DNA of 64,000 bases. Origin: an uncultured Bdellovibrio sp. Its GTDB lineage: Bacteria; Bdellovibrionota; Bdellovibrionia; Bdellovibrionales; Bdellovibrionaceae. How positions within the stretch are numbered: position 1 is the stretch's first letter; every line of letters starts with the position of its first letter. This document shows positions 1-64,000 of this stretch, piece by piece. The stretch covers positions 256,001 to 320,000 of the forward strand of contig CAWVRN010000001.1 in assembly GCA_963932905.1 (NCBI GenBank). Direction: 5' to 3'. Both the position numbers and the translations under genes were made by a program. The notes beneath the pieces are model-generated. The model was given only the letters and a program-made list of their open reading frames with translations. It was not told the DNA's origin and did no database searches.

Positions 1-215
1 CAACACCGCCACCTCCACCGCCGGACATGGGAACTCCTCCGCCACCTCCACCGGATATGGCAGAAACTCCACCGCCGCCACCGCCGGACATGGGAACTCC
101 TCCGCCACCTCCACCGGATATGGCAGGAACTCCACCGCCGCCACCGCCAGACATGGGAACTCCGCCACCTCCACCGGATATGGCAGGAACCCCTCCACCT
201 CCACCACCAGATATG
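1..215 (+). repeat. Coding tandem repeat of about 27-33 bp units
   Basis: Repeated ccggacatgggaactcctccgccacctcca / ccggatatggcaggaactccaccgccgcca units encode poly-Pro. Confidence 0.9.
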
Positions 216-416
216 CAGGGTGCTGCGGGAACTACGAAAGACCCAGCGAGTGAACAGGGTGATGCTTCAACAATTGCGGGAATGGACCAAGAAACAATCA
301 TGATCGTGGGTATTGGTGCCGCAGCGTTGTTACTAGCAGTTATTTTCATTGTGAAGAGAAAAAACAAACAAAGACAAGAGTTTGAACAAGCAATGAACGA
401 AACACAAGTAGGTTAA
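1..416 (+). CDS. Proline-rich, C-terminally membrane-anchored protein (5' partial)
   Basis: The frame is open to the window edge. Tandem DM(G/AG/AE)TPPPPPP units are followed by a hydrophobic helix (IMIVGIGAAALLLAVIFIV) and a KRKNK stop-transfer. Confidence 0.8.
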   Translation, partial: TPPPPPPDMGTPPPPPPDMAETPPPPPPDMGTPPPPPPDMAGTPPPPPPDMGTPPPPPDMAGTPPPPPPDMQGAAGTTKDPASEQGDASTIAGMDQETIMIVGIGAAALLLAVIFIVKRKNKQRQEFEQAMNETQVG

Positions 417-472
417 CTCCTACTTGTTCTGACTTTGAAAATATGGGCCTTGAATACTTGGGCGCAAAAATG

Positions 473-502
473 AAAAAGCTTCTGAAAACAGAAGCTTTTT
501 TT
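473..502. terminator. Bidirectional intrinsic terminator
   Basis: AAAAAGCTTCTG-aaaa-CAGAAGCTTTTTTT between convergent genes. Confidence 0.85.
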
Positions 503-529
503 ATTTGTTCTTAATGAAAAGAAAAAGTC

Positions 530-898
530 TTAGCCGACTTTCTTAAGAATTTTGTCTAATACATCACGACGATCAGTTCGTTGAGCTTCAACGAAGTAAA
601 TAAGATCATCTACGATTTGCACGTCGCGGTTATTAACCGGCATAAATCTTAAACCACAGCCAACAGAATTGGCCCAAACCACAGTAGCTTGAATTTTTCT
701 TTCACGTCCTGCTACTTCAAAGAAGACCACTAGTTTATCATTTGGTTTTAAAGCAGAAGCCTCACCATGTTCTAAGAATGCGCCAGTTAAGCTAATGTTT
801 CTTAGATTTCCTTTAGAGTTTTCGCGGGAATAGTTCTTCTTAAAAGAAACAGGAAGTAACAATTGTGTTCTGGGTGCTGGAATGTTGTTTGAATCCAC
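530..898 (-). CDS. Stand-alone PilZ-domain protein
   Basis: NISLTGAFL (D/NxSxxG) motif, VVW and GCGLRF. The RxxxR motif is degenerate (PAPRT). AAGGAG RBS before a GTG start. Confidence 0.85.
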   Translation of the reverse strand: MDSNNIPAPRTQLLLPVSFKKNYSRENSKGNLRNISLTGAFLEHGEASALKPNDKLVVFFEVAGRERKIQATVVWANSVGCGLRFMPVNNRDVQIVDDLIYFVEAQRTDRRDVLDKILKKVG

Positions 899-924
899 GT
901 ATTGCTCCTTTATTTACAATTAGA

Positions 925-952
925 TACTCGGAAATTCTGGAGAAAAACTTTA
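925..952 (-). promoter_or_regulatory. Possible sigma-28 (FliA)-type promoter for the PilZ gene
   Basis: Minus strand reads TAAAGTTT-N12-TCCGAGTA, against the consensus TAAAGTTT-N11-GCCGATAA. Confidence 0.35.
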
Positions 953-1240
953 CAAAAGTTTCTTAAAACAATTGTGGACAAAGGGTTTCAAGGAAGTTTG
1001 GCTTGTTTGATTTGATTCTCAATGTTGCCAGGACTTTCGTTGTGAAAAACAACAAACGCGCAAATAAAACGAGGACCCAAAGGTGTTCTGCGGGAACCCC
1101 AGACCTATCTAAATCTAGGATCAAATCGTGGCTAAGGCATGTTTTTTAAAAACCCAGTGATTACTGCTGGTTATAAAATTTTAAGATAGACCGAGTTCTC
1201 GTTTTGAGACGATAAATTTAAATGGAATGGGGATTTCGTA

Positions 1241-1268
1241 TTGACAAAAGTCGAGTTTACGTTAAACT
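1241..1268 (+). promoter_or_regulatory. Sigma-70-type promoter for rho
   Basis: TTGACA-N16-TAAACT upstream of rho. Confidence 0.5.
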
Positions 1269-1434
1269 GAGGGAGTATTTGTTCTAAATACCCTTGGTTT
1301 AAACAACCTCACAATAATTCTCTTAAAGGTTCATTAATAAATTAATTTAAAAATCAATTTAGATAAAAAAATCCTAGAAGAATTTCGTATGTCAGTTGTT
1401 TTATAGCCAGCCAAATAACTATAAGGAGTCGTGT

Positions 1435-3348
<1,914 letters not shown>

Positions 3349-3375
3349 TAAATAATTTAAATAGTTCTAACAAGG

Positions 3376-3406
3376 AAGAGCGGTACAAAATACCGCTCTT
3401 TTTTTT
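3376..3406 (+). terminator. Intrinsic terminator after rho
   Basis: AAGAGCGGTA-caaaa-TACCGCTCTT followed by a T-run. Confidence 0.85.
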
Positions 3407-3893
3407 ATTTAATCGTCGTAGCTAAAATTGCGACTATTTTTTCTAATCCTGTCCTATCCGAATTGGAAAATCGGTTGAATGATGGTGAATCTAAATCAAA
3501 CACTCCTATTAACTTTCCATCTTTGTTTAATAGTGGAATAACAATTTCAGATTTCGAAGCTGAATCACACACAATGTGACCTGGGAATTTATCGACATCT
3601 TCAACGACTACCGTTTTTAAATCAGTCGCGGCTTTTCCGCATACGCCTCTATTTAGCGGTATATAAATACACGCGGGTTTGCCATGAAATGGGCCCAGTA
3701 CTAGCTGGTTACCGTCGTATAAATAAAAACCCACCCAATTAAGCTCTGGCATTTGATGATAAACTGCCGCTGCGATATTCGCTAAGTTCGGAATTAATTC
3801 GGGTACCATCATACCCCGAATTTCTGATGTCAATTCTTTCCAGAATTTATCGGGATTGTTGTAGTTTAGATTTTTGTTGTTGGTCTCAAACAC
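3405..3893 (-). CDS. msrC: GAF-domain free methionine-(R)-sulfoxide reductase
   Basis: NWVGFY, LGPFHGKPAC, GVCG, FPGHIVCD, SEIVIP and DLDSP motifs of fRMsr/YebR. Confidence 0.9.
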   Translation of the reverse strand: MFETNNKNLNYNNPDKFWKELTSEIRGMMVPELIPNLANIAAAVYHQMPELNWVGFYLYDGNQLVLGPFHGKPACIYIPLNRGVCGKAATDLKTVVVEDVDKFPGHIVCDSASKSEIVIPLLNKDGKLIGVFDLDSPSFNRFSNSDRTGLEKIVAILATTIK

Positions 3894-4455
3894 TTCGTTT
3901 TGTCCTCAGCTTTGAAATAATTTTCCAAAATGGAGACTTCGTAAAAAGAAGTGATAGAGCACAGGCCGTTGTGATGATGTTAAACGGTACTGAAATAACA
4001 TACAAAGGCAGTGCTAGCTGTAGGCCGACTGGAATTTGTTGAAGCATATATTCAAAGGAACCGCCGCCGCCTAAGACGCGTCCTGCGGCCATATCGTGGT
4101 AGGCCCATAACATCGACGCCGGAATCGACGCTAAAAGAATAGAAACGGGAATAACCAGAATTCCAGTTAAAATGTGCAACCACTTTCTTGAGTCGGAAAA
4201 AAACACTTTCCAAGCGGAAGCGATCAAACCAAAACAAATACTCATGATCCACCAATAGGTCGCTGGGTATTCCCAGTGGTAGCTCGGCATTTTATAAAAG
4301 CTGCCGTAAGGCTGATTCCCAAAAGTCGTGAATCCCACAAACGGGAAAGAGGTCGATGAGAAATCAAATTCTATAACTTGAACTAACCAATAACAAAGTT
4401 GGCCTAAGAAAAAACAAGACAGAGTGTAAATTATGAAAGGCTTTAGAAATTTCAT
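3886..4455 (-). CDS. Hypothetical membrane protein
   Basis: 189 aa with about four hydrophobic segments; overlaps the msrC start. Confidence 0.65.
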   Translation of the reverse strand: MKFLKPFIIYTLSCFFLGQLCYWLVQVIEFDFSSTSFPFVGFTTFGNQPYGSFYKMPSYHWEYPATYWWIMSICFGLIASAWKVFFSDSRKWLHILTGILVIPVSILLASIPASMLWAYHDMAAGRVLGGGGSFEYMLQQIPVGLQLALPLYVISVPFNIITTACALSLLFTKSPFWKIISKLRTKRSV

Positions 4456-4505
4456 CCCTAAGACTTAACCATAGGGATGCTTTTGAAGCAACGTTTCGAA
4501 TGAAA

Positions 4506-5756
4506 CTATTTTCGAGCGTCAATAATACGTTTTAATTTTCCAGTGCGACCATTAGTATCTAAATCCGTCATTTGCACAAACTCGATGGCCAATGGATGAA
4601 TAAGTGTGCCGTCCACCAGTTTTTTAATCATTTCACGTTCTTGATAAATATAGTCTTTGATTTGATTTTGCACGCTTGCCGATGGATTAGCAGCAGCGAT
4701 TCTAATCACTAATTGATCCTTGTTTTCAAAGTGCACTAGACGCAATTGAAATCCTTTTATGTGGATAACATCGTGGAATGTGTTTAATAAGTGATTCATG
4801 TCTTCGTAATAAACGGTTGCAGGACCAACGCGTGCACCTTCGTCCGAGCGGCCCAAAATTTTAAATTTTCTTTGAGATGTCACTGAAGAACTATCAATCC
4901 ACATGGCTTTATCCCCAACAGGATAGCGAATGATCGGCATGAGCGTTCGAGTTAAATTTGTTAAAAACATTTTACCTGGACGATTTGGCTCAGTTATGAC
5001 TTCTAAAGTATCTTCATCCAAAATTTCCATCACTGTGTACTCACTAAAAACACGATGTTCCTGAATATCGCATGTTTCATCTACATAACCCAGCAACCCG
5101 CCATCTACACTGGCATATCCGATGGACTGAATGTGTACTTTAGGAAAAACTTCCCTAACAAAACTAATTTGGTCAGTATACATGCTTTCGCCGCCAAACA
5201 ATATTTTTGTCGGTGGATGGAGCTTGTTTGTCTGTGCATATTCAGAGAGCTTCATCATGCTAGTGGGAACGCCGGCCCAAGTAGTGATTTCGAAAGAATT
5301 AATAGTTTCTACTATGTGGCTAAAATCTGCCCCGCCACTCAATGGAAAATGAACCACGTCTGAATTTGATTTTTCAATCGATTTAGAAATAAACATAAAC
5401 GATGCATACAGATCGCCGGCATAAAACATGTTTGCGATTTTTTCACCAGTTTTAAGGCCACCTTTGAGCATGCCTTCCCCGAAAGCAAACGTGAAAAGTT
5501 CCCATTCACCCAACGAAAAGAAAGAAAATTTTGGACTGCCAGTGGTGCCGCCACTTTTAAAGACAATTCCGCTTGATTGTGGACCTGTTAAAACTTGATT
5601 GCCATTGATCGTGTTAGCTTTCCAAAAAGCCGCACTATCTAAAATAGGTAGCTGAGAAAGCTGCGTAAAAGTTCCTACATCCTTATACAAACTTTTATAA
5701 TAGGGAGATTGTTTGCGAGCAATGTCGACAAGTTCTTCTACGGAATAGGTTTTCAT
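4506..5756 (-). CDS. Phenylacetate-CoA-ligase (PaaK)-like adenylate-forming ligase
   Basis: KSGGTTGSPK, FGGE, GYASVD, IRYPVGD and GRSD adenylation motifs. Confidence 0.88.
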   Translation of the reverse strand: MKTYSVEELVDIARKQSPYYKSLYKDVGTFTQLSQLPILDSAAFWKANTINGNQVLTGPQSSGIVFKSGGTTGSPKFSFFSLGEWELFTFAFGEGMLKGGLKTGEKIANMFYAGDLYASFMFISKSIEKSNSDVVHFPLSGGADFSHIVETINSFEITTWAGVPTSMMKLSEYAQTNKLHPPTKILFGGESMYTDQISFVREVFPKVHIQSIGYASVDGGLLGYVDETCDIQEHRVFSEYTVMEILDEDTLEVITEPNRPGKMFLTNLTRTLMPIIRYPVGDKAMWIDSSSVTSQRKFKILGRSDEGARVGPATVYYEDMNHLLNTFHDVIHIKGFQLRLVHFENKDQLVIRIAAANPSASVQNQIKDYIYQEREMIKKLVDGTLIHPLAIEFVQMTDLDTNGRTGKLKRIIDARK

Positions 5757-8311
5757 GTAAATCCCCGATTATCAATGATGTGCAAAAGCTTGCCGCTAGC
5801 AGCACTGCGAGACATTTGTTCCGAAGGTACAAGTTCGATTTTAACTTCAAGAACTTTTTCGTAGTTAACAAGTTCATCCAAATCATAATAGGTATCTAAA
5901 AACGCCTTGGTTACATCTGTCATGGAACCAAGTCCACGAACACTGAGTGACCGTAGAAATTCTGTTTCATTGGAATCAGATAGAATTTTAACGGTCATTA
6001 ATTCTTTATTGCCGTGCTTAGCCAGCACTATTTGAAATTCACTTGGAATACCGAGTTTTTCGGATAGCAGAGTTCCGATATGGTTGTAGTTTAAGAAACT
6101 ACCCGCCGCGCGAAAAATATCTCCGTAACGACCATGTAGTTCAAAGCGTGGTGATTTGCGCCCACAAGGACAATCCGCTTTTACCCATTTCCCTAAATCG
6201 CCAACATCGTATCGCAATAAACTTTGATCTTCACGGGAATGAGTAGAGAAAATCAGTCGTCCAAGCTCGTCACCATCAACGGAATGTAAAGAATCGAGTT
6301 TCAAAATTTCTAGAAGATGGATGTTATGATGTAGATGATAGGTTTTGTTATCTGAATACGGGCATTGATATCCTAACGGTCCCATATCCACACTGCCGTA
6401 ACTTGCGGACTTAATCACTTTTACACCGAAATCATTTTTTAACTTTTCTATCTGGGCCATTGAAAATGCCTCGCCGCCGTAGAAAATCTTTTCGATCATA
6501 CGATCTTGGGTAATCCACTGACGATTGTGTTCTAGTAGCTGCATCAAATACGATGGCATACCCATTAAAACATTTACTTTAAATTTTCGTATAATCTGTC
6601 CAACAAAATCATAGTCCATATAAGCTGACATAGGAAACTGAACAGCCTTAAGTTCTTCCATAATAGTGAAGAAACTTAAAAATCCACCGTACAGTCCGCC
6701 ACCAAAGAACAAATTCATGGTTCTATCTTTACGTGGATCCAAGCCAGCGGCCATTAATCCGTTGGCAGCCGCTTGCATTTGCGTGTGATAGTCTACGTAA
6801 GTAAATTGTGAGATTTTAGATACACCAGAGCTGCCGCCGCTTTTAAAATAGAGCTGCGAACTTGGTTGATCAGGAATATTTTGGAAATCCACCTTGTCCA
6901 TCAACTTATCTGGAAACTGGTCAAAATGAATTTTATTTTCATGCAAATCATTTAACGTCGAAAAAGATTTTAAATTTTCAATTTTTGATTCCAAACTAAC
7001 ACGGCGGACGTATCTGTTTAAGGCAAAATAACCGTCATGTGGTTCCCCCATATAACTATCCTGCATTCCTCCGTTAGATCGAATGCGCGTAACGCCGCAA
7101 GAATAAAACAATCGACTAAGTTCAAACAAATCAGACATCGCGCAAGCCAGACCAACTGTTTGCAAGTACTGCTTCATGGGTCTAAATGTCTTCATGATAT
7201 TTGCCCGTTGAATTGGCTTAACCCAAATCGTTTTATATAACGGAGACGCACGCAACGAAGATCTTGAATCAATCCAAATACGCCATTGACCATGAGTATC
7301 TTCAATCGCATCAGTGTAATTCGGTTGAAGTGACTTTTCTGTTTTAACGATAAGTCCCATCTTGGTGATTTCGGCATCTTCCATTTCAGAGGTGTCGTTA
7401 GCCGCGTAGTTACTGACAACCGCATTCATAGACTGACCTAATAAAGTCGAAAACGATTTTAAATCGGCAAAGCTGGCATCCTCTAAATAGACGCACTGAG
7501 GACTTGAACAAGCCTGTTGATTGAAAACGAAAATGTCATGCACAACTTGTTTTACGGTTTCTAGATTTTGCCATTCTGTTTTCGTTAAATACGAAAAACT
7601 AATTTTATGGCCCCAGTCAATAAATCGAGCCGAAGATGGAACACTTTTTCTAATTTCATTGATAGCTTCCTCGCCGCCCCAAGCGACGACTCCATCCGCG
7701 TGCGAATAGAGACGTTCAAGCAGTGCTTTTTCTTTTGAACTAATATTAACGACGCACACACGATTTTTCCAACAAGCCGTTTGCGAGAACTTAGAAAACT
7801 CGGTGAAAAAGTCTTGAGTAAAAGAGCTGGACTGGTGGCTGAGTTTTAAAATATTCACATTACCTGTCATTAAGCCTTCAAATGCGCTCAGTACAGGAAG
7901 AGCGAAATCATTGCCAGATAAAACTTGTACGATCAATCCAAGAGGTTCCCATTTTTCAAAAATATTGCCATCGGCGTTGATACGTTTACTTGTAAACGGG
8001 GTTAGGCTGCCTAGTTCATTGCTGATTTTGAACTTGATTTGCTTTTTAGAAATAAAGTCCGCAATAGAATTAATAATTTCTTTAGCGATATCTGAACTAA
8101 TTCCGTCCTGTACTGTTAGAGTAGCCACTAAACGTGATTGAATTTCAGACTCAGATTTCAACTGTTTTGAAAATGCATCACAAGATTCTACAAATAAATC
8201 GAGGTCAAAGTTTTCTATCAAAGCAGATTCGATGCAACTTTCAAGGGTTTCTAACTTACTAATAAGTTCTTCGTGACTAACGGTTTGTCCTTGCCAGAAG
8301 TGCGTTCTCAT
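5753..8311 (-). CDS. Fusion of a LuxC-like acyl reductase (N-terminal) and a PaaK-like ligase (C-terminal)
   Basis: N-half: NILK, AWGGEEA, QQACSSPQ (catalytic Cys), PHDG. C-half: KSGGSSG, YGGE, YGSVD, LRYDVGD, CPCGR, GRYGD. Confidence 0.88.
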   Translation of the reverse strand: MRTHFWQGQTVSHEELISKLETLESCIESALIENFDLDLFVESCDAFSKQLKSESEIQSRLVATLTVQDGISSDIAKEIINSIADFISKKQIKFKISNELGSLTPFTSKRINADGNIFEKWEPLGLIVQVLSGNDFALPVLSAFEGLMTGNVNILKLSHQSSSFTQDFFTEFSKFSQTACWKNRVCVVNISSKEKALLERLYSHADGVVAWGGEEAINEIRKSVPSSARFIDWGHKISFSYLTKTEWQNLETVKQVVHDIFVFNQQACSSPQCVYLEDASFADLKSFSTLLGQSMNAVVSNYAANDTSEMEDAEITKMGLIVKTEKSLQPNYTDAIEDTHGQWRIWIDSRSSLRASPLYKTIWVKPIQRANIMKTFRPMKQYLQTVGLACAMSDLFELSRLFYSCGVTRIRSNGGMQDSYMGEPHDGYFALNRYVRRVSLESKIENLKSFSTLNDLHENKIHFDQFPDKLMDKVDFQNIPDQPSSQLYFKSGGSSGVSKISQFTYVDYHTQMQAAANGLMAAGLDPRKDRTMNLFFGGGLYGGFLSFFTIMEELKAVQFPMSAYMDYDFVGQIIRKFKVNVLMGMPSYLMQLLEHNRQWITQDRMIEKIFYGGEAFSMAQIEKLKNDFGVKVIKSASYGSVDMGPLGYQCPYSDNKTYHLHHNIHLLEILKLDSLHSVDGDELGRLIFSTHSREDQSLLRYDVGDLGKWVKADCPCGRKSPRFELHGRYGDIFRAAGSFLNYNHIGTLLSEKLGIPSEFQIVLAKHGNKELMTVKILSDSNETEFLRSLSVRGLGSMTDVTKAFLDTYYDLDELVNYEKVLEVKIELVPSEQMSRSAASGKLLHIIDNRGFT

Positions 8312-9471
8312 ACGAAATCCTTTAGCAATTCAGCCGCAGCTATTGCGCAGCTCTTATTTTTAGAAATTCCTGCGCGCCCTAGAATCTCAAACCAATCCGT
8401 TTTTAATCCGCAGGTGCAGGTTTCACCTCTGTGCAAAATAGCGAGATCACCCATCGTAACAGCATTTGCTGGAGCCGATGTGATGTAAGGGGAAATAAAT
8501 TGTAAAAACCCAGGCTTATCATAACCAACTAAGTTTAAATTTTTTAAGTCACGGATGAGCACTTTAGAATACACCGGAACATGAAACTTATGCTGGCTAC
8601 ACTCGATATAAGGAATGCAGTGCTCAACCGATCCAAATCCGTCGCGTAGACGATGATTAGGAATTCCTAACATTTCTTCGGCAAGTGCGTACAATTCTGA
8701 TTTCTTAATTTCTTGGTTAGCGTAACCTTTCCAGCCGCCGCCTAGGAAAACCAATGATTCTGGAGACAGCTTTAATGGTCTATATTTTAACTCTTTCATT
8801 CGCTGAAGAGTGAAATAGAAAAACGAAGGAAAGCCGAAAATACGAACGGGTAATTCTTCAACTTCATACTCTTGAAGTGTTTTGATGGCGCCAAATATAT
8901 CAAAATCGTGACCGCCTTTTCCAGTAAGCTTCAAAGTGTAATCTGCACGGTTAACGGGTGCGTATTTAGTCAAATAGTTATCAGTAAATGCTGTTCCTAA
9001 TTTAGAATCGATCTCAGTTTGATAGGTATAAAGTAAATAGTTGGTTTTCTTACTAGGCGTAATCCATCCGTAATAGTCATAGATAAAATCAACCATTTGC
9101 TGAGCACAGCCTAAACTCCATTCGTCAAAAAACATTTGTGATTTTTGTCCCGATGTCCCGGAGGACGTTAAGTTAATGTGAACATTATCATCAGAAACAG
9201 ACTTAATTGCGTGGTATTTAAAAAACTCGGCCGGGATACTTGGAATAGTGACTAAATCGCCGTCCCATTTGTTAATGTCAAAACCAGAATCTTTTAGAAA
9301 TTGTCGGTAGAAAGTAGATTTCTCTTGATGCCAACGAATGACTTCTTTCATGGCCTGAACAAATAGAGAATCGTTTTCGGCCGATATCGCGTACGGAGAT
9401 GTGATTTTACAAAGCCTCTCGACAGATCCTAAAAGCGCGCGACTAGGTGGAAAAAGTTCTTTATTTGTCAT
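8308..9471 (-). CDS. LuxE-like acyl-protein synthetase / ligase
   Basis: TSSGTSGQKS, GGGWKG, DGFGSVEH, MGDLA, GRAG and a C-terminal Cys (KSCAIAA). Confidence 0.88.
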   Translation of the reverse strand: MTNKELFPPSRALLGSVERLCKITSPYAISAENDSLFVQAMKEVIRWHQEKSTFYRQFLKDSGFDINKWDGDLVTIPSIPAEFFKYHAIKSVSDDNVHINLTSSGTSGQKSQMFFDEWSLGCAQQMVDFIYDYYGWITPSKKTNYLLYTYQTEIDSKLGTAFTDNYLTKYAPVNRADYTLKLTGKGGHDFDIFGAIKTLQEYEVEELPVRIFGFPSFFYFTLQRMKELKYRPLKLSPESLVFLGGGWKGYANQEIKKSELYALAEEMLGIPNHRLRDGFGSVEHCIPYIECSQHKFHVPVYSKVLIRDLKNLNLVGYDKPGFLQFISPYITSAPANAVTMGDLAILHRGETCTCGLKTDWFEILGRAGISKNKSCAIAAAELLKDFV

Positions 9472-10636
9472 CGAATACCCCTAGAACATCTAGATGCATT
9501 TGTTTCCACAAATCCACATACTGATCAATATAAGGCTTAAATGATTTCTCGATCTGCATTCCTCTAAAATTCAACGGTTCCATCGAACGCGACATCAACA
9601 CCAGGTCCATAAACTTACCTTCGTATTCTAGCATGGCCGGGTAAATAGCAGACGGGAGAAAATTTACATCTAATAAGGTTTCAAGAGAAAGTATGCTATC
9701 CATCGCCATTAAGATCTCAACGTAAGATACGCCATAATCATGTAACTGCTGCAATAACGGTCGCAGACGTCCTGCCATTGAATAAAATGGCGCCGTCGCT
9801 GTGATTAAAGCGCAATAACCATCCGACTTACTTAAGTAGCCGTAGATGTCGACTTCCCCATTTTTAGAAGCCAGTAGCAAATTAGGCTCGTGAAATGGAA
9901 AGAAAACATCAAATGGGTCCTTAAATGTTTGCGCGAATCGACGTTTAACGAAATTAGGAGCCAAAATAATTTCGAATTCTAAATGTTCACCACTTGGTTT
10001 TGGGCGAACCATTTTTAGCAATCGTGGTGTTGGATGAGGCGATTTGATATATTTTTCGCTAGCTTTAAATATAGGGCCTAGCGCCTCGGGAACTTCCTCG
10101 ACACGTGCCCGTTTTTTCAAAACTTCTGGATCGTGCTTCGCCATTAAAGTCAGCGTTTCATAATTTGCTAAGCGGTGAGCATTCGGGAAAATTCCAAGTG
10201 GTTTAAATTTATTTTTAATAAATACTAGCTGCGGACTTACACTTAAAGTCCGTGTTGTTGCATAGATCGAGTGAACAATTTTATTGTCTTTCATTAAATA
10301 GTCGGAACCATGATTAAGTAATATCGAAGCTAGTCCCTTACTTTGATAGTAAGGATGAGTTACAAATCCTTCAGCACGGGCGATTTTAAAAAACGTATCA
10401 ACCTCAAATACCGCTGAAGCACAAAGAATATTTTTATCAGGGTCGTGAGCCACTAGCCACAAACTATCTTTGTCTTGGATAATTTTCTGCATAGCTGCAC
10501 GATCAGTTCCCAGCGCAAGTGGATAGTTGCTGCCATAGATAGTAAAATAAAGAGTCAAAAGATCCTGAATATCAGAAACCTTTGCTCGGCGCATAATTAG
10601 GCCGCCGTCTATTTTTATAACTTCATCATGCTTCAT
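9461..10636 (-). CDS. GNAT-family N-acyltransferase with a C-terminal extension
   Basis: RRAKVSD start and VTHPYYQSKGLASIL acyl-CoA-binding motif A. Confidence 0.8.
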   Translation of the reverse strand: MKHDEVIKIDGGLIMRRAKVSDIQDLLTLYFTIYGSNYPLALGTDRAAMQKIIQDKDSLWLVAHDPDKNILCASAVFEVDTFFKIARAEGFVTHPYYQSKGLASILLNHGSDYLMKDNKIVHSIYATTRTLSVSPQLVFIKNKFKPLGIFPNAHRLANYETLTLMAKHDPEVLKKRARVEEVPEALGPIFKASEKYIKSPHPTPRLLKMVRPKPSGEHLEFEIILAPNFVKRRFAQTFKDPFDVFFPFHEPNLLLASKNGEVDIYGYLSKSDGYCALITATAPFYSMAGRLRPLLQQLHDYGVSYVEILMAMDSILSLETLLDVNFLPSAIYPAMLEYEGKFMDLVLMSRSMEPLNFRGMQIEKSFKPYIDQYVDLWKQMHLDVLGVFDDK

Positions 10637-11868
10637 TTGAAGATCTCCTGACCGAAACGGCGGAATGTAAAATAGGATACCAGTACGAACGCGACCAATA
10701 GAATACCGGCTACTCGCCCAATAGAGAAGACGCTGATAGACTGTTGAAATAGTCCAAGCAATGCTAGCGAAAATGGAAGTGCGGCAGTGCTAATTAAATT
10801 CACTAAACTCATGACCTGAGGAACTTCTTCTGCTTTAGGTTGTGTTTGCAAAATATTGATAATCAAAACATTAGCTAAGCCTAATGATAATCCCATCACA
10901 AACAATGCGACAGAGGATACCTGCAAACTGCTAGCGAAAGTAAAAGAAAGAAACCCAAGGCTTAGAGCAAATAAAAATACCCAAGTCCAAAACAAAGTAC
11001 GCGATTGAATGGTGATAAAACTTAAAACAGCGCCGCCTAGCAAGATTCCCGTGCCTAACAGTGTTTCTAAAATAGCCAATGAATTAAAAGAGTTTCCAAA
11101 TAAATCTTTTGCCATAGTCGGCATCAAGACTTGTAGGGGGCTTAATAACAAGTTCATAACTAAAAATACGATAAGCATAACACCAATAATTTTTTTAGTT
11201 TGAAATAAGCTAACGGAACCGTCCGTTGCGGCGTATGTACCGCTACCAACTGACTTTAACGACGATTTTGTAACTAAAGAAACCGAGTAGGCCGACGCGA
11301 TATAACTGACTCCAGAGATAATAAATAGGCCGCTTAGGCCAAAATGATTAAATGCAAACAATCCAAGTACCGGCCCTAAAATAGTGGCGAACGATGTCAC
11401 AGTAGATAGTTTAGCGGTTAGTTTCTGAACGTCGTCAGATTCTTTGATTTCAACCGCAAGCGATAAAATGGCAGGATTAAAAAATGCGGAGAAAATATTA
11501 GAAAGAAAAACAGAAATAAATAAAAGCCATAATACATTATTGCCTTTGGCGGGATCGAGCCAGTGTGGGAAAGCTAACACCAGAACAAACGCACCCACAT
11601 AAATGGTTCCGCGAGCCAAATCGGAATACAAAACTGTTTTAAGGGCGCTCAATCGACTGATCATCAAACTTGAATGTTTGATTAAAAGCGCGTGAGGTAA
11701 ACCACCAACGACTAGGTACCAAATTAAAAACTGTTCGCCAAAACTAGAAGTAATAAACCAAATCAGACCCAGTTGAACCATACGATCCGACACTTGTGAC
11801 AGGGTTTGCCCGACAAGTAACAATAGATCATCAAACTGATTAGAACGTTTAATTACCATAGTATTCAT
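10633..11868 (-). CDS. MFS exporter (MefA/DHA3-like)
   Basis: About 12 transmembrane helices; GQTLSQVSD, SDLARG, AFFNPA, ILGPVLG. Confidence 0.85.
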   Translation of the reverse strand: MNTMVIKRSNQFDDLLLLVGQTLSQVSDRMVQLGLIWFITSSFGEQFLIWYLVVGGLPHALLIKHSSLMISRLSALKTVLYSDLARGTIYVGAFVLVLAFPHWLDPAKGNNVLWLLFISVFLSNIFSAFFNPAILSLAVEIKESDDVQKLTAKLSTVTSFATILGPVLGLFAFNHFGLSGLFIISGVSYIASAYSVSLVTKSSLKSVGSGTYAATDGSVSLFQTKKIIGVMLIVFLVMNLLLSPLQVLMPTMAKDLFGNSFNSLAILETLLGTGILLGGAVLSFITIQSRTLFWTWVFLFALSLGFLSFTFASSLQVSSVALFVMGLSLGLANVLIINILQTQPKAEEVPQVMSLVNLISTAALPFSLALLGLFQQSISVFSIGRVAGILLVAFVLVSYFTFRRFGQEIFK

Positions 11869-12207
11869 AGATATTTATCCAGGATATAAGGTAGCGAATT
11901 TTTAGAATTTGGTTAGTGTTGGTGGTTTAGACACTAACTTTTTCAATCGTCTATGGAAGCTCTTAGGTCGCTTGTCGCAAAGAAAACTAAACGCGAGTTA
12001 TGGGCTGTCAAAACTTTGTACAGCAAATACTTCAATAGTGAAAATTAGTTTGTCGCATATATAGATGAAAATCTAGATCAAGAAATAGCTTTCCCAAACT
12101 TAGGTTACAAATTTTGACCCAGAAATAAATGCCTATTGTGGAATCTGGAAATTTAAAATACAACCGGCTGCATTCTTTAAATTATTTTTTCAACTGGGGT
12201 GGTTGCG

Positions 12208-12720
12208 ATGAAATCAGTTTTGATTTTAAGTTTGTCTCTTTTGTTTTTAACGGCATGTAATATTAAAGCCTCGGATAGTTCCGATGATAGTGGTAATTCA
12301 GGTGATGCCGGTGCAGCAGTTACGTACGCTACCTACGAAATGATCGAAGGCTGCTCAACAGGCATAAAAAAAATAACGGCAGCCAGTGAGGCTGACCTAC
12401 AAGTAGCATTTTGTAACATGCTAAAAGATAACTCAGCGAATGGAAATTGCGCTAGCTACCAACGTGAATCAGCTTTTAAAACTATGAAGTGTGAAGGCGC
12501 ATGGCCACACGTCAGTAGCACAGGATACAATGTTAGCAGCACTCAATCTTATGTGTATCGCGTAAATTCGTGCAACACAGGCTTTCACTATTTCTCGTCC
12601 TCAAATTCCGAATTAGGTCAAAAAGCATACTGCCAAGCTTTGCTTAATGATGAACTTAACCAAAACTGCGGTCGTGAAAAACGCCAAGAACAATTCAACG
12701 AATCGGGTTGCAAATTATAA
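12208..12720 (+). CDS. Cys-rich lipoprotein with an internal duplication
   Basis: Lipobox LTAC and two 4-Cys repeats; ATG at 12208. Confidence 0.75.
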   Translation: MKSVLILSLSLLFLTACNIKASDSSDDSGNSGDAGAAVTYATYEMIEGCSTGIKKITAASEADLQVAFCNMLKDNSANGNCASYQRESAFKTMKCEGAWPHVSSTGYNVSSTQSYVYRVNSCNTGFHYFSSSNSELGQKAYCQALLNDELNQNCGREKRQEQFNESGCKL

Positions 12721-12730
12721 TTTATAAATG

Positions 12731-12757
12731 AAAAAGCCTCGAGGTCACTGAGGCTTT
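12731..12757. terminator. Intrinsic terminator between convergent genes
   Basis: AAAGCCTC...GAGGCTTT hairpin with an A-run on the left. Confidence 0.6.
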
Positions 12758-12765
12758 GCCTTATT

Positions 12766-14409
12766 TTATGATTGCAGAGCTTGTTTCTTCAAGCGTTCAG
12801 ATTTATCTAAGTAGTAATCCCATGATCCGTCATAGATGCTAACCTTGTTTTTATCCACTTCAAAAACGCGGGTCGTAATTTCGCGCAAGAAATAGCGATC
12901 ATGGCTTACGATTATAACTGTACCTGGGAAATTCTTAACAGCATCAAGTAAAACTTCGCGCGATACGATGTCCAAGTGATTCGTTGGCTCATCCAGAACT
13001 AACAAATTCACTGGGCGAGCCAAGATACACGCAAGGACCACACGGCTTTTTTCGCCACCGGATAAAACTGAAATTTTCTTGTCGGCCTCTTCACCTGAAA
13101 ATTTAAATGCTCCTAGTAGAGTTCGGATCTGGCCCATACCTGCCGTTGGCAAGTGGCTATGAACTTCTTCAACGATCGTGCTGTTGGGATCAAGAACATC
13201 CAACGAATTCTGACTGAAATAACCAAGTTCGATGCTGGCTCCGAGTTGCATGCTGCCTTGAGTAGCCTCTGTCTGCCCGGAGATAATTTTTAATAAAGTT
13301 GATTTACCCGCACCATTCACTCCCACAACAGCAACCCGATCAAGACGTTTCACTAAACCATTGGCACCAGAAAAAACTAATTTGTCTTTTCCTTCGGGAC
13401 TTTTCCAAATTTTAGTTAAATTTTCAAACTTAACGACTTCGTCACCACCTCGTGGTGGGACCGGCCATTCAAATTGAATTGCTTTTTCTTCTACTGGGAT
13501 TTCAATACGGTCAATTTTTTCTAATTTTTTAACTCGCGATTGAACTTGGGCGGCATGAGAGGCGCGAGCGGCAAAGCGAGCTATGAATTCCTCTTCTTTT
13601 GCCAGCATGTCCTCTTGGCGTTTGGCCGCTGCAATTAACTGCTCCATGCGAATGGCTTTTTCTTTTTCGTAGTAATCGTAGTTACCAGTATAAACGGTAA
13701 TTGTTTGAAACGCGACTTCGACAATTTTGTGAACAAGGCGATTCATGAAATCACGATCATGGCTTGTCATTAGGATCGAGCCTTTGAATTGGCGCAGCCA
13801 TTCTTCTAGCCAAACGATAGATTCTAAATCCAAATGATTCGTGGGCTCGTCCATCAAAAGGACATCAGGGTTTAGCAAAAGGATCTTCGCCAGGGCGATA
13901 CGCATTTTCCAACCACCGCTGAAACTCTCTGTTGGGCGGTTGTAGTCTTCGGGGCCAATTCCAAGGCCCGTTAGGATTTCCTGTGCGCGCGATTCCAAGT
14001 CATAGCCGCCAAGACGTTCAAAATCGGCCTGCATATCCCCGTACTGCTCAAGAACCTTAACCATCTCGTCTTCACCCAAGTCAGGATCAGACAGGCGAGC
14101 TTCTAAACGTGCGATTTCTTTTTGTAATTCGCTGATTTTACCAGCAGAGGAGATAACTTCTTGGAGCGCTGTTTTGCCGCCCATTTCCTCGATATTTTGA
14201 GAAAAATAGCCAACGACTGTTTTGTCAGATTTGCTGATAGTGCCGCCATCAACACCCTCTTCGCCAACGATAATTCGGAAAACCGTACTTTTACCGGCGC
14301 CGTTGGGGCCGACTAAACCGATTTTTTCGCCGGGGTTAATCTGGAAGGAACCGTTCTTATAAAGGACTTTGTTCCCGTACTGCTTGGTAATAGAAGATAA
14401 ATGGATCAT
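12766..14409 (-). CDS. ABC-F family ATPase
   Basis: Two nucleotide-binding domains (GPNGAGKS/FSGGWKMR/DEPTNHLD and GVNGAGKS/LSGGEKSR/DEPTNHLD), no transmembrane segment. Likely ATG at 14409. Confidence 0.93.
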   Translation of the reverse strand: MIHLSSITKQYGNKVLYKNGSFQINPGEKIGLVGPNGAGKSTVFRIIVGEEGVDGGTISKSDKTVVGYFSQNIEEMGGKTALQEVISSAGKISELQKEIARLEARLSDPDLGEDEMVKVLEQYGDMQADFERLGGYDLESRAQEILTGLGIGPEDYNRPTESFSGGWKMRIALAKILLLNPDVLLMDEPTNHLDLESIVWLEEWLRQFKGSILMTSHDRDFMNRLVHKIVEVAFQTITVYTGNYDYYEKEKAIRMEQLIAAAKRQEDMLAKEEEFIARFAARASHAAQVQSRVKKLEKIDRIEIPVEEKAIQFEWPVPPRGGDEVVKFENLTKIWKSPEGKDKLVFSGANGLVKRLDRVAVVGVNGAGKSTLLKIISGQTEATQGSMQLGASIELGYFSQNSLDVLDPNSTIVEEVHSHLPTAGMGQIRTLLGAFKFSGEEADKKISVLSGGEKSRVVLACILARPVNLLVLDEPTNHLDIVSREVLLDAVKNFPGTVIIVSHDRYFLREITTRVFEVDKNKVSIYDGSWDYYLDKSERLKKQALQS

Positions 14410-14541
14410 ATAAGCTGCTGGTTTTAACCAGATTTTCAAATATTTTCAAAACTTCTTTTTTTTAAAAAAAGGGTCTCGACAGACTGAGTCGCCTATGATA
14501 GTCCATAGTACCGATTTAGTAATAAAACCAAGAGGTTCCTA

Positions 14542-14793
14542 ATGAAAAAAGACTTACACCCAAAAGTAAACACAGTTGTGTTCAAAGACATTTCTTGTGA
14601 TTTCCAGTTCTTGGGCAGCTCAACACTAACTTCTAAAGAAACAGTAAAATGGGAAGATGGTAAAGAGTATCCTTTAATTAAAGTTGAGATTTCTTCAGCT
14701 TCTCATCCGTTCTTCACTGGTAAACAACGTTTACTTGATACTGAAGGTCGCGTTGATAAGTTCAAGAAAAAATACGCTACATCTGCTAAGTAG
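14542..14793 (+). CDS. rpmE2: 50S ribosomal protein L31 type B
   Basis: [38 protein letters not shown]; no Zn-ribbon CxxC pairs. Confidence 0.96.
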
Positions 14794-14817
14794 CTTTTTC
14801 CAATTTCATATTTTAAG

Positions 14818-14851
14818 AATGCGATTAGTTTATCTAGTCGCATTTTTTTTT
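14818..14851 (+). terminator. Intrinsic terminator after rpmE2
   Basis: AATGCGATTAG...CTAGTCGCATT plus a T-run. Confidence 0.75.
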
Positions 14852-14907
14852 GTACTCCTCTTTATCGGTGAACTCCGATATCATTTTTTATCTCTTCCGA
14901 GGAATTT

Positions 14908-15978
14908 ATGTTTTCAAAATTAGATGAAGTTGAATCACGATATGAACAAGTAAATCTTTCATTACAGCGTCCTGATGTGGCTAACGATCAAAAAAAATAT
15001 CGTGGGCTAATGAAGGAACTAGCCGACTTAGAAAAAGTTGTCGTTCTGTATCGTGATTACAAGAAAAAAACCGCCTCTCTAAAAGAAAACAAAGAATTGC
15101 TAACGGCGGAATCAGATAACGAAATGAAAGAAATGTTTCGTGAAGAGATCCGTGATCTTGAAGCCGCAATTCCTGACCTAGAAGCTAAATTGAAATTAGC
15201 TTTGATTCCTAAAGATCCAAATGATGATAAAAATATCATTCTAGAGATTCGTGCTGGTGCGGGCGGCGACGAAGCGTCACTTTTTGCGGATGAATTATTC
15301 CGCGCGTACGCTCACTATGCCGGTAAGCAGGGCTGGAAAGCAGAACTGATGTCCTATTCACCCGGAAACGTAGGCGGCGCTAAAGAGATTATTGCGTCTA
15401 TTTCTGGTGATAGTGTATTTAGTAAATTAAAATATGAGAGTGGTGTTCATCGTGTACAGCGTGTTCCTGAAACGGAAGGCGCTGGCCGAGTTCACACATC
15501 GACGATCACTGTTGCCGTCATTCCTGAAGTAGAAGAAGTCGAAGTTAAGATTGATATGAAAGATATCCGTATCGACGTTATGCGCGCATCGGGTGCTGGT
15601 GGTCAGTCGGTCAATAGAACTGAATCGGCGGTACGTTTGCATCACGAACCATCTGGTATTATCGTACATTGCCAAGAAGGAAAATCGCAGACTTCGAATA
15701 AAGAAAAAGCCTTCAAGATCCTATATTCAAAATTACAAATGTTAGAAGACCAAAAAGTTCTTAAGGAAGCCAGCGACGCGCGATTAGAGCAAATTGGAAC
15801 AGGTGATCGTTCAGAACGTATTCGTACTTATAACTTTCCACAAACTCGTGTGACAGATCATAGAATTGGTTTGACCACTCATGCTCTGAATGAAATCATG
15901 GCTGGGGACATTAGCATTCTAGTGGATTCACTAGTGGCACATTACCAAGCAGAAGCACTTAAAAAACAAACGAGTTAA
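14908..15978 (+). CDS. prfA: Peptide chain release factor 1
   Basis: [21 protein letters not shown] (PxT), [14 protein letters not shown]. Confidence 0.98.
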
Positions 15979-15981
15979 ACT

Positions 15982-16854
15982 ATGACCATCAAAGAAGTTC
16001 TGGATAAAACCATAACTTTTTTTAAAGCCAAGGGATTTCAGTCTGCCCGTCTAGATGCGGAAATCCTACTTGCGCATGGTTTAGGGTTAGAACGTTTGCA
16101 GCTGTACCTAAAATTCGATCAACCACTGAAAGAACCTGAATTAGAAAAATTACGTGAACTAGTTAAGCGACGTACAACTGGCGAGCCGATTGCGTATATT
16201 TTGGGAAAAAAAGAATTCTATAAAAACAGTTTTGTGGTGAACAAATCTGTTCTGATTCCGCGACCAGAAACAGAAACTTTGGTGGAAATGGCGGCGGAAT
16301 TCATTGAGAGCAAAGAATCTAGAGAAGGTCTTCAGATTTTAGATATCGGCGGTGGTTCAGGCTGTATTGGAATTTCGCTTGCGAAAGAATTTCCTCAAAT
16401 AAAAGTGACCATCATTGAAAAATCAAAAGACGCTGCGGACGTGATCAGGGAAAACATGGCATTAAATCAGGTCAGCAACGTAACAGTATACAATTTGGAT
16501 GCAAATGATATCGATAACTTCGTTCAGCAGCACCCTAGCGGTAAACCTGCATTCGATTTGATTGTATCAAACCCTCCTTATATTGATGTCGAAGATAAAG
16601 AAGTGGAAGAGAATGTTAGAAAGTTTGAACCGCAAGAGGCATTATTTGCAGAAGATCGGGGTTATGTTTTTTTAAAGAATTGGGCAAAAATATATTCATC
16701 TTTGTTAAATGAAGATGGCATGATGATTTTTGAAATGGGATACACGCAAGGTGAAACTATTTTAGAACATTTAACAAAACTGAATATTTTTAAATCTGTA
16801 AAAATCAAAAAGGACTTAGCTGCAATGGATCGCTTCATTGCGATGGCTAAATAG
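15982..16854 (+). CDS. prmC: Release factor glutamine methyltransferase
   Basis: GEPIAYILG, LIPRPETE, DIGGGSG, SNPPY; follows prfA. Confidence 0.96.
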   Translation: MTIKEVLDKTITFFKAKGFQSARLDAEILLAHGLGLERLQLYLKFDQPLKEPELEKLRELVKRRTTGEPIAYILGKKEFYKNSFVVNKSVLIPRPETETLVEMAAEFIESKESREGLQILDIGGGSGCIGISLAKEFPQIKVTIIEKSKDAADVIRENMALNQVSNVTVYNLDANDIDNFVQQHPSGKPAFDLIVSNPPYIDVEDKEVEENVRKFEPQEALFAEDRGYVFLKNWAKIYSSLLNEDGMMIFEMGYTQGETILEHLTKLNIFKSVKIKKDLAAMDRFIAMAK

Positions 16855-16861
16855 GTGACCT

Positions 16862-18115
16862 ATGGACAGAATGGCAGTCTCTGGTGGACAAGTATTAAAC
16901 GGCCGGGTGAAAGCAAGTGGCGCAAAAAACTCGGCTCTTAAATTGTTATTTTCTACAATCCTTGCTGAAGGAACCCACCAATTTAAAAACGTACCGGAAC
17001 TAAAAGATATTGAATCTACATCAGCGTTACTGGAAAGTCTTGGTATCCAGTGCGAACGCAAAGGTGAAGATTTTTTAGTTCATTCAAAAAAATTAAACAG
17101 CTTACAAGCTAGCTACGATTTAGTTAGAAAAATGCGCGCCAGCATTTTGTGTCTTGGCCCGATGTTAACTAAATATGGCGAAGCTGTTGTTTCATTACCA
17201 GGTGGTTGTGCTATTGGTTCACGCCCCATCGATTTGCATTTAGATGGTATGCGTGCGCTCGGTGCAGAAATTGAATTAAAAGAAGGTTTTGTTCACGCGA
17301 AAGCTAAGCGCCTAAAAGGTGCGACGTTTTTGTTTGAAAACGTAACTGTTGGTGGAACGGAAAATATGATGATGGCCGCAGCACTAGCTGAAGGCACAAC
17401 GATTTTAGAAAATGCGGCAAAGGAACCAGAGATAGTGGATCTAGCCGAATACCTAATTAAAATGGGTGCGAAAATCACTGGACACGGCACTTCGATCATG
17501 AAAATCGAAGGTGTTGAAAAATTGAAACCGGCTTCTCACACCGTAATGCCTGATCGTATCGAAGCTGGGACTTTATTAATTGCAGGTGCTATTACCGGCG
17601 GCGAAGTAACTGTGGAAAAATGCGTTCCTTCACACTTGGATGCACTATTGTTTAAGTTAAAAGAAGCGGGATTTAAAATCAGTCAGACAGATACGACAAT
17701 GACAGTAGAGTGCGCAAAATCCTGGGATGCCGTTGATATCACGACATCGCCATATCCACAATTTCCCACTGATTTACAAGCTCAGTTTATGGCTTTGATG
17801 TGCGTAGCAAACGGAACTAGTGTTATTTCTGAAACTGTTTTTGAAAATCGATTTATGCACGTTCAAGAACTTATGCGCTTAGGCGCGGATATCACACCAA
17901 AAAGCCGAGTGTCTGTTGTGCGTGGAATACCGAATGGGTTAACAGCAGCACCCGTTATGGCAACTGACTTGCGAGCCAGTGCCTGCCTAGTATTGGCAGG
18001 CTTAGTAGCCAAGGGTGAAACTGTAGTAAATCGTATTTACCATTTAGACCGTGGTTATGAAAAAATGGAAGATAAGTTAACTTCCCTTGGCGCGAAAGTT
18101 AAACGTATCGTCTAA
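16862..18115 (+). CDS. murA: UDP-N-acetylglucosamine 1-carboxyvinyltransferase
   Basis: GAKNS, MRASI, PGGCAIGSRPIDLH, PTDLQAQ, TDLRA, HLDRGYE. Confidence 0.98.
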   Translation: MDRMAVSGGQVLNGRVKASGAKNSALKLLFSTILAEGTHQFKNVPELKDIESTSALLESLGIQCERKGEDFLVHSKKLNSLQASYDLVRKMRASILCLGPMLTKYGEAVVSLPGGCAIGSRPIDLHLDGMRALGAEIELKEGFVHAKAKRLKGATFLFENVTVGGTENMMMAAALAEGTTILENAAKEPEIVDLAEYLIKMGAKITGHGTSIMKIEGVEKLKPASHTVMPDRIEAGTLLIAGAITGGEVTVEKCVPSHLDALLFKLKEAGFKISQTDTTMTVECAKSWDAVDITTSPYPQFPTDLQAQFMALMCVANGTSVISETVFENRFMHVQELMRLGADITPKSRVSVVRGIPNGLTAAPVMATDLRASACLVLAGLVAKGETVVNRIYHLDRGYEKMEDKLTSLGAKVKRIV

Positions 18116-18250
18116 TATTATTCAATTACCTCGCACAATGATTCGCGAGTTTCAAATCCGCCATTTTGAGGAGTAGTTACCACCTGGAATGAAAATCCAA
18201 CCGCTGGCGAAAAAATTTAAATCAAATTTTTGGAAGGTCAAATGTACACA

Positions 18251-19291
18251 CTAATCTGTGTAAGTTTTTGTCTCGCCTTCTTTTAACACGTCAAAATTGT
18301 TAACACTGGCAGCCTTTTTTGCTTTTTCTAAATCGATAACAGGCTGATCGATGGCTTCGTCAGTCAATTGGAAAGTTCCAAAATGTATTCCTACAGATCT
18401 TTTGGGTGATAAATCCTGATGAGCTTTTACAGCGTCTTCGGGATTCATATGCGCATCTTGCATAAACCACCGAGGCTCGTAAGCACCGATAGGCAACATC
18501 GCCAAACTAATATTTGGAAAGCGTTCTTTCGTTTGTTTAAAATGGTCTTTGTAACCAGTGTCTCCTGCGAAATAAATAGTTTTATCACTAAACTCAATCA
18601 TGAATGAACACCACAGGGCTTCGTTCGTATCAAACATCGATCTGCGTGACCAATGATGAGATCGAAGAACGTGAATTTTTATTCCTAGTTCGGGAACATC
18701 GACAAATTCATTCCAGTCTTTTTCTTGAATACGCGGTTTTTTGGAAAAATCTAAATACTGTGAATTTTTCAACGGAACTATAAATAGTGGCGAGAATTTT
18801 TCATTTAGTTTTTTAAGCGAATTGTAGTCCATATGGTCATAGTGGTTGTGGGAAACCAAAACGATATCGATTGGTGGAAGGTTATCTAATTCTAATCCGG
18901 GTGGACGAAATCGCTTAGGTCCAATAAATTGAAACGGACTTGTTCGCGCAGAAAAAACAGGGTCGGTGATAATATTAACTAATCTCTTTGGTGTCTGCAC
19001 TTGGACTAAAAATGTGGAGTGATTAATAAATGTCAGAGCAAATTCACCTGGCTTTAGTGCATTTACTGGAGCCGGAGTCTTTTCATTTTTTTGCTCTACC
19101 CAAGTGGCCGCATTTCTATTCATTTGCCATTTTAGCAAATCAGAAAATGTTTTGCTCTTTTGATCTACGGGATTAAAAAATTTTTCGCCGTCGAAATGAT
19201 CTGACATAGAAGTTCCTTTTGTCGTGCAATGAATTGAAAATACAAGTGAAGTAAGAATTAGAGATCGTCTGAAGCAAATTTGTTTGAACAT
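18251..19291 (-). CDS. Metallo-beta-lactamase-fold hydrolase (RomA/NAPE-PLD-like), probably exported
   Basis: SHNHYDH, HWSRR, AGDTGY, PIGAYEPRWFM, HMNPEDA, IHFGTF. Confidence 0.9.
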   Translation of the reverse strand: MFKQICFRRSLILTSLVFSIHCTTKGTSMSDHFDGEKFFNPVDQKSKTFSDLLKWQMNRNAATWVEQKNEKTPAPVNALKPGEFALTFINHSTFLVQVQTPKRLVNIITDPVFSARTSPFQFIGPKRFRPPGLELDNLPPIDIVLVSHNHYDHMDYNSLKKLNEKFSPLFIVPLKNSQYLDFSKKPRIQEKDWNEFVDVPELGIKIHVLRSHHWSRRSMFDTNEALWCSFMIEFSDKTIYFAGDTGYKDHFKQTKERFPNISLAMLPIGAYEPRWFMQDAHMNPEDAVKAHQDLSPKRSVGIHFGTFQLTDEAIDQPVIDLEKAKKAASVNNFDVLKEGETKTYTD

Positions 19292-19322
19292 GTTTTAGAA
19301 GAGTAATCAGGTTATCGATTAT

Positions 19323-19413
19323 AAAAAAGCAAAAAAAAAGCCTCTGTGGAGGGGACCAAGAGGCTTTGAAAGACAATCCTGGAGGGGTCCAAGGGACTGT
19401 ATTTATAAGATTT
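19323..19413 (-). ncRNA. Candidate small RNA with two C-rich hairpins, ending in an intrinsic terminator
   Basis: Minus strand: ACAGTCC-ct-TGGA-cccc-TCCA-GGATTGT, then AAAGCCTCT-TGG-tcccct-CCA-c-AGAGGCTTT with a long U-run; promoter immediately upstream. Confidence 0.55.
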
Positions 19414-19419
19414 ATCCAT

Positions 19420-19448
19420 ACTATGTATAAGAAATTCTTAGCTGGCAA
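19420..19448 (-). promoter_or_regulatory. Sigma-70-like promoter for the candidate sRNA
   Basis: Minus strand TTGCCA-N17-CATAGT. Confidence 0.45.
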
Positions 19449-19785
19449 CTATTTTTTTTCAGTTTTTATTTGTTTTGAGTTGACTCTAGAGTTTTTACTA
19501 GAGAGGAAACCGCTTCTACATTCACCGCGAGTAACAAAACAAATACAACGTAAACTAAAACTAAGATTTTCAAACGCACATAGATCTTAAAAGCAATCAG
19601 GAAGCCAAAAGTGTTGCCCTATCAAAACTCGCCAAGTCTGATATATGGCATTTGACTGTAGTTAGGGTTCCAGAACCTGGTTTAATTTGAGTTCTAGTTT
19701 GGACCTAGGTTCTAATTTGGAACTGAAACTATTCTTCTTTTGTTGGTTAGCTCATGCATCTTCTAAGATAAGAAAGAGCTCAAAT

Positions 19786-22695
19786 ATGGCAAAAATTTCA
19801 ATAACTTGGATAATCAAAAATCAACGCGGTCAGATTAAGGGCCCGTACACGACTATTGAGGTTTTAAATTTTATTTCTAGTGGTGCATTTACTGGCGAAG
19901 AGCAGATTACAAAATATCCCGGTGGTGAATGGACTACCATTTCCAAAGAACCAGAATTTTACGAAAAGATTTTAGAGACACTGGAAAATCAACTCAAAGC
20001 TCCAAAGGATGTTTCGTCTACCGCTAAGGAATCTAAGGGTGAAACGAAACAAATAAAAAAGCCCGCAAAATTCGATTCGTCGAAATTAGAAGACACGGTC
20101 GCAGTCCCTGCAGATCAACGTGCGATTATTAAACCAACGATTGTTCCGGTTTCGCAACCAAATCCGCCGATGGCGACATCATCTCCGGACAGTTTGAAGC
20201 AGTTTTTGAATCAGCAGAAATCGGATGTGATTGAACTTAACAGTATCGATAATGAGAAAAATAAAAATAAATTAGATACAATTCGCTGGCCCATCTTTGG
20301 TGCGATAATCGTCGTCGCCGTTATGCTTATTTATTTCGGTCTGTTTGATGATGAAGCTCATGATTCATCAGAAAAAATAGAATTGATTGCTCCCGGTCCA
20401 AGTAAAGATATTCTAAAACCTAACGAAATTGAAGCGCGAGTCGGAAAATCACTGCAATTGGTAAGCATGGATACTCCAGAAAAGTACGCCGAGGCGCAAA
20501 GTATTCTTGTAGCTACGATTGAAAATTCGCTAAAAAATGTCAAAGCACGTATGGTTTTGTGCGCGATTTATAAAGAACTTTGGCCCTACTCACGACAAAG
20601 TGCGAATGATCAAAAAGCAATTATCCAGGTCGCCAAACAAACTAAATCGATGAATAAAATCGATCCGGCCGGTATGTTGTGCGAGTCAGTGAGGCTTGTT
20701 ACAGAAGGTCGCTATTCCGAAGCACAAAGCGTAGTCGATAAAGCGATGGAGAAAGACTATACGAATTTCTTTTTGTATCAGTTAAAAGGCGAAATTTTAG
20801 AACATGATAATCAAAAACTAGTAGCCGAAAATTTCTATCAAAAAGCAAAAGAGCTATCTGGTCAGTGGGTTAAACCGATTTTTTCTCAAGCAATGATAAA
20901 TGCGAAATTAAACGATCCTAATAAAGCGTATCAATTGTTTGCTTCCGCTCTTAAGCTGAACAAACAGCATAAGAATTCTATTTTTGGTCTTGGAATTTTA
21001 GAGGCCAATCGTGGCCAGCAAGACAAGGCCATTTCGTATATTACGAATGGTTTGTCATTAGATGGCTTGGTAGATAAGGCCATTGAATCGCAAGGCCTTG
21101 AATCCCTTGTCGAGATTTACCTAATTAAAGGCGACAAAAAGAAAGCGATTGAGTTGGCAAATCTAAACTTGTCTAAAAATCCAAGTAAGAAATCCGCGAT
21201 TCACCTTTGCGATCGGCTCGGCGGTTGCGATAAATCTGTTGTGAAAAATGCGAAACAAGATGAAGAGTTGTTTTTCAGTTGCCAGGCGTTGTTTCGTCAA
21301 AAGGAATTTTTGCAATCTCAAGCTGAATGCAAATCAGCGTTTGAGTTAAATAAGAAAAACGCTGCTGCCGCCTTGACCGCCGGGGAATCTTTATGGGCCC
21401 TTGGACAAAGCGTGGAGGCAATTTCTTGGATTGAGAAAGCAATCAAAGCTGATCCCAGAAACTATAAGGCGTATTTAAAAAAGGCCGAGTTTCTATCCGA
21501 TAGATTTGATTTTATTGAAGCTGAAAAAGTTTTGCTTCAAGCCGACTACGTTAGTGGAAAAACAAGCTACGAAGTACAGCGTGGATTTGCGTACCTCGCG
21601 TATAAAAAACGTGACTACCCTAGTACCTTGAAATTGGCCGAGAAAGCGCTGAAGAGTTACGATGCAGATTTAGAGAGTATTATTTTATATTCTTCGGCGG
21701 CCCGTAATTTAGCTGTTGCTTTCAAAGTAGCGTCACAAAAAGATCAGGAACAACGTCAAAAACTAGCTCAAGATGCCTATGGTTACGCGCTAAAGGCAAT
21801 AGAGCTAGACTCTACAAGTATTCAAGCTCAAATCAACTATGCGAAAGTCATTGCAACTCGGCAAGGGGTGGAGATCGGTGCAGATTACCTGATCGAACTG
21901 ATCAAATTGTATCCGTCATTATATGAATATAGAATTGCGCTAGCAGAAATTTATATTGAGGAAGAACGTTTTAAACAAGCCATCGAGGAACTGCAAAAAG
22001 TTCTTGCGGTCAATGCCAAAAACAAAAAAGCGTTGATGGCGATAGCTAAATCCTATTTTCAAGTTGGCGATCCAGACAAAGCCACGACGGCTTATCTAAC
22101 CGCCAGCAATTTGGACCCGTCTGATGCTGAGCCTATTTTTGAAGTCGCTAAGATCTATATGGAAATAGGAAAAATTGGCCTAGCGTTAACACAGTTCGAA
22201 CGCGTACTGGCTTTAAATAAAAAATACCCTAAAGCGAATTTTTATATTGGACGGCTTATGATTTTAAAAGGAAATTATTCTGAAGCCGAGAAATATGCTG
22301 AAATTGAAAAGAAAATGTATCCTCAGTTGACGGATCCATATCTTTTGATCGCTGAAATTAAGTATATTAGTAAAAACTATACCGAATGCGCTGCTGAATA
22401 TGCTCGGGCTACAAATTTCGGGACTCAGCCTGCGGCAGTTTATGTCAAAGCCGCAAAGTGCTATCGTTTATCGGGACAACTGGATATGGCTCAGGGTTTT
22501 ATCGACATTGCAGCGGAAAAAGAAAGCGGATTTGAGGAGATCTACAAAGAACAGGGGGCTCTATTTGAAAGCCGGGGTGACACTGTTTCTGCGATAAGAT
22601 CTTATTGCAAATATGCGGAATTATCACCAAACTCAAAAGATCAGGCATTAATAAAATCGCAGATTCAAGCACTAGGAGGCGAATGTGGGGATTAA
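19786..22695 (+). CDS. Membrane-anchored TPR protein with an N-terminal GYF_2-like domain
   Basis: WIIK..GQIKGPY N-terminus, Pro/Lys linker, one transmembrane helix (WPIFGAIIVVAVMLIYFGLF), many TPR-like repeats. ATG at 19786. Confidence 0.8.
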   Translation: MAKISITWIIKNQRGQIKGPYTTIEVLNFISSGAFTGEEQITKYPGGEWTTISKEPEFYEKILETLENQLKAPKDVSSTAKESKGETKQIKKPAKFDSSKLEDTVAVPADQRAIIKPTIVPVSQPNPPMATSSPDSLKQFLNQQKSDVIELNSIDNEKNKNKLDTIRWPIFGAIIVVAVMLIYFGLFDDEAHDSSEKIELIAPGPSKDILKPNEIEARVGKSLQLVSMDTPEKYAEAQSILVATIENSLKNVKARMVLCAIYKELWPYSRQSANDQKAIIQVAKQTKSMNKIDPAGMLCESVRLVTEGRYSEAQSVVDKAMEKDYTNFFLYQLKGEILEHDNQKLVAENFYQKAKELSGQWVKPIFSQAMINAKLNDPNKAYQLFASALKLNKQHKNSIFGLGILEANRGQQDKAISYITNGLSLDGLVDKAIESQGLESLVEIYLIKGDKKKAIELANLNLSKNPSKKSAIHLCDRLGGCDKSVVKNAKQDEELFFSCQALFRQKEFLQSQAECKSAFELNKKNAAAALTAGESLWALGQSVEAISWIEKAIKADPRNYKAYLKKAEFLSDRFDFIEAEKVLLQADYVSGKTSYEVQRGFAYLAYKKRDYPSTLKLAEKALKSYDADLESIILYSSAARNLAVAFKVASQKDQEQRQKLAQDAYGYALKAIELDSTSIQAQINYAKVIATRQGVEIGADYLIELIKLYPSLYEYRIALAEIYIEEERFKQAIEELQKVLAVNAKNKKALMAIAKSYFQVGDPDKATTAYLTASNLDPSDAEPIFEVAKIYMEIGKIGLALTQFERVLALNKKYPKANFYIGRLMILKGNYSEAEKYAEIEKKMYPQLTDPYLLIAEIKYISKNYTECAAEYARATNFGTQPAAVYVKAAKCYRLSGQLDMAQGFIDIAAEKESGFEEIYKEQGALFESRGDTVSAIRSYCKYAELSPNSKDQALIKSQIQALGGECGD

Positions 22696-22993
22696 AGATC
22701 AAGTTTCGTCATTAGCACAGGGAGCGCAATCTAAAGCTAAAACGTCGGCACAGTCATTTATGCAAATTTCATTTAGATTGGTGACGGGTTTTTTTCTTGG
22801 TTTGACACTGTCTCTGATTGGTCAAGAACTGACTGGTTATGGCTCGTTTTCACTGATTTTTTTAAATCTAGTCGTGATGGGTTTATTTTTCCGCCTATCC
22901 CAAAACTGGTCCATGATAAAAATTTTAGTTTTTGATTTGGTTTGTCTTCTTGTCATTCAAATCTTGAAAATGTATATATTGATCGCGCCTTAA
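22685..22993 (+). CDS. Small hypothetical membrane protein
   Basis: Three hydrophobic segments; GGAGG RBS; overlaps the TPR gene end. Confidence 0.7.
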   Translation: MGIKDQVSSLAQGAQSKAKTSAQSFMQISFRLVTGFFLGLTLSLIGQELTGYGSFSLIFLNLVVMGLFFRLSQNWSMIKILVFDLVCLLVIQILKMYILIAP

Positions 22994-23024
22994 ACAGGTA
23001 TGCGAAACGACCTAGGAAACGATC

Positions 23025-24320
23025 ATGATTGATATTAAATTGTTAGAAAAAAAGCCTGAAAATAATGAACCGTCATACTTGGATGCTTACCGCGCAAATC
23101 TTGCGAATCGTGGCGCCGATAGTGCTGTGTTAGATAAAATTTTAGATTTAAATAAAAAACGTAAAGAACTTATCTTTTCGGCCGAGTCTGAAAAATCAAA
23201 GCAAAACAAAGCCAGTCAAGAATTGGGTAAATTAAAACGCGAAGGTAAAGATACGTCCGCGTTGCAGGCCGAACTTGGAAAAATTTCTGCCGAAGTAAAA
23301 GAGATGGAAAAAAAAGCAGGCGAAGTCGACGCTGAAGTTTACAATCTTCTTTTGACGATTCCGAATATGCATCACAGCTCTGTTCCGGTTGGAAAATCGG
23401 CTGAAGAAAATAAAATCGTAAAAACTATTGGCAATAAAACTTCATTTTCTTTTAAAGCCAAGGAGCATTGGGAAATCGGTGAAAAGCTTGGCATTATTGA
23501 TTTTGAAAGAGCCGGTAAAGTCACAGGTGCTAGGTTCGCCTTTTTGAAAGGTCACGGCGCACGTTTGGAACGCGCACTGATTCAGTTCATGATGGATTTG
23601 CATAGTGAAGCTCATGGCTATACGGAAATGATTCCACCTTTTATCGTAAATACTAACAGTTTAATCGGTACTGGTAACTTACCTAAATTTAAAGATGATT
23701 TGTTTCATCTTAGTGGTCAGGACTATTTCTTGATCCCAACAGCGGAAGTGCCTGTTACAAATTATTTCAATAATGAAACACTAAATGAATCTGATTTGCC
23801 AAAAATGTTTTGTGCTTATTCGCCGTGCTTTCGTTCAGAGGCTGGCAGTCATGGCCGCGATACCAAAGGATTAATTCGTCAGCATCAATTTAATAAAGTA
23901 GAACTCATGATCTTTGCACCACCTACGCGTTCTCATGAATTGCATGAAAAGCTAACGAGCGATGCTGAAAAAATTCTAACTGAACTTGAGCTTCCTTTCC
24001 GTCGCATGCTTTTGTGTACGGGTGATATGGGATTTGGATCAGCGAAAACTTTCGATTTGGAAGTATGGCTACCAGGACAGAACGAATATCGCGAGATCAG
24101 TTCATGTAGTAATTTTGAGGATTTCCAGGCGCGCCGAGCGAATATTCGCTATAAAGCGGCTAATGGAAAACCACAGTTTGTTCACACACTTAACGGCTCT
24201 GGTTTAGCTGTTGGGCGCACCCTAATTGCTGTTTTAGAAAACTATCAAAATGAAGACGGATCAGTCCGGGTTCCTAAAGCATTACAAAAATACATGAGCG
24301 GTGTAACCCTTCTTAAATAA
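23025..24320 (+). CDS. serS: Serine--tRNA ligase
   Basis: [51 protein letters not shown]. Confidence 0.99.
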
Positions 24321-24432
24321 GGGTTACCAGTCCATAAAATGAAAATTCCTTAGGCAATACCGCCTACTAACGCGCAGAATAAATTTAAAAAAGGCGTTGA
24401 TCCGTCGTGCCGTTTCCAATAGAACTGACCCC

Positions 24433-24522
24433 GGAGCGATGGTAGAGCGGTTGAATACACCAGTCTTGAAAACTGGCAGCCCTTCGCGGGGCTCGAGAGT
24501 TCGAATCTCTCTCGCTCCGCCA
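24433..24522 (+). tRNA. tRNA-Ser (anticodon TGA)
   Basis: GGAGCGA/TCGCTCC acceptor stem, CCAGT-ctTGAaa-ACTGG anticodon arm, long variable arm, GTTCGAATC, encoded CCA. Confidence 0.97.
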
Positions 24523-24677
24523 ATTACTCTCTCGAAAAAATCAAGTCGCTGAAATTAAAATCAAAAATTATTAAATGCTTCAAGTGGTTGAAAATACTTG
24601 TTTGAAGACGTCCCCGGTTTGACTCGGGGTTCAGAATATTTCCGGGTATTTCTGCTCATTTCAAAATCTTGCTACAG
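24515..24677 (+). repeat. About 163-bp imperfect direct repeat, copy 1 (att core plus arm)
   Basis: Matches 27024-27185, e.g. TTACTCTCTCGAAAAA..TCAAGTC.CTGAAATTAAAATCAAAAATTATTAAATGCTTCAAGT..TTGAAAATACT and CATTTCAAAATCTTGCTACAG. Confidence 0.92.
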
Positions 24678-24947
24678 ATTACTACAACTTTTGCTACACG
24701 GATTTTTCTATGGCGTAAATTTAGCAATACCCGGCCGTCTTGAACTATCCTTGTTCGATTTTCAAAAGCGTCCCCGTTAATGGACATCTAAAAGTTTAAG
24801 AATTTTTGGAAAATTGATTCTGGGACGAAAAGATTTAGTGTTCACAAAGGTTTGTAAAACTATGATCGCTTTTGGGTCCCAGAAGAAGTGGTTTTGAGTT
24901 TTTGAAATTCAAACGAGTAATAGATTAAGCTGGACTAGCTTATCGTG

Positions 24948-25799
24948 CTACCACTTACCATTATCGTTCTTTGAAGCTTGTTTTGACGGAATTTCTTCGA
25001 TTGTATCCCAGTGCTCTTCAATTCTGTCATTTTCAATTCTAAAGAGGTCATAGTAAGCGGCTGGCTTATTATCAAACAATCCTTCACTCATAACCAAAAC
25101 AAAATTTCCCTGACCCAAAACCTTTTTAATAGAATTGTACTTAACAACGAAACCTTCTTTTTGCCACTTCCCTAAAGCTTCGACCAAAGATTTTAAACTG
25201 TCAGCAATAACCGGGTTATGTTGAAGGTAATTATCACCGAAATCGTAAGATTTTAGTTTTTTAAGGTCTCCTTGAACCAAAATATCAGTTACAAAATTTT
25301 TAGCAAGTTTCTTATTTTTTTCAGTTTTGTGCAGATCTTTGACTTCAGTTGGTCCATCTATCATGGTACGGTTGCTCGGATTCGGTTTCATTGGATTAAC
25401 TTGCAAATTATCCCAATGTTCTTCAATTTTTCCATTTTTAAAACGAAACACATCGAAGCCAATTTTGGGTCCAAAGAAGTTATATTCCGTATGTGTCACA
25501 ACATAATCATCATCACGAAAAGCACGAACAGTATTCACTTTTCCCGAACCGGGCGGTAGCTGCTTAACGACTGAGAGCAAGCCTTCAAGGCCTGTCGGAA
25601 TATTCAAATTATGCTGTTTGTATGCACCTACATATTTGTGGGGCTCGGTGGCTCCAGTCTCAATTGATTTCAAGAACTGAATCGCTTTTTCAGTATTCGA
25701 CGTAGCTTCTATAGTTGTACCTTTGGCATTTGCGTTCCAACTCATAGATGTTGCAAGTAATGCAGCTATGATAATTTTTCGAACATTTGTGTTTTCCAT
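24948..25799 (-). CDS. Exported tandem SnoaL/NTF2-like domain protein
   Basis: Signal peptide; two repeats of YxQHN...D(V/L)FR...IEEHWD. ATG at 25799 follows AGGAGA. Confidence 0.85.
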   Translation of the reverse strand: MENTNVRKIIIAALLATSMSWNANAKGTTIEATSNTEKAIQFLKSIETGATEPHKYVGAYKQHNLNIPTGLEGLLSVVKQLPPGSGKVNTVRAFRDDDYVVTHTEYNFFGPKIGFDVFRFKNGKIEEHWDNLQVNPMKPNPSNRTMIDGPTEVKDLHKTEKNKKLAKNFVTDILVQGDLKKLKSYDFGDNYLQHNPVIADSLKSLVEALGKWQKEGFVVKYNSIKKVLGQGNFVLVMSEGLFDNKPAAYYDLFRIENDRIEEHWDTIEEIPSKQASKNDNGKW

Positions 25800-25852
25800 A
25801 TTTTCTCCTGTTTTAAATAAGATCAATTGATCTTATATTGTTTATTCATTAT

Positions 25853-25874
25853 ATATCTATCACTAGATAGATAT
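25853..25874. promoter_or_regulatory. Palindromic operator, probably bound by the adjacent TetR
   Basis: ATATCTATC-acta-GATAGATAT; a near-identical site lies at 26429-26450. Confidence 0.7.
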
Positions 25875-25887
25875 GGTTTCAAAAAAA

Positions 25888-26421
25888 CTACAGGGTTTTA
25901 ACCCAAGCTTTTGCTGCCTCTAAGCTGTCACTGTCATCATTCGCTCGATCGACAATTAAGGCTCCCTCAATAAGGCTTACGATCACCTTACTTAAATGTA
26001 TTCTCGATAGGTCTGATTCGCTTTTGTAAAATTTGATTTTTTGACTGATCCAACCTTCTAAGGTCGAAAAAAAGCTTCTAACCCGGTCAACGACCTGAGG
26101 TTCTAGTCCACTCGCTTCCGTCGCTAATGATCCGCAGAGACAAATCAGTTTTTCTTTCTGAGATTCCTCGCAAAAAGAAATCATGATTTCAAGAGTCTTA
26201 GCCAACGTTTTAACACTTTGTGTTCTTCTCTCTAGCTCGTTCATAAAATTTTGACCATAATCTTTTACAATCTCAGCTAAAAGATCTGATTTGGTCGGAA
26301 AATAATAGTGAATAGAAGACGATTTAACTCCAACTATATTGCCTAAATCTCTGAAATTCAAACTGTGAGAACCACCCATTCGAACTATTCTGATCGCTTC
26401 TGTCTTGATTGAATCTTTCAT
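25888..26421 (-). CDS. TetR/AcrR-family regulator
   Basis: HTH LNFRDLGNIVGVKSSSIHYYFPTKSDL and ICLCG. Likely ATG at 26421. Confidence 0.92.
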   Translation of the reverse strand: MKDSIKTEAIRIVRMGGSHSLNFRDLGNIVGVKSSSIHYYFPTKSDLLAEIVKDYGQNFMNELERRTQSVKTLAKTLEIMISFCEESQKEKLICLCGSLATEASGLEPQVVDRVRSFFSTLEGWISQKIKFYKSESDLSRIHLSKVIVSLIEGALIVDRANDDSDSLEAAKAWVKTL

Positions 26422-26428
26422 AATCTTA

Positions 26429-26450
26429 TTATCTATCAACTGGTAGATAA
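26429..26450. promoter_or_regulatory. Palindromic operator upstream of tetR (autoregulation)
   Basis: TTATCTATC-aact-GGTAGATAA. Confidence 0.7.
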
Positions 26451-27023
26451 ATGCAAGCTTTTTTTAAAGTGTCTCAGATGGGTCAAATCCTCCGAATGAA
26501 TTGGAGTTAATACCTAATGTTATTTTTCATCCAGCCCTTCAGAAAACCCTAAACCTTTTAATACAGCGTTGAAGGCGCCGCCCCTTGCAATGAGCGCAGC
26601 CCTACAGTGACCTTTAGAAAATTGGTGGTCCCCTTAAATGAGGCGAAAAACAGAGTTGTGACCTAGCGGTCAGGAAGGGTGCCGCCCGAGCCTCAGAAAT
26701 CGCGGGGAAACACAGGGGACATTCTAGGGATTTACCGTGGGACTTGCTGGGGACGCCGTAGCTTTATTGACCAGATCGCAGTTTCAAATTTTTCGATGTA
26801 TTCAACAACTTGCGTTGTCCAAACTCCAGGGACGACAACCCGACTGAGTATGTCGTTATCAGTGCGCTTACAACATTCAGCAATAGCTATGAAACAGGCG
26901 CGCAGACTTTGCCATCACACCAATAAACAGTTTCTTGCTACAACTTACTACAGATTAGTTATGCGGGTAAGAAATGCTGAAGACTTTCAACGAGTTAAAA
27001 ACTTGGGAAATAGCATTCTCCCT

Positions 27024-27185
27024 CTCCGCCATTTACTCTCTCGAAAAATCAAGTCCCTGAAATTAAAATCAAAAATTATTAAATGCTTCAAGTAATTGAA
27101 AATACTGATTCGAAGTAGTCCCTAGTTTGTCTAAAGGTTCAGAACGGATCCCAATATTTCTGTGCATTTCAAAATCTTGCTACAG
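27024..27185 (+). repeat. About 162-bp imperfect direct repeat, copy 2, starting with a tRNA-Ser 3'-end fragment
   Basis: CTCCGCCA followed by sequence matching 24523-24677. Confidence 0.92.
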
Positions 27186-27376
27186 GTTCTTTCGGAGGGT
27201 GCTAATTCTGAGAAAAAACTAGATTCAGAATTTTCTGAACGGTTTTTAAATTGGGCCCCTTTAAAGAAACTCGAAAATTTTGCGATTTTATTAAAAAATT
27301 AATCCGGGAAGGAAAATTTCAGTGTTCACAAAAGTGCTATCTGTTGTGAACGCGATGAGATCCATTAAGAAGGGGT

Positions 27377-28144
27377 TTAATCCGCAAAAAAAGAAGCATG
27401 GTATTCGTCTGATTCAAATATGAGGTCATCATTCTCTTTGGAGATCCCTATTATTTTTAGATGAGATCTCATAAAATCCAAATCTGCATTTTTATTTGGG
27501 TCAAGGATTCTTTCGGCATTCACCGAGCCACCAATTTTGACTGAGTGATTATTGTTGATGAGGTATCGACAACTAATATCTCCTTCAACTCGTAATGCAT
27601 GATCATTTCTATGAAGGTGTAAAATATTATCCACCTTTAAATTCCCGCCAACCACGACTTCGCCCGAAGACGACATATTGGTAGCAGCCATATTTCCAAG
27701 AACAATAATATTGGAACTTTCATCCCAGTCAGATAGATTACCTTGTATCGATAAGTTCCCAGTCAGAAACAACGAACCGATCTCGACAAAAATGTCGCCT
27801 TGAACGCTAACTGACCCATTTCTTAAAGCAATTTCTCCATTTTGGAATCTCGTCTTCCCTACTTCGAGCAATGCACTCGGTTCTTTTTGGTTTTCTCGCA
27901 TAGCTGTGAGTAGAGAGTAGATAACGACGGAGTCACAAAAAGGCTGTTGCTTATCTTTTGGAAAGTAAGGTAATCTTGTAATTTCACTGAATAGATCTTC
28001 GTAAGTCTGCGGATAGTTGAAGTCTAGTAACCAAGCAAGTTCAGTTTGATTCAAGCTACGATGGTTCTTGAACATCTTTACGCTCGAAAGATTTGTGATC
28101 ACATTTTTAAGAGATTCTTTAAAAGATCCTACATTCAGATTCAT
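27377..28144 (-). CDS. Hypothetical protein with C-terminal bactofilin-like (GxLxVxG) beta-solenoid repeats
   Basis: GSVSVQGDI, GNLSIQGNL, VLGNMAA, VVGGNLKVDN, VEGDISC, IGGSVNA. Confidence 0.65.
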   Translation of the reverse strand: MNLNVGSFKESLKNVITNLSSVKMFKNHRSLNQTELAWLLDFNYPQTYEDLFSEITRLPYFPKDKQQPFCDSVVIYSLLTAMRENQKEPSALLEVGKTRFQNGEIALRNGSVSVQGDIFVEIGSLFLTGNLSIQGNLSDWDESSNIIVLGNMAATNMSSSGEVVVGGNLKVDNILHLHRNDHALRVEGDISCRYLINNNHSVKIGGSVNAERILDPNKNADLDFMRSHLKIIGISKENDDLIFESDEYHASFFAD

Positions 28145-28674
28145 AGACTAATCTTTTCATAAATGTCTCCGTTTGTATAGAAAGGAAATGCTAGTTACCC
28201 ACCTAGCCCCGGCCTTTTCGTTCAATAAAAAAAGCACCACCATTCAATGTGAACAAAGTCAAACAGAGACCTCTGGGAAATGGATGGTCCCCGTTAAATG
28301 ATTTAAAAATATGTTTTTTCTCCGGTGGTCATAAAGAGTATCGCACACCAGGACGCTACCAGTTTCGAATCAAACGACAAGACGAGGGACTCATCGCAAC
28401 CACACCATGTTTCTTGCTACAGATTACTACAAGTTAGTTGAGAGCTGAAGAAATTCTAAAGACTTTTATTAGAATTTTTGAAAGCCGTTTGATTCGTGAA
28501 GAAGGGTTTAGTCAGCGTGCAGTTGACTTCAGCCAGATCAGAACTTCATCTGCATTTTTATCAGGTGGAAAAACTGGGTAAAAAACTTTTTGGATTTTTC
28601 CATTCTGAATGAAAAACGGCTCGTTGTTTTGACAGTTTATAGTCGAAGCTAATGAGCCGTTAAAGATTTAAAAT

Positions 28675-29115
28675 CTAGTTACATTGATTTGTCTTGCCAA
28701 GAGGCAACGGGTAACCTTGTACAACCCAAATTACAGAATATTGGCCGGGAGCAAATTCGAAAAACATCAACTGAGTCGGTTTTTCTGTGCCTGTAGAAAC
28801 CGCTAGGATACTACCACCTGTAAAGCTAGTGATATCAGCTATCGTGTTGATGATTTTTGTATCGTCTGCATTGAAGTCAGCCGCCGTGAAATCAGCCGCG
28901 CCTACGATATTGTAAGTCGTGCTACCTTTGAATGGTTGACCGTCTTGATCTTTGCCTTCGATATCAATGGCGATAGTTTTATCAACTACTTTGTAAGCTA
29001 CTTTTAAGCTTGATTTTGGTTCACATGAACTCATTGTCGCAGGAACCATTGCGAATGATGCAGAAGCAAAGCAAAGTGCTAAGCCAACGAAAAATAATTT
29101 TGCTGTAGATACCAT
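28675..29115 (-). CDS. Secreted hypothetical protein
   Basis: Signal peptide ending ASFA; ATG at 29115 after a purine-rich RBS. Confidence 0.7.
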   Translation of the reverse strand: MVSTAKLFFVGLALCFASASFAMVPATMSSCEPKSSLKVAYKVVDKTIAIDIEGKDQDGQPFKGSTTYNIVGAADFTAADFNADDTKIINTIADITSFTGGSILAVSTGTEKPTQLMFFEFAPGQYSVIWVVQGYPLPLGKTNQCN

Positions 29116-29249
29116 ATTGGACCCCTTTTCTTTTGGTTTAAGATGCAAATATATTTCAATGGACGAAAAGATGAATAGCAAGAAAAATACTTTAAATTTT
29201 TTTTCTGGGGAGGATGGCCACGCATGGTAAACTTTGAACTTTTGTCAAA

Positions 29250-31013
29250 ATGGCGACACACTCTTTGGATATGAATAAAAGTATATCGATGAAGCGGTTA
29301 GCAAGTGTGGCCAAACCTGAATACTCAACCCTGGGTTGGGGTTTGTTTTTCTTAGTCATTTCCAGTGTTTCTTCCCTTGTGTATCCCCAAGTAATACGAT
29401 GGATGGTTGACAATGTTTTGCAAACCAAACGAATCGATTTATTGTGGTGGTCCGTTGGTGCTCTATTCATAGTATTTATTCTTCAAGGTATCACTTCCAG
29501 TGTGCGTTATTACCTGTTCACTTTAAGCGGTGAACGAATTGTCCTTAAACTGCGCCAAAGATTGTTTGGAAATTTAATGAACCAGGAAGTCTCCTTCTTT
29601 GATTTTCATCGCACAGGTGAATTGATGAGTCGCCTAGCTTCCGATTGCACGACATTGCAAAATACAGTCAGTGTAAATATATCGCAAGGGCTAAGAAATT
29701 TGGGGCAAGTAATCGGTGGCCTTGGGTTTATGTTTTATACTTCATGGCAGTTAACAGCGATCATGTTTTTATTAATACCGCCGATTGCGTTGTTCGCCGC
29801 AGTTTACGGAAAAAAAATTAGAGCGCACTCAAGAAACCTTCAGGAAGCCGTCGCAAATTCCAGCATTGTGGCAGAAGAAACTTTGTCTGGTGTTAAAACT
29901 GTAAAATCATTTGTTCGAGAATCTTTTGAAGTTCAACGTTACACTTTGGCTTTGGATCATGCTCTATTCTTCGTGCGCGCACGCATTAATGCCATCACGA
30001 TATTTATGATGGTGGCGATGGTTGTTGGGTTTACTGCGGTCTGTGTCGTCCTGGCCTATGGCGGCTATCAAGTGATTGACGGTCAGATGACCGTGGGTGA
30101 TTTAACTCAATTTCTTTTGTACCTAATGTTAGTCGCGATTGGTGTAGGAAGTCTGGGAAGTTTATGGGGTGACTTCGCCGCGGGCATTGGGGCTTCAGAA
30201 CGAATTTTTGAAATTCTAGAAAAACAATCACAAGAATTGACTCAAGGTACACGCCCCAATCAGGTGCATGGAAAAATTGAATTCAAAAATGTGTCGTTTA
30301 GTTATCCAACTCGAAAAGACATAAAAGTTGTTAAGGATCTATCATTCCAAATAGAGCCCGGACAAAAGGTTGCTTTTGTGGGATCCTCTGGTGCTGGAAA
30401 ATCCACAATAGCGAGTTTAATTCCCGGTTTTTATCCCATCGATTCAGGACAAATCAAAATTGATGGGCAGGACATTCAAACTTTGGATGTTTCTTGGTTG
30501 CGTTCCCAGATTGGTATTGTATCGCAAGAGCCAATATTGATTTCATCTTCTATTGAAGAAAACATCAAATATGGTCGTGAATCTGCTAACTCCGAAGAAA
30601 TTGCCACAGCAGCAAAATCGGCGAACGCCTGGGAATTTATTCAACGATTTCCCGAAAAAATGGAAACTAAAGTGGGTGAAAAAGGTTTGCAGTTGTCTGG
30701 TGGACAAAAGCAACGTGTTGCCATTGCCCGGGCCGTTCTTAAAGATCCAAAAATTCTAATTTTGGATGAAGCCACATCTAGTTTAGATACGGAAAGCGAA
30801 GCATTGGTACAAGAAGCACTTAATAAACTGATGGAAGGTCGCACAAGCCTGGTCATTGCCCATCGGCTTTCGACCATAGTGGATGCTGATAAAATTTTCG
30901 TTTTAAACAATGGTGAAGTTGTTCAAAGCGGAAAACATGACGAACTTGCCAAAGATAAATCAGGTATTTACTATAAACTGTTACAAAAACAATTCTCTGG
31001 AGAAACCGAATGA
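29250..31013 (+). CDS. ABC exporter, fused permease/ATPase (MsbA/ABCB-like)
   Basis: Six-helix membrane domain; GSSGAGKS, LSGGQKQRVAIAR, LDEATSSLD, IAHRLST. Confidence 0.93.
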   Translation: MATHSLDMNKSISMKRLASVAKPEYSTLGWGLFFLVISSVSSLVYPQVIRWMVDNVLQTKRIDLLWWSVGALFIVFILQGITSSVRYYLFTLSGERIVLKLRQRLFGNLMNQEVSFFDFHRTGELMSRLASDCTTLQNTVSVNISQGLRNLGQVIGGLGFMFYTSWQLTAIMFLLIPPIALFAAVYGKKIRAHSRNLQEAVANSSIVAEETLSGVKTVKSFVRESFEVQRYTLALDHALFFVRARINAITIFMMVAMVVGFTAVCVVLAYGGYQVIDGQMTVGDLTQFLLYLMLVAIGVGSLGSLWGDFAAGIGASERIFEILEKQSQELTQGTRPNQVHGKIEFKNVSFSYPTRKDIKVVKDLSFQIEPGQKVAFVGSSGAGKSTIASLIPGFYPIDSGQIKIDGQDIQTLDVSWLRSQIGIVSQEPILISSSIEENIKYGRESANSEEIATAAKSANAWEFIQRFPEKMETKVGEKGLQLSGGQKQRVAIARAVLKDPKILILDEATSSLDTESEALVQEALNKLMEGRTSLVIAHRLSTIVDADKIFVLNNGEVVQSGKHDELAKDKSGIYYKLLQKQFSGETE

Positions 31014-31351
31014 GAAAAATTCTAAGCGAATCAAAAGTCGCACCCAAAGCGCAAGAAGCAATGGCCAGTTTTTATGCGCCTATCATTAAAGAAATCGAGC
31101 AAGCCATTCAAGACAATGAATGGGTCGTCGTTGGTATGGCTCACAATGTTCCAGTTAAAAAAGCCCGCAAATTTCTAAAAGAGCGAGATATCAAATATAA
31201 ATACATTGAACATGGAAATTATTTTAATGGTTGGAAATTAAGATTGGCGATTAAGTTATGGAGTGGCTGGCCAACATTTCCACAAGTGTTTCACAATGGA
31301 ACTCTGATTGGCGGTTTCAGTGATTTAAAAGCCTACCTAGCAAGTAAGTAG
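31010..31351 (+). CDS. Glutaredoxin-like protein without cysteine
   Basis: WSGWPTFPQVF and IGG motifs; no Cys anywhere in 113 aa. Confidence 0.8.
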   Translation: MRKILSESKVAPKAQEAMASFYAPIIKEIEQAIQDNEWVVVGMAHNVPVKKARKFLKERDIKYKYIEHGNYFNGWKLRLAIKLWSGWPTFPQVFHNGTLIGGFSDLKAYLASK

Positions 31352-31365
31352 GCTTTTAAAAAGAA

Positions 31366-33138
31366 TTATTTTGCCGAAGCAGTGCCGATATCGCGAGGAT
31401 CGGCCACTGCCGTAAATTCAGAGTTGTTCGTGTCCATTGACGCCGACATAACTCGACAAGGGATTCCGCCCAATTCAATTTTGTAACCCATGTTTTTAAG
31501 TTTCTCTAATTCTTTTGGTGCCGGTCCCGGTTGTTCGATGAACAATGTGTCGGGTTGCCACTGATGATGAACGCGAATGTTCTTCACAGAGCTTTCTAAT
31601 GATTGTTTGAAGAATAAGTGATTGAAAATGGTTAAGGCTGTACAACTGATAATGCGCGTACCGCCCGGAGCCCCCACCGCCATCACCGGTCTACCTGTTT
31701 GATCAAACACAATGGTTGGCGACATACTAGAAAGAGGAGTTTTAAATGGTGCAATCGAATTAGCATCTGATCCTACAGCTCCGTAAAGATTAGCAGCTCC
31801 AGGTTTAGACGAAAAATCGTCCATCTCGTTATTCATCACGATTCCCGTGCCTGTCGCCACAGCCCCCGAACCCATCCAACCGTTAATGGTTTGAGTTGAA
31901 CTGATCGCATTACCTTCCTTATCAAGGAATGACATGTGCGTTGTTTCCGTAGATTCATGTTTTTGGTCTACATTTCCGAAACGAACTTCGTTGGCGGCGC
32001 GGGCTTTATCAAGTGCGATTTCCTTTTTACGCTGATTCAAATAAGTATCAGAAATCAATTGAGTCATTGGAACTTTCACAAAATCAGGATCACCTAGGTA
32101 CTGTGCCCGGTCTGCAAACGCCATTTGAAACGCGGAGGCCTGATAGTGAATAACTTTTGCTGTGTTCATATCCATCGGCGTCCAACTTTCTTTTTCTAAC
32201 ATTTTAAGAAATTGAACGACGTGAATACCGCCAGAACTTGGTGGCGGCATAGATACAATTTTGTAATTCAGAAAATTAGATTCAACCGGTTTGCGCGCAA
32301 TCGTTTTATATTTTTTTAGATCCGCCGCCGTTAGAATTCCCCCATTTTTCTTTAAGAATTGAACCATTTTTTTTGCGGTTTCACCTTGGTAGAACTCTTT
32401 TTCTCCATTTTTAGCAATGGCTCGTAAAGTATTCGCAAGATCTTTTTGTACCAGGACATCGCCCACTTTATAAGACGTGCCATCTTCTTTAATAAATATT
32501 TTTTTCGAATCTGGAAACTTGGCTAGTACGTCATGTCTTTCTTTCAGTGCTTTTTCTAGATCGGGATAAACGAAGAATCCTTCGTCGGCCATTTTGATTG
32601 CGGGTGCTACCACGTCGGCCCATTTCATTTTTCCGTATTTTTTGTGAATTTCCCACAGACCCTTAACTAGACCGGGAACTCCAACCGAAAGGGCGCCGTC
32701 TTTAGATAGATCGCTCAAATAATTACCTTGTTTATCTAAGTAAATATCGCGAAATGACTTCATTGGTGCACGCTCGCGGAAATCAATCACTACGTTCTCT
32801 TTAGATCCGGCTTGATGGAATACCAAAAACCCACCGCCGCCAATACCGGTAGAATGAGGACGCTCGACTGAAATACAGAAAGAGGCTGCGACAAAAGCAT
32901 CAATCAAATTGCCACCTCTATCAAGCACATCGGTAGCTGCTTTTGTCGTTAGAATACCTTGAGTAGCTAAAGCATATTTCTTGCCCGTCATCACAAAATC
33001 TTGTCGATGAGGTTTAGCAAAATCAGAAATGATTACTGAACTTTGCGGAGTTTGGGTTTTCTGAGTGCTCGAGCAGCTAACTAAAACAAAAGCGCAGGCG
33101 GCGAAATAGGACGATATTTTTAAAAATGAGTGTCTCAT
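31366..33138 (-). CDS. ggt: Gamma-glutamyltransferase (lipoprotein)
   Basis: GIGGGGF, DFRERAP, PPPSSGG, ETTH (nucleophile Thr), NNEMDDF, SSMSP, GAPGG; lipobox LVSC. Confidence 0.96.
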   Translation of the reverse strand: MRHSFLKISSYFAACAFVLVSCSSTQKTQTPQSSVIISDFAKPHRQDFVMTGKKYALATQGILTTKAATDVLDRGGNLIDAFVAASFCISVERPHSTGIGGGGFLVFHQAGSKENVVIDFRERAPMKSFRDIYLDKQGNYLSDLSKDGALSVGVPGLVKGLWEIHKKYGKMKWADVVAPAIKMADEGFFVYPDLEKALKERHDVLAKFPDSKKIFIKEDGTSYKVGDVLVQKDLANTLRAIAKNGEKEFYQGETAKKMVQFLKKNGGILTAADLKKYKTIARKPVESNFLNYKIVSMPPPSSGGIHVVQFLKMLEKESWTPMDMNTAKVIHYQASAFQMAFADRAQYLGDPDFVKVPMTQLISDTYLNQRKKEIALDKARAANEVRFGNVDQKHESTETTHMSFLDKEGNAISSTQTINGWMGSGAVATGTGIVMNNEMDDFSSKPGAANLYGAVGSDANSIAPFKTPLSSMSPTIVFDQTGRPVMAVGAPGGTRIISCTALTIFNHLFFKQSLESSVKNIRVHHQWQPDTLFIEQPGPAPKELEKLKNMGYKIELGGIPCRVMSASMDTNNSEFTAVADPRDIGTASAK

Positions 33139-33147
33139 AGTATCCCT

Positions 33148-33876
33148 TTATTTAACGAGTTGAATGTCTTTGTAAAAATTTTTAGTTAAAGAAAATGTAG
33201 TCTCTCTTTTTTCTGTAAAAGAGTGATCGATCGCAAGCTCTACGTACTTTGTATTGCTACCAAGCAGCGGCAAAACCGCGCGGGTCCTGTCTTCGGGAGT
33301 CAGCAAGTCGTTCTTAGCTTGCAACACTAGTCCCGGGCGCTGCCAGTGAAGTGGTGCCAATGCTTTTGGGTAATCGTAGCGATTTTGAATCAATTTGAAT
33401 TCATCGCACACTTCGGTATGTGTGCGATGAAAGAACATATGTGGATATTCTTTCATTAAATTCTCTGCTAGTTCTTCGATTCCTTTACCCAACGGAATTT
33501 GAGTGAAAGGAGAGTACAAAACTATGGAAGCTAGGTCGTTCGCAAAGTGCGGAAGTAAATTTAACGAAACAAATCCGCCCCAACTGTGCCCAAGAAAATG
33601 AAGTCGTTTTAAATTAAATTCTTTCTTTATATGCTCGACATAGTTTTTCGCGGTGATCAGCGATTTTTCGAAATAGAATTTACCCAGTGATTCGCCGACG
33701 CCTTCGTAGTGATGAACAAAAATATTGGCCTTGGTATTTTCGAACAAAAAATGAGCTAAATCTTTGTTGCGATTTTTTTGAGATGGAAAACCATGAAATA
33801 TAAAGATTCCATCGCTAGAATGTTGATCGTAAGTATAGTTGAAACAGGGGCCAAATTCAGGCAAGCAGCGAAACAT
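33148..33876 (-). CDS. Alpha/beta-fold hydrolase
   Basis: HGFPS, GVGES, GHSWGG, C-terminal DH. Start uncertain (33876 or 33924). Confidence 0.8.
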   Translation of the reverse strand: MFRCLPEFGPCFNYTYDQHSSDGIFIFHGFPSQKNRNKDLAHFLFENTKANIFVHHYEGVGESLGKFYFEKSLITAKNYVEHIKKEFNLKRLHFLGHSWGGFVSLNLLPHFANDLASIVLYSPFTQIPLGKGIEELAENLMKEYPHMFFHRTHTEVCDEFKLIQNRYDYPKALAPLHWQRPGLVLQAKNDLLTPEDRTRAVLPLLGSNTKYVELAIDHSFTEKRETTFSLTKNFYKDIQLVK

Positions 33877-33922
33877 CGTTAAAATATTTACCAATTCGTT
33901 TCGCTTTGGTATCCTATTTTTC

Positions 33923-34366
33923 ATGAAAGCACAGAAGTCTAAATGGCTTTATTTGAAAATCGGTCTTTATGCGATCCTTCTCTATTCGGTCATCTCGATA
34001 ATGCAATACGTTAAGTCCCCGACATTTTCCAGCAATGTGGATATGGTTATGGGGTCACCGTCGCAAGCACGAGTGCTTACCTGGTGCTCAAATTCTGTGC
34101 AAGTAGTGTTTGTTGTCCCAGGTGAGCAAACGATTCGGGATCCAAAAGTGATCGCTGAGCTCTGCCATCTAGCGTATTCTAGTTACAATTCTGATGAAGT
34201 GGCCAACCTACAGTGGTCCCCTTTCATGAAAGCCATGAACGAGAAGGGCGAAGAGATTGTTTTAGAAGCCTCACCCACCCATAATTTTGTAAAACAAGGC
34301 AGCTTGATCTATAAAATGGACGGTCTAACTAACAAGTTAACCGCACTAGGTATCAAGGTCGACTAA
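33923..34366 (+). CDS. Hypothetical protein with an N-terminal transmembrane helix
   Basis: ATG at 33923 (MKAQKSK) followed by a hydrophobic helix. Confidence 0.6.
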   Translation: MKAQKSKWLYLKIGLYAILLYSVISIMQYVKSPTFSSNVDMVMGSPSQARVLTWCSNSVQVVFVVPGEQTIRDPKVIAELCHLAYSSYNSDEVANLQWSPFMKAMNEKGEEIVLEASPTHNFVKQGSLIYKMDGLTNKLTALGIKVD

Positions 34367-34435
34367 GGGATAAATCCCAAGGAATCGATTCTTGACTTCA
34401 AAAATCAAATCTACTAATTTCAGATTTCCGGTTGT

Positions 34436-34511
34436 TCAGGAGTAGCTCAGTCGGTAGAGCAAGCGGCTGTTAACCGCTTGGTCGGGGGTTCGAGTCCCTC
34501 CTCCTGAGCCA
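34436..34511 (+). tRNA. tRNA-Asn (anticodon GTT)
   Basis: TCAGGAG/CTCCTGA acceptor stem, GCGG-ctGTTaa-CCGC, GTTCGAGTC, CCA; TTGACT-N17-TAATTT promoter upstream. Confidence 0.97.
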
Positions 34512-34529
34512 TTTTTTACCGGCACGATG

Positions 34530-34552
34530 AAACCACCTCACGGTGGTTTTTT
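34530..34552 (+). terminator. Intrinsic terminator after tRNA-Asn
   Basis: AAACCACC-tcac-GGTGGTTTTTT. Confidence 0.8.
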
Positions 34553-34569
34553 AGTTTTTTACCCACTCT

Positions 34570-35994
34570 CTATTTTGTAACAACAATGTCTTTTTCAAAC
34601 AAGGCATCGGTCGCAGCACCAATGGCTTTTACATTCGCCTTAATGCCGTTACCTTGCATGTCCGCTTCGACCAGCATGAAGTTATGTTCTTTCGAAGCAG
34701 CGATTCGTCTTGGATTTTCCCAACTTTTTCCGCCAAATATGTAGCTGTGGTAGGGGCTGGCTGTTAATTCAAATGTTGGATAACCTAAGAAGCTTTTTTC
34801 TACCGTCGAGATTTCTGAAAAGTGAACATCGCCGGAAACAAAGACCGTGGTGGATTTGCTTCCTTTAACGTCTTTTAAGAACCGTTCGAACTGAACCGGA
34901 TGATCACCGATAAAAGTTTCATTTACGATTTTCTTCTTACCACCCTCGCCGACTTCCACCAGACTTTGAAAAAATTGATCGCCCATCACTAACCACGCTG
35001 GTAGCGAGTTTGAATTTAATTGATCGATGATCCATTCGTGTTGTTTCTTTCCCAAATGGCCATTGGGATCTTTCTGACTTCCAGGTGGCTGACGATAGTA
35101 TCGTGCATCCATCATGATAAATTTTTGTCCAAACAAAGTATATGCCGACGAAACGCCGCCAACCCCTTGTTTGAAAACGCCGTTAATATCAGGAGCGTGG
35201 AAAAGGGCTTTGAAAATTCGTTTAGAAGAATCTTTACCCGAAAAATTAATGTCAGAATTATTCGTTCCCATATCATGATCATCCCAGTTAGCAATGATTG
35301 GGATTAATTTTTGACTGCGGAAGATTTCTAAAGTTTGGAAACTATCTATATAACGCTGCCAAATTTCCCACTCTTGCATTTTGTGAGTCGGCGATTCACG
35401 TTTTACAAATTCAAATGAATCAACGTAAACGACATCTCCGTTCATGATGATAAAGTCAGGATTGCTTTGGACAACCTTGTTCCAAATTGTTTTACGGATC
35501 GTAGCAAAACGATTGTCATCGGCCTGACAAGATCCCACTACAAATTTAAAGTGACGTTGATTTAGATCCAGCGAACGAAACTTCCTATAATCCATGGCTT
35601 GATCGAGGGGGTCTGCTACCTTTTCGACAACATACAGACCGTAATCCGTGTTTGGAACTAAATCGGTAAAATGAAACTTATCAATTTTCCAAAAAGTATA
35701 GTTTGCTTGTTCAATCACCTGGTAAGGTTGAACCCGCTTAAGTTCTTTGTTATTCGCATCGGTCAAAACATAAGTATACGTTTTATATCTTGGCGAGATA
35801 CTGGCGAAATAGGCTTCCGACGCGCTAGTCGGCCCTTGAATCATAGCGAATCGACCGAGTGGCATATACTCGCTAAACGTGTTCGCATTTGGTAGTCGCA
35901 TCGCTTCGGGATTAGCCGCCACATACTTGGCTAGCTGTTGTTGGGCGCAAGAGATAGATAGTAAACTGAGACCGATTAAAAATAGTGTTTTCAT
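34570..35994 (-). CDS. PhoD-like alkaline phosphatase family lipoprotein
   Basis: GSCQ, NGDVVYVD, NWDDHD, DARYYR, SGDVH; lipobox SISC. Likely ATG at 35994. Confidence 0.88.
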   Translation of the reverse strand: MKTLFLIGLSLLSISCAQQQLAKYVAANPEAMRLPNANTFSEYMPLGRFAMIQGPTSASEAYFASISPRYKTYTYVLTDANNKELKRVQPYQVIEQANYTFWKIDKFHFTDLVPNTDYGLYVVEKVADPLDQAMDYRKFRSLDLNQRHFKFVVGSCQADDNRFATIRKTIWNKVVQSNPDFIIMNGDVVYVDSFEFVKRESPTHKMQEWEIWQRYIDSFQTLEIFRSQKLIPIIANWDDHDMGTNNSDINFSGKDSSKRIFKALFHAPDINGVFKQGVGGVSSAYTLFGQKFIMMDARYYRQPPGSQKDPNGHLGKKQHEWIIDQLNSNSLPAWLVMGDQFFQSLVEVGEGGKKKIVNETFIGDHPVQFERFLKDVKGSKSTTVFVSGDVHFSEISTVEKSFLGYPTFELTASPYHSYIFGGKSWENPRRIAASKEHNFMLVEADMQGNGIKANVKAIGAATDALFEKDIVVTK

Positions 35995-36094
35995 GGCGCC
36001 TATCACATCCAAGATTTTCGTTTCGGGCAAGCGCAATAGTTATTGCCGAGCCGTGTTTGTTTAGATAGAAATTTTTGATACCAAGGACAGAACT

Positions 36095-37129
36095 GTGGCA
36101 GTACCCAATATCTCGGCCGGTGAATTACAAACTCTAGCGGAAAAATTCTTAGACAAAGTCTTTGTTAAGGCTAGTTCGCAAAAATTTTCTATTGAGTCGC
36201 ATTGGGATATAGATCATTTGTGTTTTCGTTCGGAAAGCATTGATGAATATGAAGCCTACCGCGACGTGTTTTCCGCCTTGGGCGAGCTACTGACCGAGAT
36301 GAACGTGAACGGGCGCCCCATTGCGACGTTCGAGCTACACACACCGATCCAATACAAACAATGGCTAATTAAATTGATTGAATTGCCAGCGCCCAAAAAA
36401 GGTAAATCAGTCACCACGGGTTTTGAGCATTTTGAAATCGTCGTTGATCGTTCTCTAGAACAGCTTGCAAAACAATACGCAAAACTAGAATGGGACAAGT
36501 CAGGATTAGAAAAAACATTTAATCCTGAACTTGAATTACCGTTAGGCGACGCCGCAATAAAACTTCATAATCTCTCTTTGAAATCAGTTATCAATTTCGA
36601 ACACCGTCCAAAAATGGCCATCTTAGTTTCTGAACTGAATCTACTTGAAATGTTTAAAGATCACGAACCTTTTATCGCGGGAACCGTTCCTTTAGCCGTT
36701 GATCTGCCAACAGCTGATTTGGATTTGCTGGTTACCTTCAGTGATGTCGCAAAATTCAAAGAAATGTGTCATCAGGGTTTTGCTCTGCTTCCTGAATTTG
36801 AAATTTCGATGGGTGAAATCAATGGAACTCCCTACTGCCTTTGCCGATTTGACTATCGAGGAATTCCCGTAGAAATTTTCTGCTCCGCCCAATCCACATT
36901 CAGGCAAAATGGATATTTACATTTCAACAGCGAAGAGAAGATCTTAAAATATGCCCGATCGACATGGACAAAAGAAATTTTGGAATTAAAACAGACTGGA
37001 TTAAAAACAGAGCCAGCCTTTGCGCGCCTACTACAAAGTCGTGACGTAGACGCTTACCAATTCATTTTAGATTTACAGAAAAAATCAATTCAAGATTTAC
37101 GACGCATTCTTAGATCTAGTCTGAACTAG
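36095..37129 (+). CDS. Fusion of a YecM-like VOC domain and a DUF4269-like domain
   Basis: N-half: DHLCFR, NGRPI, IELPAP, GFEHFEIV. C-half: GTVPLAVD..ADLDL, VEIF, GLKTEPAFA. Confidence 0.7.
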   Translation: MAVPNISAGELQTLAEKFLDKVFVKASSQKFSIESHWDIDHLCFRSESIDEYEAYRDVFSALGELLTEMNVNGRPIATFELHTPIQYKQWLIKLIELPAPKKGKSVTTGFEHFEIVVDRSLEQLAKQYAKLEWDKSGLEKTFNPELELPLGDAAIKLHNLSLKSVINFEHRPKMAILVSELNLLEMFKDHEPFIAGTVPLAVDLPTADLDLLVTFSDVAKFKEMCHQGFALLPEFEISMGEINGTPYCLCRFDYRGIPVEIFCSAQSTFRQNGYLHFNSEEKILKYARSTWTKEILELKQTGLKTEPAFARLLQSRDVDAYQFILDLQKKSIQDLRRILRSSLN

Positions 37130-37131
37130 AT

Positions 37132-38256
37132 CTAAGCTGTCGCCAACTGCGTGTACAATTGCCATTCTTTAAGGGCAAAGTTAAATTCCGCTTTTGCTTT
37201 CTGGATGTTTAATTTCATTTCAGCCACTTGAAGCTGTAATTCATTCCATTTTTCTTGCGAAGAATTCTGCCAATCACGTTTGACCATCGCGTACTCTTCT
37301 TTGAATTTCTTAATCTTATTTTGCGTTTCTAAGATCTTCAATTTCAGGGCTTCTACTTTTTCAGTCGACACACCTTTAGCTTCTAACCATTTTGCTTCTG
37401 CGTTCAGTCTGGCTTTCAAAATTTCTTGCGCCGGAATTGTTTTCAATTTTTTCGCCATACCGAAAAGGTTCATCAATTGGATAGTCCATTTAGTTGGATC
37501 CCAATGATACCATTTGATGCCATTACGGTAGTCTAATTGAAATTGGTGATGGAAATTATGGTAACCTTCACCGTGGGTCAAAATAGCCACGATAAAGCTA
37601 TCACGTGCCGAAATTTCTTTAGAATACGTTTGTTCCCCCAAAGTGTGGCAGAGAGAATTTACAAAGAACGTGCTTTGTTGAGTTAGGAAAATACGTAGTG
37701 ATCCAAAAATAATCAGGCCACCAAGTGGCGCACCAAAACACAAACCAATTAAAATCGGCAGAACAAAACCCGTTCCAATGCTCCATAATAAATAATGTTT
37801 GTTTTGATGTTGAAGCAATTTATCTTTTTCTAAATCAGGAGCTTTGATTTCTAAATCCACTGAATCTTTGTAAAACAACCAGCCGATGTGCGCGTACCAA
37901 AATCCCTTTTTAATAGAATAGGGGTCTTTTTCAGTGTCGATATGACTGTGGTGGCGACGATGATCTGAAGCCCATTTTAACGCTGGTCCCTGAAATGCTG
38001 ACGAACCGAAAAACAGCAACCAGAATTTCATGAACGTATTTGTTTCATAGCTTCTGTGCGCAAACAGGCGATGGTATCCTGCTGTGATGCTTAGATTCGT
38101 GATCGCTGCGAATACTAAAAACACGGCCCACATAGCCACGGTTGTATCGAAGAAATAAATATAAATAAAAAATAACGTCAAACCAACTATAGGATTCAAC
38201 GTCAGGAACAAGGCCACCGGCCAATCGATTTGCTTTTTGATTTTCATATGTACCAA
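37132..38256 (-). CDS. Delta-9-type acyl-CoA/acyl-lipid desaturase
   Basis: His boxes YHRLFAH, DHRRHH and YHNFHH; WDPTKW; C-terminal coiled coil. Confidence 0.93.
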   Translation of the reverse strand: MVHMKIKKQIDWPVALFLTLNPIVGLTLFFIYIYFFDTTVAMWAVFLVFAAITNLSITAGYHRLFAHRSYETNTFMKFWLLFFGSSAFQGPALKWASDHRRHHSHIDTEKDPYSIKKGFWYAHIGWLFYKDSVDLEIKAPDLEKDKLLQHQNKHYLLWSIGTGFVLPILIGLCFGAPLGGLIIFGSLRIFLTQQSTFFVNSLCHTLGEQTYSKEISARDSFIVAILTHGEGYHNFHHQFQLDYRNGIKWYHWDPTKWTIQLMNLFGMAKKLKTIPAQEILKARLNAEAKWLEAKGVSTEKVEALKLKILETQNKIKKFKEEYAMVKRDWQNSSQEKWNELQLQVAEMKLNIQKAKAEFNFALKEWQLYTQLATA

Positions 38257-38274
38257 CAGTGTGCCATTAAAAGG

Positions 38275-39123
38275 TTAGCCCATCAATAACTTAAGCCATT
38301 CGAGCTTATTTTTCGGTACTTGTTCTAGAGGCATGAACAACCCTGTTTTCAGTCCGCTTTCGGTGGCCTTTGTGCCCTGCCACAAGTCCGTTCTAAGCTG
38401 AACCAATTCTTTTAGAAGTTTAAAGGCTTTTAAATTATTGTTTTTCATGACTTTGATAACTTCTGTGACTGTCACATGTGGGATGGAATCATCCCAACAA
38501 TCGTAATCGGTAACCCAACAGCACGGCAGATAGGCTAGTCCAGCCTCTCGAGCTAAAGCAAATTCTGGGAAATGGGTCATACCAATTATATCGGCACCTG
38601 CACTGATGTAGGATTTTGATTCCGCTTGAGTTGAAAAATAAGGGCCTTCAATACAAATGTATGTGCCTTTATAATGAGTCTGAAAATCAAACTTAGAGGC
38701 TACGGTTTTTAGCTTTTGTTCCATTACATCGCAGATGGGTTTTGCTAGCGAAACATGGCCAACTATGCCTTCGCCAAGGAAGGTGTGTTTACGAAACCCT
38801 TTAGTTCTATCAATATATTGGCTGGTGATGACCATATCTCCAGGTTTAAATTCTTTTTTTAAACTGCCCACAGCCGAGAAAGAAACGATCGCTTTAGCGC
38901 CGTGTTTTTTTAAGGCATAGATGTTGGCGCGATAGTTTACTTCACTCGGTAAATGTTCGTGATGTTTACCGTGTCTTGAAACAAAAAGGCATTCGTGTCC
39001 TGCAATGCGAACTTTTTTAAATCCGGAGGCACAATCACCAAATGGTGTGCTGCGATCAAGTTCCGCGACAAATTCAAACTCCTCAAAATTTTCAAAACCA
39101 GAACCACCAATAATTGCTAACAT
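38275..39123 (-). CDS. mtnP: S-methyl-5'-thioadenosine phosphorylase
   Basis: IIGGSG, RHG, NYRANIYAL, SAVGSL, EGPYFST, GMT, VTDYDCW. Confidence 0.92.
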   Translation of the reverse strand: MLAIIGGSGFENFEEFEFVAELDRSTPFGDCASGFKKVRIAGHECLFVSRHGKHHEHLPSEVNYRANIYALKKHGAKAIVSFSAVGSLKKEFKPGDMVITSQYIDRTKGFRKHTFLGEGIVGHVSLAKPICDVMEQKLKTVASKFDFQTHYKGTYICIEGPYFSTQAESKSYISAGADIIGMTHFPEFALAREAGLAYLPCCWVTDYDCWDDSIPHVTVTEVIKVMKNNNLKAFKLLKELVQLRTDLWQGTKATESGLKTGLFMPLEQVPKNKLEWLKLLMG

Positions 39124-40118
39124 AAATCTCCCAAATTCTTGTGAGTGATAATTTTATGATCTAAAACCCAGGCCGTAACAAACTCGTTCGGAGTGACATC
39201 AAATGAAGGGTTGTATACTTTTGTGCCGTCCGGAGCCCAAGTCAATGACTCGCTAGAAGAATGAAACCCCGTTACTTCGTTAGAAATTCTTTCTTCGATC
39301 GGAATATTGTTTCCACTTGGACATTGTGGATCCACCGTAGTGCGTGGGCCAACTACGTAAAACGGAATTTTGTGTAGGTGGCAAAGGGCCGCTACGGAAT
39401 AGGTTCCAATTTTGTTTGCAAAGTCACCGTTTACGGCGATGCGGTCGCAGCCAACGAAAGCTTTGGAAATTTTTCCTTGCCTCATCAAAAATGCAGCCAT
39501 TGAGTCTGTAATTAACGTGAATGGAATTCTTTCCTTAGACAATTCCCAGGTAGTTAAACGTGCGCCTTGCAGAAGCGGACGGGTTTCATCTACATAAACG
39601 TGAATTTTCTTTCCCTGTTGATGGGCTTTCTTAATGGCTCCCAACGCTGTTCCTGAGCCAACGGTGGCTAAAGATCCCGTGTTACAGTGAGTAAGAATGT
39701 TATCGCCATCTCTGATCAATTCGGCACCTAACGTCGACATACCATCGCATAAAGTCTGATCTTCGTCGAAAATACGCAGAGCTTCAGCGACTAAATCATT
39801 TACTGATGAAAAGTGCTTTAGAACCTGATCAATATTGTTCATTAGGTTAACCGCCGTCGGACGAGCGGCTTTTAACGTTTGGGCATCTTTTTCTAGAGAT
39901 TTTAAATCTTGTCCTAGCAGCGCACGATGTGCCAAGTAAAGACTAGCACTTACTCCAATAAGAGGCGCACCACGCACACGCAGCGATTTAATGGCTTCTA
40001 CCATCTGATCTAGGCTTTCAATTTTTATCCAAATTTCCTTTTTAGGTAGAAGAGTTTGGTCTAGCAACGAAAATTCAGTAGTAGACCATTTTAACGATAG
40101 TGTAGCTAGTGATCTCAT
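39117..40118 (-). CDS. mtnA: Methylthioribose-1-phosphate isomerase
   Basis: LDQTLLP, VRGAPLIG, ARPTAVNL, THCNTGSLAT, DETRPLLQGARLT, ANKIGTY, FDVTP. Confidence 0.96.
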   Translation of the reverse strand: MRSLATLSLKWSTTEFSLLDQTLLPKKEIWIKIESLDQMVEAIKSLRVRGAPLIGVSASLYLAHRALLGQDLKSLEKDAQTLKAARPTAVNLMNNIDQVLKHFSSVNDLVAEALRIFDEDQTLCDGMSTLGAELIRDGDNILTHCNTGSLATVGSGTALGAIKKAHQQGKKIHVYVDETRPLLQGARLTTWELSKERIPFTLITDSMAAFLMRQGKISKAFVGCDRIAVNGDFANKIGTYSVAALCHLHKIPFYVVGPRTTVDPQCPSGNNIPIEERISNEVTGFHSSSESLTWAPDGTKVYNPSFDVTPNEFVTAWVLDHKIITHKNLGDLC

Positions 40119-40771
40119 AGATTGTAATTACCTATTTGTGTGCGCAGATCAAAAAGTTCTTTGATTTCATCTGCCGGAAGTTCCTCAAGATTTATTTTCA
40201 AATTTTTTAATTCGATAGCGAGTTTCAGAATATAAGCAATATGTTCGACCCGTTCGATACCTCGGTAGGCTTCATCCAGTGTTTCGCCCCAGGCAACAGC
40301 GCCATGTTTTTGCATAATAAGCACTTTGTGATCAGGAAGGAACGGCTGCAAACTTGTACCCATATCATCACTACCAGGACGCGCATAGGGGACTATCGGA
40401 ATTTTACCGGTCGCTAAAATAACCTCAGGAAGGCTTTTATAGGGAAGTTCTTTCATGTCACCAAATGCCAGAGACCAGGCGATCGCGTGGGGGGGATGGG
40501 CGTGAACGACTGCGTTTGCCGCAGGACAGTTTCGGTATATAGCCAAATGAAGCTTCCGCTCACTAGAGGGGGCGCCCGAAACCACTTTGCCGTCCAGGGA
40601 AATGCAAGCAAGTTCGCGATTATCAATAAATGCTTTGGTTTGCCCCGTCGGTGTGATCCAAATTGTTTGATCGTTTTCTTTAACGCTGACGTTTCCGTCT
40701 GCTGCCGCAAGAAGATTGCGATCGTGTAGACGCTGACAAACTTCGATGATTTTTTGCTTAATATTTCCCAT
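40115..40771 (-). CDS. Class II aldolase (FucA-like; Ald2 candidate)
   Basis: DGNVS, ITPTG, PSSE, VVHAHPP, KHGAVAWG. Confidence 0.88.
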   Translation of the reverse strand: MGNIKQKIIEVCQRLHDRNLLAAADGNVSVKENDQTIWITPTGQTKAFIDNRELACISLDGKVVSGAPSSERKLHLAIYRNCPAANAVVHAHPPHAIAWSLAFGDMKELPYKSLPEVILATGKIPIVPYARPGSDDMGTSLQPFLPDHKVLIMQKHGAVAWGETLDEAYRGIERVEHIAYILKLAIELKNLKINLEELPADEIKELFDLRTQIGNYNL

Positions 40772-40797
40772 GGAGACCCTTTAGTAGTCGATCCCCA

Positions 40798-41598
40798 TTA
40801 AAAGTCAATTTTTTTGGCCTTTTTCTCTGTGGATTTAGTATTTTCTAATCCCTTTAAAATATGCCCAAAGGATTCCAGGTGATGTAGTTTCGGTTTCCAA
40901 AATAAATTGACACGATTTTGATTAGCTTCGGTGATTTCGCGTTCTCTGAGTGGCTCCGGTATCTCTTGAAGCAATTGGGAAAGACGCTTCTGATTATTGA
41001 GTTCGTAAGGGTACTTGGTTTCGATGGTCTTAAATATCTTTTTAGGATCAATTTTGTCAGCCTTCATCTCTAAAAAGAGGGCGATTGATTTTTCTGAGTC
41101 AGTGATACGTTCTTTGAGATGACGAATTTCGTGATTTACTAACTCGAGCTGCCTATGAAGATATTTTTTTTCATCCATTAAAAATTCAACATCTAAAGAA
41201 TTGGATTTTGTGAAATGTTTTGAGTCCTGATTAAGTAAATCAATTATCCGTGTTTTATAATTTACGATGAACTGATAAACAAAAAAGAATTCTGAATATG
41301 AATTATTCAGCGGCAGAGCCACCAAATCGTTCAAGGTCTGGATGAGTCCGGCTCGGGTCAGCTTATAGCGGGGCGGATTTTTACGCCCCATCTTTTTTGC
41401 TAATCCGAGCCGGACCATATTCTGTAGGCTTCGCATTACTTGTGTATTGTGAAGGGGGAAGGGCTCGCTATCAATTTTCACAAACACCCAATTCGAAAAT
41501 AGATCCATATAGAACCGTACTTCTCGCTGCCGGAAACCATCTAGCATTGAGCTAGAGTGAGCGGCAATTACAGAAGCATAAAAGTACTTTGAGTTCAT
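40798..41598 (-). CDS. Hypothetical protein, possible winged-helix regulator
   Basis: HNTQVMRSLQNMVRLG...PRYKLTRAG resembles a PadR-type wing; coiled-coil C-terminus; divergent from a membrane gene. Confidence 0.55.
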   Translation of the reverse strand: MNSKYFYASVIAAHSSSMLDGFRQREVRFYMDLFSNWVFVKIDSEPFPLHNTQVMRSLQNMVRLGLAKKMGRKNPPRYKLTRAGLIQTLNDLVALPLNNSYSEFFFVYQFIVNYKTRIIDLLNQDSKHFTKSNSLDVEFLMDEKKYLHRQLELVNHEIRHLKERITDSEKSIALFLEMKADKIDPKKIFKTIETKYPYELNNQKRLSQLLQEIPEPLREREITEANQNRVNLFWKPKLHHLESFGHILKGLENTKSTEKKAKKIDF

Positions 41599-41605
41599 AG
41601 TTTAA

Positions 41606-41715
41606 TTACAATGTAACTAAAATTATAAATCAATAAAAATATATAAATATATATAAAAATAGTTATACACATTTCCACATGTTACATTGTAACAAATATA
41701 TCCACATTTCCACAT
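41606..41715. promoter_or_regulatory. Palindromic operators in the divergent promoter region
   Basis: TTACAATGTAA (41606-41616) and TGTTACATTGTAACA (41680-41694); the second is flanked by CACATTTCCACAT direct repeats (41668-41680, 41703-41715). Confidence 0.6.
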
Positions 41716-41748
41716 AGGGATAAAGTATTCTTTCTGCATGGAGGATCT

Positions 41749-43050
41749 GTGGATTCTGAAAAAATAAATGATCGCGGTGGTATTAAATCGATACTCCGAT
41801 ATGTCGGCTTATTTTCAGTGGTACTATCTGGAATTACGTTTATGGTGCAAGGTTGGAGCGAACTTACGGATTTAAACAAATACCTCTCTTTCTTTGGATT
41901 TGTCGCGATAATGGCGGGTTTGTCATTTCTGTTCGTCCGAAGGTTTGGCGATAAACTAACGGCAAAAATATTCGCAGTGCTTTCGGCATTAGGGATAACA
42001 ACATTGTTTTCACAAATTGCGTCGATTGTTTATTCGTCTGTTAAACCTGGGGTCGCGGCAGTTCCAGAGGCATTTCGGTTCGCTGTTCCCGCTTCTGAGT
42101 TTATGGTGATCGGTGTTGTAACAGGACTCGCTTTGATACCGATGGCACTCGTCGGATTTCATTCCCTGATTAAGTCCCGGTTTGTTGAATCAGCGTTATT
42201 GTATTTAGCTTTGAATGCGCTTTTGATCTTGCCATTTAGAGATTCAGTTTGGAATTCAGGTTTGCTTTTATCGCAGTTCCTGATTTTATTTTGGGGATAC
42301 AAAAGGTTCAAAATTCAGTTATCAATTGAGGATCGCTGGAATCGATTCGGAATGTTTGGATTGTTAAGTGCTCCGATCATCACTCTCATGATACGATCGC
42401 TCTATTATCCCGTAAACGAATACTATTTCGCTACTTTATTTGGTGTTTTAGGTGTGGCATTGGTGTTTGTGCCAGTCGAACCAACGACCCGAGATGAAAA
42501 AGAAATGGCATCTTTGTTTACTGGAATCGGCTATTTTTCTTTATTAGCGGCCTGGATATTCTTCACTGAACACACCTACTTTCTGTATGTTCGACGTCCG
42601 GAAATAGAGGCGTTCTTTAGTTTGTTACATCCGTATGTAGTGTTTGGTGGAATGTCTCTTATTTCGTATTTTGTTTATAAGGCCAAAGGAAAATCGTACT
42701 TATTTTATAAGGACGCCATTGTATTCTGGATTAATATTTCTATATGCAATTCTGTATGGAATACCAACAAATTTGAAACACACGCCGTGGGAATTTTAAT
42801 AGCCATTGGGCTAGTAGTCTATTCGTACAGTAGCCACTTTAAATGGCTACTTCTATTGAGCCTATTAACCGTAATGTTGTGCTTGACATACTATTTTGAT
42901 TTTATAACCGAACTATATCGGCGTTCACCATGGTTATTTTACGCCATTTCTGGAATCGGTCTAATATTAATTTCGGCCTTCTATGATAGGATCGTTAAGT
43001 TTATGGAACCTCTTCGACGTCGACGTGATTCGTTTCTAAATCGTGAATAA
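41749..43050 (+). CDS. Polytopic hypothetical membrane protein
   Basis: 433 aa with more than ten hydrophobic segments; GGAGG RBS and GTG start. Confidence 0.75.
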   Translation: MDSEKINDRGGIKSILRYVGLFSVVLSGITFMVQGWSELTDLNKYLSFFGFVAIMAGLSFLFVRRFGDKLTAKIFAVLSALGITTLFSQIASIVYSSVKPGVAAVPEAFRFAVPASEFMVIGVVTGLALIPMALVGFHSLIKSRFVESALLYLALNALLILPFRDSVWNSGLLLSQFLILFWGYKRFKIQLSIEDRWNRFGMFGLLSAPIITLMIRSLYYPVNEYYFATLFGVLGVALVFVPVEPTTRDEKEMASLFTGIGYFSLLAAWIFFTEHTYFLYVRRPEIEAFFSLLHPYVVFGGMSLISYFVYKAKGKSYLFYKDAIVFWINISICNSVWNTNKFETHAVGILIAIGLVVYSYSSHFKWLLLLSLLTVMLCLTYYFDFITELYRRSPWLFYAISGIGLILISAFYDRIVKFMEPLRRRRDSFLNRE

Positions 43051-43828
43051 CTTTTTCGTCGGGAGCGTTAAAAGTCTTTTTAGCCGCCTCGGCGGCGCCC
43101 GTTCCCAATTCAGGACGCTTAAGCTTAAACGTCTTGCTAATTCGAGCTTCTCGAGGAGATTTCAAATCGACTCCCGATGATACGCGTAAGAAATCCTCGG
43201 TAAGCTCGATGCGTTCAACACCAAATCCAGTTACGTCGCCAAGCATGTTAGCAACGAAACGCTGAAGCATGCTTATAGTTTCAAAATAAATATCTACGAA
43301 AGGGATATAGCGAAATATTTTAATAAAAAACATTTTGATTTCCCCAATACCAAGCAATGTCGCTGGAACCGGTTTTACTTTTAACTGAGGATCGTATATC
43401 CAGCTACTAATCAAAGTTCCAAATTTAGGTGGATCTAAGTGATAACCACGCAAGAAATAAATAGTTAGATGTGATTCTTCTTTCTTGTCACTGTAGTGAG
43501 CGCAGATGTATAGAACGATACGATCTTTCGTAACGTCAAAACCTAAAATAGGAAGTGGAATGACAGAGAAAAAGTCATCATTTTGAGGTCTGAAAAAACC
43601 TTCGAATGTTCCGTAAAACTTTTTTTGCCCGTCTTTTATTTCATATTCGAATTCAGATTGCAGAGGAATACTTTTCGGCAACGAGGTTTTCATTGCCGCA
43701 ATTTTTTGCGTTACTTTAGTCCCGAAATCATTCAGGTCACTAGGTTGCAAACTGCACCCCGTTTCAAATGAAAAACTATACTGACACAAAAATAAAATTG
43801 CGAAAATAGTTAGGTAGAAGAATTTCAT
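43001..43828 (-). CDS. Secreted hypothetical protein
   Basis: N-terminal signal peptide; coupled to the upstream gene by an ATGA overlap. Confidence 0.7.
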   Translation of the reverse strand: MKFFYLTIFAILFLCQYSFSFETGCSLQPSDLNDFGTKVTQKIAAMKTSLPKSIPLQSEFEYEIKDGQKKFYGTFEGFFRPQNDDFFSVIPLPILGFDVTKDRIVLYICAHYSDKKEESHLTIYFLRGYHLDPPKFGTLISSWIYDPQLKVKPVPATLLGIGEIKMFFIKIFRYIPFVDIYFETISMLQRFVANMLGDVTGFGVERIELTEDFLRVSSGVDLKSPREARISKTFKLKRPELGTGAAEAAKKTFNAPDEKVIHDLETNHVDVEEVP

Positions 43829-44625
43829 GGGATAGGTTGTCCTTCCGAGTCTTTACCTTTATACTCTAGAGAGCCTTTAAAACAAGATTCGCGTTGAGAA
43901 ATTAGATTGTAATTTGTTAACATGGAAACTTGAATAGATTCCTGCTGACCGTTTTGAACGATCGCCGTGATTTTGTAGGCGCGCTGTTTGTTCAAGTAGA
44001 ACGGAGTCGTTGCGTGAACTGTAATTTTTTCGGCATCAAATCCGTCTATATTATTTAAAATAAAATACTCGGAAATCTTGTGGCCCTTAGGGATCGTGAT
44101 AGAAATATCGCCAATGAAATTTCCTAAATCACGATCGTTCGAGCTGGCTACAGAGCATTTTGATTTTCCAGCTTCAGAAGTCACTCGATTAGCTTTTCTA
44201 GTTAAGTTACCAAAGAAGTTTTCAAATGATAAAAATATAAACTCACCACCCAATTTGAATAAACCAAGATGGGTATTACGCCATTCCAATAATAAAGGAG
44301 GTAAATACTGACCTTGATCATTTAAAACCCAAAGCCAAATGCGGCTGGCTTGCTTGTGTTCAAATGTATATTTGACTGATTCGTAAACACATGCGCCAAC
44401 GCCAGGAAAATTAACCGGGGCGCCGTTTTCTAGGCGACAGGAGTGGACTTTGATACCTAGCTCTTTCAACATCTTGTCGATGTCCACAATAAATGAACTA
44501 ATAAAACGATAGGTTTTACTTGCCTCATTATAAGAAGTCGGCGGGGCATCGCCTGCCGTCGTCGGTGCCGCCAGTAATAGCGGCGATAAAAAAAGAGTGG
44601 CTAATAGCCAGCTCAAAAACTTCAT
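43825..44625 (-). CDS. Secreted hypothetical protein
   Basis: Signal peptide MKFLSWLLATLFLSPLLLA; four Cys. Confidence 0.7.
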   Translation of the reverse strand: MKFLSWLLATLFLSPLLLAAPTTAGDAPPTSYNEASKTYRFISSFIVDIDKMLKELGIKVHSCRLENGAPVNFPGVGACVYESVKYTFEHKQASRIWLWVLNDQGQYLPPLLLEWRNTHLGLFKLGGEFIFLSFENFFGNLTRKANRVTSEAGKSKCSVASSNDRDLGNFIGDISITIPKGHKISEYFILNNIDGFDAEKITVHATTPFYLNKQRAYKITAIVQNGQQESIQVSMLTNYNLISQRESCFKGSLEYKGKDSEGQPIP

Positions 44626-44634
44626 TTAATGCAC

Positions 44635-45411
44635 CTATTGTTTTTTAGATCTTAATTTAAAGTTACCTACGAACTTATTAACTGCTTTTGAATTGTAAGT
44701 GCCAGAAAATTCGCAAATGGCGGGCTTCAAGACAGTTTTATCTGGAGTATCCATGTCAAAGCCGCTTTTCCAAGCTGTACAGCTGCCTTTGTATGCAAAT
44801 TTCCCATCAGCCAACTTTTGATCGAAATCAACAGTGATATCTTTGATACGCATATCGAACGAACCAAAGTTAATGCTGTTCACTGAAATATCTAACAACT
44901 TTTTATCATCTAAAGTGTTACAAACATCGTTATTAAACGAATAGTTTTGGCAAAAGCGTACTGTTAATTTCATTTTTCCCGCCGCACCAGTTTTGATTTT
45001 AGAAACTACGAACATTTCTTTAGTAGAGAATCTAACATCAGGAATAACCTTTCTGACTTGAGGATTGGTTTTTTCTTCATCTACAAAGCTATATTGAATC
45101 TGATCTTTAAACTTGATTAACGCAGAAATGTCTAAATACTTAAATTCGATGTCTGTTTTACTTTCTTCGCCTTTTTGAGTTGTTTTGAAGTCGACATCGA
45201 TATCAAAATCAAACCTGGCTAGTACGATTTGATTTAAAATCGTAATTAGAGCTGACTTAGAAGCCGCATCTTGAGCATCCTCTTTTGCTTTGTTTGACGT
45301 TTTTGACTTAGCCGACTTTTTCACCACCGGAGTTCCATCGGTAGCCAAAGTTAGAACAGGTGTTGAAGCAATTAAACCGGCGATCAAAAGTTTAGAGAAT
45401 GCATTTTTCAT
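44635..45411 (-). CDS. Secreted hypothetical protein, beta-strand-rich
   Basis: Signal peptide from the ATG at 45411; alternating hydrophobic pattern; two Cys pairs. Confidence 0.7.
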   Translation of the reverse strand: MKNAFSKLLIAGLIASTPVLTLATDGTPVVKKSAKSKTSNKAKEDAQDAASKSALITILNQIVLARFDFDIDVDFKTTQKGEESKTDIEFKYLDISALIKFKDQIQYSFVDEEKTNPQVRKVIPDVRFSTKEMFVVSKIKTGAAGKMKLTVRFCQNYSFNNDVCNTLDDKKLLDISVNSINFGSFDMRIKDITVDFDQKLADGKFAYKGSCTAWKSGFDMDTPDKTVLKPAICEFSGTYNSKAVNKFVGNFKLRSKKQ

Positions 45412-45604
45412 AAAGCCTCGCAAAAATATTTTGAACCGGAGTATATCTTAATTAGTTAAGTTTGTGTGATAATTCTTTTAATAAAACATTTATTTTCCAG
45501 TCATTAAACACGCCGCTGTCAACATTGTTGACACAAAAATTGTCACATTGAAAAGACATATTACAGTTTGCGATCGAAACACATCTGTGTAATGATTTTC
45601 TCAG

Positions 45605-46057
45605 ATGCGTTCACCACTACTTATCGCTTTTTTATTTCTTATGGCTCTGTCTATGGCAGTCGTTCTGGCTGTTCCCAATTTCAAGAAGAAGTTCAAAGAA
45701 TATTTTGTAACAGAACATCGCACGATTTTGGGTAAAGTTGTAGGGAATCTTCACCCCGGTTCTGAAACTTTTGTTATTCTAAAAATAAAACAGAAAGAAA
45801 ATATTTTTGTCGAGGTTTATAAAGAGGACCCTAAAACTGAAACTTTACAATTTATGCAGAAGTTAGATCTGGGGCAGAAAAAAGAAGGTCATTTTACCTT
45901 TAAAAATGAAGCCACTAACCTGGTTTTTACCAATATCGATGACGACGAGAATCTAGAAATATTGGTCCCAGTTTTTGATTCCGAAATGACCGCTCGGTTA
46001 TATACGATAAAATACAATGAATCGATAATGCAGTTCGAAGTCCTTAATTCGAATTAG
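45605..46057 (+). CDS. Hypothetical membrane-anchored protein
   Basis: N-terminal hydrophobic helix; FG-GAP/VCBS-like NIDDDENLEILV. Confidence 0.65.
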   Translation: MRSPLLIAFLFLMALSMAVVLAVPNFKKKFKEYFVTEHRTILGKVVGNLHPGSETFVILKIKQKENIFVEVYKEDPKTETLQFMQKLDLGQKKEGHFTFKNEATNLVFTNIDDDENLEILVPVFDSEMTARLYTIKYNESIMQFEVLNSN

Positions 46058-46179
46058 TTACTTGCGGCTTGTAAGCCCCACCTTTGTCTAAGTGCAAGGT
46101 CACCCGACTTAGATAAAGAAGATCAAAAAAAGGCATTTCAAAATTCAAATTCGGCAGTGTGAGATTTATCATATAGAAT

Positions 46180-46842
46180 ATGATAGAATTCTCTCATCTT
46201 TATAAGTCTTATGACAAAAAGATACATGCTTTGAAGGACATAAATTTAAAAATTGAATCCGGCGAGTTTGTATTTTTAACCGGTCCATCTGGAGCAGGAA
46301 AATCGACTTTTTTCAAAATGATCACGGGTTACGATCACCCTACATCTGGAAAAATCACCGTCGGAAATTTTGATTTAAATGCAATTAAAGAAAGTGACCT
46401 ATCAACCTATCGTAGAAAACTAGGCATTGTATTTCAAGATTTCAAATTGCTTCCTGATCGCACAGTATACGAAAACGTATGCTTGCCGTTACGTATCCAA
46501 AAGCATCATGAAAGCTTTATTAAAAAACGTGCGCTTGAAGTGCTAGATTTGGTCGGTCTATCAGAGAAAACCGAACAGTTTCCAGAGTATTTATCTGGTG
46601 GAGAACAGCAGCGCACTGCTATTGCCCGAGCCATCATTCATCAGCCGGGTGTTTTAATCGCCGATGAACCGACGGGAAATTTGGACCCTGAAATGAGTAG
46701 CAAAATTATCGATGTTTTTGAAAAAGTGTGCGCACAAGGAACTACCGTTGTTATCGCGACTCACGATCATGAACTAGTTAAACGCAAAAACAAAAAAGTA
46801 ATCGAACTAATGAATGGTTCGGTTCATAAAATGAGCTTATGA
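46180..46842 (+). CDS. ftsE: Cell division ATP-binding protein FtsE
   Basis: GPSGAGKS, VFQDFKLL, LSGGEQQR, ADEPTGNLD; first gene of ftsE-ftsX-envC. Confidence 0.93.
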   Translation: MIEFSHLYKSYDKKIHALKDINLKIESGEFVFLTGPSGAGKSTFFKMITGYDHPTSGKITVGNFDLNAIKESDLSTYRRKLGIVFQDFKLLPDRTVYENVCLPLRIQKHHESFIKKRALEVLDLVGLSEKTEQFPEYLSGGEQQRTAIARAIIHQPGVLIADEPTGNLDPEMSSKIIDVFEKVCAQGTTVVIATHDHELVKRKNKKVIELMNGSVHKMSL

Positions 46843-47723
46843 AAGAATATCAACAAAAATCAATTCAGCGTGTAACTGCCATTTCCATTATCGGAGCGAC
46901 ATTTTCCGTAATTTTGGGATTCTATTTGATGTCTAAAAATATCAGCCATATTCTTTCGATCTGGGGGGAAAGTAATAAACTGATAGTTTATCTAGAAAGC
47001 GATTCAGAAAATTATATCAAAAGGTCGACGCAGTCTCGGTTAGAAAAAAATGTTTTGGTCGACAAGGTCGTGTTTTTTTCTAAAGAACAAGCGATTGCTG
47101 ACTTTAATGCTCAGATTTCGGGATATATGTCGGGACTGCAAAATGACGGCGCTTTATTACAGGTTATCCCGCCCTATTTTGAAGTGTATTTGAAAACGGA
47201 AGGAACCCTGGATGAGTTAAATGCGAAAGCAAAAGCCTTGGCACTTGAAATCCGCGACTGGAATGGTATTGAAGACGTCTCTAGTGGGTCGTTGTGGACC
47301 GAAAAGTATTCCCGTTTAAGTCAGTCCGTTAATGCGTTCTTTGTTTTTTTGGGTTTAATTCTATTTGCACTATCTTTCTTTGTTGTATCCAGTTCGATAA
47401 AGTCACATCTATTCCAACGAGCGAAAGAGATCGAGATTTTGGAAATGATTGGAGCTACGAAATTCTATATCCAACGTCCGATATTTATCGAGAGTCTGGG
47501 AATTGTGTCTTTAGCTTTTGCCATCGGTTTGGGTGTGAATTCTGCGCTGTTCTTCTATTTTAATTCATTTTTTGAAAATCAGTTAAAGTTACTCAACTTG
47601 AATCAAGTGTTTCAGTTTTTTAATTTTTTAGAGTTGCTCATTGCTTTTGGTGTTTCTATAGGAATGGGTCTCTTGGTAACTCGATTGACTTTTAGCAGAC
47701 TTTATCGGTTCCGCCACGCATGA
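46839..47723 (+). CDS. ftsX: Cell division permease FtsX
   Basis: FSKEQA, EIEILEMIGAT..YIQRP; four transmembrane helices. Confidence 0.85.
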   Translation: MKEYQQKSIQRVTAISIIGATFSVILGFYLMSKNISHILSIWGESNKLIVYLESDSENYIKRSTQSRLEKNVLVDKVVFFSKEQAIADFNAQISGYMSGLQNDGALLQVIPPYFEVYLKTEGTLDELNAKAKALALEIRDWNGIEDVSSGSLWTEKYSRLSQSVNAFFVFLGLILFALSFFVVSSSIKSHLFQRAKEIEILEMIGATKFYIQRPIFIESLGIVSLAFAIGLGVNSALFFYFNSFFENQLKLLNLNQVFQFFNFLELLIAFGVSIGMGLLVTRLTFSRLYRFRHA

Positions 47724-48820
47724 GATGGATTTTGATTATTTTCATTTTTAGCGGATCAGTATTTTGTGCTACAGAGGTCGATGTGCAAAAACAAGTGGCC
47801 TTAAAGCAGAATAAGCTTATGAATATTGAGCTTAAACAAGATGCGCTTTTGCAGGACCTAATCAATATTAACAAAAAAATTAAATCACAGACAACAAAGT
47901 TGTCGACGGTTCAAAAAGAAGTCGAAATTATTAATGCTGAAATTAATAGGCAGAAACTGGAAATTAAAATAATGTCTAAACAGCTTTTAGAATCCAAGAA
48001 ACGCCTGACTACAAAAATTAAAGCTATTTCAAAAATTAAATCTGGCAACCTTTTACAAGTGGCGCTTGTTCATTCAAATTTAGTTGATATCGAAAAAAGT
48101 GTTAAAATGATGGGAATCATCGCTAGCTATGACGTGCAGTTTATCAATGACTATTATGAAAAGAAACTTGAACTCGGCCGTAGCATTAAAACATTGGATT
48201 CACGCAATGAAGTTCTTAGGAAAAAAGAAGCGCACCTTGCCGAACAAAAGCTGATTTTGGAAAAAGACTCAGAACTGCGGGTGGCTTGGCTAGAACAAGT
48301 TAAGAAAACGAAAATGTTCACTGAGTCTGAAATTGTTAAAATGAAGAAAAACAAAAACAACTCTGGATTTGACGACCTAGGGGTGTTTGACATTTTCTCT
48401 AAAGATACGATTGTGAAAAACAAAGGCCGTTTAAAACCTCCTATGGATGGCGAAGTTTCGCAAACCTATGGCGCCAACGTCGTTGATTCTATCATTGTAA
48501 ATAATTCTGGCGTGTTTCTGGCGTCTACGAATGTTCAGGCTATCAAGGCATTATTTAATGCAGAAGTTGTTTTTTCAGGAACGATGGATGGCCTTGGTAA
48601 CGTTGTGATTCTTGACCACGGTGACAATTACTATTCTGTATACGGAAATTTAAATAGTATTTCAGTGAAGACAAAACAAATAGTCCGGACGGGACAGGTT
48701 ATCGCACAAAGCGATTTTAGCCCCCTATTTGGCAGCAATGGATTGTATTTTGAAATGAGACATTACTCGCAGTCGCTCAACCCCCGAGATTGGATAAGGA
48801 GTTTCCATGAAAGCAACTAG
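47720..48820 (+). CDS. envC: Murein hydrolase activator EnvC-like (coiled coil plus degenerate M23)
   Basis: Signal peptide, long coiled coil, GNVVILDHG, YGNL, LYFEMR; Zn-ligand His residues absent. Confidence 0.8.
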   Translation: MRWILIIFIFSGSVFCATEVDVQKQVALKQNKLMNIELKQDALLQDLININKKIKSQTTKLSTVQKEVEIINAEINRQKLEIKIMSKQLLESKKRLTTKIKAISKIKSGNLLQVALVHSNLVDIEKSVKMMGIIASYDVQFINDYYEKKLELGRSIKTLDSRNEVLRKKEAHLAEQKLILEKDSELRVAWLEQVKKTKMFTESEIVKMKKNKNNSGFDDLGVFDIFSKDTIVKNKGRLKPPMDGEVSQTYGANVVDSIIVNNSGVFLASTNVQAIKALFNAEVVFSGTMDGLGNVVILDHGDNYYSVYGNLNSISVKTKQIVRTGQVIAQSDFSPLFGSNGLYFEMRHYSQSLNPRDWIRSFHESN

Positions 48821-50165
48821 AACCACTATCTTTAAATGCGTACTAGGCGTACTGGCGGTATCATCCGTCTTTCTAGTTTCATCTGCACAGGAGCGATACT
48901 CGGAGCTTCAAAACTTCAGCAAGGTTTTGAATCTGATTCAGCAATACTATGTAGAAGAGGTTGATACTAAAAAATTAATTCAAGGTGCGATTAAGGGTAT
49001 GTTGAAGGAACTAGATCCACACACGAGTTTTATGGCAGCCGATGTGTTCAAAGAATTCGAGACAGAAACAAGTGGTGAGTTTGGCGGACTTGGGATCGAG
49101 ATGTCGATTCAAAATGGCGTCTTGACAATTATTTCTCCTATCGAGGATACACCTGCTTGGATTGCTGGTGTTAAGCCGGGTGATAAGGTTATTGCGATCG
49201 ACAAAAAATCCACTAAAGGTTTAAGTCTTGTAGAAGCATCCCAATATATTCGCGGAAAAAATGGAACGAAGGTCGTTTTAAAAATCGTTCGTGAATCAAG
49301 TCCAAGCCCAATTGACATTACAATCACGCGCGGCCAAGTAAAAATCAAATCTGTCAAATACACGGACATGGAAGATGGCTACGCTTATGTTCGCGTCACT
49401 AGCTTCATAGAAAATACAGCAAAAGATTTAGAAAAAGCTCTAGATAAGCACGTCGAAAAACATAAAAAAATAGAAGGTCTAATTATCGATTTGCGTCGAA
49501 ACCCGGGCGGCTTGCTTGATCAAGCGATCAAAATGAGTGACCTGTTTTTGGCCGACGGCGTGATTGTAAGTACAATCGGTAGAAATAAAAAAGAAAAAGA
49601 AGTATCTATGGCGTCTAAAAAGGCGAAATTTAAAGAGTGTCCACTGATCGTTTTAGTAAACGAATACTCTGCCAGTGCGAGTGAGATTGTTTCCGGTGCC
49701 TTACAAGACAACAAGCGCGCTTTGATCGCTGGTGAGCGCACATTTGGTAAAGGCTCTGTTCAATCTATCGTTAAACTTCCCGATGGCAGCGGCTTGAAGT
49801 TAACTGTGGCTCGTTACTACACACCACGCGGTATTTCGATACAAGCAGAAGGCATTAAGCCAGATATTGAGATTGAAGATATCGAAGCCGAAGCATTTGC
49901 TAAAGCGATTATTAAGCAAAAAGGTTCACGCGAAAAAGATATTCAAGGTCACTTGAAAGGCGATCGTGAAGATCAAGAAGACGCGGCAGAAGGTGATAAA
50001 AAACAAAATATCAGCAGCAATGCGACCTCTTGGTGGAACGACGTATCGGCAACCAAAGATGAAAATTTGTCACCTAAAATGAAAATGCTAAAAAACGATT
50101 TCCAAGTGTATCAAGCCTTTAATTACTTGAAGACATGGAAGAGCTTAAAGGTTATGACTAAATGA
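48807..50165 (+). CDS. ctpA: C-terminal processing protease (S41, PDZ)
   Basis: LDPHT, GGLGI, DLRRNPGG, SASASEI, GKGSVQ, TVARYYTP. Confidence 0.93.
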   Translation: MKATRTTIFKCVLGVLAVSSVFLVSSAQERYSELQNFSKVLNLIQQYYVEEVDTKKLIQGAIKGMLKELDPHTSFMAADVFKEFETETSGEFGGLGIEMSIQNGVLTIISPIEDTPAWIAGVKPGDKVIAIDKKSTKGLSLVEASQYIRGKNGTKVVLKIVRESSPSPIDITITRGQVKIKSVKYTDMEDGYAYVRVTSFIENTAKDLEKALDKHVEKHKKIEGLIIDLRRNPGGLLDQAIKMSDLFLADGVIVSTIGRNKKEKEVSMASKKAKFKECPLIVLVNEYSASASEIVSGALQDNKRALIAGERTFGKGSVQSIVKLPDGSGLKLTVARYYTPRGISIQAEGIKPDIEIEDIEAEAFAKAIIKQKGSREKDIQGHLKGDREDQEDAAEGDKKQNISSNATSWWNDVSATKDENLSPKMKMLKNDFQVYQAFNYLKTWKSLKVMTK

Positions 50166-50800
50166 TGAATCTAATCACCCTACTGATCATGCTTAGTTTT
50201 ACAGCTGTAAATGCCGAACCCAAGTCGGAATCTAAAAAAGATCAGAAGAAGGTAAAGGAAACAAACGTCGTGAAAAACATAGTCGAATCTAGCAAAGCAA
50301 AAAAAGATGGCGAAGTGTGCGAACTACCTAAATCAGACGCCGAGTTAAGAAAGTTATTATCTCCGGAGCAATATCGGATTATGAAAGAAAACGGTACCGA
50401 GCGACCGTTTGACAATAAGTACTGGAATAACAAACATCCAGGTATCTATGTCGATCTAATTTCTAATGAAGCTTTGTTCAGTTCTAAGGATAAATTTGAC
50501 TCTGGTTCCGGTTGGCCCAGTTTTACCAAACCAATTAAAGATGAACGTGTGATAGAAAAGAAAGATTCGTCACACGGCATGACTCGAACTGAAGTTAGAT
50601 CTAAAACAGCGGATGCGCATCTAGGCCACGTTTTTGATGACGGACCTGCGGAAACTGGTGGGTTACGCTTTTGTATTAATTCAGCGGCGCTGAAGTTTGT
50701 TCCATTGGAAAAAATGGAAGAAATGGGTTACGAAAAATTCCTTCCATTATTCGATAAAAAAGATTGGGAAAAAGCGAATAAAGAGCCTTACAAAAATTAG
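50162..50800 (+). CDS. msrB: Peptide-methionine (R)-S-oxide reductase with a signal peptide
   Basis: GTERPF, KFDSGSGWPSF, HLGHVFDDGP, RFCINS. Confidence 0.95.
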   Translation: MMNLITLLIMLSFTAVNAEPKSESKKDQKKVKETNVVKNIVESSKAKKDGEVCELPKSDAELRKLLSPEQYRIMKENGTERPFDNKYWNNKHPGIYVDLISNEALFSSKDKFDSGSGWPSFTKPIKDERVIEKKDSSHGMTRTEVRSKTADAHLGHVFDDGPAETGGLRFCINSAALKFVPLEKMEEMGYEKFLPLFDKKDWEKANKEPYKN

Positions 50801-50805
50801 TTCCT

Positions 50806-51282
50806 TTGAGAATTCCTAAACGACTATTTCAGATATATACACTGGCCCAAGGCGATACGCTTTGGGATATAGGTTGTGATCATTCATTGTTAGCGCTAAT
50901 TAATTTGCGTGAAAAAAAATTCTCTAAAGTTTATTGTGTCGATAAATCAAAAGCCTCGCTAGAAAAAATATCTCAAACGATGCGAATCCTTGATCCTTCT
51001 AGGATTGGTTTAGTTCTATCCGATGGCTGCTTGCTAAACTGGGAGGAAGTAAAGGGCACCGTTGTTATTGCAGGCGTGGGTGGCAATACCGTCTTAAAAG
51101 TTCTTGCATCGTGCCCGGACAACATTCGCGATCGCCTGACCTGGGTTCTGAATCCATTCACTAGTGTGGATAAGTTTACCAAGGAAATTGGTCGATTTTT
51201 ACCAGAAACGCGCATGGAATGCTTTGAGGCCAAAGAAAAAGGTCGCGTTCGTCGTATATTTCGGTATTCCGCAGTTGAATAA
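50806..51282 (+). CDS. TrmK-like SAM-dependent methyltransferase (short form)
   Basis: WDIGCDH, SDG, IAGVGG, VLNP. Confidence 0.7.
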   Translation: MRIPKRLFQIYTLAQGDTLWDIGCDHSLLALINLREKKFSKVYCVDKSKASLEKISQTMRILDPSRIGLVLSDGCLLNWEEVKGTVVIAGVGGNTVLKVLASCPDNIRDRLTWVLNPFTSVDKFTKEIGRFLPETRMECFEAKEKGRVRRIFRYSAVE

Positions 51283-51330
51283 ATTACAGTGTGGTTGTGA
51301 GTTTCATTTATTTTAGTTAGTCTTTAATTC

Positions 51331-52338
51331 ATGAAAAATATTTTATCTATTCAATTGGCGATTTTTTATTTTCTATTAACAGGATCGGTTTTTGCGGTTT
51401 CGGAAAACGACTTGGGAAAGATCTATTTCTCTGAAGTGGTTCCTTTGTTAAATGAGAAATCTAAGAGCGATTTTTTTATTGGAAAAGAGAACAAAAAGAT
51501 TCACTATTTTCATTACGAAAGCGCGAACGCTAAAGGCGTATTGGTGATTTCTCCCGGGCAAGCGGAACCGGCTCTTAAATATGCAGAGTTAGTTTATGAT
51601 TTAAAAGACGCTGGTTATGATATTTTCGTAATTGATCACCGCGGACAAGGTGCTTCTGAACGACTACTAGAAGATCCTGTAAAATCCCATGTGGAAAAGT
51701 TCCAGTATTATGTGGATGACTTAGCTACTTTTGTGAAAACCATCGTGCATCCGGAAAACTACCCAAATTCAATCTTACTAGGTCATTCCATGGGCGGCGC
51801 TATTGCGTCTGGTTTGTCTGCTCTTCATGGAAAACTATTTAAGCATATTGTTCTGTCAGCACCGATGATTCAGATCGAAACCAACCCATATCCTGAGGTT
51901 CTAGCGTTGGGTTTAGCTCATGTTCTAAGCGCCGCAGGAAAGTCTATTAGTTATGCTCCAAAGCAAAAACCTTATAATCCGGATGAAAAATTTTCCGACC
52001 AGAACACAACGCATAGTTGGCTTCGTTTTCGTTTGGAACAAGAACTATGGAAGATTTACCCACAGCTGCCGCTTGGGGGCACCACCGTTAATTGGGTGAA
52101 AACAAGCCTTGATTGGACTCTAAAGATCAGAAAAGTGAAGAACGTCTTCCGCGTGCCAACGACGTTATTCCAAGCTACTAACGATAAATGGGTGAAATCG
52201 CGTGGTCAGAATCAAATATGTGCAGCTAGCCCGTCTGTTTGTAAAATCACAGTCGTTCAAGGTTCACGTCATGAAATTCTATTCGAAAGTGATGAGTACC
52301 GCAATTTGATACTAACCCATCTAAAATCTCTGCTTTAA
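51331..52338 (+). CDS. Secreted lysophospholipase-like (PldB-like) alpha/beta hydrolase
   Basis: DHRGQGAS, GHSMGG, SAPM, RHEILFE; signal peptide. Confidence 0.88.
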   Translation: MKNILSIQLAIFYFLLTGSVFAVSENDLGKIYFSEVVPLLNEKSKSDFFIGKENKKIHYFHYESANAKGVLVISPGQAEPALKYAELVYDLKDAGYDIFVIDHRGQGASERLLEDPVKSHVEKFQYYVDDLATFVKTIVHPENYPNSILLGHSMGGAIASGLSALHGKLFKHIVLSAPMIQIETNPYPEVLALGLAHVLSAAGKSISYAPKQKPYNPDEKFSDQNTTHSWLRFRLEQELWKIYPQLPLGGTTVNWVKTSLDWTLKIRKVKNVFRVPTTLFQATNDKWVKSRGQNQICAASPSVCKITVVQGSRHEILFESDEYRNLILTHLKSLL

Positions 52339-52456
52339 AAAGCGAACAAACTTTAGACGATTTGAAAATAGCGACGTAAATGGTCGCTTTGTCTAAATGT
52401 CTACAGTGGAATATCAAAATAGCTTAACGTAGAACTTTGTTTTCGAGAGGCTATTT

Positions 52457-52870
52457 ATGAAAAATAAAATTCGTATTTTAAAAAGAATCATGTTCCTACT
52501 ATTTATTGCGCTGGGATTAAACGCATTCACGAGCCCATCACAACACGATTCAATCATGTACGATATCACAGAAGGCAAAATTCAGGCGACTGAAGCCGAC
52601 GGCTTGTTGACACGGCAAATGAATCAAGCTCAACAAGACTACACTGAAATGAATATTCGCTTTGACGCTTTAGCATTACAATCAGAGTCTACAGGTGATT
52701 CACCTCGCTTATCTGGTTTGTCGCAAGTTTTATACGTATATGATCAAGAAGTAAAAGCCGTTAAGCTTTACCAATTAGATCAAAAACAACAGAAGGCGTT
52801 CTTTACTCATTTAGCTTCTTTGAAGAAAGAATTCTACACAGCGCTAGCAGCGGTATCTGAACAAAAGTAG
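52457..52870 (+). CDS. Secreted hypothetical protein
   Basis: Signal peptide; helical; GAGG RBS. Confidence 0.65.
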   Translation: MKNKIRILKRIMFLLFIALGLNAFTSPSQHDSIMYDITEGKIQATEADGLLTRQMNQAQQDYTEMNIRFDALALQSESTGDSPRLSGLSQVLYVYDQEVKAVKLYQLDQKQQKAFFTHLASLKKEFYTALAAVSEQK

Positions 52871-53191
52871 TTGCATGCACTTGTACTACATTCGTAGTAA
52901 CACTTCCGTCTAAGTCTTGGGAATTTTCGTCGAGGCTTGAAAGTACATCGATCGCTCATCTTCAGGAAAGCTAGACTAGACGCGGATCTTAAGTCTAGCT
53001 CTTGTGATTTTAGTCTAGTGACTTCCTAGATCTTCATCCTGAAAAACTCCGTTAAAAAATAATCAAAGACTCAAGAATAGGAAAAAATTGCTCCTAATTT
53101 TTTAAAACTGTACTGAGGTCTCGTTTAGGCCAGGCAAAAATTACCCGTATAGGTAGGTACAACACAACATACCTTAACGGAGGGTAACTAA

Positions 53192-54025
53192 ATGGGAATG
53201 AGAGTATCGACAAACATCGCGTCTGTAAATGCACAGAGACAATTATCAGGTAGCCAAAAATCGATTCAAAAATCGATGCAACAGCTTGCCTCAGGAAGCC
53301 GAATCAATATCGCAGCTGATGATGCTGCTGGATTGGCGATTTCTGAAAATTTAAAAGCGTCAGCAAGATCAGCTGCACAAGCAAAACGTAACGCTAGTGA
53401 TGGTATCTCGATGATCCAAACTGCAGAGGGTGGATTAAACGAAATTTCAAACATCGTAGTTCGTTTACGTGAACTAGGCATCCAAGCCGCTTCAGATACA
53501 GTAGGTGATACTGAGCGTGGATTCCTAAATAAAGAGGTCGTACAGTTAAAAAGTGAGATGCAACGTATCTCTAACGTAACTACTTGGGGAAAAACAAAAC
53601 TTCTAGATGGATCAACTCCAACTTTTGATTTCCAAGTCGGCCTATATAATGACAAAGAAAATAGCGTAATCTCGTTTGATTCTTCTGAAAATGAAGCAAC
53701 ACTATCGGCACTAGGTTTAGATGGCGTTGATTTTTCAACTAAAGAAGGCGCACAAGATGCACTAGATAGTTTAGACAGCGCTTTAAGTGGCGTAAATGGA
53801 ATGCGCGCTAATTTAGGTGCGATCCAAAATAGATTGTACTCAACAGTAGATAACTTAGGTGTACAAGAAGAGAATATTTTGTCTGCAAATAGCCGTATCC
53901 GCGATACAGACGTAGCGCAAGCCTCATCTGAAATGGTAAGAAATAACATCTTACTTCAAGCTGGTACTTCGACTTTGGCTCAGGCAAATTCAAATAATCA
54001 AATGGCTTTAAAACTTATCGGTTAA
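53192..54025 (+). CDS. fliC: Flagellin
   Basis: RVSTN, LASGSRINIAADDAAGLAISE, RANLGAIQNRL, SRIRDTDVA; short variable region. Confidence 0.97.
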   Translation: MGMRVSTNIASVNAQRQLSGSQKSIQKSMQQLASGSRINIAADDAAGLAISENLKASARSAAQAKRNASDGISMIQTAEGGLNEISNIVVRLRELGIQAASDTVGDTERGFLNKEVVQLKSEMQRISNVTTWGKTKLLDGSTPTFDFQVGLYNDKENSVISFDSSENEATLSALGLDGVDFSTKEGAQDALDSLDSALSGVNGMRANLGAIQNRLYSTVDNLGVQEENILSANSRIRDTDVAQASSEMVRNNILLQAGTSTLAQANSNNQMALKLIG

Positions 54026-54062
54026 CCCATAGCTGGTAAGGTTACTGTTACGAACTCCGTTG

Positions 54063-54092
54063 CTAGCGCCGGGTGGTCTGGCGCTAGTTTTT
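54063..54092 (+). terminator. Intrinsic terminator after the flagellin gene
   Basis: CTAGCGCC...GGCGCTAG followed by TTTTT. Confidence 0.8.
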
Positions 54093-54147
54093 ATACGGAA
54101 AAAGAAGAGAGTCTGGAATAAAATTCCAAACTCTAAGGGTCATGATA

Positions 54148-55464
54148 TTAATTTTCTTCGTTCTTTAGGTCTTTTGCGGAAACTTCTTTGATTTTTACAG
54201 TTTCCATTAGCTTCTTGATAACGTTCTCTTCAGTGATTTGATACGTTAAGCGGCTCAGAGTATCTTGTTTAGAGTAGAATTCGCGAATGCGAGCTTCTTC
54301 GATACCTGTTTGAGCAGCGTATTCCGCAAATTTGCGGTCTAAATCATCGGCTTTGCAGATTAGGTCATATTTCTTACCGATAGCATCGATTAAGAAACTA
54401 GACTGAATCATCTCGCCAGCTGTTTTTTCAAAATCTTTGTCCCATTTAGCAATGTACTCAGTCATTGTAGCTTCGTCCATTTGCTGTTGACCCATACGTT
54501 TTTTGAAATCTTCAATTAACATATTTTTTTGATCTTTAAGTAAAGAAGCGGGAACGTCTACAGGATTTTCTTTAACTAGTGCTTTTAACAAACGATTTTT
54601 GAAAGCGTCATCAATACGTTTGATTTCTGAACCTTCAAGATCGTTACGAACCACTTTGCGGAACTCTTCAACGGAAGCAACACCAGAACCAGTTGATTTT
54701 ATGAATTCATCATTAATTTCTGGAAGTACTTTTGTACGTAATGCATTTAATTTTACTTTGAAAGTAACGGACTTCCCTTCAAGTTCTTTAGCATGATATG
54801 GAGTTGGGAATTTTAAGTTAAGCGTTTTTTCTTCGCCTACTTTCATTCCCACAACACCTTCTTCAAAACCTTCGATGAATTGTTTTGAACCAAGTTCTAA
54901 TTGTTGATCAGTGCCAGAACCATTTTCAAGCGGAGCACCGTCTACTTCACCGCTGAAATCAATAACAGAAAAATCGCCTAATTTAGCAGCGCGAGGTTCT
55001 GTCACGTTTTCAAATGTAGCGCGTGAGTTTTGGATGTTTTTGATAACTTCATCGATTTTGTCTTCAGAAAAATCTAGTTTTTCTTTTTCAACAGTTAAGT
55101 TTTCATATTTTTTCAAAGTTACATCTGGGCGAATATCAAAAATAGCCGAAAAGTTGAATTCTTTGTCTTCAGCTAAATCATCAAATTCGAACTCAGGGTA
55201 TGAAACTGGTTCTAATTTGTGCTCTGACAGAGCCATAGAATAGTGCTTTTGAATAAGATCTTGAATTACGTCTTGTTTAACTCTGTTTTGATAAAGGCTT
55301 TTGATTGTGTTCATTGGCGCTTTACCCTTTCTGAAGCCTTTGATAGTTACTTCAGATTGAATATCGCGATAAACCTTGTCGAAACTAGTTTGGATGTCGG
55401 TGACAGGCACAGCCACGTTAAGCTTGCGTTGTAAAGACGTCACTTTTTCCACGTTTGATTTCAT
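54148..55464 (-). CDS. tig: Trigger factor
   Basis: GFRKGKAP, IDFSG, FIEGFEEG, FPTPYHA. Confidence 0.97.
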   Translation of the reverse strand: MKSNVEKVTSLQRKLNVAVPVTDIQTSFDKVYRDIQSEVTIKGFRKGKAPMNTIKSLYQNRVKQDVIQDLIQKHYSMALSEHKLEPVSYPEFEFDDLAEDKEFNFSAIFDIRPDVTLKKYENLTVEKEKLDFSEDKIDEVIKNIQNSRATFENVTEPRAAKLGDFSVIDFSGEVDGAPLENGSGTDQQLELGSKQFIEGFEEGVVGMKVGEEKTLNLKFPTPYHAKELEGKSVTFKVKLNALRTKVLPEINDEFIKSTGSGVASVEEFRKVVRNDLEGSEIKRIDDAFKNRLLKALVKENPVDVPASLLKDQKNMLIEDFKKRMGQQQMDEATMTEYIAKWDKDFEKTAGEMIQSSFLIDAIGKKYDLICKADDLDRKFAEYAAQTGIEEARIREFYSKQDTLSRLTYQITEENVIKKLMETVKIKEVSAKDLKNEEN

Positions 55465-55570
55465 GAAAAACTCCTGTATTTTGTATGTACGTGTTGAAAC
55501 GGTCGGATACTAGGTGACAGGTTGAAGAAAATCAAGCACTTATGCTAGTTCTTTTGAGGCAGGATAATTA

Positions 55571-56422
55571 ATGCAAAAAATAGTTTTTGTTACTGGAAAA
55601 GGGGGCGTGGGGAAGTCGATCTATGCGGCGGCCTTGGCTCAGAAATATTCCATGCAGGGCAAACGCACGCTTTTAGTGGAATTAGGCGATGAAAGCTTTT
55701 TTAAAACCTTCTTCGGACTGCCTCAAGTTCAATATACACCAACTAAAACTAAAAATGGGTTTGAGGTGGCGCTCTGGTCCGGCGGCGAAGCGCTTAAAGA
55801 GTACGCTCTGCATTTATTAAAATCGGAAGCTGTCTATCGCCTTTTCTTTGAAAACAAGGTCAGCCGAGCCCTGATTCACATAGCGCCGGGATTGCCGGAA
55901 CTGGCGATTTTAGGAAAAATTACATCGGGTCCCCGTCACCATGGTCCATCGTCTCCGCATGATGTGATTATTGTCGATGCATTTGCAACCGGGCATTTCC
56001 TAGCATTGATGAGAGCCCCTAAAGGTATGGCTCAGGCAATTAGTTTTGGTCCGATGGGTGAACAGAGCCGCAGTATTATGAAAACGGTCGTAGATTCTTC
56101 AATTTGTGACTATCACATCGTAACGCTAGCTGAAGAGCTTCCCATCAAAGAAACGATCGAGCTTTATGATCAACTGAAAACTGAATTTAATATTTCAGCC
56201 GATATTATTTTAAATAAAAAATTAAATACGTCTTTGCAATCGAATGAATTGAATTCGGATGATAACGAATTTGTTAAATACGTGAAAGAAACGCTTACTC
56301 GTGAAGAAGACGCACGCAAACGCCTACAGGAAAAAAACCTTAGTCCGTTTGAAGTGCCGTTCATTTATGACAAAACTTCCTATGAATTGATTGAACAAAT
56401 TGCGACGGGGATAAAACTATGA
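55571..56422 (+). CDS. ArsA/Get3-like ATPase, subunit 1
   Basis: GKGGVGKS, APGLPEL, DAFATGH, LAEELP. Confidence 0.85.
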   Translation: MQKIVFVTGKGGVGKSIYAAALAQKYSMQGKRTLLVELGDESFFKTFFGLPQVQYTPTKTKNGFEVALWSGGEALKEYALHLLKSEAVYRLFFENKVSRALIHIAPGLPELAILGKITSGPRHHGPSSPHDVIIVDAFATGHFLALMRAPKGMAQAISFGPMGEQSRSIMKTVVDSSICDYHIVTLAEELPIKETIELYDQLKTEFNISADIILNKKLNTSLQSNELNSDDNEFVKYVKETLTREEDARKRLQEKNLSPFEVPFIYDKTSYELIEQIATGIKL

Positions 56423-57489
56423 AATCAACACAAGTCGTAGTTTGTATTGGTTGTGGCGGTGTCGGAAAAACTACGGTATCTGCGTCTTTGGGGTATATGC
56501 TAGCAGATCAAGGTTACAAAACTTTGGTGTTAACAATTGACCCAGCAAAACGTTTGGCTACGACTTTAGGTATCGAAGGCACCAAAGAAATTACGGAAGT
56601 ACCTGGAGTTCAGTTAAAAGGAAAACTATTTGCGTCCGTGATTGATCACCAAACAGTGTTTAATGAATTCATCAAACGTGCCTCTGGTGCGGGCGCGGAC
56701 GTAACACCTATTTTTAGAAATAAACTATATCAACAAATGTCGACGACACTAAGCGGATCTCAAGAGTTCACAGCTTTAGAAAAACTTTACAGTGCCTATG
56801 AGAGCGGTGAATACGATTGGATTGTGCTGGATACTCCGCCATCGAAACACGCAATTGATTTCTTAAACGCTCCTCAGAAATTATCAGCATTGTTTAATGA
56901 TAGCGTAGCTAAATGGCTTCGCAACAGTGATGGCAAAGGTGGTTTGCTAAGCCAAATTATTTCGTCGGGTACGCGCCAGGTGATCCAGATTCTAGAAAGA
57001 TTAACTGGTTCTGAGTTTGTAAAAGAATTGCGTCTGTTTTTTTTCTATATTCATGCTTGGCAGGATAAATTAGAAAATAGAATTGTGCAGGTGCATAACT
57101 TATTAATCAGCGACAAAACACGCTTTTTTTTAATTTCAAGTTTGGACGAAGTGAAAATGACCGAGGCTTTGAATTTGGGGCAAGAAGTTCGCAAGCAAGG
57201 GTATCAACTGACCAAAATAATTATCAATAAATCACGGTTCGAGAAAACGTTTGATTTCAAGGTAGGTCCAGGCAGCACCCAATCGGCAGCGTCGTTAAAA
57301 GAGCTAGAGTTATTTAAAGTCTCTTTTGAGAAATACATCGCTCAGCGGGAAGAATTGTTACATAAATTTGAAAACTCGGTAGCGAACAGAATAGAATTGG
57401 TCTCGCTCAAAGAGTACCTCGACCCTATTTCAGATACTGATAATCTGAAATTGATTGCTTTTGACCTGAGTCAAAAAATAAAATTGTAG
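56419..57489 (+). CDS. ArsA/Get3-like ATPase, subunit 2
   Basis: GCGGVGKTT, TIDPAKRLA, GSQEFTA, LDTPPS..A.DFL.AP. Confidence 0.88.
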   Translation: MKSTQVVVCIGCGGVGKTTVSASLGYMLADQGYKTLVLTIDPAKRLATTLGIEGTKEITEVPGVQLKGKLFASVIDHQTVFNEFIKRASGAGADVTPIFRNKLYQQMSTTLSGSQEFTALEKLYSAYESGEYDWIVLDTPPSKHAIDFLNAPQKLSALFNDSVAKWLRNSDGKGGLLSQIISSGTRQVIQILERLTGSEFVKELRLFFFYIHAWQDKLENRIVQVHNLLISDKTRFFLISSLDEVKMTEALNLGQEVRKQGYQLTKIIINKSRFEKTFDFKVGPGSTQSAASLKELELFKVSFEKYIAQREELLHKFENSVANRIELVSLKEYLDPISDTDNLKLIAFDLSQKIKL

Positions 57490-57501
57490 GGGGAAGGCGA
57501 A

Positions 57502-58581
57502 ATGAGTTTTAAATGCAAAGTTACTAGTGCTATCTGTCTGGCTCTCTGTTTTGTTGTTTTAAGTTGCGTATCGAAAGAAGTGGTAAAAGAAGATCCCATT
57601 TTACCCGACACGTCTCAAGTAGACGCTCAAGAGTTGGATAAAATTTTTCTTATGGAAGATAATTCGGCTTTTGAATCGAAGAAAGAAGCGTATTTAAAAA
57701 CGCATCCAAATTCTATTTACGTACAATATGTGCAGTTACTTTCTAGTAAGATGTATCTGAAAAAAAATATGTTGAATGAAGCGCTAGTGACCAATGCGGA
57801 TGTGCAAAACAAAACGTTTAATGCCAATAAAGAAATATATTACTTAGCATTGTTTGAAAGTGCCGATATTTATGAAGCCCAAGAGAAATACGATAAATCG
57901 CTAGCGGCCTTGGTTGAAGCTGAAAAGAACAAAACATATTTGCCTGCGAAGAAACGACTTTTTGAATTGCCGTTAAAATTGTCAGTGGCGTACTCTCGTC
58001 TGAATCTAACGGAACTTACATTTAAATATATCAAAGAAACCCAAAACGGTCTGAATGAATATTTAAAAATGGAAGCACTAGATAACGCGGCTTTGGCTAA
58101 GTTGTATTTAGAAATTGGTGGTGGACTGACGCAGTGGCAATCCAATGACTTTTCGTTAGAGCTAAGAAAATTTTTAATGACGTATAAATTCTTAGTGTAT
58201 TCGATGAATCGAAACGATGCGGCGTTCTCTGAGAAAGCACAGAAAAAACTGAAATCACAAATTCAGTGGATCTGGAATTTGAGCCAAACACAGCGTTCTT
58301 CTCCAGATTTAGATAGATTAGAAGAGGAAAAAAGTCAGTTTCTAAAAATGACTGAGTTTTCTAAGTTGCTAAATTCAGTCAAAATGTTTGAACCATTAGA
58401 GGGACAAAAGAAGTCGCCTCTACAGGAAGAGTTTTTTTCGTATGTAGAACAAGTTCAAGATGTTGTGTTAGAGAAAATATTTGCTCAGTACAAGTACACA
58501 CCTCCAACGCAAGAATCCTTCAGACACCAAATATTTCGAGATAATCTAACAATTGAAAATTTGGAAAACCAATACAAGTAA
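57502..58581 (+). CDS. Hypothetical helical (TPR-like) lipoprotein
   Basis: Lipobox VLSC; all-alpha pattern. Confidence 0.7.
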   Translation: MSFKCKVTSAICLALCFVVLSCVSKEVVKEDPILPDTSQVDAQELDKIFLMEDNSAFESKKEAYLKTHPNSIYVQYVQLLSSKMYLKKNMLNEALVTNADVQNKTFNANKEIYYLALFESADIYEAQEKYDKSLAALVEAEKNKTYLPAKKRLFELPLKLSVAYSRLNLTELTFKYIKETQNGLNEYLKMEALDNAALAKLYLEIGGGLTQWQSNDFSLELRKFLMTYKFLVYSMNRNDAAFSEKAQKKLKSQIQWIWNLSQTQRSSPDLDRLEEEKSQFLKMTEFSKLLNSVKMFEPLEGQKKSPLQEEFFSYVEQVQDVVLEKIFAQYKYTPPTQESFRHQIFRDNLTIENLENQYK

Positions 58582-58585
58582 GGAA

Positions 58586-59812
58586 ATGCTCATGGCCTAT
58601 ACACGCACGGAACTACACCAGCAAATTTTATCTAAAAAGAACGCGGTTTGCGATTGGTTTCAATCTAAATCTAAAAATGCTTTTATCCCTATTTATTCTA
58701 GCTATGACGTGCGTGATGCGGGTTACAAGGTGGCCAACGTTGATGCTAATATTTATCCCGCGGGATTTAATAACATTTGTCCAACCGATAAAGAAACCAG
58801 CATAGATTTAATGCGGAAATATTTAGAATCAAAATATGGTAAGGATTTAAAACGTATCTTGCTGGTTACCGAAGAGCACACTCAAAACCCTTATTACTGG
58901 GATAACGTAGTTACGATCAAAGATCTTATGGAAAGTGCCGGGAAACAAGTTCGCGTGGGTTTTGGAACTAAACTACCCGAGCCAATCACGGTAAAAAGCG
59001 CCAACGGGCACAATGTTTTGGTCGAATCAGCATGGGGAGATTCGTCCTTAATTAAGGAATTCAATCCGGAAATTATTGTTAGTAATAATGACTTCTCGGA
59101 AGCCCATGCGGAATGGGCTTCAACGGTTAAATTGCCTATCAACCCGCCTCGTGAATTGGGTTGGTATCAACGCAAGAAAAGCGACTACTTTAAATATTAC
59201 AATGAACTAGTCAGTGAATTCGCGACTGTTGCTGGAGTCGATCCGTTTGTTTTCCAAGTGAAAACAGAATATTTCCCTCATTTTGACATTAATTCGGAAG
59301 ATTCTAGAAAAGAGTTGTCTGCAGCCGTTGATAAATTTTTAAAAGAACTAGAGGCTGACTATCAAAAACGCGGAATCACACAAAAACCGTTCGCATTCGT
59401 TAAGAACAATGCGGGAACATACGGTTTGGCGGTTATTCGTGTCCAATCGGCCACCGAAATTTTAGAATGGACTTACAAAGCTCGTAAGAAAATGAAGGCG
59501 GCTAAGGGCGGCCGTGATGTCGAAGAGGTTATTATCCAAGAAGGTATCCCATCTATCGTGGAAACTGACGGTGTCGTTGCCGAACCCGTTATCTACATGA
59601 TTGGTGGCGAACTTGCGGGTGGTTTCTTACGCACTCACAGCGAGAAAGACTCAACAGAAAGTTTGAATAGCCCTGGCGCAATCTATAAAAAATTATGCGT
59701 TAGCGATTTAGAAATTCGACCTGAGGGATGCCCGATGGAAAACGTGTACGGTTGGACCTCAAAAATTGGGTCTTTAGCTATTTCCATGGAAGCTGCGAAA
59801 GTATCTAGATAA
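58586..59812 (+). CDS. gshA: Glutamate--cysteine ligase (ATP-grasp-like GshA family)
   Basis: YSSYDVRDAGYK, VDANIYPAGFNN, NND, PPRELGW, AGTYG, IIQEG, AEPVIY, SLNSPG. Start at 58586 or 58592. Confidence 0.88.
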   Translation: MLMAYTRTELHQQILSKKNAVCDWFQSKSKNAFIPIYSSYDVRDAGYKVANVDANIYPAGFNNICPTDKETSIDLMRKYLESKYGKDLKRILLVTEEHTQNPYYWDNVVTIKDLMESAGKQVRVGFGTKLPEPITVKSANGHNVLVESAWGDSSLIKEFNPEIIVSNNDFSEAHAEWASTVKLPINPPRELGWYQRKKSDYFKYYNELVSEFATVAGVDPFVFQVKTEYFPHFDINSEDSRKELSAAVDKFLKELEADYQKRGITQKPFAFVKNNAGTYGLAVIRVQSATEILEWTYKARKKMKAAKGGRDVEEVIIQEGIPSIVETDGVVAEPVIYMIGGELAGGFLRTHSEKDSTESLNSPGAIYKKLCVSDLEIRPEGCPMENVYGWTSKIGSLAISMEAAKVSR

Positions 59813-60199
59813 GTATTTTGTTTAAGGTTTGGCGCCCAGCTATAATAAGCTTAGGGGGAAAGCTTCAATGGCCGCTTCTTTAACAAGGCCAAAATAGCAG
59901 AAAATCAACAAAAAGAAACCGACGTTTGCAAAATTTTAAAATCAAAAAGCATAAAAAAAATAACTATTTTTGTCACAAACAATAAAAAATCAGTCGAGAA
60001 TCGTTATATGCGGCAACCATCGTAAAGAAGTTCTACACTCAAGAATCTGAACTGACTAAATTTCTACACTGGAAAATTTTAAGGTATTTCTCTATATTAC
60101 CGTCTGTAAATACCGTTGATTGAGGTCTTTGTGAAATCAATCTCGACACCTTGCAAAGGTATAAACTAATTGAAAAAAATCGGTTCAAAAGGGCTGTGT

Positions 60200-61303
60200 A
60201 TGACTAGTTTTGCTTCAATACCTAAGACCGTAGTAACTTTTTTGGTGCTATTTTTTAGCTTACTTGTATTGGCAGATACAACGAACGATTTTTCTGTCAA
60301 CGAAGACCCATTTAGGTTTGATTTAAGTCTTTTAGCTTATAAATCTCAAAATATTTCTACACTTCATATGAATAATAGAATACTCAAAGGTCCGCTGAAA
60401 GGTGAGGAATTAGACTCGTCCGAAAAACGCCCAACCGTCATTGTACATCAAGATGGTGATCGCTGGATTATCGCTAACTTTCATCACATAGATAAGTTTT
60501 ATTTCGCTTCAATTCCTGTAAATGAAGTTGAAAATACTTTTTTTAATATCGTAAAATTTATGCCGGGTGCCGCTCACGCGATGCTTCGTTTTAAAATGAA
60601 AAAAGGTAAATATGTTACTTTGCTGGCAGAGGGTCCTTCGGAAGACGAATTTAAAAAAGGAATTACCGTTAAACCCTTAGAGCGACCGATTCTTCTAAGT
60701 GATATTTTTCTTTCCGTTGAATCTACGTGGACTAAAGGTCGCGACGGCTACGAGTTGCACCGTATATTTAAAGGACATTACGTAAATACATTTAGGATGG
60801 TTTCTTTGGCGACGCGTGCTATGACTTATTATCGCGACGACACGGTTCCTACCGAACAAGTTAAAACAAATTTCAGTTTTGAAGAATCCAGTGAGGCTCT
60901 TAAAAGGAGCATCGAACTATCAGATAAATACGGTCAGTTCAGACCCTACAATTTGTTCAAGAGAAATTGCGCGACTGAGGTCTTTGAAGTGATTGATTTT
61001 GTTACAAATAAATTTCGCTCAGGTGCCAAGGCAACCGGCATTAAAGAACGTTATCACCGCATGCTAAATCGCTTTGTCGGATTTGTTCGCTTTTACCCGT
61101 TGCTTTCCAAGTATGTACTTGTTTGGGCGGGATTGACCGAGGGTAAGGGCCGGGTGACTAATTTAGAATTGGAGGCCGAGAACGGTCCGATTTACAAGCT
61201 CGAAAAAGAACGACAAGATTTCAATCGCGCGGAAGAAATTCGAATGAAGCGCGCGCTTTGTTTGAAGGTTTATGAGCCGGCCACGGTGACCGCCTCCCAA
61301 TAA
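60200..61303 (+). CDS. Secreted DUF4105-like protein (His...Cys, papain-like signature)
   Basis: Signal peptide; AAHAMLRF and YNLFKRNCATE. Start uncertain (60170 or 60200). Confidence 0.6.
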   Translation: MTSFASIPKTVVTFLVLFFSLLVLADTTNDFSVNEDPFRFDLSLLAYKSQNISTLHMNNRILKGPLKGEELDSSEKRPTVIVHQDGDRWIIANFHHIDKFYFASIPVNEVENTFFNIVKFMPGAAHAMLRFKMKKGKYVTLLAEGPSEDEFKKGITVKPLERPILLSDIFLSVESTWTKGRDGYELHRIFKGHYVNTFRMVSLATRAMTYYRDDTVPTEQVKTNFSFEESSEALKRSIELSDKYGQFRPYNLFKRNCATEVFEVIDFVTNKFRSGAKATGIKERYHRMLNRFVGFVRFYPLLSKYVLVWAGLTEGKGRVTNLELEAENGPIYKLEKERQDFNRAEEIRMKRALCLKVYEPATVTASQ

Positions 61304-61522
61304 ACAGCACGGGGCGTTGTTGCTTGTGTAATGTGTTTTGCTGCTATTGCTGTCGTCCTTTGGTTTTCCTTTCGTCATTTTCTCTCAAAGAGCTTCCTCC
61401 GGTATTGAAATAACTTTAGTAGAGTTAGATCTTTAAAATGTTGACAAGCGCTGCCTCCCACTCGGATCATTTTTTATATGATCTGATCAAGGTAAACTAA
61501 AACGGAATTTAGTTGGAGGGGT

Positions 61523-62518
61523 ATGACTAAGAAGTACGGTTTTTTGCTGTTCGTATGCTTATTGGTTGCAACGACAGACGCATTTTCTGCCACTTGGAAA
61601 CGCATTTACATTCCGGGGGCTAAATGTGGAAACGGATCTGCGTTCAGTGTATTCGTAAGGCCAAACAGTCCAGATAAGTTGCTTATTGAATTCATGGGTG
61701 GGGGGGCATGCTGGGATCAAGCTAGTTGTCTTTATCGAACTTGGATCTATCCTGTTCCCCAGTTAAACTCGTACGGCGCAATGACCGATCAAACGAATCC
61801 GTTAAATCCGTTTAAGGACAGCTCGACTATCTACATTCCTTATTGTACCGGGGATGTTTACGCGGGAGACTACACCGCGCAGTATTCGATTTCTAAGATC
61901 AACCACTGGGGTCATAAAAACGTAAGACTGGCGTTAGATCACCTTGTGAGATCTAAAATCGTCGATTTTAAAGCTTTTAATGACGTCGCGGTTTTGGGCT
62001 CGTCTGCGGGCGCTATAGGCTCGCTATTGCACGTAAAGTACATTGATGGGCTACTCAAGCCAGAGGCCCGCCGCACGCTTATAGCGGATTCTCCGGGCCT
62101 TCATTTTGGCGCTACGTTCTGGGATCGTTTTGGTACAGAAGCTAGAACTAGCTTTCAAAAGGCATTCGACGAATTAGGGCTCCGCATAGATTTTAATGAC
62201 GGTTTTATTGCACGCAAAATAGCGCCTATTCTTGACAGCTTAACGAACTGGAAAATCGGCTTTTTATATGGTGAGCGTGACGCCATCATGTCTGAGTACT
62301 TTGGACAGATTTCTAAAACCGACTACCAAAATCTATTACTTGGCGCCGAGGGAATTGTTGAAACCAGCAAGCGTTATTCTAATGTTAACGTTTGGCTATC
62401 TGACTCAGACAATCACATTTTCCTATTATTCCAAGACAAATATAATTCTAAATCCGTTGATGGTGTACCGGCTATCGGCTTTGTAAAAAACATTCACGAA
62501 TCAAACCTCGGAAATTAA
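61523..62518 (+). CDS. Secreted pectinacetylesterase/Notum-family hydrolase
   Basis: AKCGNGS, FMGGGACW, YIPYCTGD, GSSAG, ADS. Confidence 0.88.
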   Translation: MTKKYGFLLFVCLLVATTDAFSATWKRIYIPGAKCGNGSAFSVFVRPNSPDKLLIEFMGGGACWDQASCLYRTWIYPVPQLNSYGAMTDQTNPLNPFKDSSTIYIPYCTGDVYAGDYTAQYSISKINHWGHKNVRLALDHLVRSKIVDFKAFNDVAVLGSSAGAIGSLLHVKYIDGLLKPEARRTLIADSPGLHFGATFWDRFGTEARTSFQKAFDELGLRIDFNDGFIARKIAPILDSLTNWKIGFLYGERDAIMSEYFGQISKTDYQNLLLGAEGIVETSKRYSNVNVWLSDSDNHIFLLFQDKYNSKSVDGVPAIGFVKNIHESNLGN

Positions 62519-62523
62519 AATTT

Positions 62524-63462
62524 ATGAAAAAAATGGCGACCATCCTCCTCTGTTTGTTAGTACTATTCATGGTAGCTCGTGTTGTTTTGAAAACTCCAAT
62601 CGGCAAACAAAAAGTCGTCGACTTCACTCCCTCGAAAAAAGAATGCGGTTCAGTGCCGGAATTTGCGGGACTGCGATATTGTGTTCATCTTCCATTATCT
62701 GGCGCTCCAAACGGTGATATCGCCTACGTACTACATGGAAAAGACCAAAATGAGTTGATGTGGAACTATGAATACTTATACGGAGCTCTGGTCCAAAAAT
62801 ACTGGGAACAAAATAGAATAGTACCCCCTACAGTTGTTTCGATTTCTTTTGGTCCCGTATGGTTGCTAAGCCCCAAGGGTACTTTACCTGACAGCGGTCT
62901 AATGGATTTATTTGTAGATAGAGTTATTCCTATGATCGAAAGCAAAATTGGTAAACCCCAGAACCGTCTTGTGTTTGGCGCTTCGATGGGTGGCATGAAC
63001 TCGCTGAGTTTGGGTTTGTTACACGGAAACCTTTTTAAACGCGTTGGAGCTGTGTGTCCGGTGATGTACATGGAGACTCCGTATTCGAACCTATCTGAAA
63101 TGAAAACTTTTCTTCAAAGTACAGGTGCTGAACCCTACAACATAATGATAGCTATCGCCCTCAGTCGTCGCTATTTTTCTAACAAAGACGAATGGGATCA
63201 ATTCGCGCCATTAAGCTTAATAAATCGCGAGAATATTCAATACAATACAAAGTTTTATTTGAGCGGTGCTCTTTATGACGAATGGGGAGTCTTCCGCGCT
63301 GAAGAAACGTTTGTTGAAAAAGCCCAAGCTAAAGGCGTTTCCGTCGAATGGCACCCGCAATTTGGCCCGCACTGTGTTGTGGACGTGGGCACTTTAGCTG
63401 AGTTTTTAGTTGCCGATCATCGGATCGTCCGCGAGTTAAAAAAAATCACCGCTCAAAAATAA
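62524..63462 (+). CDS. Exported alpha/beta-fold esterase
   Basis: LHG, GASMGG, C-terminal GPH; N-terminal hydrophobic helix. Confidence 0.8.
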   Translation: MKKMATILLCLLVLFMVARVVLKTPIGKQKVVDFTPSKKECGSVPEFAGLRYCVHLPLSGAPNGDIAYVLHGKDQNELMWNYEYLYGALVQKYWEQNRIVPPTVVSISFGPVWLLSPKGTLPDSGLMDLFVDRVIPMIESKIGKPQNRLVFGASMGGMNSLSLGLLHGNLFKRVGAVCPVMYMETPYSNLSEMKTFLQSTGAEPYNIMIAIALSRRYFSNKDEWDQFAPLSLINRENIQYNTKFYLSGALYDEWGVFRAEETFVEKAQAKGVSVEWHPQFGPHCVVDVGTLAEFLVADHRIVRELKKITAQK

Positions 63463-63870
63463 AAGTTATTGTTGGTGGGTATCAAACCCAACGTTGTTTT
63501 TGAACTTGGGCATCTAAACTTGTGTTCTTTAGTAACCGAGGAACTAGGACGCCTTTATGTGCGCTAGTTCCTTGATATCGTTTCGCCGGCACTGGAATTT
63601 TTTATGAACAGATCAATTTTACTGTCAAATTGACGCTCAGAAAAACAGTCTGATGGCGGTATCTAAAAAACCTATTTTTGATAAAACCATAAACACTTGT
63701 TGGGCAAGTTTCTCTTGGTTAAGTTTTCATAGTATAATTCACCCATCCCTTGAGGAGAGAACGCAATTTGCGCATCTGGCTTAGCTAGGAGCTTAATTCT
63801 TTTCGGAAAAACGGCATTCATTGCTACTCTCATAGCTGCCCGCACGGGTTTCTTGATCGTCAAAGGGACA

Positions 63871-64000
63871 TTAGTTGTCACACTTCCACTTAACGACCCA
63901 TCTACGAATGCATATCTTACAGCAGAGGCTTTGTACGGTGAACTTTCTAAGCTTTTTACGGCTTCTTCATAAACGTCAATTGGAAATGCGATCCCCTTTA
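63871..64000 (-). CDS. Possible 3' end of a gene extending beyond the window
   Basis: Minus-strand frame open from the edge: KGIAFPIDVYEEAVKSLESSPYKASAVRYAFVDGSLSGKCDN*. Confidence 0.35.

Follow-up and report, generated by a model that had tools for sequence, protein, structure and literature searches.

Described Leupeptin Pathways and Related Enzymes

Leupeptin is made up of an acyl cap, two peptide bonds and an aldehyde. Its leup pathway, described in gammaproteobacteria that live with animals, has been taken for a host-colonisation trait; a leupeptin-cleaving protease of the Photorhabdus type exists as well. Li et al. are said to have described the leupeptin operon in 2020, composed of an MFS gene and leupABCD, which reportedly occurs also in Photorhabdus and Xenorhabdus. 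Enzymes of the NatL2/AjiA1 type are able to couple two building blocks without a carrier.

It has been reported that the cluster of Klebsiella michiganensis gives leupeptin, a lysine analogue and pyrazinones, and that it is silent in ordinary media (PMC11480411). The pathway is summarised as one of separate AMP-dependent ligases and a reductase (PMC11212599, citing Li 2020). In PMC8283571, four genes are named leupA–D and the transporter is not among them; a preprint (10.64898/2026.08.25.747093) gives the order MFS-leupA-leupB-leupC-leupD and counts the transporter as the fifth component. Streptomyces makes peptide aldehydes of the same class as the product predicted below, such as S. roseus leupeptin, livipeptin and antipain, but these depend on non-ribosomal peptide synthetases (NRPS) or tRNA-dependent enzymes (10.1101/2020.10.26.356543, PMC11212599), S. 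roseus leupeptin being NRPS-based (10.1101/2020.10.26.356543), while the operon described here has neither.

Two further enzyme groups are relevant. LuxE adenylates an acid with Lys238 and Arg355 and transfers it to Cys364, which lies in a flexible C-terminal tail; from this Cys the acyl group goes to the LuxC cysteine without CoA (PMC9157457). NatL2 and AjiA1, ligases of benzoxazole biosynthesis, are placed in the PaaK family, and PaaK-like ligases accept varied acids (PMC8388817).

Organisation of the Operon

The window, i.e., the whole stretch of 64,000 nucleotides that was analysed, belongs to a Bdellovibrionaceae genome of 4.55 Mb (98.6% complete), whose nearest named relatives are Bdellovibrionaceae MAGs and whose release factor 1 shares 98% identity with the UBA2316 protein. 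ORF analysis showed that five intact ORFs on the minus strand exactly fill positions 4506–11868, each of them being single copy in the host genome. The operon begins with a DHA3/MefA-like MFS transporter of 411 aa (10633–11868, PF07690 (MFS_1)), followed by a two-domain GNAT acyltransferase of 391 aa (9461–10636, PF00583 (Acetyltransf_1)) and a LuxE-like acyl-protein synthetase of 387 aa, the LeupA orthologue (8308–9471, Pfam LuxE at 136 bits). Then come a fusion of a LuxC-type reductase and a PaaK-like ligase of 852 aa, the LeupB orthologue (5753–8311, Pfam LuxC at 280 bits over residues 40–437), and a stand-alone PaaK-like ligase of 416 aa, the LeupC orthologue (4506–5756, weak Pfam AMP-binding). 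Both PaaK-like domains give only weak AMP-binding matches in Pfam.

Successive genes overlap by 4, 11, 4 and 4 bases, so that the original prediction of five same-strand genes, each overlapping the next, is confirmed by the ORF coordinates together with Pfam. Its further statement that the operon has no carrier protein or NRPS is borne out too: since neighbouring ORFs overlap, there is no room for a carrier gene between them.

Catalytic Residues and Structure Models

All the catalytic residues that were checked are intact. In the LuxE-like protein, K248, R366 and C375 align to K238, R355 and C364 of LuxE, and in the reductase domain (about residues 1–445) the cysteine C268 of the QQAC motif aligns with that of LuxC (7xc6_A). 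The A10 lysine is present in both PaaK-like domains (K841 in the fused ligase and K407 in the lone ligase), as are the P-loop and the other ligase motifs. The motifs on the active-site and pocket side of the ligases are nearly the same as those of LeupB and LeupC, with several motif positions differing between the fused ligase and LeupB. The window and LeupA both carry the LuxE-like motif LGT[AS][FY]TD, which recurs in the close Bdellovibrionota orthologues and in most three-gene cassettes, whereas the six-gene type and true LuxE have a different motif there; at position 151 the window has Gln and LeupA has Glu.

The model of the LuxE-like protein has a PaaK/ANL fold with a low-confidence Cys tail after residue 366. 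LuxE of 7XC6, the sole sequence match of this protein, is not among the Foldseek matches shown for the model. The nearest structures of the lone ligase are PaaK, NatL2 and AjiA1, and both window ligase domains share the fold and the ANL motifs of the PaaK family; however, they reach only 63 and 73 bits against the PaaK model TIGR02155, whose cut-off is 646.

Comparison with the Klebsiella Leup Locus

As the leup reference, metagenome contigs were searched with the published leupA primer (PMC8283571), which gave eight loci. With the leupA and leupB primer pair, six of them yield the published product of 1,235 bp and the other two products of 1,280 and 1,209 bp. In one locus (L015), LeupB has the same sequence as a named K. 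michiganensis protein, and the gene order is MFS-leupA-leupB-leupC-leupD, as in the preprint.

As in the leup operon of K. michiganensis/oxytoca, a LuxE-like protein, a reductase-ligase fusion and a lone ligase follow one another in the window operon, a single GNAT and a single MFS are present, and there is neither a carrier protein nor an NRPS. The matches are one-to-one: BLASTP gives the LuxE-like protein 51% identity to LeupA over 376 aa, the fusion 34% to LeupB over 845 columns, i.e., its whole length, and the lone ligase 38% to LeupC over 416 columns, while the two ligases of the window are only 25% identical to each other. The differences lie in the other two genes and in the host. The window GNAT stands before the LuxE-like gene, whereas Klebsiella LeupD (305 aa) is encoded last, and BLASTP found no match between the two. 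The window MFS belongs to another subfamily than the leup MFS and is missing from many relatives; no BLASTP match between the two transporters was found at E 1e-3, that is to say, the adjacent MFS genes do not appear as orthologues. Moreover, the window operon is carried by a Bdellovibrionaceae genome and the Klebsiella operon by an animal-associated gammaproteobacterium.

Phylogenetic trees place the three core enzymes with their Leup counterparts. In the quick-search LuxE tree of 54 rows, the window protein and LeupA fall in a 34-row clade with support 99, and outside it the true LuxE encoded on a luxCDE plasmid (L094) forms a long branch. The ligase tree (FastTree, 105 rows) groups the fused ligase domain with LeupB in a 44-row clade and the lone ligase with LeupC in a 35-row clade, each with support 100. 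Of the 64 rows in the reductase tree (FastTree), 45 form a clade with support 100 that holds the window and LeupB but not true LuxC. The outgroup branches in these trees are long and their exact positions are therefore unsure, and LeupA–C of Photorhabdus and Xenorhabdus were left out of all trees. With the one-to-one matches, the gene order, these clades and the profile homology of the GNAT given below, the leupeptin-type reading of the original prediction is supported. The operon is a real, intact, leup-type operon under selection; it adds to a known pathway a new member whose acyltransferase and exporter are variant.

An origin of leup within Bdellovibrionota was also considered and not adopted. 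In the free tree the proteobacterial LeupB clade is nested among Bdellovibrionota rows with support of only 80–91, and a separate Bdellovibrionota clade was not rejected by AU tests (p 0.377 and 0.589). The origin tree holds 36 of the 64 reductase rows, and its sampling favoured Bdellovibrionota. Because of this sampling and the non-rejecting tests, no donor is claimed.

The GNAT Acyltransferase and the MFS Transporter

The GNAT model has a pLDDT of 90, with an N-domain of GNAT fold, and two tandem-GNAT structure entries align to it over 233–239 residues; for the C-domain, the top Atlas matches are unnamed clusters. Comparison of the GNAT family profile with that of LeupD gave a probability of 96.8% and an E value of 2.8e-10 over 268 columns at 16% identity. 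As judged from these profiles and models, the window GNAT is a distant LeupD homologue of a different subfamily, equipped with a second GNAT-like domain, and it is the probable N-capping enzyme. It is also the most conserved operon gene among close relatives (92% in L004, against 60–73% for the others). Because the GNAT has no BLAST match to LeupD, is 86 residues longer and comes first rather than last among the leup-type enzyme genes, the cap may differ from that of leupeptin. The MFS transporter scores 98.7 bits against TIGR00900, which is below the cut-off, and is detectable by BLAST in 9 of the 21 close-type loci described below; it is a probable accessory exporter.

Distribution of the Operon

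The LuxE-like query matches 92 and the fusion query 87 of 401 Bdellovibrionota genomes, among which kin are not independent and many are incomplete. The LuxE-like scores are bimodal: 50 genomes, host included, have a copy of 52–100% identity at at least 424 bits, and the next match is at 253 bits. These 50 close orthologue genomes consist of 39 of the 100 genomes of family f20, 5 of the 54 of the host family (f1, host included), five of f23 and one of f8. In the release-factor tree, four f20 genomes group with a record named Bacteriovoracaceae (support 99), which suggests that f20 is a Bacteriovoracaceae-like family. Within the host family, all three other genomes of the host genus carry a close orthologue; none of the 26 genomes of g4, the largest genus sampled, matches the LuxE-like query, and one of 14 genomes of g2 has a match, which is merely a distant LuxE/LuxC pair.

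From the 50 genomes, 21 close-type loci were fetched. All of them have the order LuxE-reductase-ligase-ligase, with the fusion split in L072, and in 20 the GNAT is directly upstream. Two distant architectures were also found. One is GNAT-LuxE-fusion without a lone ligase (10 loci and 3 more), and the other is ligase-(ATPase-like/GNAT)-LuxE-fusion with a second GNAT (L074 and L082–L087), accompanied by an MFS in six of seven loci. The architectures seen contain one, two or more PaaK-like ligases.

Outside the phylum, whole clusters occur on two Streptomycetaceae plasmids, on a Salmonella plasmid and in an Obscuribacterales MAG, and named LeupB-type proteins are present in several beta- and gammaproteobacteria. 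The two plasmid clusters, from Streptomyces sp. W1SF4 (L052) and Streptantibioticus cattleyicolor (L053), share with the window the MFS-GNAT-LuxE-fusion order, the long type of GNAT (33–39% identical to the window GNAT) and the same clades; in contrast to the window, their lone ligase comes first.

Upstream Element and Flanking Genes

About 40–50 bases before the MFS start lies a conserved 14-base element (11906–11919, minus strand), a candidate promoter or operator, which is nearly invariant in all six aligned upstream regions and has one exact copy in the genome. It is not among the sigma-70-like sites listed by the promoter scan, and the promoter and terminator scans gave no excess over shuffled sequences (16 versus 24.4 and 11 versus 9.0, respectively). 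A divergent Cys-rich lipoprotein-like gene (12199–12720), for which no usable Atlas match was found, flanks the operon in three fetched named loci, and a gene for a 189-aa membrane protein (3886–4455) does so in five. Both were considered as parts of the pathway, but L004 has neither and the carriers are all among the closest relatives, so they are treated as neighbours.

Proposed Pathway

Gene content, orthology, intact catalytic residues and purifying selection are properties of the operon as observed. From these we infer the chemical steps, which of the two ligases acts first, what the product is and that it is exported, as well as the division of labour among LeupA–D, and on this basis the operon is very probably a carrier-free pathway to an N-acyl tripeptide aldehyde. 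In the first step, the GNAT would cap an amino acid with a short acyl group taken from acyl-CoA. The lone and the fused ligases would then activate acyl-amino acids or acyl-peptides by adenylation, each making one amide bond, which would give an acyl-tripeptide acid. Next, the LuxE-like protein would adenylate this acid and load it onto its own C375, from which the peptide would be passed to C268 of the reductase and released as the aldehyde with NAD(P)H. Finally, the MFS would probably export the aldehyde.

The LuxE-like protein is assigned to reductive release because the parts of leupeptin can be matched with a single GNAT, the two PaaK-like ligases and the LuxE/LuxC pair. Accordingly, the three adenylating domains noticed earlier are present, but their reading as three peptide ligases probably does not stand: two of them would form amides and the LuxE-like one would activate the acid for reduction. 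A locus of another kind (L096) has a LuxE/LuxC pair of the leup clade, no ligase or GNAT, and RiPP-type genes beside it, among which a short ORF carries four FPFR repeats; this arrangement fits a role of LuxE/LuxC in C-terminal reduction.

As for the terminal residue, the sharing of LGT[AS][FY]TD between the window and LeupA favours a similar one, so that a leupeptin-like Arg or Lys aldehyde is slightly preferred.

The 34–51% identities to LeupA, LeupB and LeupC leave room for other residues. A firm Arg/Lys call would have to reckon with the weak pocket alignment, L096, which lacks the motif, Gln151, the motif differences of the fused ligase and the GNAT subfamily. D164 was considered as a selector of Arg or Lys and set aside as a weak lead only, since the pocket mapping hangs on a gap in an alignment of 79% probability; L096 has neither D164 nor the LGT[AS][FY]TD motif, yet its repeat cores end in Arg.

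Alternative Explanations

The operon could also be taken for a lux-type reductase of fatty or aryl acids that yields fatty or aryl aldehydes and is fed by CoA ligases, as its proteins match Pfam LuxC and LuxE and keep their catalytic residues. The likeness to the LuxC–LuxE fatty acid reductase complex (PDB 7XC6) extends to the catalytic Lys/Arg pair, the C-terminal Cys tail, the reductase Cys and, as proposed for the window, the route from adenylate through thioester to aldehyde. However, the LuxE-like protein is only about 25% identical to a true LuxE, a ligase is fused to the window reductase, the pocket motif is different, and the scores against the NCBIfam equivalog models, 90.8 bits for LuxC (cut-off 750) and 87.6 bits for LuxE (cut-off 550), are far too low. 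True LuxC and LuxE do not fall into the clades of the window and Leup proteins, so the grouping with canonical LuxC/LuxE that would have spoken against the original prediction was not found. Nor were luxA and luxB found elsewhere in the genome by a genome-wide model search, and LuxD (PF02273) has no match in the 98.6% complete genome, in line with the earlier statement that luxAB and luxD are missing. The single luciferase-like gene (G000:C39) scores 46 bits with the LuxA model (cut-off 600) and 39 bits with the LuxB model (cut-off 500), and lies away from the operon amid genes that, judged from their translations, are fatty-acyl-AMP-ligase-like and acyl-CoA-dehydrogenase-like. Lux-type chemistry needs neither a GNAT nor two ligases. 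This reading is very improbable and was rejected. The same enzymes might instead make an acylated peptide-like product of another class, for example with non-protein building blocks or with an alcohol or ring end, which would not inhibit proteases and may be a signal: leup clusters also give pyrazinones with signalling activity (PMC11480411), the window GNAT is of a different subfamily, and PaaK-like ligases take varied acids (PMC8388817). Against the one-to-one orthology, the near identity of the active-site motifs to those of the leup enzymes and the lack of an extra tailoring gene in the operon, such a product seems unlikely.

The patchiness of the operon in the host family and the silence of the Klebsiella cluster in ordinary media (PMC11480411) might suggest a silent or decaying import without current function. 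On the other hand, all frames and motifs are intact, and dN/dS against L002, computable for three genes, is 0.062 for the MFS, 0.016 for the fusion and 0.027 for the lone ligase. These ratios are rough, as dS is saturated in the GNAT and LuxE-like genes and, in the comparison with L003, in every gene of the operon. The third-position GC of the operon (0.36–0.37) is within the range of eight nearby genes (0.31–0.43). In L003, L004, L005 and L008 the operon is flanked by the same ABC-F gene and by rho, in L009 by other genes, and its chromosomal site is kept in relatives down to about 70% protein identity. A silent or decaying import is thus hardly credible, and the carrier-free pathway to an N-acyl tripeptide aldehyde is retained as the preferred reading.

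Relation to Predation and Significance

Judging from the sequences compared here, the host probably makes a small protease-blocking peptide aldehyde. Bdellovibrionaceae and Bacteriovoracaceae include known predators (PMC11870529, PMC11656739), the latter with cultured ones among them (PMC11656739), and four S74-domain matches and two DacB-family genes in the host genome are compatible with predation without being diagnostic. The earlier suggestion of a role in predation is unsupported, and because most of the host-family genomes sampled did not show the operon (none of the 26 genomes of g4), it is not core or needed predation machinery there. The product may act on prey proteases or on those of the cell itself, deter grazers or serve as a signal. 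A broader conjecture, which we regard as unlikely, is that many predatory Bdellovibrionota, above all f20, make carrier-free peptide aldehydes whose length follows the count of PaaK-like ligases and which would be released into the prey periplasm or the surroundings against prey proteases or to time their own; the window's operon would then make an undescribed member with a different cap.

The wide presence of the leup pathway in Bdellovibrionota seems unreported: in the literature outside subscription papers, no report of a leup-type operon in this phylum was found, and in PMC9177418 and PMC10676414, leupeptin occurs only in the references. The related cassettes with one or several ligases suggest that new peptide-aldehyde protease inhibitors could be reached in a simple way, with no need for NRPS engineering. 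Taken alone, the window is a further member of a known pathway, and the added value lies in the commonness of the operon in predator lineages; the intact close orthologues in 50 of the 401 Bdellovibrionota genomes point to a use among free-living bacteria.

Variants of the Operon and Its Flanking Genes

In two related genomes, the reductase and the ligase that are fused in the window operon are encoded by two adjacent ORFs (L012:7995-10496 and L072:7048-9542), and this split suggests that the joining of the two in one protein is probably not essential. At L067:5853-10810, an operon with near orthologues of the window genes, no GNAT gene was found upstream of the LuxE-like gene within the fetched stretch. 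At L091:6898-13371 an MFS gene is flanked by two ligases of the LeupC clade, with the LuxE-like and reductase genes absent from the fetched 15 kb.

On one side of the window operon, a divergent ORF (12199-12720, + strand) encodes a lipoprotein-like protein of 173 aa with two Cys-rich repeats, for which Pfam gave no match and Atlas no usable match; this ORF also adjoins the operon at three loci of close relatives (L003, L005 and L008). On the other side, 50 bases after the ligase gene, lies the gene (3886-4455, − strand) of a membrane protein of 189 aa that belongs to no known family; this gene overlaps a GAF-domain gene and is present in five close relatives and absent from another (L004). Elsewhere in the window, 27-416 (+ strand) holds the end of an ORF in which about seven proline-rich repeats, nearly identical to one another, precede a hydrophobic stretch, and at 36095-37129 (+ strand) a YecM domain and DUF4269 are fused in one ORF.

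The window's own genome also contains a luciferase-like monooxygenase cluster (G000:C39:7074-16928), whose further genes, when translated, resemble a P450, an acyltransferase, an acyl-CoA dehydrogenase, a fatty-acyl-AMP-ligase-like protein and an ABC permease, and which is possibly a second small-molecule pathway.

Smaller and Larger Cassettes

Three-gene cassettes of GNAT, LuxE-like and fusion genes, with a single PaaK-like domain (L075-L081, L089, L090, L092 and L109-L111), belong for the most part to the Bacteriovoracaceae-like family f20; they share the LGTAFTD-type motif with the window, and their product is predicted to be an acyl-dipeptide aldehyde.

In the larger cassette type (L074, L082-L088, L107 and L112), the GNAT is 480-520 aa long. 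In two of these cassettes, L088 and L107, the N-terminal region of the GNAT matches the anti-sigma-type ATPase domain PF13581, and its gene is placed after a Cache-HAMP-SpoIIE-ATPase gene; together, these features suggest control by partner switching. L088 carries two additional ligase-like genes. One host-genus genome (G280) holds both a window-type operon (G280:C66, L023) and the larger type (G280:C30, L074).

Clusters on Plasmids

A leupABCD-like cluster (L051), 52-73% to the Klebsiella proteins, is located on the conjugative Salmonella enterica plasmid CP054717.1 among transposase and recombinase genes; its MFS is represented only by a 121-aa MFS-like piece.

On the Streptomyces europaeiscabiei plasmid NZ_CP109155.1 (L096:1055-9755), a leup-clade LuxE-like gene and a stand-alone LuxC-like gene are accompanied by genes for an MBL-fold protein, a DUF692/MNIO protein, a YcaO/SagB-like protein and an MFS protein, and by a 53-aa ORF in which an FPFR core is repeated four times, while PaaK-like ligase and GNAT genes are absent from the cluster. 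The cluster looks like a pathway for a ribosomally made peptide aldehyde. A literature search found no report of it, nor was a second full-length copy of the DUF692 gene found among plasmids, and the cluster may merit separate study.

Follow-up and report, generated by a model that had tools for sequence, protein, structure and literature searches.

Two small recombinase-less units with a common non-coding scaffold and unrelated cargo, in tandem at a tRNA-Ser gene of a Bdellovibrio-like bacterium

We analyzed a 64-kb stretch of DNA (the window) from a Bdellovibrio-like bacterium in which a tRNA-Ser(TGA) gene directly follows serS. The serS product falls in a 90% cluster with 20 members named Bdellovibrio/Pseudobdellovibrionaceae, and upstream of the array lie serS and a conserved ORF of 102 aa. 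The distance from the tRNA gene to the conserved right flank is 4.1 kb, and it is taken up by an array with two complete units of 2.5 kb (unit 1) and 1.45 kb (unit 2), each with a single cargo slot of one or two minus-strand genes within about 0.8 kb of common non-coding DNA (Table 1). The G+C contents of the units, 0.385 and 0.375, are near that of the window (0.400). The right flank can be aligned to positions 16199-16274 of L002, the nearest readable relative (SerS 95% at the aa level); the match of this flank to L002 was 71% by blastn and 67% aa by tblastn. Its 146-aa gene, which bears a "lipoprotein" label, had no family match.

Table 1. Features of the tRNA-Ser locus, by position in the window.
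Feature	Position	Strand	Basis or detail
serS (seryl-tRNA synthetase), conserved left neighbor	23025..24320	+	Pfam tRNA-synt_2b E 4.9e-40, Seryl_tRNA_N E 5e-24
tRNA-Ser(TGA), putative integration target	24433..24522	+	ARAGORN; Rfam tRNA, 58.3 bits
Unit 1 left arm (L1+L2)	24523..24894	+	self-BLASTN, alignment, motif search
Unit 1 L1, invariant A/T-rich block, 37 nt	24549-24585		
Unit 1 left arm, GTCCCC sites	24610 and 24770		
Unit 1 left arm, three phased T(T/A)(G/A)CTACA sites	24669, 24679, 24691		
Unit 1 left arm, stable hairpin around AGTGTTCACAAA	24818-24884		fold z = -3.15, 0/200 shuffles as good
Unit 1 cargo, secreted-looking tandem NTF2/SnoaL-like protein, 283 aa	24948..25799	-	Pfam SnoaL/SnoaL_2
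Unit 1 cargo, TetR-family regulator, 177 aa	25888..26421	-	Pfam TetR_N, TetR_C_13_2
Unit 1 block R1	26591..26687	+	GGTGGTCCCC..TTAAATG and TGACC-N4-GGTCA palindrome
Insert between R1 and R2, unit 1 only, 225 nt	26688..26912	+	gap in alignment to unit 2
Unit 1 R2, 29-nt spacer and junction core	26913..27031	+	R2 phased sites 26935, 26945
Unit 2 left arm (L1+L2), partly eroded	27032..27378	+	
Unit 2 left-arm hairpin	27322-27354		fold z = -3.13, 1/200 shuffles as good
Unit 2 cargo, beta-solenoid protein, 255 aa	27377..28144	-	weak Pfam pAdhesive_15, FapA matches
Unit 2 right arm	28250..28466	+	R1 28250-28346; R2 28392-28466, phased sites 28414, 28424
Probable third-unit start, core and L1 missing	28467..28511	+	28484-28506 similar to the L2 tails of both complete units
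BcpB-type peroxiredoxin gene remnant	28512..28619	-	stop codon and last 34 codons only
Conserved right flank, intergenic sequence and 146-aa gene	28626..29115	-	common to relative L002

Self-BLASTN of positions 24300-29300 against the whole window, together with a repeat search, bore out the claim of a sequence-only reading that four non-coding blocks (L1, L2, R1 and R2) occur twice, and the block order is identical in both units around unrelated minus-strand cargo. L1 and L2 align across one stretch (24508-24894 versus 27017-27378; 68% over 387 columns, E 2.6e-49) and thus form a single continuous homology. R2 (26913-26987 versus 28392-28466) matched at 73% with E 4.8e-8, and R1, the weakest block (26591-26685 versus 28250-28344), at 66% with E 3.6e-4. 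The repeat search gave D1 (145 nt at 83%), D2 (75 nt at 73%) and D5, which comprises the tRNA end and the start of L1 (91%). Conservation between the units is patchy, with identical runs of 37, 21 and 12 nt, the first of which was reached by 0 of 5000 column shuffles; the divergence of the copies, 17-35%, equals in size that between species at this locus.

The left arm of unit 2 has a single T(T/A)(G/A)CTACA site (27177) followed by a 22-nt deletion, and carries GTCCCT at 27119 and GCCCC at 27255. A GTCCCC followed by a TTAAA-like sequence, present in L1, L2 and R1, may be bound by an accessory protein. The insert specific to unit 1 is G+C-richer (GC 0.45-0.47); GGGGAC/GGGAC recurs in it every ~11-12 nt at 26703-26755, with minus-strand GTCCCC at 26720 and 26754, and TRF returned no tandem array for it. 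The spacer between R2 of unit 1 and the junction core contains a T-arm-like hairpin (27005-27022). We ruled out a known RNA family (riboswitch, sRNA or group II intron), the scaffold being without an Rfam match: only the tRNA passed the Rfam covariance models, and other matches lay far under the gathering scores.

Pfam and homologue searches agreed with the earlier description of the cargo as SnoaL plus TetR in one unit and a beta-solenoid near-ORFan in the other, unrelated and on the minus strand. The NTF2/SnoaL-like protein is present in the protein collection as an identical sequence with the same start, and has 5579 homologues, of which the named ones are mainly from Bacteroidota. Operator-like palindromes (repeat D7) lie beside the TetR gene at 25854-25873 and 26430-26449. 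The beta-solenoid protein has only two homologues, at 94% and 61% identity; its Atlas feature score of 0.94 to "polymer-forming cytoskeletal protein" is one of the results behind a lead that it is bactofilin-like (polymer-forming). The cargo stop codon lies 54, 0 and 5 nt from the L2 tail in units 1, 2 and probable unit 3, and the L2-tail hairpin just 3' of it is probably a terminator.

Positions 28467-28619 are probably a third, truncated unit, comprising a stretch like the L2 tail and the end of a peroxiredoxin gene. The local alignment score of this stretch with the L2 tail of unit 2 was 21, matched by 2 of 500 shuffles; its score with the tail of unit 1 was matched by 14 of 500, and nhmmer matched it weakly (E 9 over the whole window). 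By tblastn the peroxiredoxin remnant aligns to residues 157-190 of 190-aa homologues at 82-97% identity, with the homology ending at 28616; BLASTP gave E 1e-10, and there are 29 full-length homologues, one of them BcpB of Bdellovibrio sp. ArHS. A truncated third unit would account for an array without a right-hand tRNA repeat; beyond unit 2 on the right, the window has no third copy of the tRNA 3'-end core. The remnant may instead be a native neighbor and not cargo, since a related genome has a full-length gene to which it is 97% identical, and one of its homologues is from a named Bdellovibrio.

The tRNA 3'-end core was found at two places in the 64 kb, 24510-24522 and 27019-27031. The first is part of the last 15 nt of the tRNA gene (24508-24522), which read as a left core and putative attL, and the second is part of a diverged 15-nt tRNA 3' end between unit 1 and unit 2 (27017-27031), the junction core. 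Unit 1 lies between these two cores, and unit 2 has a left core only. The identity that the cores share is CTCCGCCA, and at two positions of the acceptor stem the junction core departs from the end of the resident tRNA. The last 12 nt of the junction core are the same as the tRNA-Ser end of L003, a more distant Bdellovibrionales genome.

These data bear on whether the array is a local tandem duplication of a native segment beside the tRNA gene, with its interior later replaced and without site-specific recombination. The two copies are adjacent and colinear, and the blocks had no further copy in the remaining 60 kb of the window, in 80 related loci (1.25 Mb; 5 close relatives), among PLSDB plasmids or among INPHARED phages, all of which agrees with such a duplication. 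However, the resident tRNA-Ser is invariant (90/90 identity among the window and relatives L001 and L002), and a junction core that differs from it, with both changes matching the tRNA-Ser of another lineage, counts against this origin. So do the wholly unrelated cargoes, the between-species scale of the divergence, and L001 and L002 themselves, which have no trace of the scaffold segment after an identical tRNA. The sequence-only reading had set simple duplication against its own proposal; the lack of further block copies in the material searched speaks for it, but the L003-type core and the relatives without the segment leave it highly improbable.

The same reading took the joined R2, core and L1 for an attP-type junction, and the motifs on both arms of the core upheld this. 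All five window copies of exact TTGCTACA (64 kb, both strands counted) are within the units and on the + strand, and in the 80 loci it occurs 26 times per 1.25 Mb. The degenerate form T(T/A)(G/A)CTACA has 8 of its 14 window copies within the units, phased at 10-12 nt and on both arms, and L1 and R2 have a 23-nt double-site module in common (nhmmer E 0.026 and 0.2). In the joined R2-core-L1 (26913-27200), two phased sites of this form lie ~80-90 nt left of the core and one to three lie ~146-169 nt right of it. This layout fits the attP of a tyrosine recombinase, of which the phased sites would be the putative arm-type binding sites. We found no inverted repeat pairing the start of L1 with the end of R2, and every repeated end motif lies on the + strand, so a DDE transposon or MITE was rejected.

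The blocks might alternatively serve as homology arms and expression signals (upstream region and terminator), between which cargo is swapped by homologous recombination, with no role as recombinase sites. The model for this is the "minimal mobile elements" of Neisseria, in which cargo is exchanged by homologous recombination. Every cargo here has R1 upstream and the L2 hairpin downstream, and the site is variable between relatives, as such swapping would have it. It leaves unexplained, however, both the tRNA 3'-end copy at the junction and the phased motif on its two sides, and the relatives are without the arms that the exchange would need; we consider it very unlikely.

As had been claimed, the units, of only about 2.5 and 1.45 kb, encode no intact recombinase. 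None was detected among the 72 window ORFs of 90 aa or more, and none, whole or fragmentary, in 52 stop-to-stop scaffold fragments (E <= 1) or in the cargo. Integration and transfer gene families were absent from the cargo, the 52 fragments and all 72 ORFs, remnants of ICE or IME genes were absent from the 52 fragments, and no phage or defence families were found. Copies of the blocks at other tRNA-Ser genes or beside an integrase, as the proposal had foreseen, were not present in the window, the 80 loci, PLSDB or INPHARED, and no related autonomous element was found in the 80 loci, plasmids or phages. Site content varies among relatives: L002, without any block, has a different 4.7-kb gene set at the same site, including three two-component signaling genes, and in Bdellovibrio sp. 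28-41-41 the accession order (OYZ20074, SerS; OYZ20076, ABC transporter) leaves space for one gene only.

We think it probable that the 4.1-kb region is an array of small integrative elements, serially inserted at the 3' end of tRNA-Ser by an integrase acting in trans. Joined R2, core and L1 would form an attP-like site recognized by a tyrosine integrase, and since the units themselves lack a recombinase gene, the enzyme must on this reading have been supplied in trans, by a helper element or by a chromosomal gene located beyond the window. Newcomers would insert at the intact tRNA and displace older units outward, an order that fits the gradient of decay from unit 1 (intact) through unit 2 (minus two arm sites) to unit 3 (nearly gone). 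Neither unit 2 nor the whole array has a right-hand core, so present-day mobility would extend at most to excision of unit 1 as it stands. The earlier idea of a trans-mobilized cassette family at a tRNA gene is supported in its tandem, site-specific insertion architecture; since searches of the related loci, plasmids and phages gave no additional copy of the scaffold, we infer the family rather than observe it.

Alternatively, the units may descend from two or three tRNA-Ser islands that belonged to a single family, were larger and autonomous, and each had an integrase; deletion of the integrase and most other genes would have left att-flanked remnants, cis-mobilizable elements (CIMEs) in the strict sense. 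CIMEs are defined as such leftovers and accumulate in tandem, as described in PMC5704250, and the tRNA islands of Prochlorococcus described in bioRxiv 10.1101/2020.12.28.424599 include degenerate elements and partial tRNAs. Deletion is evident here too: 22 nt are lost from L1 of unit 2, the right core is gone and the peroxiredoxin gene is truncated. On the other hand, the 52 scaffold fragments hold no integrase fragment or other gene debris, and the cargo slot, its orientation and the position of the stop codon against the L2 tail are constant in all three units, which is not expected from independent random deletions. We rate decay as unlikely. It is also unlikely that serial insertion reflects a dedicated cassette system among Bdellovibrio-like bacteria, with one cargo slot, its own terminator, a ~0.8 kb attP and no recombinase of its own, taken up one after another at tRNA-Ser by a tyrosine integrase encoded by a helper or by the chromosome.

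Such a system, if real, would be a functional analogue of the integron built on tRNA-type attP/attB recombination, and the L003-like junction core would record transfer between lineages. If the units really propagate as integrase-less cassettes, they would be a second route besides integrons for stacking single-gene modules at one site, and would help in following gene flow among predatory Bdellovibrio-like bacteria. If they are no more than husks left by island decay, this would be an ordinary tRNA hot spot, of value mainly because it shows cleanly how attP arms can outlive their integrase. Our literature search found no description of such mini-elements in Bdellovibrio-like bacteria.

Integron cassette arrays, including integrase-less attC clusters (CALINs), are made up of one- or two-gene units in one orientation at a single site, with an attC site, an imperfect inverted repeat of 50-150 nt, following each cassette. 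The units here are alike in effect, being small, of one or two genes, in one orientation and stacked at one site, in line with the earlier phrase "integron-like in effect but not in mechanism". An inverted-repeat search of 24000-29000 revealed no attC-like imperfect palindrome pair at the unit boundaries, so an integron array or CALIN was rejected, as was a complete integron, there being no IntI/attI/Pc platform and no integrase in the 64 kb. Unlike integrons, the units have a recombination region of ~0.8 kb and boundary repeats that are direct, not inverted. Pseudo-SCC elements of staphylococci are recombinase-less, have direct repeats on either side, accumulate at the 3' end of rlmH and are moved by the recombinase of a neighboring element; our units likewise lack a recombinase and are stacked at the 3' end of a single gene. 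The pseudo-SCC system uses a serine recombinase and a protein-coding target, its elements are much larger than our units and, to our knowledge, they share no non-coding scaffold.

The nearest known kinds are CIMEs and tandem tRNA islands. Islander-type islands are genomic islands that target tRNA genes (PMC4383910), and the tycheposons of Prochlorococcus integrate at tRNA 3' ends, leave a partial tRNA copy between neighbors and have newer elements displacing older ones; the gene-label key of that paper includes tRNA-Ser(TGA) as an example tRNA label (10.1101/2020.12.28.424599). As in these, an intact tRNA and a displaced 3' fragment mark the ends of unit 1, but tRNA islands and tycheposons encode their own tyrosine (or serine) recombinase, and in many cases replication genes as well, whereas our units have neither and are ~10x smaller. 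CIMEs of the streptococcal ICESt1/ICESt3 family are described as att-bounded at the 3' end of a target gene, in tandem, without integration or transfer genes and reliant on the integrase of another element (PMC5704250). Unit 1 is likewise bounded by attL/attR-like cores, and the units are devoid of genes for integration or transfer. CIMEs are regarded as decay products of ICEs or IMEs and as a rule exceed these units in size, whereas our units have no decayed gene content, and the host here is a Bdellovibrio-like predator and not a streptococcus. Unlike CIMEs, these units have no partner ICE or IME in view, and they conserve between them a scaffold of ~0.8 kb with a fixed cargo slot.

Every non-coding block that the sequence-only reading had paired across two tandem units 3' of tRNA-Ser was recovered when we compared 24300-29300 with the whole window by sensitive self-BLASTN. 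The region 24508-24894 aligned with 27017-27378 over 387 columns (66-68% identity, E 2.6e-49), and because this alignment spans both L1 and L2, the two left blocks are parts of a single continuous homology. On the right, R1 (26591-26685 with 28250-28344) aligned at 66% identity (E 3.6e-4) and R2 (26913-26987 with 28392-28466) at 73% (E 4.8e-8). An independent repeat search of the window concurred with these blocks, and self-BLASTN detected no further block copy within the 64 kb. Conservation of the left arm was patchy; the longest identical runs between the units were 37, 21 and 12 nt, the first of which was reached in 0 of 5000 column shuffles. A 225-nt, G+C-richer insert (26688-26912; 0.45-0.47) lies between R1 and R2 in unit 1 and is missing from unit 2.

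The 15-nt end of the tRNA recurs once in the window at 2 mismatches or fewer, at 27017-27031, between the units. The same search found no core at the right-hand end of the array, and as the array now stands only unit 1 has both cores. The resident tRNA-Ser is identical (90/90) in the window and in two relatives, L001 and L002, and its acceptor strands are GGAGCGA/TCGCTCC. The fragment at the junction, CCCTCTCCGCCA, differs from it and is identical to the last 12 nt of tRNA-Ser in another relative, L003 (acceptor GGAGAGG/CCTCTCC); it is therefore no recent copy of the resident gene. Judged by its sequence, it appears to mimic a different tRNA-Ser and to be carried by the element. Since fragment and resident tRNA have only CTCCGCCA in common, the comparison suggests a crossover within the last bases.

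Features of the tRNA-Ser locus, the two units and the corresponding slot in relative L002
Feature	Position	Strand	Remarks
serS	23025-24320	+	112 nt before tRNA-Ser(TGA)
tRNA-Ser(TGA)	24433-24522	+	
37-nt identical run	24549-24585		A/T-rich; 27-63 nt past CCA end
21-nt identical run	24657-24677		
12-nt identical run			AGTGTTCACAAA
T(T/A)(G/A)CTACA, three copies	24669, 24679, 24691		end of unit 1 L1
Unit 1 cargo		minus	TetR regulator and NTF2/SnoaL-like protein
T(T/A)(G/A)CTACA, two copies	26935, 26945		unit 1 R2
T(T/A)(G/A)CTACA, one copy	27177		unit 2 L1; 22-nt deletion directly after
Unit 2 cargo		minus	255-aa beta-solenoid protein
T(T/A)(G/A)CTACA, two copies	28414, 28424		unit 2 R2
146-aa gene	28675-29115	minus	right of array; no family match
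ABC transporter	29250-31013	+	right of 146-aa gene
L002 slot (4.7 kb)	11532-16123 (L002)		hybrid histidine kinase-receiver (676 aa), response regulator (129 aa), PAS/GAF histidine kinase (724 aa)

Both arms of the units carry recurrent short motifs. With both strands counted, all five window copies of the exact motif TTGCTACA lie within the units, on the plus strand; the serS loci compared below contain 26 copies in 1.25 Mb. The degenerate form T(T/A)(G/A)CTACA has 14 copies in the window, eight of them within the units at a spacing of 10-12 nt, and these stand ~80-90 nt from the junction core on its left and ~146-169 nt on its right. To read the blocks purely as homology arms or as a regulatory module would leave a tRNA fragment flanked on both sides by the same motif without explanation. 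Every L1, L2 and R1 block, in either unit, has one plus-strand copy of a second motif, GTCCCC plus a TTAAA-like sequence; the copies of unit 2 show slight degradation. The reverse complement of GTCCCC (GGGGAC/GGGAC) recurs about every 11-12 nt at 26703-26755, in the insert confined to unit 1; TRF reported no tandem array in this region, and the repeats are possibly iteron-like or accessory-protein sites.

The inner end of L2 is an unusually stable hairpin in both unit 1 (z = -3.15; 0 of 200 shuffles fold as well) and unit 2 (z = -3.13; 1 of 200). On the coding strand, each of the hairpins, which differ from one another in sequence, directly follows the stop codon of the cargo, a position that suggests a terminator. 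An L1 hairpin was neither conserved nor unusually stable. We rejected an RNA family as the nature of the scaffold, Rfam at E <= 1 matching the tRNA only. Mis-called genes were likewise rejected: seven scaffold ORFs, a 138-aa junction ORF and six smaller ones, are absent from a 15-billion-protein collection, and the junction ORF had 0 matches among 1.84 billion representatives. A minus-strand, ATG-started ORF of 32 codons is open in both L1 copies (24561-24659 / 27069-27167; 21/32 identical). It is probably non-coding, since most differences alter the residue and no family match was found; a micro-protein is the less likely alternative.

Between L2 and R1 the two units proved to carry unrelated cargo, in each case on the minus strand, as had been noticed at first reading; neither PADLOC nor PHROGs assigned this cargo to a defence or phage family. 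The NTF2/SnoaL-like protein (283 aa) belongs to a family of 5579 matches, the named members of which are mostly Bacteroidota, and a Bernardetia plasmid gene shares 67% DNA identity with its gene in a different gene context. A 40-nt direct repeat within the gene (25004-25043 / 25409-25448; 78% identity) at 405-nt spacing suggests an internal tandem duplication of the NTF2-like domain. At 90% identity the TetR protein formed a cluster of one, and the NTF2 cluster had one other member, an entry of 292 aa, which is how long this ORF becomes when read from its TTG start further upstream. Neither protein was thus found in a second genome. Near-palindromes of 20 nt (TATCTATCA..TAGATAGATA type) are found shortly before the NTF2 gene (25854-25873) and over the TetR start region (26430-26449). 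They are probably TetR operators, in which case cargo 1 would be a self-regulated module. The solenoid protein had only two homologues in 5.8 billion clusters, one from a 2,090-nt contig (94% identity) and the other from a contig of 17 kb (61%). Its protein-language-model features matched 'polymer-forming cytoskeletal proteins' with a score of 0.94, which we take only as a lead that the protein may be of this kind.

We scanned all 72 window ORFs of at least 90 aa and, at E <= 1, 52 stop-to-stop scaffold fragments against Pfam, and found no integrase, resolvase or transposase, whole or fragmentary. The sequence-only reading had reported no intact recombinase; this stands, and fragments are missing as well. 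The scaffold fragments gave just two weak, irrelevant matches, DUF5329 (0.035) and ALKL1_2 (0.13), and recombinase remnants in the scaffold were rejected. Elsewhere in the window, 40798-46057 holds six ORFs in a row (150-433 aa) with no Pfam match at E <= 1e-5. An nhmmer search of 80 serS loci (1,253,354 nt) used profiles of L, R1 and R2, and its best match (E 0.23) was in an unrelated Clostridium locus. With 24508-28620 as query, distant-mode blastn of plasmids (PLSDB) matched only the NTF2 gene and a peroxiredoxin stump at the end of the array, and that of phages (INPHARED) gave zero matches. Copies of the blocks in other places or beside an integrase, which the proposal of a cassette family had led us to look for, were thus found neither in the window nor in the 80 loci, plasmids or phages. 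An active family mobilised in trans is plausible, on the basis of one locus.

The 80 loci came from a search of public genome contigs with SerS as query, and only five (L001-L005) were close. The window is from a Bdellovibrio-like genome: the named members of the 90% cluster that contains its exact SerS sequence are Bdellovibrio and Pseudobdellovibrionaceae MAGs. The amino acid identity of the relatives' SerS to that of the window was 95% for L002, 80% for L001 and 62-66% for L003-L005. Homology between L002 and the window ends at the tRNA end and restarts in the region of the 146-aa gene. The three signalling genes of the L002 slot have no counterpart in the window, the slot contains no tRNA-fragment repeat, and nhmmer found no L or R blocks in L002. 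The hot spot is occupied in L002 by a second, unrelated gene set. In L001, unrelated, non-syntenic genes follow the identical tRNA. For Bdellovibrio sp. 28-41-41, the accession numbers of the two proteins SerS and ABC transporter are two apart, which would leave room for one gene between them. On these comparisons the stretch after tRNA-Ser is a variable hot spot, with the array specific to the window's lineage among the genomes seen. L1 as native post-tRNA sequence was rejected, with no convincing homology in L001-L005. That the units arose by local duplication is unlikely, as the junction core is of foreign type, the cargo is wholly unrelated, and a native counterpart is absent from L001 and L002. 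In another part of the window (5753-9471), an 852-aa LuxC-like acyl-CoA reductase with a fused AMP-binding region adjoins a 387-aa LuxE-like acyl-protein synthetase, and an MFS transporter is close by; these may form a fatty-aldehyde-type pathway in a predatory bacterium.

The peroxiredoxin match lay at 28530-28606, where the minus-strand translation is the exact C-terminus of a BcpB-type peroxiredoxin. In tblastn with seven full-length or partial homologues, 28616-28515 aligned with residues 157-190 at 82-97% identity. The homology breaks off abruptly at 28616, so that nothing but the last 34 codons and the stop codon is left of the gene. The stump follows directly after unit 2 R2 in the orientation of the other cargo, and 28484-28506, lying between R2 and the stop codon, resembles the L2 tails, with a score reached by 2 of 500 shuffles against unit 2 and 14 of 500 against unit 1. 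Sequence common to L002 restarts at ~28626. A third, oldest unit with both ends lost, additional to the two of the sequence-only reading, would account for these features most simply; we put its chances at about even. Its core, L1 and the greater part of L2 would be missing on one side and, on the other, the cargo's 5' portion along with R1, R2 and the terminal tRNA repeat; these losses would explain why no core is seen at the right-hand end of the array. The peroxiredoxin gene could instead be native to the lineage and not cargo, since the stump shares 30 of 31 residues (97%) with a full-length protein of another assembly and its homologue in Bdellovibrio sp. ArHS is named BcpB; a peroxiredoxin lay near serS in 0 of the 80 loci. 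A 14-nt match of 28481-28494 to L002 16122-16135 was dismissed as chance, its score of 23 falling within the shuffles (mean 17.5, maximum 31). P0163, a homologue from another assembly, is a 109-aa form of this BcpB-type peroxiredoxin that is truncated at the N-terminus and extended at the C-terminus, so the gene may have been truncated repeatedly in the group.

Tandem, integrase-less, att-flanked units are well supported as a reading of the array. We infer the recombinase type, the roles of the motifs, supply in trans and the order of insertion. The units would have entered by serial site-specific integration at the tRNA-Ser 3' end through a tyrosine integrase acting in trans, each from a circle of cargo plus R1-R2-core-L1-L2. 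The phased T(T/A)(G/A)CTACA copies on both arms would be arm-type integrase sites and the GTCCCC sites would bind an accessory factor, while the L2 hairpin would stop cargo transcription ahead of core and tRNA. By an established principle, islands that target a tRNA restore the gene and leave a displaced piece of it at their distal end (PMC4383910). If units enter at the intact tRNA, the newest would be the one beside it, and the gradient of erosion fits this order: unit 1 is intact, two arm sites are gone from unit 2 and its GTCCCC sites are weakened, and little is left of the putative unit 3.

The main alternative is that the units are decay products of once-autonomous islands, which the strict definition in PMC5704250 would class as cis-mobilizable elements (CIMEs). 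Deletions have clearly acted at the array. However, the Pfam scan of the 52 scaffold fragments turned up no gene debris, and cargo slot, orientation and abutment on the L2 tail are alike in all three units, the third being putative. Independent deletions are unlikely to have recreated all of these, which weakens the case for decay.

We found no description of such elements in Bdellovibrio-like bacteria in the literature covered, which excludes subscription journals. The repeat search found no inverted repeat pairing left with right unit ends, such as transposons have. The units also differ from integrons in having neither attC nor IntI, and from autonomous tRNA islands and tycheposons in having no recombinase. 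The closest described kinds are CIMEs with tandem accretion and tandem tRNA islands such as tycheposons. With CIMEs, by that same definition, the units share att flanks and the absence of integration genes; tycheposon neighbours are separated only by partial tRNA, and degenerate remnants occur (10.1101/2020.12.28.424599). What is unusual here is the combination of very small size, a conserved non-coding scaffold of ~0.8 kb, no trace of decayed genes and a fixed cargo slot.
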